Of a DNA stretch of 35,297 nucleotides, positions 1-35,297 are shown one piece after another. Below the pieces are notes generated by a model. The model saw nothing but the letters and a program-made list of their open reading frames with translations, was not told the origin of the DNA and searched no databases. A program made the position numbers and the translations under genes. Each line of letters begins with the position of its first letter. Position 1 is the first letter of the stretch. The stretch comes from Silvanigrellaceae bacterium (GTDB lineage: Bacteria > Bdellovibrionota_B > Oligoflexia > Silvanigrellales > Silvanigrellaceae): contig JBMSQQ010000029.1 in NCBI GenBank assembly GCA_049423385.1, forward strand, positions 1 through 35,297, written 5' to 3'.

Positions 1-23
1 GCAGCAGAGCGCTGCGCGCACTG

Positions 24-1454
24 GTGATTTTGACCAGCACGATGACGAGCATTCAGGTTTTCGCAGCAAAATCGGTTGCGCTGAAAAATCCCGAAGCCAA
101 ATTCAAACTGCCGCTGGGTGCAAGTCTGTTGGGAGTGGGCAAAGCCATTGAAGGCACCACCGATGTTTACAAGTTCAGGCTTGCCAATGGCATGAAGGTT
201 CTCATCCTGCCCGACAACCGCAATCCCCTTGCAACACTCCGCGTCAAGCTTGATGCAGGAAGCAACCGTGAAAAATTGGGAACAACCGGTCTCGCACATT
301 TTTTTGAACACATGATGTTCCGAAAAACCCAGGTGACACCTGAAGGATATTATGACCGGATTCTGGCGGGTGTTGGTGGACGCGGAAATGCCGGCACCAG
401 CACCGACTATGTTGTTTATGAATCGAGCTTTCCTGGACCAGCTCTTGAAAAATTGTTGACCCTCGAGGCGCAAAGATTCAAGTTTCTCGATCTTCAGGAT
501 CCCTACTTCACGACGGAAAAAGGTGCGGTCATTTCTGAACGCCGACTGCGCTATGAAAATGACCCACTCCAACGTGGCCAGGAGATCCTGCGCAAGGTTG
601 CTTATCGCGGAACCCCATACGAATGGCTCACCATTGGTGCCAAAAAAGACGTCGAGCAGATGTCGATAGAAGAGGCACGAAGTTTTTATCGCGACTTCTA
701 CACGCCAGACAACGCCCAGTTGTTTCTGGGCGGGCCTTTCAATGTCGAATCCGCCTTGCAAAAAATCAATGATGCCTTCGGTGATTGGCAAGGCAGGATC
801 AAGAACAACTCCATCCGGCGGTCAGAACGTCCGGAGGCTGAATTGGCGGGCAAGGAATTCGTCTGCAGCGAGAATATTTTCGAAGAACAGCACTCGATCA
901 TGTTCCCGTCGAACGACAATTCCTATCGCTCCAGCGTTTTGACCCAGGTGCTCATGCAAATTCTGAATGACGACCCGGATGGAACGATTCAAAGACGAAT
1001 GACAAAGCAAAAACTCGCGACTTCGTTTGCCGTCTTCAAAACCACCTGGCAGAAAAACTCACAGCCCTACGTTGCGTGGTTCAAACTCAACAAGCAGCAA
1101 TCGTTCGAAGCGGCTCGTGACTATTTCTACAAGGAACTCCAAAAGGCACTCTCCCGGCCCATGACCCAGGAACTCAAAAATGTGCTTTTGAAACAACAGG
1201 AAGTTGAAGAATCCGAGGTTGCCCAAAAGATGACGAGCCTCGTCGAATTCTACGAATGGAATGAATTTTTTTATGGTGACTTCAGGGTTTCGGCCCAAAC
1301 CAGAAAAATCATCGAGAACCTGACGACCCGGGATTTCCAAAATTGGGGCCGCGAGGCTTTTTCAGCCAAAAAGTCGTTTCGAACCGGCGTCACGGCTCCA
1401 GGCAAAGCAAAACCTTGCGAAGAATTCGAAAAAACCGCTTCACTGCAAAAATGA
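24..1454 (+). CDS. M16B (insulinase-family) zinc peptidase, catalytic subunit
   Basis: GxxxE..TGLAHFFEHMMF contains the inverted zinc motif HxxEH; NAGTSTD and EKGAVISE are typical M16 motifs. The frame is open to the window edge, so the true start may lie upstream. Confidence 0.93.
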   Translation: MILTSTMTSIQVFAAKSVALKNPEAKFKLPLGASLLGVGKAIEGTTDVYKFRLANGMKVLILPDNRNPLATLRVKLDAGSNREKLGTTGLAHFFEHMMFRKTQVTPEGYYDRILAGVGGRGNAGTSTDYVVYESSFPGPALEKLLTLEAQRFKFLDLQDPYFTTEKGAVISERRLRYENDPLQRGQEILRKVAYRGTPYEWLTIGAKKDVEQMSIEEARSFYRDFYTPDNAQLFLGGPFNVESALQKINDAFGDWQGRIKNNSIRRSERPEAELAGKEFVCSENIFEEQHSIMFPSNDNSYRSSVLTQVLMQILNDDPDGTIQRRMTKQKLATSFAVFKTTWQKNSQPYVAWFKLNKQQSFEAARDYFYKELQKALSRPMTQELKNVLLKQQEVEESEVAQKMTSLVEFYEWNEFFYGDFRVSAQTRKIIENLTTRDFQNWGREAFSAKKSFRTGVTAPGKAKPCEEFEKTASLQK

Positions 1455-3097
1455 GAATGCACATGAACATGCTGAATCCCCGTTTTTTCAGTAAAACTTC
1501 AAAAAAAATGTCTGCACCAGCAGCTGCTTTTTTGTTCGCCTCGGGCCTGATTGCGTTTTGCCCGGGAACGGCAATTGCTCAATCCGGCGGAGGGGGGGCT
1601 CTGACCAATCAAAGACCAGCTGTTGTCAGCAAGCCGGTTCCTTTGAATTGGCGCAGCATTCTATGGCCATCATTGAACTATTCAAGGACCCCGATCGACG
1701 GGGGCGCGGCGCTGTACTCCATTTTTGGAGAAACAGGTAAAAAAATCAGATTGGACTTCCTGTTTGAAACCGGCGTCTATTCAATTCCAAGACAATTGCG
1801 GACCAATTTGAGTGCCACCGTCGACATGTTCCTGCAGGGTGGTGCAGGCAACCGGAACTATGAAGAGTTGCAAAAATTTCTCTCTGACAACGGCATTCAG
1901 GTGACCACCGGAACCAGCCAGCTAGGCCAATTCACCGTCACGGTGGAAATGCTCTCCTCCGATTTCAATCTGGCGATGTCGGCTTTGGAATCCATGCTGT
2001 TGAAGCCTCGCTTTGATCGCGATGCTCTTGAAATTTGGAAAATGGAACAATCAGATGCATTCCAGGCAACACTTGACGGAGGCACCGCCCGCAAACAAGG
2101 GCGCTTCATCGAACAGGAAGCCATTCGCCTGGCCTTCGGCAACGAGCATTATTTTGCGCACGCTCTTGCCCGAATGTCGAAGCCCGAGCTTGAAAAAGTC
2201 ACACAAGACAAACTCCGGCAAATTGCCGGACTGCTGATCAACAGGGCTGGGCTGAATGTTGTCCTTTCCGGCAACATCAACACGAAACAGGAAAAAGCTG
2301 TTGCCGATCTGATTCGAAAAATCCCGCGCCTGACACCAGTGAGCTATTCCTGGTTGCCCGACAGAATAAAATCACCCGTCAGCAACAAGATCCGGATTGC
2401 GATCATCCGCAAAGCGGATCTCAGCCAAGCGACCCTGACGCTCCGCCACTATCTGCCCAACATCGGCAAACTCAACCGGATCGAACGCACACGCATGACT
2501 CTCTTGCGCGAGGTTTTCAGTGCGTCGGGTGGAGTGATTGGCAATGACCGTTTTTCAAAAGCCATGAGGGCCGATTCAGGACTTTCATACAGTCCGAGCG
2601 CTGCATTCGACCCGGAAGCAATCGAGCCCAACACCAACGCCGGAGTCTGGCGTCTCAGTTTTCAAAGCCCGAACGAGCGTATCGTTGAAGCCGTCAAATT
2701 GGCCGCAAAAACCTGGAACACGTTTGCCAGCGAGGGAATCACCCAGGAAGAACTGGAGAATGCGCGGATATCCCGTATCAACACCACGCTTGCGACGGAA
2801 ATGACCGTATTCGACAAAGTTGAGGATTTCATTGATGACCTGCAAACTCGAACACTGCCAAATCCATTGTCCGTGGAGACTTCGCTCGTTCGCCTTGAAC
2901 AGGAAAAAGATGCTTCGACTGTAAACAATCTGCTTTTTTCACAGGTCCAGGCAGGAACAGTCCCGGTGATGGTGATGTTCGGAAACCCGTCGGATGCAGC
3001 CATCAGTGAATTGCGCTCGATGAAGTCCATTGAGCTTGCGAAAGTTGTCACGTTTGATGACCTGGTCAAGGAAGTTGTTGCGGGAGGTCCAAAATGA
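1451..3097 (+). CDS. M16B peptidase non-catalytic partner subunit, probably exported
   Basis: M16-like sequence with no HxxEH; carries the R/Y motif MRADSGLSYS; has a hydrophobic signal-like segment ending AIA-Q. ATG at 1451 overlaps the upstream TGA (ATGA); nearby downstream ATGs are alternative starts. Confidence 0.82.
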   Translation: MRMHMNMLNPRFFSKTSKKMSAPAAAFLFASGLIAFCPGTAIAQSGGGGALTNQRPAVVSKPVPLNWRSILWPSLNYSRTPIDGGAALYSIFGETGKKIRLDFLFETGVYSIPRQLRTNLSATVDMFLQGGAGNRNYEELQKFLSDNGIQVTTGTSQLGQFTVTVEMLSSDFNLAMSALESMLLKPRFDRDALEIWKMEQSDAFQATLDGGTARKQGRFIEQEAIRLAFGNEHYFAHALARMSKPELEKVTQDKLRQIAGLLINRAGLNVVLSGNINTKQEKAVADLIRKIPRLTPVSYSWLPDRIKSPVSNKIRIAIIRKADLSQATLTLRHYLPNIGKLNRIERTRMTLLREVFSASGGVIGNDRFSKAMRADSGLSYSPSAAFDPEAIEPNTNAGVWRLSFQSPNERIVEAVKLAAKTWNTFASEGITQEELENARISRINTTLATEMTVFDKVEDFIDDLQTRTLPNPLSVETSLVRLEQEKDASTVNNLLFSQVQAGTVPVMVMFGNPSDAAISELRSMKSIELAKVVTFDDLVKEVVAGGPK

Positions 3098-3396
3098 AAG
3101 CCTTTGAAAGTTCAGAAATCAGCATTTCCGAGCTCGTCAAAAGAGTGGAAACGGCATTGCAGGGGAGAGACCTTGGAGAGATCACCCGCTTTGCACTCAA
3201 GGGACAGGAATTGAAAGTTGTGTTTTCGAAGTTCGGCACCACCGAGCTCACTTATAAAGTGGAGACCCGATCGGAGGGCTTTCGAGCCGATCTTGTGAAC
3301 GAAAAAGTCGCCCTGACCCACCGCCCCCTCAAGGCAGACATCACGGCCCGCCTTGCAAAAGTCATGGAACGCGAAGGTGCAAAGTGCACTCTTTGA
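3094..3396 (+). CDS. Hypothetical protein, 100 aa
   Basis: ATGA overlap with the upstream gene, GGAGG upstream, and globular-protein-like composition. Confidence 0.75.
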   Translation: MKAFESSEISISELVKRVETALQGRDLGEITRFALKGQELKVVFSKFGTTELTYKVETRSEGFRADLVNEKVALTHRPLKADITARLAKVMEREGAKCTL

Positions 3397-3447
3397 GTGC
3401 TTCATCCAGTTGAACAGCTCGATTCTTGACTGCAGGTAACGATAAAA

Positions 3448-3461
3448 TTGATTTTTATCAA
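3448..3461. promoter_or_regulatory. FNR-type binding site TTGAT-N4-ATCAA upstream of sdhCAB
   Basis: TTGATTTTTATCAA is an exact match to the FNR consensus, in intergenic DNA about 160 bp upstream of sdhC. Confidence 0.6.
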
Positions 3462-3619
3462 ACGTATGCTTGCGCTCATTCGAATCGGATGCCCTCCGGT
3501 GCGGGCACATTAAGAAATCCCCTGAAAGTTCAGTGGAATGGATTGCCGTTCAAAGATGTCTGGTACATCTTTGAAACAATCACTTTGCAGCAGGCACCGT
3601 ATATAAGGAGATCATCCTC

Positions 3620-4306
3620 ATGGGTCCGGGGATCATGAAATATCTGAACAGTTCGATCGGGCGGAAATACGTCATGGCCCTCAGCGGGCTCGTCTGGGTT
3701 CTTTTTGTATTGACCCACATGATTGGAAATCTTTTGATTTTCGTCGGCAAAGACGCCTACAACATGTACAGCCACAAGCTCATCACCAACCCGCTCATCT
3801 ACCTGGCTGAAGCTGCGCTGGTTGTTTTTATTGGTGCGCATGCAGCCACCGGAATTGGCTTGAGGATGCGAAACAATCGCAGCAAACCCAGTCTTTATGC
3901 GGTGACCCCGAAAGGAGTGAAGGGAGCCTCCCTGGCCTCCAAAAGCATGATTTGGTCTGGAACGATCACGCTGGTTTTCCTGGTCCTGCACCTCATCACA
4001 TTCAAATACGGTCAGCACTACACCTACAACAAGGATGGCATCGACGTTGTGGTTGATGGAATCAAGGTGCGCGATATCCATCAATTGGTTCTCGAATGCT
4101 TTGAAAAACCCGGATACGTTGCCTGGTATACCGTTTGTCTCGTTTTGGTTGGACTTCACCTTTACCACGGGGTTTCTTCCAGTTTTCAGACACTGGGACT
4201 CAATCACCCCAAGTTCAACAATGCCATCAAAATGTTCGGCTGGGCTTATGCGATCTTTGTTGCCGCTGGTTTTCTTGCGGTTCCTCTTTATGTCTTTGTA
4301 TTCTGA
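3620..4306 (+). CDS. sdhC: Succinate dehydrogenase/fumarate reductase cytochrome b558 subunit (single anchor, type B)
   Basis: SSIGRKYVMALSG, HMIGNL and HLYHGVSSSFQTLG motifs; five hydrophobic helices; four candidate heme His ligands; AAGGAG RBS. Confidence 0.95.
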   Translation: MGPGIMKYLNSSIGRKYVMALSGLVWVLFVLTHMIGNLLIFVGKDAYNMYSHKLITNPLIYLAEAALVVFIGAHAATGIGLRMRNNRSKPSLYAVTPKGVKGASLASKSMIWSGTITLVFLVLHLITFKYGQHYTYNKDGIDVVVDGIKVRDIHQLVLECFEKPGYVAWYTVCLVLVGLHLYHGVSSSFQTLGLNHPKFNNAIKMFGWAYAIFVAAGFLAVPLYVFVF

Positions 4307-4319
4307 AAGAGGTGAATGA

Positions 4320-6233
4320 ATGAAACTCGAATCCAAGATCCCGACCGGGAACATTTCAGAAAAATGGACTCACCACCAATTCGAATCAAAACTCGTCAAC
4401 CCTGCCAACCGCCGCAAGTTCAATGTCATCGTGGTTGGTACGGGACTGGCAGGTGCCTCTGCGTCGGCATCTCTCGCTGAACTCGGATACAACGTCAAAA
4501 CACTTTGCATTCACGACTCACCCCGCCGGGCGCACTCGATTGCAGCTCAAGGGGGAATCAATGCCGCCAAGAATTATCAAAACGATGGTGACTCGGTGTA
4601 CCGCCTTTTCTACGACACCATCAAAGGCGGAGACTTTCGTGCACGCGAGGCCAACGTTCATCGTCTGGCCGAAAACTCCGTCAAGATTATCGACCACTGC
4701 GTTGCATTGGGTGTGCCGTTTGCGCGTGAGTACGGTGGCCTGCTGGCAAACCGCAGTTTCGGTGGAGCGCAAGTTTCGCGCACGTTTTATGCCCGGGGCC
4801 AAACCGGTCAACAGCTTTTGCTGGGTGCCTACTCGGCGATGATGCGCCAGGTTGATACGAAAAAAGTCGAACTCCTGACGTTCCGCGAAATGCTCGACCT
4901 TGTGCTTGTGGACGGCAAAGCACGCGGCGTTATCTGCCGCAACGTGCTCACCGGTGAGATCGAATCCCATGCGGCAGATGCAGTGATTCTTGCGACCGGT
5001 GGATACGGCAACGTCTTTTACCTGTCGACCAACGCAAAATGGTCAAACGCAACTGCAATCTGGAGAGCACACAAGCGTGGCGCTGCCTTCGGCAACCCAT
5101 GCTTCACCCAGATTCACCCCACCTGCATTCCGGTCTCGGGCGATTATCAAAGCAAGCTGACTCTAATGTCTGAATCACTGAGAAATGATGGTCGCGTTTG
5201 GGTGCCCAAAAACGGCAATGACTCGCGTTCTCCAGATCAGATTCCAGAAGACGAACGCGACTATTACCTGGAGCGGATTTACCCAAGTTTTGGCAATTTG
5301 GCGCCGCGCGACATCGCCTCACGCGCTGCCAAATTTGCCTGTGACGAAGGAAAGGGAGTCGGCAGGACAAAGCTGGCTGTTTACCTCGACTTTGCCGCAG
5401 CCATCAAAAGAGATGGCCGTCCGATCATCGAGGGCAAGTATGGCAACCTTTTCCAGATGTACGAAAAGATCACCGGAGAAGATCCTTACAATGTGCCAAT
5501 GCGCATCTATCCAGCCGTGCACTATACGATGGGTGGACTTTGGGTCGATTATAACCTGCAGTCCACAATTCCCGGACTTCATGTTCTCGGAGAGGCCAAC
5601 TTCTCGGACCATGGCGCGAATCGACTTGGAGCCTCTGCCTTGATGCAAGGCCTTTCTGACGGATACTTTGTGATTCCAACGACTCTGGCTCACTATCTCG
5701 GCTCAACAAAGCTCGAGAAGGTCGACACGTCTCATCCCGCATTCAAGGATGCACGCGCTCAAGTCGAAAGCGACATCACACGCATGATGAATATCAAAGG
5801 CACGAAATCGGCAGACGAGATCCATCGCAAGCTGGGCAAGCTGATGTGGGACAACTGTGGCATGGCCCGCAATGAACAAACACTGAAAAAACTGCTCGAA
5901 GAGATCCCGAAGGTGCGCGATGAATTCTGGAACGACTTGCGCATCCCGGGTGACGCCGCGTCGCTGAACCAGGAGTTGGAGCGCGCAGGACGAGTTGCTG
6001 ACTTCATTGAACTGGGCGAATTGATGGCGCGCGATGCTCTGGAGCGAAAAGAATCATGCGGTGGACATTTCCGCACGGAATTCCAGACACCCGACAACGA
6101 GGCGTTACGCGACGACGAAAACTTCTGCCATGTGGCGGCTTGGGAATACCAGGGAGAAGGAAAACAGGCGAAACGCCACACCGAGGCCTTGAACTTTGAG
6201 TACGTCAAGCTGGCCACCCGCAGCTACAAATAA
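4320..6233 (+). CDS. sdhA: Succinate dehydrogenase/fumarate reductase flavoprotein subunit
   Basis: [11 protein letters not shown] motif, [12 protein letters not shown] covalent-FAD His motif, QIHPT, HYTMGG and HGANRLG. Confidence 0.98.
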
Positions 6234-6251
6234 TCCAAGGAGAGATTTGTC

Positions 6252-7049
6252 ATGGCAGGAAACAACAACTCAGGCACCATGCGCATCAATCTGAAGGTGT
6301 GGCGCCAAAAAAACGCAGACGCACCCGGACAACTTGTCGACTATCCACTTGAGAACATCAGTCCCGACATGTCCTTTCTCGAAATGTTTGACGTGCTCAA
6401 CGAACAGCTTGTCAAAAAAGGCGAGGAACCTGTCGCATTTGCCCACGACTGCCGTGAAGGCATCTGCGGCTCGTGCGCAATGGTGATAGATGGCGAACCT
6501 CACGGACCACAGACGGGAACAACCACTTGTCAGCTTCACATGAGAACATTCAGTGATGGTGACTCGATCGTTGTCGAACCTTTCCGCGCCAAGGCATTCC
6601 CCGTGGTGAAGGATTTGGTCACGAACAGGGGAGCACTGGATCGCATTCAAGCTGCCGGTGGATACGTGACAGTCAGCACCGGGAACGCTCCCGATGGCAA
6701 TGCAATTCCGATTTCAAAAGACATCGCCGACCTGGCCATGGACGCAGCGGCATGCATTCAATGCGGTGCTTGTGTTGCTGCGTGCAGAAATGGTTCGGCC
6801 ATGCTTTTTGTGTCTGCCAAGGTCTCGCAATTGTCCCTGCTTCCCCAGGGACAGGCAGAGCGTGAACGGCGAGTCTCCCGCATGGTGTGGCAAATGGACG
6901 AAGAGGACTTCGGCAGCTGCACAAACATGGGTTCCTGTGCAGCCGCATGTCCAAAAGAAATCAAGGTCGAAAACATTGCCCGCATGAATCGTGAATTTGG
7001 ACGCGCAATGTTGTTTGGCCGCGTGCGGGACCAGGTCGCGGAAGACTGA
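6252..7049 (+). CDS. sdhB: Succinate dehydrogenase/fumarate reductase iron-sulfur subunit
   Basis: Cluster motifs [21 protein letters not shown] and [12 protein letters not shown]. Confidence 0.97.
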
Positions 7050-7129
7050 AGTCGTCCCGCTTTTTACGAGTTGGAGGGAATGCCGCAAAAAATGCGGAGC
7101 ACCCGAATGCAAAGCCGAAGCAGACAGCC

Positions 7130-7169
7130 AAAAAAAAGACCCACGGGAACATTCCGTGGGTCTTTTTTT
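7130..7169. terminator. Bidirectional intrinsic terminator
   Basis: A8-GACCCACGG-gaacatt-CCGTGGGTC-T7, lying between the convergent sdhB and bcp-fusion genes. Confidence 0.92.
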
Positions 7170-7188
7170 GGACTGCGAGACCAAAGAC

Positions 7189-8040
7189 TTAGTCTTGCAG
7201 TTTTTTGAGCGTGGCCAAAACCGATTTGGCGTGGCCATCCACCTTGACCTTGGGCCAGCGTGCAACCACGAGACCCTTTGGATTCAGCAGAAATGTACTG
7301 CGCTCAATTCCCATGAACGTCTTACCGTACATGCTCTTTTCCTTCCAGACTCCAAAACGCTCACACAGATCGCCACCCTCATCAGAGAGCAACATGAAGG
7401 CCAAACCTTCCTTCTGGGCAAACTTGCCATGACTCTGGCAGGAGTCCTTGCTCACTCCAACAACCACCGCATCCTGCAGTTTGAATTGCTGATTGAGAGC
7501 CTGGAAATCTCGGGCTTCGATTGTGCAACCGGGTGTCATGTCTTTCGGGTAGAAATATAAGACAACCCACTTGCCTCTCACGAGACCGTCGCGAAACTCC
7601 TCTCCGCCAACGCGCCCCGAAATCCTTGGAGCGCTATAGGGAGAGGAAAGTAAACCGGATTCGCCGTCGGGCTCGGAGGGCTCTCCGCCTTCGCTGGAAG
7701 TCGCCGATGCAGCAGGAGCTGCCTTGGCTTTGCGAGCGCCAGTTTTGCGAGCTGTCTTCTTGGCAGCAGCCTTCTTGGGAGCAGCTTTCTTCGCAGCAGC
7801 CTTCTTGGGAGCAGCTTTCTTCGCAGCAGCCTTCTTGGGAGCAGCTTTCTTCGCAGTTGCCTTCTTGGCAGTTGTCTTCTTGGCAGTTGCCTTCTTGGCG
7901 ACTGTCTTCTTGGCTGCTGTCTTCTTCTTCGCAGCAGGCTTCTTCTTGGCTACTGCCTTCTTGGCAGCTTTCTTAGGAGCAGCCTTCTTTGCAGCAGGTT
8001 TCTTGGTTGCAGATTTCTTCGCACCTTTCTTCGTAACCAT
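7189..8040 (-). CDS. bcp: Histone H1-like Lys/Ala-repeat domain fused to a BCP/PrxQ peroxiredoxin
   Basis: GGAGG RBS before the ATG at 8040; about 106 aa of xxxKK repeats, an acidic linker, then [18 protein letters not shown] (PxxxTxxC) and GIERSTF. Confidence 0.9.
7763..7856. repeat. 30-bp tandem repeat, three exact copies, within a wider 15-bp-period coding repeat (about 7730-8030)
   Basis: Unit gcagcagccttcttgggagcagctttcttc encodes [10 protein letters not shown] on the minus strand. Confidence 0.9.
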
Positions 8041-8208
8041 ATCTGTGACCTCCATTTTCAGAAAATGTAACTTTGTCTTTTTCATCTGTAAAGACGTCGA
8101 GCACATCTTTTCACTTTTCGAATACGTCAACGTCTCGACTCGCAGATCGCGTCTTGCATTCGGTACAATGTTTGCAAGCACAACTCTAAATTTGAGGCTG
8201 CAACAGAA

Positions 8209-9738
8209 ATGAATCCCGTCTCGGAAAAAATCGCCGCACCTATCTCGATGGAGAAGTTCAGATCGAACTTTCGGCACGACCTCCGCTCGAGCTTTTCCGT
8301 CTTGATTGGATTTGGGGAAGTTTTCAAAGAGGACCTTGCCTCAAGCAACGATTCAGCTGTGTCGATACTTGATTCAATCCTCAGCGAAGCACGTTCGTTG
8401 CTTGATGACACGATGGCAACGATCAATCACTGCTCCATGAATTCTGTTTCCGCCTTCAAGAGTGACGTCAAGGCAGGACTGCGCAAACAGACCATTCCGG
8501 AACTCCGAAAAATCAACGACAAGCTCGTCGAACTCGAAGCCGCACTTGGAAAGCAGGATGCTCTGGTCGGGATGCTGGAAGCCGTTCGGCAATTGTTGCT
8601 CCGTTGCCACTCTCCCTTCGATCAGAAGCTCGACCTGCCAATCCCCTCAAAGATCAAACCTGAAAACATTACGCAGGAGCAGTTGCCAAGCCAGAGCCGA
8701 GGACACGTTCTGGTGCTGGACGACGAACCTCACAACCTTCAACTCATCAGCACCTTCCTGGCACGTATGAATCTGACTTCAGCGACCTTCACTGACGGCC
8801 GTGATGCTCTTCGCGCTCTGGATATTGAAAAATTTGACCTGATACTGCTCGACCTGCATATGCCAAAGATGAGCGGGCTCCAGGTCTTGAAGGAAATCAA
8901 GAAAAATCCAAAAGTCGACTCGATTCCGGTTCTCGTTGTCACCGCATCGGACGATGCGGACGAATTGGCAGAGTGCATCGAGTCCGGTGCCGTGGATTCG
9001 CTCACAAAACCGTTTCAATCAGCTTTCCTGAAAGCCCGTGTTCTCACATCACTCACGCTGCAGGAGGCAAAAAGACGCGAACAGGAGTACGCAGAGGAGT
9101 TGAGATTTCAAAAAAACCGCATCGAGGAGCTGCTTGCCGTCATCCTGCCAAAGGAAATCATCGATGAGCTTCAGGCGACGGGTGAAGTGCAACCGAAGCG
9201 GCACGATCACGTTTGCGTCCTGTTCTGCGACATTGTCAATTTCACCCGGAGCTGCGATACACTGCCACCCGAAGTTATCCTTTCCCAACTCCAAAGCTTG
9301 TTCTCGGAATTTGAGGTGATTGTCGAACTGCACGGGTTGCAGAAGATCAAGACAATCGGAGACAGCTTCATGGCTGTTGTGGGACTGTCAAACGACTCCC
9401 CGGAGCCTGAACGTCTCGCCGCCCGGGCTGGCCTCGATTTGATTGCCAGTGCTGAAGCTCACAACTCAGGCTGGCAAGTTCGGGTTGGTATCCATTCGGG
9501 TCCTGTCGTCAGCGGACTGGTCGGGTCGAAACAATTCCTCTTCGATATCTGGGGTGACACTGTGAACACCGCCGCGCGAATCGAAGGAGCAGGACGCCCC
9601 CAATTACTCACATCATCAAAATCAACGTTCGAGCGGCTGGGAGCGGATGCCAGGGGATACAGCCTGGGCCTCATCAACCTCAAAGGCAAAGGCGAGCAGG
9701 AAATCTTTGTCATCGAAGAAATTCTGAACAGGAAATAA
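8209..9738 (+). CDS. Class III adenylate cyclase with N-terminal HisKA-like and receiver domains
   Basis: H-box-like [19 protein letters not shown] motifs VLDDE, LLDLHMP and TKP; cyclase motifs [15 protein letters not shown] and [15 protein letters not shown], whose K/D pair indicates ATP specificity. Confidence 0.92.
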
Positions 9739-9760
9739 AAAAACTCCCCTTTCGGAGAGT
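9737..9760 (-). terminator. Intrinsic terminator of the HU gene
   Basis: Minus strand reads ACTCTCC-GAAA-GGGGAGT followed by a T run. Confidence 0.75.
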
Positions 9761-9800
9761 CCGCATCTGCAATGGAAAATTCGGGCAATCCGAATTTAAA

Positions 9801-10121
9801 TTACTTTTTCTTCTTGGCAGCACGCTTCACGCCAACAGCGTCCTTGAGGGACTTGGCAGCGCGGAATGTCACTTTCTTGGAAGCAGGAATGCGGATTTCT
9901 TCGCCGGTCTGTGGGTTGCGGCCCATGCGAGCAGCACGTTCCTTGACCTGGAGAATACCGACCTTGTCGATACGGACTTTGGAATGATTGCCAACAACTT
10001 CCTGCTCGATGAGAGTCAGGAACTCCTGGAGGACTTCCTTGGTCACCTTCTTTGGAAGTTCAGTGTGGTTGGCAGCAACAGTCGAAATCAGCTGTGATGT
10101 CGAAACGGTCGACTTTTTCAT
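9801..10121 (-). CDS. hup: HU/IHF-family DNA-binding protein
   Basis: RAARMGRNPQTGEEIRIPASKKVTFRAAKSLKDAV signature; AAGGAG RBS before the ATG at 10121; basic tail KRAAKKKK. Confidence 0.93.
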   Translation of the reverse strand: MKKSTVSTSQLISTVAANHTELPKKVTKEVLQEFLTLIEQEVVGNHSKVRIDKVGILQVKERAARMGRNPQTGEEIRIPASKKVTFRAAKSLKDAVGVKRAAKKKK

Positions 10122-10167
10122 AACACGCTCCTTGTGATGAACCGTTTGCAGATGCGATTTACACAGG

Positions 10168-10196
10168 AGATTAGCGACCCTGGCGAAAACTGTCAA
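10168..10196 (-). promoter_or_regulatory. Sigma70-type promoter for the HU gene
   Basis: TTGACA, a 17-bp spacer, then TAATCT on the minus strand, about 47 bp upstream of the HU start. Confidence 0.65.
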
Positions 10197-10197
10197 A

Positions 10198-11574
10198 TCA
10201 TGCGTTGAGTTTGGGCCCGCGAGCCGTGTGCGGGGACACCATCGGACTCAAGTTTCCCTTGCTGCGCGCCTCGATCTCGATCATCGACTCAAACAGTTTT
10301 TTGGAGACATTTATGGTCTCGGATCGAAGCCCGCAAAAGGTAAACATCTCGCTTGAAGCAACCCAGCGGATCTCTCCTTTGAGGAGAAGGTTCTGCGACT
10401 TGTTCTCCGGTTCGGAAACCGCTGATGCTTCCATTCCCGACATTGATTTGCGGGTCCGCTCTGCCAAGGGGCCAAGGGTCGTCGACTTGATTCCCTTGGT
10501 TGGTGCAGTCTCGTTTTTTTGTGAAAGTGCCACGGCCAACTCCTTGGCCCGGGTCTTTTGCCATTTGTCGAGCGCATCCACTCCCGCCTCGATCAGGTTG
10601 GATGGAGGAACGTGCAACTGAAGAATTTGTCCCTCATTCATATTCACAAGAGCAGAACCACCCTTGCCTTTGCCTGCAATGTTGAATGTCAAATCATGAT
10701 TGCTGATTCTGATTTTTGCCCCACCCAGGCTCACATCGTCGATTGTGACGGGAATGATTTTGCGCACAGGCTCCTGTGGAACCAACTTCTCGGTCATCAC
10801 GGGATTCGCAGGCTTCTTTTCTGTTGACTTGATCGCACCCTTGCCTGTCGGAGCGGTCGGCTTTTTGCCCACAGCAACGGCCATCTTTGTTTTACCCACC
10901 AGTGTTGTCCGGGCAGGCACCTGTTTGGTGGAAGACGCTTTTTTGCTGGTTTGCGCCGGTTCGGTTTTGCCTGCTGGTTTCGCCGCCGTCTTCTTCGTTT
11001 TTACGGGATTTGCTTTTGCGGTTGGCTTGGTTTTGCCAGCAGACTTGCTCTTTGCCTTTGGCTTGGCCTTTGCCTTGGCAACCTGAAGTGTCTTTGTTGT
11101 GGCCATTTTTCCTGTCACTGCCGCCATCAGGGTTGGTTTGTATTCCACTTCCAAAAACGCAGGAAGAGCACAACTCAAACGCCGCTGACAGCGATGCTTT
11201 CCTTCAATGAACCTCTGCGCAAGTGAAACAACAAGTTCGGGCTTCACTGGCTTTTTGAGCCAGCTCAAGCAGTCATCAAAAGCAGACAAGTCGCGATCAA
11301 TCGACTCCTGAACATCCGGACGATCAAATGCGGTGATGAGAATTGGTTGTGTAAACATCTTCTTGAGACGGGCTGCCGTATACGCACCATCGCGATCAGG
11401 AAGATCATAGTCGATAATGAAAGCATCAAGCTCGCCGTTCGCTTTGGCCAATTCAAGCGCATCGGCAGAGGTTCTTGCGACAACGACCTGCACACCGGGA
11501 AAGTGGTCCTTGAAGACTTCGCTTGTCATCACCAGACTGGCTTTGCTCGCATCAGCAATCAAAATGCGCTTCAT
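10198..11574 (-). CDS. Response regulator: REC domain plus a PilZ-like domain interrupted by Lys/Ala/Thr/Pro-rich inserts
   Basis: REC motifs ILIAD, IIDYDLPD, ITA and KKPV; PilZ motifs RCQRR (RxxxR) and DVSLGG (DxSxxG); GEIRW..CGL C-terminal strands; GGGAG RBS before 11574. Confidence 0.8.
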   Translation of the reverse strand: MKRILIADASKASLVMTSEVFKDHFPGVQVVVARTSADALELAKANGELDAFIIDYDLPDRDGAYTAARLKKMFTQPILITAFDRPDVQESIDRDLSAFDDCLSWLKKPVKPELVVSLAQRFIEGKHRCQRRLSCALPAFLEVEYKPTLMAAVTGKMATTKTLQVAKAKAKPKAKSKSAGKTKPTAKANPVKTKKTAAKPAGKTEPAQTSKKASSTKQVPARTTLVGKTKMAVAVGKKPTAPTGKGAIKSTEKKPANPVMTEKLVPQEPVRKIIPVTIDDVSLGGAKIRISNHDLTFNIAGKGKGGSALVNMNEGQILQLHVPPSNLIEAGVDALDKWQKTRAKELAVALSQKNETAPTKGIKSTTLGPLAERTRKSMSGMEASAVSEPENKSQNLLLKGEIRWVASSEMFTFCGLRSETINVSKKLFESMIEIEARSKGNLSPMVSPHTARGPKLNA

Positions 11575-11625
11575 TCTGCTCTCCCTTGCGTGATTCAAAA
11601 TTCCTCGGCTGCTCTGTTGCGTTTC

Positions 11626-12264
11626 TTATTTCTTCTCTTGGACGGATGGATTCGCTGGCGCGGGAGCCGGGGAAGCAGCAGGATCGGCCGCGTTTGCCTC
11701 CTCAGCATAAGGATCAACAACAGGCGAATCGACAGTCACACCTTGAGTGGAAATGCCTTCAAGTGGCAAACCAACATCCCAGTTGTATTCGGTATCGAGA
11801 GGCTTGATGGAAGCAATCGCCCATTGTCCATGCGTATACTTCATGGTCGCAAGGCTCCTGACTTCTTGCAGGGGAGCGCGCTCCTTTTGTTCACCTACCG
11901 ACCAGCTCTTGAACTTCAATCTGTACTCAATCTGAATCTCGCGACCAGGTTCGATTTCATTTGTCGAAAGAGACTCGAAAACGGCAAAATCATAACGGCG
12001 ATCAAGGTAGGCCTTTTTGAAGGCTTCTGGAGTGGACGATGTCAGGTTGTCTCGGAATTCGCCGGTGGTCAGATTCTCGAGCTCTTCACGTTGCTCCATC
12101 CGGGTGATGTTGAGCGCGAGATCAATATAGCTGCGCAATTGTTGTTCCGGAGGAACATCAACGCGTGAACTGCAGCGCACGGGTCCGCATCCGAGAAACA
12201 GAAACAAACCAACACTCAACACAATCCAGCGACGGGCAATGGCAAAACAGGCGCTCCGTGACAT
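11626..12264 (-). CDS. Putative lipoprotein (possibly NTF2-like fold)
   Basis: Signal peptide with lipobox-like FLGC; GGAG RBS before the ATG at 12264; Pro/Ala-rich tail. Confidence 0.65.
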   Translation of the reverse strand: MSRSACFAIARRWIVLSVGLFLFLGCGPVRCSSRVDVPPEQQLRSYIDLALNITRMEQREELENLTTGEFRDNLTSSTPEAFKKAYLDRRYDFAVFESLSTNEIEPGREIQIEYRLKFKSWSVGEQKERAPLQEVRSLATMKYTHGQWAIASIKPLDTEYNWDVGLPLEGISTQGVTVDSPVVDPYAEEANAADPAASPAPAPANPSVQEKK

Positions 12265-12326
12265 GCAAATCTCCAGCAAAGAGAGCTTCATGGCTCAAGT
12301 TTAGCAAAGGGTCGTGAGTTGGGGGT

Positions 12327-12860
12327 TCATCGTGATGTCGCAGGTTTGGCGGATTGAGCAGCCTGTGCCCACCGACAAACCTCGTCTGCTGTCCAACGTG
12401 AAGCCTCAATCTCGATGGCGTTGTTTTGAAATTCAGACAAACCGGCATCAATCGACCATGCCTTTTGGTCTATTGCGACCAACGACGGCTCGTTGATTTT
12501 GAGCGGTTTCAATGAAGTTTCGGAGACCGACACTCCCAATATCCGCAATTCTCCCGCCAGGCGTTCCAGGCGACCATTCTGCTTTTCGGACAGGGGCTCA
12601 AGACGCAGTGCCGTGAGCAGACCACGCTGCGCTGCACCATGAAGAAAACTTGCCAGTTGTCGATCTTCGAAGGTTTGACTCAAAACGCAAATTCTGGATT
12701 TTGCATTCAAGAATTGGTCCGCCAGGGCATCACGAAAAACCCGCCAGGATGGAAAAACAACCCCTTCAGCCCTGAAAACCGATTGTGCAGATTTTGGAAC
12801 TGAATCAGGACTTGCGCTTGCGGAGCACAACGGCATAAAAGCCATCGAGATCATCAGCAT
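12327..12860 (-). CDS. Phospholipase D/Nuc-like fold protein lacking the HKD motif; start uncertain
   Basis: NAKSRICVLSQTFEDRQLASFLHGAAQRG resembles the PLDc_2 N-terminal pattern; fills the gap between rsmB and the lipoprotein gene. Confidence 0.55.
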   Translation of the reverse strand: MLMISMAFMPLCSASASPDSVPKSAQSVFRAEGVVFPSWRVFRDALADQFLNAKSRICVLSQTFEDRQLASFLHGAAQRGLLTALRLEPLSEKQNGRLERLAGELRILGVSVSETSLKPLKINEPSLVAIDQKAWSIDAGLSEFQNNAIEIEASRWTADEVCRWAQAAQSAKPATSR

Positions 12861-14181
12861 TGCCCGGAAGGATGAGCAGCTCATTCCCACGCGTGACGTA
12901 TTTCCTGTAATAGTCATGCACCCGCCGATCCAACGGAACAATTTCGAACTCTTTGTGCCGTTCAAGAAAATCGGACATTTGAAAGGTCGTTTCTTCCTGC
13001 TCGATACTGCATACAATATATACGAGCTCGCCACCGGGCCGCACGGCAACCGCCAGCCCGTCAAGCAATCGACGCTGTTCCTGGGCGCAATGTTCAATAT
13101 CTTGGGGAACCCGCTGCCATTTGCTTTCGGGGTGTCTGCGAACAACTCCCAAAGCCGAACAAGGAGCATCCAACAAAATAGTGTCAAACTGGCGTTCCCC
13201 CAGTTGAGCAAGGACGTCACCCTGCAAAATCTCAGCGGGCTCAACTCCCAACCTTTCCAGATTCTGCCTGAGGAGGGACATCCTTTTTTGACTGCTTTCG
13301 GCAAGCACGAGGTCACGTGCGTCGACACCCTGATCCCACAAAGCCAATGACTTTCCTCCCGGCGCTGAACAGGCGTCGAGTACACGACCGCACTCGGCCC
13401 CCGGGCGGACAAGGCCGACCGCAAGCTGTGCAGCAACATCCTGAACGATATAACAACCGTTCAAAAAAGCCTCGCATCGGCTGAAATCGGGAAGACGTTC
13501 AACCCTCAGCGCAGACTTCAGCGGCAACCACTCACTCTGAATCCCTTGGGTGCGCAATAGATAAGCCGCCAGATCTTCCTCTGTGGGAAGGGGTTTTCTG
13601 GAAATTTTTCGCAAGGTGATGGGTGGTGCCTTGTTATTGTCGGAAAGAAAATGCTCAAGCCTGTCGACAGCAATATGCCGCATCCAGCGCTCGACCATCC
13701 ATTGCGGATGGGCAAATTGAACCGAAAGGTAATTCACCGTGTCGGTTTCACGATCCGGTTTCGGATAATATTCCGCCTTTCGAGCCACCCGCCGTAAAAT
13801 TGCATTTACAAACGATGCCGCGTTGCCTGCCCCAACCTTTTTGATCGCCTCAACCGTTTCGGAAACTGCAGCGCGGTCGGGAACCCGATCCATATAAAAA
13901 ATCTGGTATGCACCAATGCGCAGAGCACATGCCACCCGAGGATCGAGACTTGCGAAAGGACGATCGACCATGTGCGACATGATCCAGTCCATCTTCGACA
14001 ACCAACGCAATGAGCCATAGACAATTTCAAAAATGAAGGCGCGATCGAGCGGACGCAATTCTGCGGCGTGATGCGAAAAGAGTTTCTCCAAGGCGGCGTC
14101 CGCATGTTGGCGACGTGTCAACACATGATTCAGTGCATCAATTGCAATAGCTCGAGACAAAGTCCCAATTCTCGTGGACAT
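12805..14181 (-). CDS. rsmB: 16S rRNA m5C967 methyltransferase
   Basis: NusB-like N-terminus (FVNAILRR), VQD, LDACSAPGGKS, LDAPCS and VCS motifs; GGAGG RBS before 14181. Confidence 0.95.
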   Translation of the reverse strand: MSTRIGTLSRAIAIDALNHVLTRRQHADAALEKLFSHHAAELRPLDRAFIFEIVYGSLRWLSKMDWIMSHMVDRPFASLDPRVACALRIGAYQIFYMDRVPDRAAVSETVEAIKKVGAGNAASFVNAILRRVARKAEYYPKPDRETDTVNYLSVQFAHPQWMVERWMRHIAVDRLEHFLSDNNKAPPITLRKISRKPLPTEEDLAAYLLRTQGIQSEWLPLKSALRVERLPDFSRCEAFLNGCYIVQDVAAQLAVGLVRPGAECGRVLDACSAPGGKSLALWDQGVDARDLVLAESSQKRMSLLRQNLERLGVEPAEILQGDVLAQLGERQFDTILLDAPCSALGVVRRHPESKWQRVPQDIEHCAQEQRRLLDGLAVAVRPGGELVYIVCSIEQEETTFQMSDFLERHKEFEIVPLDRRVHDYYRKYVTRGNELLILPGNADDLDGFYAVVLRKRKS

Positions 14182-14254
14182 GAATCTGCGCCTCCCCCGC
14201 GCCAACGGCCGGGTCGTATGCCAAAGACAGCCGACATTCAAACAAAAAAATCAA

Positions 14255-15523
14255 TCAAATCTGACTGGCCAGACGTCCATCAGCGGGCAATTCGGGACCT
14301 GAACCCCAAGGAGCAAGGCTATCCCAGCGCCCACATGAACCACATTTCCATTGAAAATGCCGCTGCATTGCCGAGCACCCCTGGCAAAAGAAGAATGTTT
14401 CACGCCGGACAGTCTTCAGTTGCACAGCCAGAAGCTGGGCCAAGGCCGCCAGCCAACGGGTTTCTCCCGCCATATTTTTCCGAAGCAAGGTCATCACATC
14501 GAAGAACAGAGCCACGTCCCTGCGAAAAACTTCGTCGTTCGCGTAAGTCCCGAAGTCGATTTGATTGAGGAGTTCAATTTTCAGCCGAGTCAGCACCTGC
14601 TCAACTTCAGCATCATTTCTGTCGAAAAAATCAGCCCAGGCACCCAACAGGGAAAACGCGAAAAAAGGAGCGCGGTTTGAGTGGGATCGACCCAGTCGCA
14701 GGAGCTCCGCGAGGTCAACGAAAAAGCCCAACACGTCTTGGTCGAGAGGACGGGTCGGATCGGGTTGACTCAAGATGCTGGTGGCTTCAATCAGGATCAA
14801 CTTCGCTTCCAATGTTGACGGACTCCAACGCACCGCCTGCTTTGCAAGACTTGCTGCTTCACGCTGGCTTCCACGCAGCAGCACATGCCGCGCAGCAGAG
14901 CTGATAAAATGAGTCACCTCGCGCGCCAATTCGCCGGACTTCGGACCCGAATACGTCTCGAGAACATCCATCAGCAATTTGTGATCGGGGTTGGCATGAC
15001 AGGCGGACAGCAAGAATTTGAAAATTTCGGGCTGGGCAGGTTTGCGATGCAACAACTCCAATCCTGTTTCAATCGCCTTCTCAGAAAGTCCGCTCAGCGC
15101 ATAGACCTGTGTCAGTTCAAACATGGCTTTGTTTGTTTGGGTGCGCGAAACTTTCTCTGAACCCAAAATCTGCAGATAGAGTGCGACAGCCTCCCGGAAT
15201 GAATTCTCCTGAACTGCATATCTGGCCGCCACAAAAACAGAAGCCAAATCGAATTGTGTCGGCTGCAACTCAGGCTCGTGATCGTCCTCAAAAGCAATCA
15301 GGGGATTTTTTGCGGAAAACCTGGCATCTCCTGCCAAACTGCCTCTGTAGACACCATATTTATCAATTTGACGAAAACTGCGACGAAAAGAGCGCCATGC
15401 AGAGGGAAAAAGAAAACCCAACACCAACCCCAGAAAAACCCCGGTGACCAGAAAGAAGACTGCTTCATAGGTATCCCAAAGTGGAAGACCATCGGCAATC
15501 GTATCTGAAACGGGTCTCGGCAC
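14255..15523 (-). CDS. LapB/YciM-like protein (TM helix, TPR-like repeats, C-terminal rubredoxin-type Cys4)
   Basis: N-terminal TM helix, helical repeats and CQGC-x7-WKCGSCGRW; AAGGAG RBS before the GTG; divergent from kdsB. Confidence 0.72.
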   Translation of the reverse strand: MPRPVSDTIADGLPLWDTYEAVFFLVTGVFLGLVLGFLFPSAWRSFRRSFRQIDKYGVYRGSLAGDARFSAKNPLIAFEDDHEPELQPTQFDLASVFVAARYAVQENSFREAVALYLQILGSEKVSRTQTNKAMFELTQVYALSGLSEKAIETGLELLHRKPAQPEIFKFLLSACHANPDHKLLMDVLETYSGPKSGELAREVTHFISSAARHVLLRGSQREAASLAKQAVRWSPSTLEAKLILIEATSILSQPDPTRPLDQDVLGFFVDLAELLRLGRSHSNRAPFFAFSLLGAWADFFDRNDAEVEQVLTRLKIELLNQIDFGTYANDEVFRRDVALFFDVMTLLRKNMAGETRWLAALAQLLAVQLKTVRRETFFFCQGCSAMQRHFQWKCGSCGRWDSLAPWGSGPELPADGRLASQI

Positions 15524-15625
15524 CGCGTGTCTCCTTTGGGGTCACAAAAACAAATAGGTCCGTCCGGTTTGGGTCTCAAACATACAACTGGTAGACTTCT
15601 CGGACAACGATCAAGGACATAAACA

Positions 15626-16522
15626 ATGACCCACCCAACTCCGAATGCGGGAGCACTCAACAATCCACCGGGCCTCAAATTGGTGATTGCCATACCAGCA
15701 CGACTTGGTTCCACACGGCTTCCACGCAAGCCACTTGCAACATTGGGCGGTAAACCGCTGATTCTTCGGGTCGCAGAGCGGGTTGAAAACTGCATTGGGT
15801 ATCTGTGTGAACAATTACCTTTGGAGCGTTCCGATGTGTTGGCCTTTGTTGCAACCGACAGTGTCGAAATCGAGGCAGCACTTTCTCGATGCAACATCCG
15901 GACCCTGATGACAGCGTCCGAGCTTCCCTCCGGAACCGACCGCATCCTTGCGGCAGCCCAGAGCCTGGAGCCTGCTTTTCGCGAAAGGCTGAAAGGCGAC
16001 ACCTTGTTCATCAATCTGCAGGGTGACGAACCTTTTTTTCATTTTCAGGACATCAAATCTTTGGTTTCGACCATGTTTCAAGACCCACTAGCTCCGATGG
16101 GCACACTTGCATTTGAGCAATCCGATGGACAGCAATTTTTGCGCACTTCTGTTGTGAAAGTCGTTTGCAATTCCGCGGGCGATGCCTTGTATTTCTCGAG
16201 AAGCCCCATACCCTGGCCACGGGAAATTCTAGGAGCGAGTCACTCCGTTTCGATGGCGCAGGATCTGATCAAAAATTCACCTGCCATATCCTTTCGCCAA
16301 CATGTCGGTGTCTATTCATATCGGTACTCCGCGCTCAATGACTTGACCAAAATGAGTCAGAGCAAGCTGGAATTGGCGGAGGGGCTGGAGCAACTCAGAG
16401 CCCTCGAGGCAGGGTGGCGCATCAAGGTTGTCAGTGCGCTTGAAGCTCCCTTCGGAATCGACACACCTGACGACCTGCAACGAGCCGAAGCTTATCTTCG
16501 CAATGAAGGAAGACCCGAATGA
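15626..16522 (+). CDS. kdsB: 3-deoxy-manno-octulosonate cytidylyltransferase (CMP-Kdo synthetase)
   Basis: IPARLGSTRLPRKPL, SGTDR, NLQGDEP, ALYFSRSPIP, EGLEQLRALE and GIDTPDDL. Confidence 0.97.
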   Translation: MTHPTPNAGALNNPPGLKLVIAIPARLGSTRLPRKPLATLGGKPLILRVAERVENCIGYLCEQLPLERSDVLAFVATDSVEIEAALSRCNIRTLMTASELPSGTDRILAAAQSLEPAFRERLKGDTLFINLQGDEPFFHFQDIKSLVSTMFQDPLAPMGTLAFEQSDGQQFLRTSVVKVVCNSAGDALYFSRSPIPWPREILGASHSVSMAQDLIKNSPAISFRQHVGVYSYRYSALNDLTKMSQSKLELAEGLEQLRALEAGWRIKVVSALEAPFGIDTPDDLQRAEAYLRNEGRPE

Positions 16523-19500
16523 TGTTTCCTCGATTTTCAAATCGACGCGCTCAAATTCATATTCTCGCATTGACAACCGCAACAACGGCCATGCTGCATC
16601 GCTCACAAAGTGCAGAAGCCGTGCCAGCCAGCATCCTGTTGCAGTCCAGCAGCACCCAGGCAGATGTCCAATGGGGACGGCTGGAGAACGACAGGTTTGT
16701 TGTCTATTATGACTCCTCGCAGAAAGCTGTCGCAAACCACGCGATGAGAGCGGTTGAACGCGCATATCCGGACATGAGCCTGCTGCTCGGAGCGGTCCTG
16801 AAAGGACAGCCCACTCCACCCGAACTTCCGGAATCTGATGTCCTCACATCAAATTTCAGCAAAATCCCGATCATCGTCAGCTCTCGTTCAGATGGTGCCT
16901 CTTTCGCCAATTTTATTTCCCAGTCACTCGAAATACAGTCGAGCGAATCGCCACCTGCATCCTTGTTTCAGCATGAATTGGCGCATCGGATCATGTATGA
17001 GCACATCGATTTGAATGTGGGTCCCGCCGGAAGAACCTTCATGCTGACGATGTTGCCATCATGGTGGACGGAAGGTCTTCCGGAATACCTGACAGAATCT
17101 GTGGGAAGACTCGAGACCCAAGGCCTGCTGCGGGCCATGGTGCTGAACGATACGTTCCTGAGCTGGGACAGACTGCATGCACTCTACAAAGCTTCCGGCG
17201 ATGTCAGTGCCCGGGGATATGCCTTGTCCGGACGTTTTTTCAAATACTTTCTCGACAAGACACCCGGGCGGAATCTGCGCGAATTGCACAGCAAACTCAT
17301 GTGGAGACAATTGATACCGCCATTTTTCACCGGGTCGTATTTTCTGATTCGCGGCCTGACCGGCAGCTGGCCGGGAGACCTCTACGAATCTTTTAAAAAA
17401 GACCTTAAAAAACAAATTTTGTCCGACCTCGAAGGGATGCCGCGGCTTGAAAAAATCGCAGGTGCCAACAAGGTTTTCGAAAGCCTGAGTCCATTCTCGT
17501 TTGCGAGTTTGGGCAAAACCATCGTTCAAACCGACTTTGCAACAAAAAGCCGGGCAGGCGGGCTCGTCGTTCATCAATTCGCCAACGAAAACAAATTCAA
17601 AAGTACCGGTTCTTATCTGCGTCCACTCAACATTGCGCCAAATGACCGCATCGTTGTGAATCCGAAGGAATGGAGCAACGGTGGTTTCTGGACAAGCCAA
17701 TCCCAGAAGGCAAACAACCGCACGTTCGGCCAGGTGGTTTCCTACTACTCATTCAGGGGACTGCTGGATGAACTTTCTGACGAAAAAATTCTCGGACGCA
17801 TCGATTTTCAACTTGGCAGCGAGGCTGCTCCACCTTCGGTCCAACGGATTGTTTCGATCGCACCGCAAAATGCGGCAGCCCTGACAACCCTCAACACGGA
17901 AACAAAACTTTACCTGCTCAACACGAATCTTCGCCAACACACCCTCCTCGGCAACTGGAGGGCTCCGGACAATGTGAATTTGGTCAGGCCACATCATGCA
18001 CATGCGGAAAGTGAATCCACACTGTGCGCTCATGTGATTGTCAATCGAGACGAGGAGCGCACCTCGCTGGAACGGCTTTGCCATGGCGAATCGCCACAAA
18101 CCATAATCCCGGAAGGGCAATTTTATATCACGGATGCCGTGATGCTTGCACCTGACGACTTTGTCCTGCTCACAGGCTGGAACAGCACACAGGCATTGGT
18201 CCACTGGAACAAGGGAAAAGTCGAGCTGATCAGTGGTTTTGCAGACTTCGTCACCAGCATTGAGCCTGGAGATCAGCCGGAATCCCTGATGTTGCGCGTC
18301 AACACCGGAGGAAACACTCAGCTTTGGCAGACCACACTGAAGGATTTGCGCAAGTCTTACCTCGGATGGATCATTTCGCGGCCCGAAAAATCAAAATGGT
18401 GGAAGGTGCCACAGTACGTGCGCTACGAACCACCTTTTGCCCGCTACGCCAAGGCAATACGCAAAGCCATTGGAACATACAAAGAAGAAAAAGCAGCAAT
18501 ACAACCACCCTTGAAGCCTTTCGCTTCGACAGACAAGAAAATATTGTTGGCCGATGCTGCACCTCCAGAAGCAAAAGAAGATAATGAGTCTGAAGAAATG
18601 GCCGTCCCGAGTGTTGAAGTTCCAGCACCCGAATATCTGCCGAAAATTCCCGAATCCAGTTTGTCCAAAACGGCAATCCAAAAGGTGAACGAGAACCGAA
18701 ATGCAGATGTGCTGGAGGTTCTCGAGGAACCCGATCCTGAAACCAACTCCTCAATCTCGATTCCGGCGCCCTATCGATTTCGCCACTGGATGACCTACCC
18801 GAATGCCCTCCCGCCGTTTTTGGCGGGTGTGTGGACCTTTGGGTTTTTCTCGCGTCCGCTGGTGGATGAAATGGAACGATTTTATCTCCAGCTTTTCGGA
18901 ACGTACTATTACGATCCCGACATCACGCCAACCGATCGTCTTGCACTCGAAATGAACATGGTCGGGAACAGACTTTTCGATGGTTGGAAAGGCAATGTGT
19001 TCATGCGCCCCAGGTTCAATGGACTCACAGGCTGCCGGTTCCCGAATGATCCCAAAGTTTATATTTGCCAATTGTATCTGAGGGAAACAGGAGCAGATCT
19101 TCAACTGAATCGTCGTCTGGATTTGTTCGATTCCACTTCAGACATCCACGCCCGCGTTTTTCAAATTTCACCATCATCGCGCGGTGCTGATCTGGGTCAG
19201 CCGTCGCTCGGAGCTCAAAATGCTTTGCTGGCGAGTGTCGGGGGAACCATGTCCTTCGACACGTGGAGCAAAACCTTGTTCGATGCGCCTGTAGAACAGC
19301 TCGACAAGCGCGATATCGGGCTGGGTGGAACCCTACGGGTGGGTGTGGATTCGACCCACAGCCTTGGAACGGCAAAAGCAGGAAACGGACTCGCCGTCAG
19401 TCCGGTCGGCTTTCAGAACTATTCGCTCGAAATCACCAATAACGCCAACTATCGGAGTCACTCGCTCACGTTGCGGAATTCATATTCATCCACGGGCGGC

Positions 19501-19926
19501 GGAGCTCCCCTCAACGCCAGGGAATTCTTTCGTCCGTTCAAGACCTACATCATCGGAGCAAATGATGGACTTCAGGACATCAGCACTGCCATCGCCGGCA
19601 ATGGCCTGCTCAATTACAGCCTGACCGGCAAGGCGCAATACCGCAACAGCCTCAGCTGGTCGTTTCCGCTCATCAAAAACCTGGATACACGCTTGGCAAT
19701 TGCCTACCTGGAAAAGCTCGATGGCGAGATCGTTTTGAGCCGCGGTGGAACCTCGAATGATTTTTTTCTGAAAAACACCAACAGCATCAGCACAATCACC
19801 GGCTCCATGAGACTGAAGATCGACGTCAAGGGCTACCAGTTGAATCCGTCGATTCTCTATGGGTTTGGCATCGACAAACCCCTGTGGCAACTCTTCACGC
19901 AGATCAAGTTCGACCAGTTCTGGTGA
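16519..19926 (+). CDS. Large exported protein: gluzincin (peptidase MA-like) domain, probable beta-propeller, and C-terminal outer-membrane beta-barrel (Omp85-like)
   Basis: Signal-like N-terminus; HELAH..LPSWWTEGLPEY; beta-rich middle region; acidic/Pro linker; amphipathic strands ending in DQFW. Confidence 0.7.
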   Translation: MMFPRFSNRRAQIHILALTTATTAMLHRSQSAEAVPASILLQSSSTQADVQWGRLENDRFVVYYDSSQKAVANHAMRAVERAYPDMSLLLGAVLKGQPTPPELPESDVLTSNFSKIPIIVSSRSDGASFANFISQSLEIQSSESPPASLFQHELAHRIMYEHIDLNVGPAGRTFMLTMLPSWWTEGLPEYLTESVGRLETQGLLRAMVLNDTFLSWDRLHALYKASGDVSARGYALSGRFFKYFLDKTPGRNLRELHSKLMWRQLIPPFFTGSYFLIRGLTGSWPGDLYESFKKDLKKQILSDLEGMPRLEKIAGANKVFESLSPFSFASLGKTIVQTDFATKSRAGGLVVHQFANENKFKSTGSYLRPLNIAPNDRIVVNPKEWSNGGFWTSQSQKANNRTFGQVVSYYSFRGLLDELSDEKILGRIDFQLGSEAAPPSVQRIVSIAPQNAAALTTLNTETKLYLLNTNLRQHTLLGNWRAPDNVNLVRPHHAHAESESTLCAHVIVNRDEERTSLERLCHGESPQTIIPEGQFYITDAVMLAPDDFVLLTGWNSTQALVHWNKGKVELISGFADFVTSIEPGDQPESLMLRVNTGGNTQLWQTTLKDLRKSYLGWIISRPEKSKWWKVPQYVRYEPPFARYAKAIRKAIGTYKEEKAAIQPPLKPFASTDKKILLADAAPPEAKEDNESEEMAVPSVEVPAPEYLPKIPESSLSKTAIQKVNENRNADVLEVLEEPDPETNSSISIPAPYRFRHWMTYPNALPPFLAGVWTFGFFSRPLVDEMERFYLQLFGTYYYDPDITPTDRLALEMNMVGNRLFDGWKGNVFMRPRFNGLTGCRFPNDPKVYICQLYLRETGADLQLNRRLDLFDSTSDIHARVFQISPSSRGADLGQPSLGAQNALLASVGGTMSFDTWSKTLFDAPVEQLDKRDIGLGGTLRVGVDSTHSLGTAKAGNGLAVSPVGFQNYSLEITNNANYRSHSLTLRNSYSSTGGGAPLNAREFFRPFKTYIIGANDGLQDISTAIAGNGLLNYSLTGKAQYRNSLSWSFPLIKNLDTRLAIAYLEKLDGEIVLSRGGTSNDFFLKNTNSISTITGSMRLKIDVKGYQLNPSILYGFGIDKPLWQLFTQIKFDQFW

Positions 19927-20928
19927 TCAACCAATCGTGTCGAGCCGATCGCTGATGAAGGCGTGCAGCATCTTGAGAAGCACAGGTGTGTTCTTGTGCT
20001 CCTTTGGCGAGATCTTGACCAGGATTTCCACATTGCTCTTGGTAATTTTGAGCTGAAGCCAGTGGGCCAGCTCTTCTGCAATTTGCATGCGAATCTTGGG
20101 GTCGGTTGGCACACCGGGATAGGTTGCCGGCAATGTTGTCACCGGAACATTGTAGGACTCATAGCCGGAGGCACTCGCCTCACCAATGACTGCTTCCAAA
20201 AGGGATATCCATGCGGGTGAAAAATTCTGCGCCGACTGCATGGATGCGCGTGATTGCACTTGCACGAGGAAATCGGTGACGAGCTGAAGCCGGGCACGGG
20301 CAGTCAACACGATGCGGGGTGCTTTTCCCTCGTCACCACGTTTGCTCAACAGCCCATGCTTCTCCATGGTCGTCATGAACCGCACAAAATAATCACGCGA
20401 CCAGCCCGTCAGGCTCATCCACCAATCGAGTGTTGCCTGCCAGTCGAGCCAAACATTGACGCCATCTTTCTGGCCAATCTGATGGGTCAAAAGCTGGATG
20501 ATTCTCAGCGAGCGAACCAATGGAATGAACGGGAAGTCCGAAACTGCAGCCTGGGATGCACCCAGATGGGCTTTTTCAAGTGCTTCCAGCTTGTCGTTTG
20601 TGGTGCGCAAACGGCCGCTCAGACTCTGAAGCATGGTGAACAACCACTTGGGTATCTGGGTCAGCAATTTGTCGAAATCCGCCCGGGTGATTTCATTGAT
20701 TTCCGCCTGCGTCAAAGCCTTGACATGCGCACTCCGAGGCTTCTGATCAAAGAATGCCATTTCTCCAACAATGGCGCCTTCATTCAACAAGGCCAGCTGG
20801 ACTTCCTCATTGCCCTTGAGAAAGTACACTTTCAACGACCCGCGGCGGACGATGTACATGGATGTCGCCTGTTCTCCCGTGCGGAACAGGATCTCTCCCT
20901 CTTTCAAAATTCGCGTCTGTCCGGCCAC
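19927..20928 (-). CDS. Crp/Fnr-family cyclic-nucleotide-binding protein
   Basis: GEILFRTGE, MYIVRRG and GEMAFFDQKPRSA phosphate-binding cassette; HTH-like segment LTGWSRDYFVRFMTTMEKHGLL. Confidence 0.85.
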   Translation of the reverse strand: MAGQTRILKEGEILFRTGEQATSMYIVRRGSLKVYFLKGNEEVQLALLNEGAIVGEMAFFDQKPRSAHVKALTQAEINEITRADFDKLLTQIPKWLFTMLQSLSGRLRTTNDKLEALEKAHLGASQAAVSDFPFIPLVRSLRIIQLLTHQIGQKDGVNVWLDWQATLDWWMSLTGWSRDYFVRFMTTMEKHGLLSKRGDEGKAPRIVLTARARLQLVTDFLVQVQSRASMQSAQNFSPAWISLLEAVIGEASASGYESYNVPVTTLPATYPGVPTDPKIRMQIAEELAHWLQLKITKSNVEILVKISPKEHKNTPVLLKMLHAFISDRLDTIG

Positions 20929-21021
20929 GCACTGATCCCCCTCATCCTCAGTTTTACACCGAACTGTCCGATAGCTGATCGGAAAGACAATCCGACTTTG
21001 ACACCATGAGGAGAGGGCGGA

Positions 21022-22653
21022 ATGAGTCAGGGATCAAAAAAGCCTGCCCGGATTCTTGCACGCGACAAGGCCAGCGATGCCAGGTCGATGAGTGCGGAAC
21101 TCGACAAGCTCGTGACTCACCAGAACGCAAACATCTTCAATTCCGGGACTCCCACTGGCCCGAGGATTCCGGTGTTGATTGTTGAAGATCAGGCGTTGAT
21201 GAGAAAAGCCTTCAAAAGAATTCTCGAACCAACCCATCTGTTCACAATTCAGGAAAGCCAAAGCCCCAAGGATGCCATCCAGTATCTCAGAAACCATGCC
21301 ATCGATCTCGTGATACTTGACTTGTACCTGAGCAAGGGCAGCGGCATTGAAGTGCTCAATTACATCCGCTCACGTCCAATCGCGAACGACATTCCCGTGG
21401 TTTTTGTGACCGGAGAGGCATCGAGGGACGACATCGTTCATGCGATTGAATTGGGCGTGAACGACTACCTCATCAAGCCTTTCGAACCCCAGGATTTGCT
21501 GCTGAAGATTAAACAGGTCCTGGGCCGCTATATCGACCCGCCGGAACGTCTCAGGCAATTGCGTGCTGCTGAAGCTGATTTGATTAGAGGAAACATAGCC
21601 AACGCACATGCGGCATTCATGGCTCTTTATGAACAGGATTCAGAATCGCCCCGGGTGATTGTTGGACTCGCTCAAGCAGAAAGCAGACTGGGCCAGACCG
21701 GCAAAGCCAAGGAACTCATCGAGCGCGCCATACGAATCAGCGACATGTGCTTTCCAGCTTACGCGCTGATGGCCGACCTGTTGATTCTCGAAGGCAAAAA
21801 ACATGAAGCGATTGAATTTCTCCTTCGCGAATTGAGCCTCAACGGCAAACGGGTGGGACGACGGGTTCAGTTGGCCGAACTCTATTTTGAATTGCATGAT
21901 TATCGTGCCGGCCTTGAACAAATGCGGCTTGCACTGATCGACTTTCCCAATGACGAGTCACTACTGCTGAAGACGGCACAGCTCAACATGGAATGCGGCG
22001 ACAACGAGAAGGCTCTGCATTACTTTCTTAAAACCCGACGGAATGTGCCGCGCTCATCCATGGCCCTCAAGGGAATCCTGGATGTTTGTATCAAGCTGGG
22101 AAATCCCAAGCGAGCTCTGCAAATCTTTACCGACTTTTTGAATCAGAAACCCAACCAGGCCGATGTCCTGCATGCGCGAGCCATCGTTCACGAAAAGAAC
22201 AACTCGTTTGACGAAGCCATGGTGGACATTGAAGCTTGCCTGGCCGCAGAACCCGATCAAATCGAGCCCATGACAACCAAAGGTCGCCTGCTGAAAAAGT
22301 CGGGCCAGGAAATGCCTGCACGCATGATTTGGGCATCGCTGACCCGCATGGAGCCAAGCGCAGAGACCATGGCCCAGGTGGGAATGATCAATTATGCGGC
22401 AGGGGACTTCACACAGGCTGCACTGTATTTCGAACGAGCGGTGTTTGCCGAAGCAAATCACGAAAAATCGCTCTATCACCTTGCTCTTTGTTACAAAAAA
22501 CTCGACCAGGTTGGCAAAGCCAAAGCCATATGTCAGCAGGCCTTGGCCCTCGCCAGCAATCCTTACGAATTCACCAAACTCCTCGAGGAACTCAACGGCC
22601 AGAAAGCATCCACTCGAAAAGCAGTCAAGGGTTCCCTTCCGCGAGCCGGATGA
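21022..22653 (+). CDS. Response regulator with a receiver domain and multiple TPRs
   Basis: LIVED, ILDLYL, VTG and YLIKPF, followed by tandem TPR-like helices; GGAG RBS. Confidence 0.9.
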   Translation: MSQGSKKPARILARDKASDARSMSAELDKLVTHQNANIFNSGTPTGPRIPVLIVEDQALMRKAFKRILEPTHLFTIQESQSPKDAIQYLRNHAIDLVILDLYLSKGSGIEVLNYIRSRPIANDIPVVFVTGEASRDDIVHAIELGVNDYLIKPFEPQDLLLKIKQVLGRYIDPPERLRQLRAAEADLIRGNIANAHAAFMALYEQDSESPRVIVGLAQAESRLGQTGKAKELIERAIRISDMCFPAYALMADLLILEGKKHEAIEFLLRELSLNGKRVGRRVQLAELYFELHDYRAGLEQMRLALIDFPNDESLLLKTAQLNMECGDNEKALHYFLKTRRNVPRSSMALKGILDVCIKLGNPKRALQIFTDFLNQKPNQADVLHARAIVHEKNNSFDEAMVDIEACLAAEPDQIEPMTTKGRLLKKSGQEMPARMIWASLTRMEPSAETMAQVGMINYAAGDFTQAALYFERAVFAEANHEKSLYHLALCYKKLDQVGKAKAICQQALALASNPYEFTKLLEELNGQKASTRKAVKGSLPRAG

Positions 22654-22722
22654 TCCACTTGGACCTGTCCTCCTTTTCGTGAGAATGTGTTCGACTGTAT
22701 GGAATGAACAGAGGGTTGGAGC

Positions 22723-23136
22723 ATGGCACGCGATCAAAAACAAAATCAGGAACAAGCCTGGCTTTCCCGTGAAGATCTTCAGGACATCGCCAAAATCGGC
22801 GGCGATCTGCTCAAGCGAACTGTCAGTTCAGGGTTCGACGTGCTCAAGGATGTGACCGACACACTCCCCAAGGATGCACAACAAATCATTTCGCGCAGTC
22901 GGGAAGAGGTTCTCAAGGGAATATCGCGCGAGTTTGCCCAGAATCTCGTTTCTCTCGCTGTCGACAGAGTGTTTGCTGCAGTGCGGGCGCATCGACTCGA
23001 TATTTCCATCCGGGTCCGAAAGGATTCGGACAAAGAATCCGCTGTGGCAGATTCCAAGCAGAGTCATGAATCAGAAAACGACTCTCCTCGCCAAGCGACT
23101 AAAAAGAGTCATCCGGGCCGCCATCATCATCCTTGA
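22723..23136 (+). CDS. Hypothetical helical protein
   Basis: ATG with upstream GAGGG/GGAG; amphipathic helices and a charged tail. Confidence 0.65.
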   Translation: MARDQKQNQEQAWLSREDLQDIAKIGGDLLKRTVSSGFDVLKDVTDTLPKDAQQIISRSREEVLKGISREFAQNLVSLAVDRVFAAVRAHRLDISIRVRKDSDKESAVADSKQSHESENDSPRQATKKSHPGRHHHP

Positions 23137-23377
23137 CCTGAAAATTTGAGGCCGGCGGTCGTCCACCATTCTTGATAATCTGCTCTATGACAGGTCTGCA
23201 GCGAGTCGCCCCGCATCCACCATTGCCACTGCCGGTCGCCTTGTTGACCTCTTCAACGGTTGAGCATCCTGCCTGCACGGCATCGCAGATGCGGGACATC
23301 TTGATACCCTTGCAGATGCAGACAACCCGCACTCGTGCCTTGATTTCTTCCAGGGTTGGTTTCTTGTTGTCGGACAT
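23099..23377 (-). CDS. BFD-like [2Fe-2S] ferredoxin
   Basis: VVCICKGI...ATGSGNGGCGATRC; the ATG directly follows the panB TGA. Confidence 0.88.
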   Translation of the reverse strand: MSDNKKPTLEEIKARVRVVCICKGIKMSRICDAVQAGCSTVEEVNKATGSGNGGCGATRCRPVIEQIIKNGGRPPASNFQVKDDDGGPDDSF

Positions 23378-24199
23378 TCACTTTTTCGTGGGGAATGTTC
23401 CAGCCCCAACGTCCTTGCAATAATCTTGAACCGCGCCAACAACGATTTTTTCGAGTTCAGCGAAATGCTTCAAGAACTTGGGTTTGAAATCGAGATTCAT
23501 TCCGAGCATATCCTGGAGCACAAGTATCTGCCCATCGCATTCGTTTCCAGAGCCAATTCCAATCGTCGGAACAGTGCATTGCGATGTGACGAATGCTGCC
23601 GTCTGCTCGTCCACAAGCTCCAGGACTATGGCAAAGCATCCCGCTTCAACCAATCGGCGCACGTCTTCCGCGAGGCGCCCCCTGGACTCCTGTGTCTTTC
23701 CCTGAATGCGGTATCCGCCCAGGGCATGAACACTTTGCGGGATCAGTCCTACATGCCCCATGACAGGAATGCCGTGGGTGACGAGTCGTTCGATTTGCCG
23801 ACAAATGTCCGGACTTGCTCCTTCGATTTTAACAGCCTCTGCCCCGGATCGCATGAGTTTTTCGACATCTGAAAACAATCTTTGGTCGACAAATCCTGCG
23901 CTCGCAAAAGGCACATCGGCCACCAACAGGGGAGTGCGCAGGGCCCGGGCAACGCACCGGGTGTGATAGGCAATGTCATCGGCCGTGACAGTGACAGTCG
24001 AATCTCCGCCTTGCATGACATGCCCAAGACTGTCGCCAACCAGCACGATGTCGATATCGGATTTTTCAAGCAGACGAGCAAAAGTTGCGTCATAGCAAGT
24101 CAGGGCCTTGAGCGGTTCGCCCCCTTTTCGCGACAGAATATCGGGTACCCTGCGCTTTTTGCGTTGCGCCGATTGTTCATTGTTCGCAGCATAAGACAT
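23378..24199 (-). CDS. panB: 3-methyl-2-oxobutanoate hydroxymethyltransferase
   Basis: LTCYD, LVGDSLG, AVKIEG, GHVGLIPQ and TIGIGSG..DGQILV; GGAG/GAGG RBS before 24199. Confidence 0.97.
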   Translation of the reverse strand: MSYAANNEQSAQRKKRRVPDILSRKGGEPLKALTCYDATFARLLEKSDIDIVLVGDSLGHVMQGGDSTVTVTADDIAYHTRCVARALRTPLLVADVPFASAGFVDQRLFSDVEKLMRSGAEAVKIEGASPDICRQIERLVTHGIPVMGHVGLIPQSVHALGGYRIQGKTQESRGRLAEDVRRLVEAGCFAIVLELVDEQTAAFVTSQCTVPTIGIGSGNECDGQILVLQDMLGMNLDFKPKFLKHFAELEKIVVGAVQDYCKDVGAGTFPTKK

Positions 24200-24304
24200 A
24201 TGATCCTCACTCCGATGCCCGCCATGTGGACACATCAAAATCCTTACCATACAACTTGCGGCTGGGCATCGTGCTTATCAAAAAACACCCGTGCGAGGGT
24301 TTTC

Positions 24305-24979
24305 ATGACTTCGGCCGAACGCACCCTGTTTTGGACAGCGGACTCGCCATACAGCAGAATTGTGCTTTGGGCAGTGTGCGAAAGCGACAATCTCAATTTA
24401 AACCTCGTTCATCTGAACTGGGCTGAGCTGAACGACACTTCCTGGGCTGGAAAAAATCTTGGCCCGGAGCTGACGGTTCCATGCCTGTCGGATGGTCAAT
24501 CCCACATCACCTGCGACAGCCTGAGGATTCTTGCCACACTGCAAAAATCGAAATTCCACGACTGGTTCGTGTCCGCAGATGGTGCACTCCACCGCTTCTC
24601 CGAAGGGCAGTTGGGACGCATCATGTACGCGCTTTATGATGGTGTTGAGCAAGCAAAAATACACCCTCTCTGGTTGAGGGCCATCGAATCTGCATGCCGT
24701 CTCATCGAAAACCTGAATCGACACGACACTGAGTCTTCACATGCCTCAACCGGACAAATCGCTCTTCACACTTTTTTAAGCTTTTGTGTCGGACTTCGAC
24801 ACGAACTGCAAAAAGAAATTCCGCCTCAGCTCAGAAAAGTGCTGGTCGGCCTGGAACAGACGCCATCCTTTGCGGCACTCAACGCCCGACTCAAAACCCA
24901 TGCTCATTTGATTCGTTGCGATGCCTTCTCACGATCACCTGCAGACGGTGGTGCATCATCCACGGACGCCGCGCGATAG
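24305..24979 (+). CDS. Glutathione S-transferase-like protein
   Basis: GST N-terminal pattern DSPYSRIV...VPCL...DSLRI followed by a helical C-domain; start at ATG 24305 within ORF 23882..24979. Confidence 0.65.
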   Translation: MTSAERTLFWTADSPYSRIVLWAVCESDNLNLNLVHLNWAELNDTSWAGKNLGPELTVPCLSDGQSHITCDSLRILATLQKSKFHDWFVSADGALHRFSEGQLGRIMYALYDGVEQAKIHPLWLRAIESACRLIENLNRHDTESSHASTGQIALHTFLSFCVGLRHELQKEIPPQLRKVLVGLEQTPSFAALNARLKTHAHLIRCDAFSRSPADGGASSTDAAR

Positions 24980-26514
24980 CAGAGAGCTCCGGCTCCCAAC
25001 ATCAAGGGACGAATCCTGTCGGACGGAATTGCAAAATTGATGTTTTGCGCACCTGCTTCATTCAAAAATCCAAAAATGATTCCAAGCAGATTGCCACGTT
25101 CATCAAATACCGCACCGCCGCTGCTGCCCTTGGAAATGGGGGCATCAAATTGAATCAAGTCAGGCCTCAAACCACTCAAAAGCCCTTGCGCAATGGTGCG
25201 CGTCAACCGCTCGGGATTTGCGAGTGCGAATATCTTGCTGCCCGTTTCCGCCATTGGAGTCGTGGCTGCCACAGGCATGGGTGCAAATCCAATCACCCCA
25301 TTGAGGGTGAGCTCGGATGGCTCAACCGGCACAAAGTAAATTGCAAGGTCAACGCTGTTGTCAGTTGGAAAACACACCCCGGCTATAGGCTTCTTGAACA
25401 TGGTTTGTCCGCGCGGGTCGACACCATAGCCAATCTCCATGCGACGGGTCCCTTCCATCACATGCGCATTCGAGACAATGACAAGATAAGAACCCGGCGC
25501 AAGGGAGGTCGGTTCCTGGCTGCTGGCAGCATGATCCACTGTTGATGATTCACCAGCAGTGCCTGCGGAGCTTGTGGCCGCTGGCGTGGGTATTGGGGCG
25601 AGGAATGGATAATTCACCTGGACGTCCTGCAGGGACGTTCGCAAGATTGCGTCCTCGGGGCGATTCCACAATGTTCCCAGAATCACTCCCGAACCATAAT
25701 TGCCATCACCTATAATTTCGACGAGCGATGAACTGCGCGCCTTGAAAATCTCGCGACCATCCATTGGCGGAGGAAGCGCTGATTGCAGCAAAGAAGTTGG
25801 CGCCTGACTTGTGGGTGTCACTCCAAAAACACTTGATCCCGACACTGTGCCAATGGACCCCTGGGCTCCGGGTTGTGAGCCTGAGCCAATGCTCTGCGAC
25901 GGTTGTGCTGGCGGCACCGGATTCACTGGAGTCGCCGGATTCACTGGTGTCACCGACAATGCCACGGATGGAGTTGAATTTTCCGGAATGGGCTGAGGGC
26001 TTGTCTGCATTTGCCCGTGGCCTGACGCAATCTGCGGTTGAAATTCAAGCTCGTTTTTGATGTATCCACGCCGCTTGAGTTCGGTCAGATTGTTGTGCGC
26101 CGCATCGTAGCCCTGGCTCGCTGCTCGCCTGTACCACATCACTGCAGTCGGCAAATCCTTTGCGGTCGCATCATCGGACCACAAGGGATCGGACATCAGG
26201 CCCAACATGTTCATCGCCCGTGCATCGCCGGACTCCGCAGCCCGGGTCAGGTATTGTTTTGCCAACGAACGATTCCGGGTGACCTGATCACCCAGAAAAT
26301 AACGCATACCCAAAACGTATGAAGAGCGAGGGTCACCTGCATCGGCTCGCGTCTGCAGATCCTCGGCTGCAACGGGCTGAACGGCAGGCGCAGAACCAGG
26401 CGACACGGAAGACATCGAATCCGCTTGCACGGCTTTGCCGTTCGCAACCGCCAAAAAGGTCAGCGTTGCAAAACCAATCAACCAGCCCAGCGGATTCGTC
26501 GATCGCATGATCAA
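24904..26514 (-). CDS. Exported Sel1-repeat plus trypsin-like (S1C-type, no PDZ) serine protease
   Basis: Signal peptide; two Sel1 repeats; Pro/Ser/Gln linker; catalytic triad motifs SNAHV, VDLA and ISKGSSGG. Confidence 0.9.
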   Translation of the reverse strand: MIMRSTNPLGWLIGFATLTFLAVANGKAVQADSMSSVSPGSAPAVQPVAAEDLQTRADAGDPRSSYVLGMRYFLGDQVTRNRSLAKQYLTRAAESGDARAMNMLGLMSDPLWSDDATAKDLPTAVMWYRRAASQGYDAAHNNLTELKRRGYIKNELEFQPQIASGHGQMQTSPQPIPENSTPSVALSVTPVNPATPVNPVPPAQPSQSIGSGSQPGAQGSIGTVSGSSVFGVTPTSQAPTSLLQSALPPPMDGREIFKARSSSLVEIIGDGNYGSGVILGTLWNRPEDAILRTSLQDVQVNYPFLAPIPTPAATSSAGTAGESSTVDHAASSQEPTSLAPGSYLVIVSNAHVMEGTRRMEIGYGVDPRGQTMFKKPIAGVCFPTDNSVDLAIYFVPVEPSELTLNGVIGFAPMPVAATTPMAETGSKIFALANPERLTRTIAQGLLSGLRPDLIQFDAPISKGSSGGAVFDERGNLLGIIFGFLNEAGAQNINFAIPSDRIRPLMLGAGALCYRAASVDDAPPSAGDREKASQRIK

Positions 26515-27693
26515 TCAAATTCCTTTTTCTAGTTCGATCAATCGTTGAACGGACTTTTCTGCAATCTCGGCAAAACGCATCCTCATGGGATGACCATCAA
26601 TCATCGTGAGCGGTTGTCCAGCATCTCCTGCCTGACGAAGTTCGCCAGTCAGAGGCACGTGTCCCAACACCGGAACCTCGAATCTGTGTGACACCTTTTC
26701 GGCACCACCCTGACCAAAAATCTCCGACTCCACACCGCAGGCTGGGCAATGGAACGAAGACATGTTTTCGACCACACCCAGAATCGGCACTTCCGTTTTC
26801 TGGAACATGACGATGCCCTTGACGGCATCCAACAAGGCAACATTTTGCGGCGTGGTGACGATCACCGAGCCAGCGATGGGCAAGCTTTGAACGAGCGTGA
26901 GCTGTGCGTCACCAGTTCCAGGCGGAAGGTCGATCACAAGAAAATCGAGCTCACCCCATTCGACGTCATAGAAAAACTGCTGCAAGGCTTTCATGACCAT
27001 GGGGCCGCGCCAAATCACGGCACTCTCTTCAGGTGCAAAGAAGCCAAACGACATGATCTTGAGGCCAAATTTTTCAGGCGGAACGATTTTGTTTGATTCG
27101 TTGACTTGCGGGTCGTCACCTACTCCCAGCATCATCGGAATGCTGGGCCCGTAAATATCGGCGTCCAGAAGTCCAACCTTGTAGCCTTGGTTGTGAAGAG
27201 CCATGGCGAGATTCACACTGACTGTGCTCTTGCCGACTCCGCCTTTTCCACTGGCAACTGCAATCACCCTGCGGACTCCGGGAATAGCCCGCTTGCCGGA
27301 TGCCGCTTTTCCAGGTGCCTTTTGCTCGTGAGAGTGCGCATGACCATGATGATGATCGTGGGCATGACCATGGGAGTGGACGTTGCCGGCCCCAGCGTTG
27401 GACGGCTTTGCTTGGGCGGTGGAGGCCGTCTTGTCACGACGCTCCATGTAGATTTTCAATTCGCCGGACTGGACAGGCATTGCCCGGACGGCATCGCGAA
27501 TAAAATTCTCGACAGCGATTTTGTTTTGCAGTGACAAGCCGTCACTAAAGAAGCGAAGCATCAGCTGGCCTTCACTGGCCTCAACCGAATGCAGGCGCTC
27601 CGCCCATTTGAATTCCCCAAGCTGTGTTCGCAAAGCCTCGGGAAGATCGGCCTGCAGTCCACGCAACGACGTCAACAATTGTTCCATGTTCAT
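26515..27693 (-). CDS. apbC: Mrp/ApbC (NBP35-family) Fe-S cluster carrier ATPase with a His-rich linker
   Basis: SGKGGVGKST, DADIYGPS, WRGPM, DLPPGTGD, ENMS and CPAC; the ATG overlaps the upstream stop (TGATG). Confidence 0.95.
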   Translation of the reverse strand: MNMEQLLTSLRGLQADLPEALRTQLGEFKWAERLHSVEASEGQLMLRFFSDGLSLQNKIAVENFIRDAVRAMPVQSGELKIYMERRDKTASTAQAKPSNAGAGNVHSHGHAHDHHHGHAHSHEQKAPGKAASGKRAIPGVRRVIAVASGKGGVGKSTVSVNLAMALHNQGYKVGLLDADIYGPSIPMMLGVGDDPQVNESNKIVPPEKFGLKIMSFGFFAPEESAVIWRGPMVMKALQQFFYDVEWGELDFLVIDLPPGTGDAQLTLVQSLPIAGSVIVTTPQNVALLDAVKGIVMFQKTEVPILGVVENMSSFHCPACGVESEIFGQGGAEKVSHRFEVPVLGHVPLTGELRQAGDAGQPLTMIDGHPMRMRFAEIAEKSVQRLIELEKGI

Positions 27694-27917
27694 CACCAAA
27701 CCTGCTCGATGCCTTTGACCTCGGGAACGAGGTCCATCAACATTTTCTCGACGCCCTCGTAAAGCGTCAGTGCACTCGAAGGGCAATGTGCACACGCGCC
27801 GACAAGACGCACCTTGACGATACCGTCTTCGACGTCGACCAGCTCAATATCGCCGCCATCGGCCTGCAGGGCCGGGCGTACCTTGGTTTCGATGATGTCC
27901 TGAATTTTGGCGATCAT
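27693..27917 (-). CDS. NifU C-terminal (Nfu) domain Fe-S carrier
   Basis: VRPALQADGGDIELV and LVGACAHCPSS; GAGGGG RBS before 27917. Confidence 0.95.
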   Translation of the reverse strand: MIAKIQDIIETKVRPALQADGGDIELVDVEDGIVKVRLVGACAHCPSSALTLYEGVEKMLMDLVPEVKGIEQVW

Positions 27918-28109
27918 GGGGTCACCCCTCTGGTTGAATGGAGCACCGCAAAACAACGGTTCCCGCAGTACTACCAACATAATCGTCAGAAACCATGGGT
28001 CAAGACTGAATTTTTTGAGGGGCCAAACGCTTTGTCCATCGGTTCCCGCATGTTAACCTTTGAAGAACAACGGCTTTGATTGCCCAGACTTGTACCACCC
28101 GGAGAGGAT

Positions 28110-29609
28110 ATGACCCGTTTGGTTCCTCAGCTCCAGACCGGACCCGTCCGCTCAGTTGTAGCGGCTTGTGCTCTTTGCACCCTCCCTGCTCGTGCGGCCA
28201 GCACCGAGGGCTTTGAGTTCGGCGGCTATTGGCGTGCCGGCTACAACACCGCTTCGGCCGTGACAGCACAAGAACTCGTCACCCGCAAACTCAGTTGGAA
28301 GGACTTCGTCGACACTCTGCAAGGTCTCACGGGTGAAGCCTCGGACAGCCAGGACCTGCCTGGCCTCAAGACCACCCGACACTCTCGAAATCCATCTTAT
28401 TTTCAGCTCAAACTTGGCCAACGCTTTTCGAATGCACTGGAAGCAAAGTTGCGCCTCGACAGCTATGGCCCCTTTGCGCACGACGTTTCAGAGTCGAGTG
28501 CCGATACATCAGCCAAAACCGCGGCCAATATCCGGGTTCGCGACCTTTATTTGAGTGTTCCGCTGAGCCTTGAAAACACCCGCCTCTGGGCAGGCTCGCG
28601 AATGCTGGAATACGAAGATCTTCGACTTTTCGATGGTGGCAACCCTTTCGACCTCAATGCATTTGGAGCAGGTGTCGAAGGACCAAAATTTGAAGCCACC
28701 CTGAGCTACAACAAGGCCTCCCGCACTGCCGTTGTTGTGGGTGCCAACGGCCAGCCAGTCGTCAATCCTCAGCAGAACGCAACCGTGAACACGAAAGACG
28801 TGACGTTGCTCACCCGGTTTGAACTCAAGCCCTGGAAAATTTTCCAGGTCAAGCCGATGCTCAAATTCACCAACCACTCCGGCGCACCGGCAGACACTGT
28901 CAGCTCGATTCAACGCAAAGCCATCAATGGTTCTGTCGAGGCCACAGTGGGCGCCGTGATCGCCAGGACAGGTCGGCCCGGATATTGGGGAAACACTGTT
29001 CTCGCCATTCGCGAAACTCCGTCGGGATTGATTGGTCGAACCGACCAAAACGAAAGCGGGGGTGATGATGCCTACAAGAAGACGGCTCAACAGACCAACA
29101 TCGACAACGCAGCAGCGCGCAATGCAGCACTCCGCGGTGACAGCAAGAATTACGACACCACTTTTATTTTGACCGACACAGCAAACATCGACTTCACCCG
29201 CTGGGCGATGCTGTCGGGAGTCTGGCTTGAGCACGACATCTACAACACTCCACGGCCACTGTGGAAACTATCGGGTTCGACAATCATCCGTGATGGTGAG
29301 GCAACCACAAAAAAATCGACCCGTTATTCGATTGGTTTGCAGCCGGTCTACTTTATCAGCGACCAAGTGCATGCAGCGCTTGATTTGAACTATGCAGGAA
29401 GAACAAAGCGACTCTCAAATACAGACGCCAACGGAATCATCATCACACCCATTCTGCGTTATGCGATGAACCGTTCGGCGCTCGGCACACCGCAAATCTA
29501 CACTTCGTTTTCATATGGTCGCTATGATGCCGAGACGAAACGACAACCGGACGGAACATTCAAAACGACGTTGATCACAACCCAGACAGGGTTTGAGATC
29601 TGGTTTTGA
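28110..29609 (+). CDS. LamB/maltoporin-like outer-membrane porin 1
   Basis: Signal peptide; FEFGGYWRAG, YFQLKLGQ, LWAGSR and C-terminal GFEIWF; start at 28110 (GGAGAGG upstream) or 28080. Confidence 0.75.
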   Translation: MTRLVPQLQTGPVRSVVAACALCTLPARAASTEGFEFGGYWRAGYNTASAVTAQELVTRKLSWKDFVDTLQGLTGEASDSQDLPGLKTTRHSRNPSYFQLKLGQRFSNALEAKLRLDSYGPFAHDVSESSADTSAKTAANIRVRDLYLSVPLSLENTRLWAGSRMLEYEDLRLFDGGNPFDLNAFGAGVEGPKFEATLSYNKASRTAVVVGANGQPVVNPQQNATVNTKDVTLLTRFELKPWKIFQVKPMLKFTNHSGAPADTVSSIQRKAINGSVEATVGAVIARTGRPGYWGNTVLAIRETPSGLIGRTDQNESGGDDAYKKTAQQTNIDNAAARNAALRGDSKNYDTTFILTDTANIDFTRWAMLSGVWLEHDIYNTPRPLWKLSGSTIIRDGEATTKKSTRYSIGLQPVYFISDQVHAALDLNYAGRTKRLSNTDANGIIITPILRYAMNRSALGTPQIYTSFSYGRYDAETKRQPDGTFKTTLITTQTGFEIWF

Positions 29610-29635
29610 TGACAATTCTTGGCAGGGTTTGAAGG

Positions 29636-31120
29636 GTGCAATTGGGGCGGTTCGACAGGCGCACAACGAAGCTTTTGTCCTGCACTTGCGCACTGACGCT
29701 GTGCAGCACAATTGCACGCGCGCAAACCACCTACGACGCTCCGCAGGTTGTCGGAGATCCCGCAACTTCCACAACTCAAGCTGCTGAGGAAAATTTCCAA
29801 TTCAATGGCTACTGGCGAGCTGGATTCGACACGGCATCACCCTTTACGGGCCGTGAATTTGTTGATGGCGCAGGCGGCAACTCGTTCTACAACTTTATTG
29901 AACGGCTCACATCCGAAGCTCCCGACAATCAGGGCGCTCCGAATCTCAAGACTTCACGACACACACGCGACCCAAACTATTTGAAGCTTCAACTGTCCAA
30001 AACATTCACAAATGATGTCAGGATCACGTTTGGAATAGACTCCAAAGGCGCTCCCGTGCACGAGTCCACTCCTGCCTGGGCTGACTCAGCCAATCAGGGC
30101 GCTGCAATCCAGATTTCCAACAGCCTGCGGATTCGGGATTTGTATACAAGTTTGCCAACCACTTCGGATCTGAGGGTCTGGGCAGGATCGAGACAATTTG
30201 AATTCGAGGACCTTCGACTTTTTGATTCTGGAAATCCGTTCGACACCAGCACCCTTGGAGTCGGCCTGGAATCAAGCAAAACAATTTTTGCGATGGGCTA
30301 TGCCAAGGCAAAACGAGAAGCTGTTGTCGCAGCAAGGCCTGCCACTGTAAGGGGTGGAACAGCAAGACAGGCCGTTCTCGTCGACACCAAGGATGCCACG
30401 CTGCTTTATCGCACCGAAGTTCCGCTCGAAAAAAATTATTCGATCATACCGACATTCAAAGTCGTCGTGCATGGCGCAACGCAAGCCGACGCAACCACAG
30501 GAAACAAGCGACAGGCCATTCGAGGTTCGCAAGAGTTCATGGCCGGTGCCATCATGGCCCGTTTTGATGGCGAAACCGGAAACACGGGACATTCGACAAT
30601 GGGAGTGAGTCTCAAACCCCCGGACGGCAGTGAAGCCTCGTTGCGTGGCGACAACTCTGGATTCGACATCCGTTTTTTTGCTGAAGACGCGAACATCATC
30701 AGCACACCGGAGTGGGGTCTTTTGACTGCAATTTCCATCGAACAGACATCGTTCAAAAATAATCAAAAAAGATACGTCGTGATGAGCGATGGTTCCATTG
30801 TTGCCTCTGGAGAAACTTCAAAAAGTCAGCGCACCATCGCACTCGGCATCCAGCCGGTTCTCTACGTCACAAAGTCGGTCCATCTGGCAATGGATTTGAG
30901 TTATTCATTCCGCGACAAGAAACTCCAGAAAAACCAAAGCAACGCTCTGCTGGTGACGCCCATTTTCAGGTATGCCTTTTCACAAAGCCCACTGGGATCG
31001 CCACAGTTTTACACATCGTTCACCTACGGAAAATATGATCTCGATTTCAAGCGGCAAATCGACGGGTCTTTCAAAAACACCCTCAGCACGATGCAAACCG
31101 GAATAGAGCTTTGGTTTTGA
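29636..31120 (+). CDS. LamB/maltoporin-like outer-membrane porin 2 (paralog)
   Basis: Signal peptide; FQFNGYWRAG, VWAGSR and C-terminal GIELWF; colinear with the upstream gene. Confidence 0.75.
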   Translation: MQLGRFDRRTTKLLSCTCALTLCSTIARAQTTYDAPQVVGDPATSTTQAAEENFQFNGYWRAGFDTASPFTGREFVDGAGGNSFYNFIERLTSEAPDNQGAPNLKTSRHTRDPNYLKLQLSKTFTNDVRITFGIDSKGAPVHESTPAWADSANQGAAIQISNSLRIRDLYTSLPTTSDLRVWAGSRQFEFEDLRLFDSGNPFDTSTLGVGLESSKTIFAMGYAKAKREAVVAARPATVRGGTARQAVLVDTKDATLLYRTEVPLEKNYSIIPTFKVVVHGATQADATTGNKRQAIRGSQEFMAGAIMARFDGETGNTGHSTMGVSLKPPDGSEASLRGDNSGFDIRFFAEDANIISTPEWGLLTAISIEQTSFKNNQKRYVVMSDGSIVASGETSKSQRTIALGIQPVLYVTKSVHLAMDLSYSFRDKKLQKNQSNALLVTPIFRYAFSQSPLGSPQFYTSFTYGKYDLDFKRQIDGSFKNTLSTMQTGIELWF

Positions 31121-31122
31121 GG

Positions 31123-32532
31123 TCAGCGCCCCAGCGAATGACGCAATGCATCTTCAAGGTTGGCATAACGAAACTGGAATCCGGAATTTTCCAGCGCAAC
31201 GGGTTGTGCGCGTTGGCTGCTGAGCAACAATTCTTGCGCCATTTCACCCAATCCAAGCCTCAATGCGAACGCCGGCGCGGGCAAAAAAGCTGGACGCCGC
31301 AAGACGCGCGCGAGTGTTTGAGTGAATTCCGCATTTGAAACTGCCTGAGGCGAGACCAGATTCACCGGTCCGCTCAGCTTTTCGTTTTCAAGAACCCAGC
31401 CAATACCGTAAAGAACGTCGTCCAGAGCAATCCAGCTCATCCATTGACGACCATTGCCCAGACGCCCTCCCACTCCCAGCTGAAATGGCAGGAGCATTTT
31501 TTTGAGAGCGCCCCCGCGTGGACTGAGAACTGTACTCAAGCGCAGCTGGACACATCGCGACGACAATTCTTTTGCCGCAGCTTGCGCCGCCTCTTCCCAG
31601 CAACCGGCAAGTTCAGCCAAAAAACCGCTTCCGCGCGGTGATGATTCATCAAGTACAACGTTTCCTGCATTTCCGTAGAAACCAACCCCCGACGCCGAAA
31701 CAAACACTCGCGGCTTGAGGCCCAGTTCCTTGAGTCCGGAGATCAAGTTTGAAGTGGCATCAACACGGCTCTTCATCAGCAGTCGCTTCTGCTCTTCCGA
31801 CCAACGCTTGTCTGCAATCCCTTCGCCCGCCAGATGGACAACCGCATCCAGCGGTTTGCCATCCAACAAAAGTGAAGCATCAACAGGCCGAGGGTTTGTC
31901 AGATCCCATTGGATAAACTGCTGCCCCGAGCGTCGGCTGCGCGAAAGTCCGAAAACCTCGTGTCCACCCATTTTGAGAAACTCAACCAACTCCTTGCCAA
32001 TCAGCCCCGTGCTTCCAGTCACCAGAATTCGCATTTTCGTTTTCTCCGTGGAATGACCTTCAGCAGGCAATGGCCTCATTTTCCAAAACCAAATATCGTT
32101 GAGCAATGTGCGATGCCGACTGGCAAACATCCGCTTCAGTCGATGACGGACGAACCAGCCTGCGACAACATCCGAGAGTGGAGACAACGGCAATATATAA
32201 GCAATCTCGTCGTTCAGTACCGACTCATTTTCCCCTGCTGGAACAAATTGATGGCGGTGCTCCCAGCATTTGAACGGACCCTTGAGCTGTCTATCGGAAA
32301 ATTCCCGGCCTGGAAGAACCCGGTAATGTTGAGCATGCCAGAGAAAAAGCCCCCAGGGGGCTGGCAGGCCAATGATGGCTTTGCTCCCTTCCGAAACTCC
32401 CTCGGTGCTCACCAGGACAGTCTTGTCCCATGGGGGATTCAAACGAAAAAAAGCAGAGGGATGCTCATGCCACGCAAAAGCAACCTCTGCCGAAACTGGA
32501 AGGCGGACGCTGAACGAAAGCTTCCGCTGCAT
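31123..32532 (-). CDS. SRPBCC domain fused to a TIGR01777 (YfcH-like) NAD-dependent epimerase/SDR
   Basis: N-terminal FAWH..RLNPPW..DRQLKGPF..WEHRH; then ILVTGSTGLIG, HLAGE, GRQWMSWI and GPVNLVSP. Confidence 0.92.
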   Translation of the reverse strand: MQRKLSFSVRLPVSAEVAFAWHEHPSAFFRLNPPWDKTVLVSTEGVSEGSKAIIGLPAPWGLFLWHAQHYRVLPGREFSDRQLKGPFKCWEHRHQFVPAGENESVLNDEIAYILPLSPLSDVVAGWFVRHRLKRMFASRHRTLLNDIWFWKMRPLPAEGHSTEKTKMRILVTGSTGLIGKELVEFLKMGGHEVFGLSRSRRSGQQFIQWDLTNPRPVDASLLLDGKPLDAVVHLAGEGIADKRWSEEQKRLLMKSRVDATSNLISGLKELGLKPRVFVSASGVGFYGNAGNVVLDESSPRGSGFLAELAGCWEEAAQAAAKELSSRCVQLRLSTVLSPRGGALKKMLLPFQLGVGGRLGNGRQWMSWIALDDVLYGIGWVLENEKLSGPVNLVSPQAVSNAEFTQTLARVLRRPAFLPAPAFALRLGLGEMAQELLLSSQRAQPVALENSGFQFRYANLEDALRHSLGR

Positions 32533-32533
32533 C

Positions 32534-33808
32534 TTAGAAAGAGTAGATGCCTACGAGATATGTTCTGTATGCGGAAGACTTGTTGGGAGTCGCAGCGGAG
32601 CCTTGCTCCTTGTTCTTGTTGTTGAAGCCTTCCGCCTTGGAGCTTTGGAATTCGTTTCCGAGTTCGAGAGCGAATCCACCCGATTGATATCCAACTGCAA
32701 CAGCAACCTGGGTGACGTCGTTCTTGGCCTCTTCAGTGTCATTCGAAGAGTTGCCATCGCGTTCAAAGGTTTTGGCGAGAGAGCCGCCGAACGTCAGCAG
32801 AGCGCCTTTTTGCAAAACATCGGTATAGCCCAACAACGAGGAGTCGGTGTTGAATCCCACGCCAAGAATTGAAGACGTCAACTTGGGCGAGATTCTTGCA
32901 CCGTATTTTTCGTCCGCTGCCGTGATTGTCGATGTGGTGAGCTTGTTGTCCACGAAGGTTGCAAGCTTGAGGTCTGAACGAACAACAGACTGGTACCAAC
33001 CGCCCACGGCATAGTTGTCCTTATTGTAGCCAAGTGAACCTTCAAAATGCGAGGCATCGCGAGCGGTGATGACCTTCTTGAGCTTTACGAATTTTCCATC
33101 CGCAACAGGCTTGCCTTCGGCATCCAGGACCGCTTGTTCAGCCGAGGATTCCTGGGCGATTTGATTCTTTTCCATTCCGTAATAAGCGGTCGCCACAACA
33201 CCATTCAAAACGCTGGCACGAGCACCCACAATCACGCCGCGATCGCTCTTGAGAGAGCGCCCGAAGGTGTGCGAGTCCTTGCCGCTGGGGTTGCCCATGG
33301 AGTTGCCGATTCCCAGGGAGAAACTCAAATCATTCTTGTCGCCCAATGAGAGCTTTTGCACGACGGAAGCACCATCGATCGAACCGAACTGTTCGGCGGC
33401 GGCAGTCGCGTCCACACCCCAGGCATCGGCACCACCCATGCGGATGCGTCCCAATGAAATGGTCGTTCCTGACGACAGAGCCAAACCAACGTCTGCGCGG
33501 CGAATACTGACGCCGTTTAAGCCCACTGCTGAAATGGTAACGTCACCTGTCTCGGCCACGTTGCCCCACACCGCAGTTTCGAATTGTGCCCGGGTGATGC
33601 CTTCGCTCACCTTCATGCCGAAGCGCAGGATGGCCAAGGTGAAGTCGGGTGCGCTTGAGTATTGGCTGTCGGCCACGTTGGAGTAGGCTTGAATCAAGCC
33701 GTATGGTACGACAGACTTTTGGATATCTTTGTCGGACTTTTCGTCGGCGAAGGCGTTCGTTTGCGATGCAACTACGGCGAGAAGAGCAATTTTGCGAGCT
33801 GAAATCAT
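32534..33808 (-). CDS. Putative outer-membrane porin
   Basis: Signal peptide AFA-D, alternating beta-strand pattern, C-terminal YLVGIYSF; GGAGG RBS. Confidence 0.75.
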   Translation of the reverse strand: MISARKIALLAVVASQTNAFADEKSDKDIQKSVVPYGLIQAYSNVADSQYSSAPDFTLAILRFGMKVSEGITRAQFETAVWGNVAETGDVTISAVGLNGVSIRRADVGLALSSGTTISLGRIRMGGADAWGVDATAAAEQFGSIDGASVVQKLSLGDKNDLSFSLGIGNSMGNPSGKDSHTFGRSLKSDRGVIVGARASVLNGVVATAYYGMEKNQIAQESSAEQAVLDAEGKPVADGKFVKLKKVITARDASHFEGSLGYNKDNYAVGGWYQSVVRSDLKLATFVDNKLTTSTITAADEKYGARISPKLTSSILGVGFNTDSSLLGYTDVLQKGALLTFGGSLAKTFERDGNSSNDTEEAKNDVTQVAVAVGYQSGGFALELGNEFQSSKAEGFNNKNKEQGSAATPNKSSAYRTYLVGIYSF

Positions 33809-33917
33809 GGCGACAGAGCCTCCGCAGGAGAGAAGTTGTAAACCGGCCTCAAACTAGATGGATTCCAACTGACCGTCAAGGAAAGAGAACGAGACGGCCA
33901 CCAAAAAGGTTATTCCG

Positions 33918-35297
33918 ATGAATGCGACTTCAACGCTGCCGATGACGCACAATCTTCAACAAAAAATACGCGTGGACGTGATTTCGACTCAAGACCAACT
34001 CGAGAATTGGTGCAACAACAATGCGATTGATGCCGTGCTCATCACCGCACAAGATGCATTTTTAAGCGAATACACACCACTTCAGGCGAATCATCGCCAC
34101 GCTGTTTCGGGTTTCACTGGCTCGACCGGTGATGGGATTTTCCTCACGCGTCCGCTTTCAAACAAACTATCGTCACCCGGCCGATTTCAGCTTTTCGTGG
34201 ATGGGCGATACCACCTGCAGGCCGACCAGGAAACAGTTCCGGAAGCGGTTTTTGTGCATAAATTCGGCCTTGCCACCGGCATGGATGAAACCCTTTTCAC
34301 CTGGATTCGCGGGCAACTGCCTGCAGGAACCCGCCTGGCCGTCGACCTGCAAAGGGTTGGATGGAACCGCTGGAATGCACTCGAAGTCCTGGCGCAGGAG
34401 AAGTCGCTCCAGTTGAAGGCTTTCGCTGAAGGCCAAATCGAGTCTGCGCTGTCGACCGTGGAAGGCTGGAACATCAACAGGCCCATCGAAACGCTGCCCG
34501 AAAATTTCACAGGCCGATCGGCAGCAAAAAACCTCAAGGAATTGCGAAGTGCCATTGCCAAAAATTTGGGTCACTCGAATTATGTCTGGGCAGCCTGCAT
34601 GAGCGACGATGCGGCTTGGCTGTTGAACGCGCGCGCATATCACCTGCCTCAATTGTCATCACTTTTGGCATACGTTTTTGTCACACCAAACACCTGCATC
34701 GTTCACTTTCCAAAGGAATCCGAAACCTGCAGCTACGAAATTCCACCCACATTGAAGAATGAAATTCAGATCGTTCGCGGGCCACTGGCAGAAGCGCTTG
34801 CAGCATTGAGCAAGTCGACAGAGGCAAACGCCGCACAACCAACCATCTGTTTCAGCGCCCGGGCAATGAACGCAGCTCTGCCACTCAGTCTTGCTGAACT
34901 CTACAAGGGGGCTGAATTGCGTGACGATTTCCATTGTCTTGAACAATTGCGAGCGAGCAAGACTCCCGAGGAGCTCAACTCGATCCGCAGAAGCTTTCTG
35001 CGCTCCAGCAGGGCAATTGCACGCACATTGCGCTACGCAAAAGATTGCGCACGCAACGGCACTCCACTCAGTGAGGTCAGCCTCTCGCGAACCATCCAGT
35101 CGGAATACGGAGCAGAAGGAGCACGCGAGCTCAGCTTCAAAACCATTTCGGGCTTTGCTGAAAATGGTGCAGTGATTCACTATTCGACCCCGAGTGCAAA
35201 CAAGTTCGCAGAAAAAGGGCAAATCCTGTTGCTCGACAGCGGGGCTTACTACGAGGAAGGTTTTGCCACCGATTGCACGCGCGTGGTTCTGTTTGGC
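33918..35297 (+). CDS. Aminopeptidase P (M24B Xaa-Pro aminopeptidase), truncated by the window end
   Basis: Not in the ORF track because no stop is reached. Hand translation of the ends gives MNATSTLP..DAFLSEY..SGFTGSTG and SFKTISG..NGAVIHY..LLDSGAYY..ATDCTR, in the same frame. Confidence 0.9.
   Translation, partial: MNATSTLPMTHNLQQKIRVDVISTQDQLENWCNNNAIDAVLITAQDAFLSEYTPLQANHRHAVSGFTGSTGDGIFLTRPLSNKLSSPGRFQLFVDGRYHLQADQETVPEAVFVHKFGLATGMDETLFTWIRGQLPAGTRLAVDLQRVGWNRWNALEVLAQEKSLQLKAFAEGQIESALSTVEGWNINRPIETLPENFTGRSAAKNLKELRSAIAKNLGHSNYVWAACMSDDAAWLLNARAYHLPQLSSLLAYVFVTPNTCIVHFPKESETCSYEIPPTLKNEIQIVRGPLAEALAALSKSTEANAAQPTICFSARAMNAALPLSLAELYKGAELRDDFHCLEQLRASKTPEELNSIRRSFLRSSRAIARTLRYAKDCARNGTPLSEVSLSRTIQSEYGAEGARELSFKTISGFAENGAVIHYSTPSANKFAEKGQILLLDSGAYYEEGFATDCTRVVLFG

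What the first reader, a model, noticed from the sequence alone, without database searches (positions are those of the whole stretch)
7189..8040. Histone H1-like domain fused to a BCP peroxiredoxin: candidate DNA-tethered peroxidase
Seen: after a GGAGG RBS, about 106 aa of xxxKK pentapeptides (about 43 Lys, no acidic residues) and an acidic [11 protein letters not shown] linker run in frame into a BCP domain with an intact PxxxTxxC. I see no internal start before the BCP core, so the enzyme should be made as a fusion. Known: such repeats resemble Chlamydia Hc2, Pseudomonas AlgP and Bordetella BpH1 DNA binders; bacterial BCPs are normally single-domain; yeast Dot5 is a nuclear BCP with a basic extension. 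Inference: the tract targets the peroxidase to the nucleoid (or to polyphosphate) to compact and protect DNA.
Basis: partly seen in the sequence, partly recalled or inferred. Interest (0 to 1): 0.8.

Follow-up and report, generated by a model that had tools for sequence, protein, structure and literature searches.

The report
Peroxiredoxin with histone-H1-like lysine tail
A peroxide-destroying enzyme (Bcp/PrxQ) of an uncultured freshwater bacterium is made with a long, floppy, lysine-rich tail like that of linker histones, which probably holds it on the chromosome, though this has not been tested.

Summary
The gene lies on the minus strand at 7189-8040 and encodes 283 aa. A GGAGG precedes the ATG. 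Residues 1-106 hold 43 Lys and no Asp/Glu. An acidic linker follows, then an intact PrxQ/BCP domain (P165, T169, C172, R247).

It is not an assembly artefact. All 12 other species of the genus carry the same fusion, as do 21 metagenomic protein clusters. Contigs of an RNA library, identical to the window, cross the tail-enzyme junction. AlphaFold2 gives a disordered tail (pLDDT 41-53) on a confident PrxQ fold.

The architecture is not unique. At least 37 of 111 genomes of the phylum with a BCP carry such tails, with at least two origins on the tree. So do 7 of 80 BCP loci from other phyla. This scan reported the same architecture three times before on other DNA. My paper searches found no description of it.

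The best reading is a nucleoid-tethered thiol peroxidase; this role is inferred, not shown. In this genome similar lysine tracts sit on sigma-70, HU, a topoisomerase and two H1-like ORFs. The nearest known analogue is the chromatin-bound Plasmodium PfnPrx. This lineage lacks both canonical resolving cysteines. I class it as a new variant of a known kind, of moderate interest.

The parts
7189..8040 (-). Whole gene: 283-aa H1-like tail plus PrxQ/BCP fusion (stop codon 7189-7191)
   Evidence: Conserved at full length in the genus.
8049..8053 (-). Shine-Dalgarno GGAGG, 8 nt before the ATG
   Evidence: Read from the sequence.
8064..8092 (-). Sigma-70-like promoter match (TTTACA, 17 nt, TACATT; 9 of 12)
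   Evidence: This is a consensus match only, not evidence of function.
7723..8040 (-). Polycationic tract, residues 1-106: xxxKK pentapeptides, 43 K, 0 D/E, pI 12.0, charge about +44.5
   Evidence: Pfam HC2 at 46 bits. Tandem DNA repeat at 7756-8006. pLDDT 41-53 with no secondary structure.
7660..7722 (-). Ala/Ser/Pro stretch plus acidic linker, residues 107-127 ([13 protein letters not shown]), net charge about -5
   Evidence: The motif SEG[GS]EPSEP[DE]G is nearly invariant in 22 of 22 fused clusters.
7192..7659 (-). PrxQ/BCP peroxiredoxin domain, residues 128-283
   Evidence: Pfam AhpC-TSA at E 6.4e-30. X. campestris PrxQ at E 1e-42. pLDDT 82-98. Foldseek TM 0.85-0.90 normalised to PrxQ targets.
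7525..7527 (-). Codon of the peroxidatic cysteine C172
   Evidence: Invariant in the 30-sequence alignment, along with P165, T169 and R247.
7130..7170 (.). Bidirectional intrinsic-terminator hairpin (A-run, 9-bp GC-rich stem, T-run) between sdhB and this gene
   Evidence: Fold of -31.4 kcal/mol on both strands, z -8.3 and -7.2.

Best explanation
This is one monocistronic gene. It makes a cytoplasmic PrxQ/BCP thiol peroxidase with about 125 extra N-terminal residues. These form a disordered Lys/Ala-rich tract of about +45 charge, of the linker-histone (H1 C-terminal domain, Hc2) type, followed by a short conserved acidic linker. Shown: the gene is real, is kept in frame across the genus, lies in RNA-library contigs, and has a complete peroxidatic site on a confident PrxQ fold. 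Inferred: the tail binds the phosphate backbone of chromosomal DNA non-specifically. That would concentrate the peroxidase on the nucleoid, where it removes H2O2 and organic hydroperoxides before Fenton chemistry damages DNA, and it may add to compaction. Both canonical resolving-cysteine positions are absent. The enzyme therefore probably works as a 1-Cys-type PrxQ, recycled directly by a thiol reductant or through another conserved Cys (C201 or C226).
For: Gene and fusion. The ORF, the RBS and the lack of an internal start before codon 154 come. All 12 other species of the genus show a match that includes the tail: 10 at full length and 2 cut by contig ends. 21 further fused protein clusters of 283-343 aa share 68-91% identity. 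Complete tails are 115-153 aa with 42-58 K, and the 22 clusters together hold one acidic residue in their tails. The order sdhB, bcp, response-regulator cyclase is kept in 6 of the 12 orthologous loci of the genus, and at least one of the two neighbours is seen in all 12. Contigs of RNA library X7 with 0 differences tile 7311-7761, across the linker junction, and also 7797-7856 and 7827-7989. A DNA contig of 13,876 nt from another sample covers 6900-7761.

Enzyme. P165, T169, C172 and R247 are invariant in 30 sequences. The best solved relative is X. campestris PrxQ at E 1e-42. AF2 pLDDT is 82-98 for residues 121-283, and Foldseek gives TM 0.85-0.90 to PrxQ structures.

Tail as a DNA binder. 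Pfam HC2 scores above its cutoff. The tail is disordered. Of the 9 frames in the genome with such tracts, 5 are a sigma-70 factor, an HU, a type IA topoisomerase and 2 stand-alone H1-like ORFs. The same kind of S/T-A-A-K-K repeats bind and condense DNA in Streptomyces DdbA. Lysine repeats stabilise the TopA-DNA complex, by the title of a paper cited. PfnPrx joins a Prx domain, an acidic region and a Lys-rich region, and is chromatin-bound genome-wide.

Selection. Tails occur in at least 37 of 111 genomes of the phylum that have a BCP match. They form at least two separate clusters on the BCP tree. They also appear in 7 of 80 BCP loci from other phyla.
Against: No experiment or computation here shows DNA binding or nucleoid localisation. 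A polycationic disordered tract would bind any polyanion, including RNA, ribosomes, polyphosphate and acidic membranes. One of the 9 lysine-tract proteins is a response regulator with no known link to DNA. The HC2 match is driven by composition, and both NCBIfam H1-like models score below their cutoffs (45.7 against 80; 30.1 against 135). The genome also encodes a Dps-like protein, so a DNA-bound antioxidant already exists. RNA-library contigs show presence, not proven transcription. NCBIfam PrxQ and Bcp equivalog scores fall below their cutoffs (141 against 260; 119.5 against 140), and no canonical resolving Cys is present. The catalytic cycle therefore differs from that of the characterised enzymes.
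Confidence: 0.6

Rival explanations
1. The tail tethers the peroxidase to a polyanion other than DNA: RNA or ribosomes, polyphosphate granules, or the acidic inner face of the membrane, where lipid hydroperoxides arise.
For: The tract is pure charge without sequence specificity. PrxQ/BCP enzymes reduce alkyl hydroperoxides, by the titles of the X. campestris entries. One lysine-tract protein of this genome is a response regulator, not a DNA-binding protein.
Against: The named carriers of such tracts in this genome are mostly DNA-bound proteins: sigma-70, HU and a topoisomerase. The studied analogues bind DNA or chromatin.
Confidence: 0.2
2. It is a redox-responsive nucleoid protein rather than a tethered scavenger. 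The 1-Cys-type PrxQ domain senses peroxide. Through sulfenylation or intermolecular disulfides it then changes DNA compaction or passes oxidation to DNA-bound proteins.
For: Both canonical resolving-Cys positions are absent: R177 at CP+5, and A208 opposite X. campestris C84. C201 and C226 are at least 90% conserved. The acidic linker is nearly invariant while the tract around it varies. The tail is as long as the stand-alone H1-like ORFs of the same genome.
Against: Tailed BCPs of families f6 and f9 keep the ordinary CxxxxC pair, so the tail does not require a 1-Cys enzyme. There is no evidence of oligomerisation or of a partner. Single-domain relatives in family f1 also lack the +5 Cys, so that trait is older than the tail.
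Confidence: 0.1
3. The tail is a selectively neutral low-complexity expansion made by replication slippage of a 15-nt repeat, or a generic solubility tag with no targeting role.
For: The DNA is a tandem repeat. Tail length varies from 115 to 153 aa among close relatives. In-frame 3-nt indels occur between samples.
Against: The tail is kept open, lysine-rich and nearly free of acidic residues in 13 species whose BCP domains have diverged to 67% identity. It was gained at least twice in the phylum and again in other phyla. Only 9 frames in the genome carry such tracts, so this is not a genome-wide drift, and genome GC is 51%.
Confidence: 0.07
4. It is an artefact: a misassembly, two genes wrongly joined, or a wrong start, with the real product being a plain BCP.
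For: Short-read assemblies break inside the repeat. A weak promoter-like match lies inside the gene at 7581-7554.
Against: The same architecture appears in 12 independent genomes and 21 protein clusters. Contigs from other samples and from an RNA library cross the junction. There is no in-frame start codon between codons 1 and 154, and starting at codon 154 would delete the first strands of the fold, which begin at residue 130.
Confidence: 0.02

Closest known systems
Xanthomonas campestris PrxQ/BCP (PDB 5iiz, 3gkk, 5iph) and bacterial Bcp in general
   Same: The catalytic domain is homologous: E 1e-42 over residues 153-279 and a fold match with TM 0.85. It has the same PxxxTxxC motif and the conserved Arg.
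   Different: The known enzymes are single-domain proteins of about 160 aa. This one adds 125 N-terminal residues. It has Ala at the position of the X. campestris resolving Cys84 and Arg at CP+5. It scores below the NCBIfam equivalog cutoffs.
Plasmodium falciparum nuclear peroxiredoxin PfnPrx (MCP1), PMC3064226 (passages read)
   Same: One polypeptide holds a peroxiredoxin domain, an acidic region and a lysine-rich region. PfnPrx is chromatin-associated genome-wide, and its authors proposed DNA-backbone binding through the lysine-rich end to place the enzyme next to DNA.
   Different: PfnPrx is eukaryotic and its domain order is reversed (Prx, then Glu-rich, then Lys-rich C-terminus). Its sequence was not compared here. 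The origin is very probably independent. Even for PfnPrx, DNA binding by the tail was not shown in vitro.
Streptomyces DdbA (SCO2075), PMC3643593 (abstract and passages read)
   Same: It has an N-terminal H1-like domain of S/T-A/T-A-K-K pentapeptides fused to a domain with another function. The N-terminal domain binds and condenses DNA in vitro, and the null mutant is sensitive to oxidative stress.
   Different: The partner domain is DksA-like and modulates RNA polymerase; it is not an enzyme that removes peroxide. DdbA has 5 repeats, against roughly 20 here. It is an actinobacterial protein.
Dps (DNA-binding protein from starved cells)
   Same: It is an antioxidant protein held on DNA by a flexible, disordered, lysine-bearing terminal tail (abstracts listed: PMC12642551, PMC13319912).
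   Different: Dps is a ferritin-fold dodecamer with ferroxidase chemistry and much shorter tails. This genome has its own Dps-like gene.
Chlamydia Hc2, Burkholderia and Bordetella H1-like proteins (Pfam PF07382)
   Same: The Lys/Ala-rich repeat composition is the same. The Pfam HC2 match scores above its cutoff.
   Different: Those are stand-alone nucleoid proteins. The NCBIfam models for them score below cutoff here. The similarity is compositional, so homology cannot be claimed.
Yeast Dot5 (nuclear thiol peroxidase; PDB 2a4v)
   Same: It is a PrxQ-type peroxiredoxin that sits beside DNA in the nucleus, by the entry title. The sequence match is E 1e-7 and the fold match is at rank 29.
   Different: It is a distant relative (26% identity in the fold alignment). 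Its basic extension is recalled from memory and was not checked here.

Membership tests
PrxQ/BCP peroxiredoxins | AhpC/TSA thioredoxin-fold domain | tested here: met
   Pfam PF00578 at E 6.4e-30, 104 bits against a cutoff of 26. AF2 pLDDT 82-98. Foldseek TM 0.85-0.90 to PrxQ structures.
PrxQ/BCP peroxiredoxins | PxxxTxxC motif with the peroxidatic Cys, plus the conserved active-site Arg | tested here: met
   P165, T169, C172 and R247 are invariant in the 30-sequence alignment.
PrxQ/BCP peroxiredoxins | Resolving Cys at CP+5 or in helix alpha3 (atypical 2-Cys PrxQ) | tested here: not met
   R177 stands at CP+5. A208 aligns with X. campestris C84; the C84S entry 5iph names that residue. That 1-Cys BCPs are accepted members of the family is recalled from memory.
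PrxQ/BCP peroxiredoxins | Score above the NCBIfam equivalog cutoffs (PrxQ NF053650; Bcp NF006960) | tested here: not met
   141.2 bits against 260, and 119.5 against 140.
PrxQ/BCP peroxiredoxins | Thiol-dependent peroxidase activity | not testable with these tools
   This needs an enzyme assay.
Histone H1-like / Hc2 nucleoid proteins (PF07382) | Profile match above the curated cutoff | tested here: inconclusive
   Pfam HC2 scores 46.0 against 40, which is met. NCBIfam hist_H1_lk_Burk scores 45.7 against 80 and histone_lik_HC2 30.1 against 135, which are not met. The match is compositional.
Histone H1-like / Hc2 nucleoid proteins (PF07382) | Long Lys/Ala-rich repeat tract without acidic residues, intrinsically disordered | tested here: met
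   43 K and 0 D/E in 106 aa. pLDDT 41-53 with no secondary structure.
Histone H1-like / Hc2 nucleoid proteins (PF07382) | Stand-alone small protein | tested here: not met
   Here the tract is fused to an enzyme. Stand-alone H1-like ORFs exist elsewhere in the genome.
Histone H1-like / Hc2 nucleoid proteins (PF07382) | Binds and condenses DNA | not testable with these tools
   This needs EMSA, AFM or localisation experiments.
PfnPrx-like chromatin-associated peroxiredoxin (analogy, not homology) | Prx domain, acidic region and Lys-rich region in one chain | tested here: met
   All three are present here, in reversed order. The PfnPrx layout is taken from the passages.
PfnPrx-like chromatin-associated peroxiredoxin (analogy, not homology) | Genome-wide association with chromatin | not testable with these tools
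   This needs ChIP-seq or imaging.

The most novel reading that the evidence does not exclude
These tailed PrxQ proteins may be a widespread, undescribed class of bacterial redox-sensitive chromatin proteins. The H1-like tail would make them abundant nucleoid components. In this lineage the peroxiredoxin domain lacks a resolving cysteine, so it could turn peroxide exposure into intermolecular disulfides or a thiol relay on DNA. That would condense the nucleoid or switch DNA-bound regulators under oxidative stress. It would be a bacterial counterpart of peroxiredoxin redox relays, placed directly on the chromosome.
Probability: 0.1. Interest if true: 0.8.

Novelty: new variant of a known kind. 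Interest (0 to 1): 0.55.

Why it matters
Peroxide damages DNA mainly through iron bound near the DNA, so where a scavenger sits matters as much as how fast it works. Bacteria are known to hold Dps on DNA. A true peroxidase held on the nucleoid by a histone-like tail would be a second, enzymatic way of protecting the genome locally. It has one studied eukaryotic parallel, PfnPrx. The architecture is common in this phylum, recurs in other phyla including cultured Bradyrhizobium and Nitrobacter, and was not described in the papers searched. A few simple experiments would therefore settle a question that bears on many organisms. It also adds an enzyme to the short list of bacterial proteins that borrowed a linker-histone-type tail (HU/HupB, TopA, DdbA, Ku).

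Tried and rejected
1. Misassembly or two genes. Rejected by relatives and by contigs that cross the junction.

2. Internal start. The first in-frame start is GTG154, inside the fold. The internal promoter-like match at 7581-7554 is a 9-of-12 consensus hit only.

3. The tailed BCP replaces a lost Dps. Rejected. The ferritin/Dps family matches in 37 of 41 related genomes. The own genome has 2 matches, one of them a Dps-like ORF.

4. The tail arose by fusion with a neighbouring H1-like gene. In relatives with single-domain BCPs, the stand-alone H1-like matches lie on other contigs or far away. The sdhB-bcp synteny is specific to the genus. The question remains unresolved.

5. Expression level and transcript ends from public runs. 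Only Logan contigs were available. The lack of RNA-contig cover outside 7257-8072 cannot be used. The very high depth in the repeat bins comes from other organisms' lysine-repeat genes at 90% likeness.

6. Taxon names for tailed metagenomic BCPs. The cluster look-up returned no organism names.

7. ESM Atlas. It returned only AhpC/TSA clusters of 223-244 aa, commonest in Bdellovibrionota, and held no structure model.

8. Stand-alone K-rich ORFs on C13 and C18 and the small ORF on C126. None matched Pfam at E up to 0.001.

9. Literature. 'histone H1-like' + peroxiredoxin + bacteria gave 3 papers, none on such a fusion by title or abstract. BCP/nucleoid/lysine-rich gave nothing relevant. Peroxiredoxin/nucleoid-associated/binds DNA/N-terminal extension gave nothing relevant. 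Silvanigrella + histone gave 2 papers, neither relevant. PrxQ + lysine-rich gave 0 papers.

10. A full census of tailed BCPs across all databases was not possible. The searches list only the best 120 hits. The figures above are lower bounds or samples.

Full report
OBSERVATION. The feature is real, but it lies on the minus strand. The ORF 7189..8040 encodes 283 residues. A GGAGG at 8049-8053 sits 8 nt before the ATG. Residues 1-106 hold 43 Lys, 38 Ala, 10 Thr, 6 Pro and no Asp or Glu. The tract has a computed pI of 12.0 and a charge of about +44.5. The DNA beneath it is a degenerate tandem repeat of period 15, 16.5 copies, at 7756-8006. Residues 107-127 form an Ala/Ser/Pro stretch that ends in the acidic [13 protein letters not shown], with a charge of about -5. 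The rest is a peroxiredoxin. Pfam AhpC-TSA matches at E 6.4e-30, and Pfam HC2 (histone H1-like) matches residues 4-113 at 46.0 bits against a cutoff of 40. The first in-frame ATG, GTG or TTG after codon 1 is GTG154, inside the fold. The plus-strand ORFs 7521..7976 and 7724..8212 are frame shadows of the repeat. A sigma-70-like promoter match lies at 8092-8064. A strong bidirectional hairpin at 7130-7170 separates the gene from the convergent sdhB (-31.4 kcal/mol, z -8.3 and -7.2). The upstream neighbour, a response-regulator adenylate/guanylate cyclase, is divergent. The gene therefore looks monocistronic.

IS IT AN ARTEFACT? No. In a search of 41 related genomes, all 12 other species of the same genus gave a match that includes the tail. 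Ten were full-length, and two were cut by contig ends at query residues 16 and 66. All read as one open frame. A protein search limited to the BCP part returned 21 further fused clusters of 283-343 aa at 68-91% identity. After these came single-domain BCPs of 155-170 aa, among them Fluviispira, Silvanigrella and Pigmentibacter at 56-58% identity. That places the organism in an uncultured genus near Silvanigrellaceae. In the 22 fused clusters, complete tails are 115-153 aa with 42-58 Lys, and the tails hold one acidic residue in total. The linker SEG[GS]EPSEP[DE]G is nearly invariant. The order sdhB, bcp, cyclase is kept in 6 of the 12 other loci of the genus. Every one of the 12 shows at least one of the two neighbours, but no locus outside the genus does.

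Public runs agree. In RNA library X7, contigs with no differences from the window tile 7311-7761. They thus run from the enzyme through the linker into the tract, and they also cover 7797-7856 and 7827-7989. A 13,876-nt DNA contig from another sample covers 6900-7761. Assemblies break inside the repeat, and the three listed indels are each 3 nt. The frame is therefore safe, but the exact repeat count is not. Contigs show presence in an RNA library, not proven transcription.

THE ENZYME. The best solved relatives are X. campestris PrxQ/BCP entries at E about 1e-42 over residues 153-279. In a 30-sequence alignment P165, T169, C172 and R247 are invariant. AlphaFold2 with that alignment gives pLDDT 82-98 for residues 121-283. 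It gives 41-53 with no secondary structure for residues 1-120. The model matches PrxQ structures with TM 0.85-0.90, normalised to the target. Two details depart from the characterised enzymes. The position five residues after the peroxidatic Cys is Arg177. The position aligned with the X. campestris resolving Cys84 is Ala208. Two other cysteines, C201 and C226, are at least 90% conserved. Single-domain relatives of the same family also lack the +5 Cys, so this trait is older than the tail. NCBIfam PrxQ and Bcp equivalog scores fall below their cutoffs. I therefore read the domain as a 1-Cys-type PrxQ, or one with an unconventional resolving Cys. The single-domain relatives begin ..PILEKPYKAP.I.G, which is homologous to [14 protein letters not shown] at residues 128-141. 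The added part is thus residues 1 to about 127, placed in front of an otherwise complete BCP.

HOW COMMON IS IT? A search of all 131 genomes held for the phylum found a BCP match (E up to 1e-18) in 111. I read the best locus in 62 of these genomes. I chose mainly those whose open frame left room for an extension. Of the 62, 37 carry a lysine-rich N-terminal extension, 22 do not, and 3 are unclear (a contig end, stops upstream, or a short weak tract). The 37 break down as follows:
- 13 of 13 read in this genus;
- 0 of 6 read in five other genera of the same family;
- 17 of 19 read in family f6;
- 7 of 9 read in family f9, the other two being among the unclear ones.

The other 49 genomes were not read. 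Their stop-to-stop frames were at most 197 aa, which leaves room only for short tails. The figure is therefore 'at least 37 of 111'. Tail lengths run from about 25 to about 230 residues. The f6 and f9 enzymes keep the ordinary CxxxxC pair.

On a maximum-likelihood tree of the 62 BCP domains, the 13 tailed sequences of this genus form a clade (SH-aLRT 98). That clade lies inside a clade of 20 (support 99) whose other 7 members lack the tail. The f6/f9 tails lie elsewhere on the tree. The tree needs 3-4 changes, and well-supported branches alone force at least 2. The tree is unrooted and my choice of rows was biased towards long frames, so gains cannot be formally told from losses. Different repeat types, linkers and cysteine patterns favour independent gains.

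The tails also occur beyond the phylum. A search with a 349-aa tailed BCP, whose length filter excludes single-domain forms, found 643 BCP proteins of 191-611 aa. Of the 120 listed, 51 have an N-terminal extension of at least 20 aa with at least 20% Lys. A scan of species-representative genomes returned 80 BCP loci from many phyla. Seven have a lysine-rich extension: Bradyrhizobium australiense WSM 1791, a Bradyrhizobium MAG, Nitrobacter sp. TKz-YC01, two alphaproteobacterial MAGs, a Fibrobacteria MAG, and a short one in Ca. Chrysopegis kryptomonas. In that script an extension ran from the farthest upstream in-frame start codon, so those lengths are upper bounds.

This scan has met the same architecture three times before in other genomes, with similar conclusions. 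I reached mine independently and list those notes.

WHAT THE TAIL PROBABLY DOES. Nothing here measures binding, so this part is inference. Four lines of evidence point to DNA.

First, the company it keeps. A scan of the whole 3.47-Mb genome (GC 51%) looked for 40-residue windows with at least 12 Lys and at most 1 acidic residue. It found 9 frames:
- this gene;
- a sigma-70 factor with a basic N-terminal extension of about 400 aa;
- an HU with a basic C-terminal tail;
- a type IA topoisomerase with a basic C-terminal tail;
- two stand-alone H1-like ORFs, one ending in RGRP motifs;
- a response regulator in this window;
- ribosomal protein L35 (named by me from its sequence; no family search was run on it);
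- one small basic ORF.

Pfam confirms the sigma-70, HU and topoisomerase assignments. Five of the nine are DNA-bound proteins or likely nucleoid proteins.

Second, experimentally studied tails of the same kind bind DNA. [quoted passage not shown] By the title of a paper cited in a review I read in passages, the lysine repeats of actinobacterial TopA stabilise the enzyme-DNA complex.

Third, there is a direct eukaryotic parallel. P. falciparum PfnPrx combines a Prx domain, a Glu-rich region and a Lys-rich end. It is bound to chromatin genome-wide, and its authors proposed the same logic of keeping the enzyme next to DNA (passages read).

Fourth, repeated gain and long retention argue for function.

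The points against are these. A polycation binds any polyanion. The HC2 match is compositional, and the NCBIfam H1-like models score below cutoff. The genome already has a Dps-like protein. The other two peroxiredoxins of the genome are a BCP-like protein with a hydrophobic N-terminal leader (likely exported, by my reading of the sequence) and a typical AhpC-like Prx. The tailed protein is thus the only evident cytoplasmic PrxQ.

The nearly invariant acidic linker is unexplained. It may be a spacer that keeps the catalytic domain off the DNA, a processing site, or a partner motif. One relative (G067) even adds a long Asp/Glu C-terminal tail to its basic N-terminal one.

VERDICT. The gene is a real, conserved fusion of a linker-histone-like disordered polycation to a PrxQ/BCP peroxiredoxin. 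The nucleoid-tether reading is the best supported (about 0.6) but is untested. The rivals are tethering to another polyanion (0.2), a redox-responsive nucleoid protein (0.1), neutral expansion (0.07) and artefact (0.02). My paper searches found no description of lysine-tailed bacterial BCPs. Subscription journals and supplements were not searched. I class it as a new variant of a known kind. It is not unique to this window, since it is frequent in the phylum and recurs elsewhere. Its value lies in the general, easily testable idea rather than in this single gene.

Noticed in passing
window 10198-11598 (-): A response regulator (receiver domain at residues 11-104, 28.6 bits, just under the Pfam cutoff of 30.2) has a long Lys/Ala/Thr/Pro-rich middle region (14 K in its best 40-aa window) and a C-terminal part with no Pfam match. 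It is the only lysine-tract protein in the genome without an obvious link to nucleic acids.
   Followed up: partly
window 9801-10196 (-), and G000:C58:19551-19949: There are two HU-family genes. The one in the window ends KRAAKKKK. The paralogue on contig 58 has a longer Lys-rich C-terminal tail.
   Followed up: partly
G000:C2:16789-19446 (L145): The primary-type sigma-70 factor carries about 400 residues of Lys/Ala/Pro/Ser-rich sequence followed by an acidic stretch, all ahead of region 1.2.
   Followed up: partly
G000:C74:6145-8916 (L149): A type IA topoisomerase has Lys-rich stretches in its C-terminal part, reminiscent of the lysine repeats of actinobacterial TopA.
   Followed up: partly
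G000:C13:4941-5348 and G000:C18:41604-42089 (L146, L147): Two stand-alone H1-like ORFs of about 136 and 150 aa. The second ends with two RGRP motifs that look like AT-hooks. Neither matches Pfam at E up to 0.001.
   Followed up: partly
L049 (G067) 769-1986; L046 (G068): BCPs of family f9, genus g36, carry a long Asp/Glu-rich C-terminal tail. In G067 this is combined with a Lys-rich N-terminal tail, giving a protein with oppositely charged ends.
   Followed up: no
L075, L099, L100 (Bradyrhizobium australiense WSM 1791, a Bradyrhizobium MAG, Nitrobacter sp. TKz-YC01): Nitrobacteraceae BCP genes share a basic N-terminal start, MSKK[TI]RKKS, followed by Lys/Ala/Pro/Ser/Thr-rich sequence. These are cultured organisms in which the tail could be tested.
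   Followed up: partly
L050 (G043): The BCP frame runs on upstream for about 200 residues of ordinary, not lysine-rich, sequence that contains an ambiguous base. This may be a fusion or two adjacent genes.
   Followed up: no
window 16519-19926 (+): An ORF of 1135 aa has no Pfam match at E up to 1e-5. ORFs at 3112-3510, 3620-4306, 11626-12291, 12327-13439, 14255-15523 and 32534-33808 also have none.
   Followed up: no
L034 (G061): The BCP match extends into lysine-rich coding sequence upstream, but with 2 TGA and 1 TAA inside. This may be a decayed tail or assembly errors in a fragmented genome.
   Followed up: no
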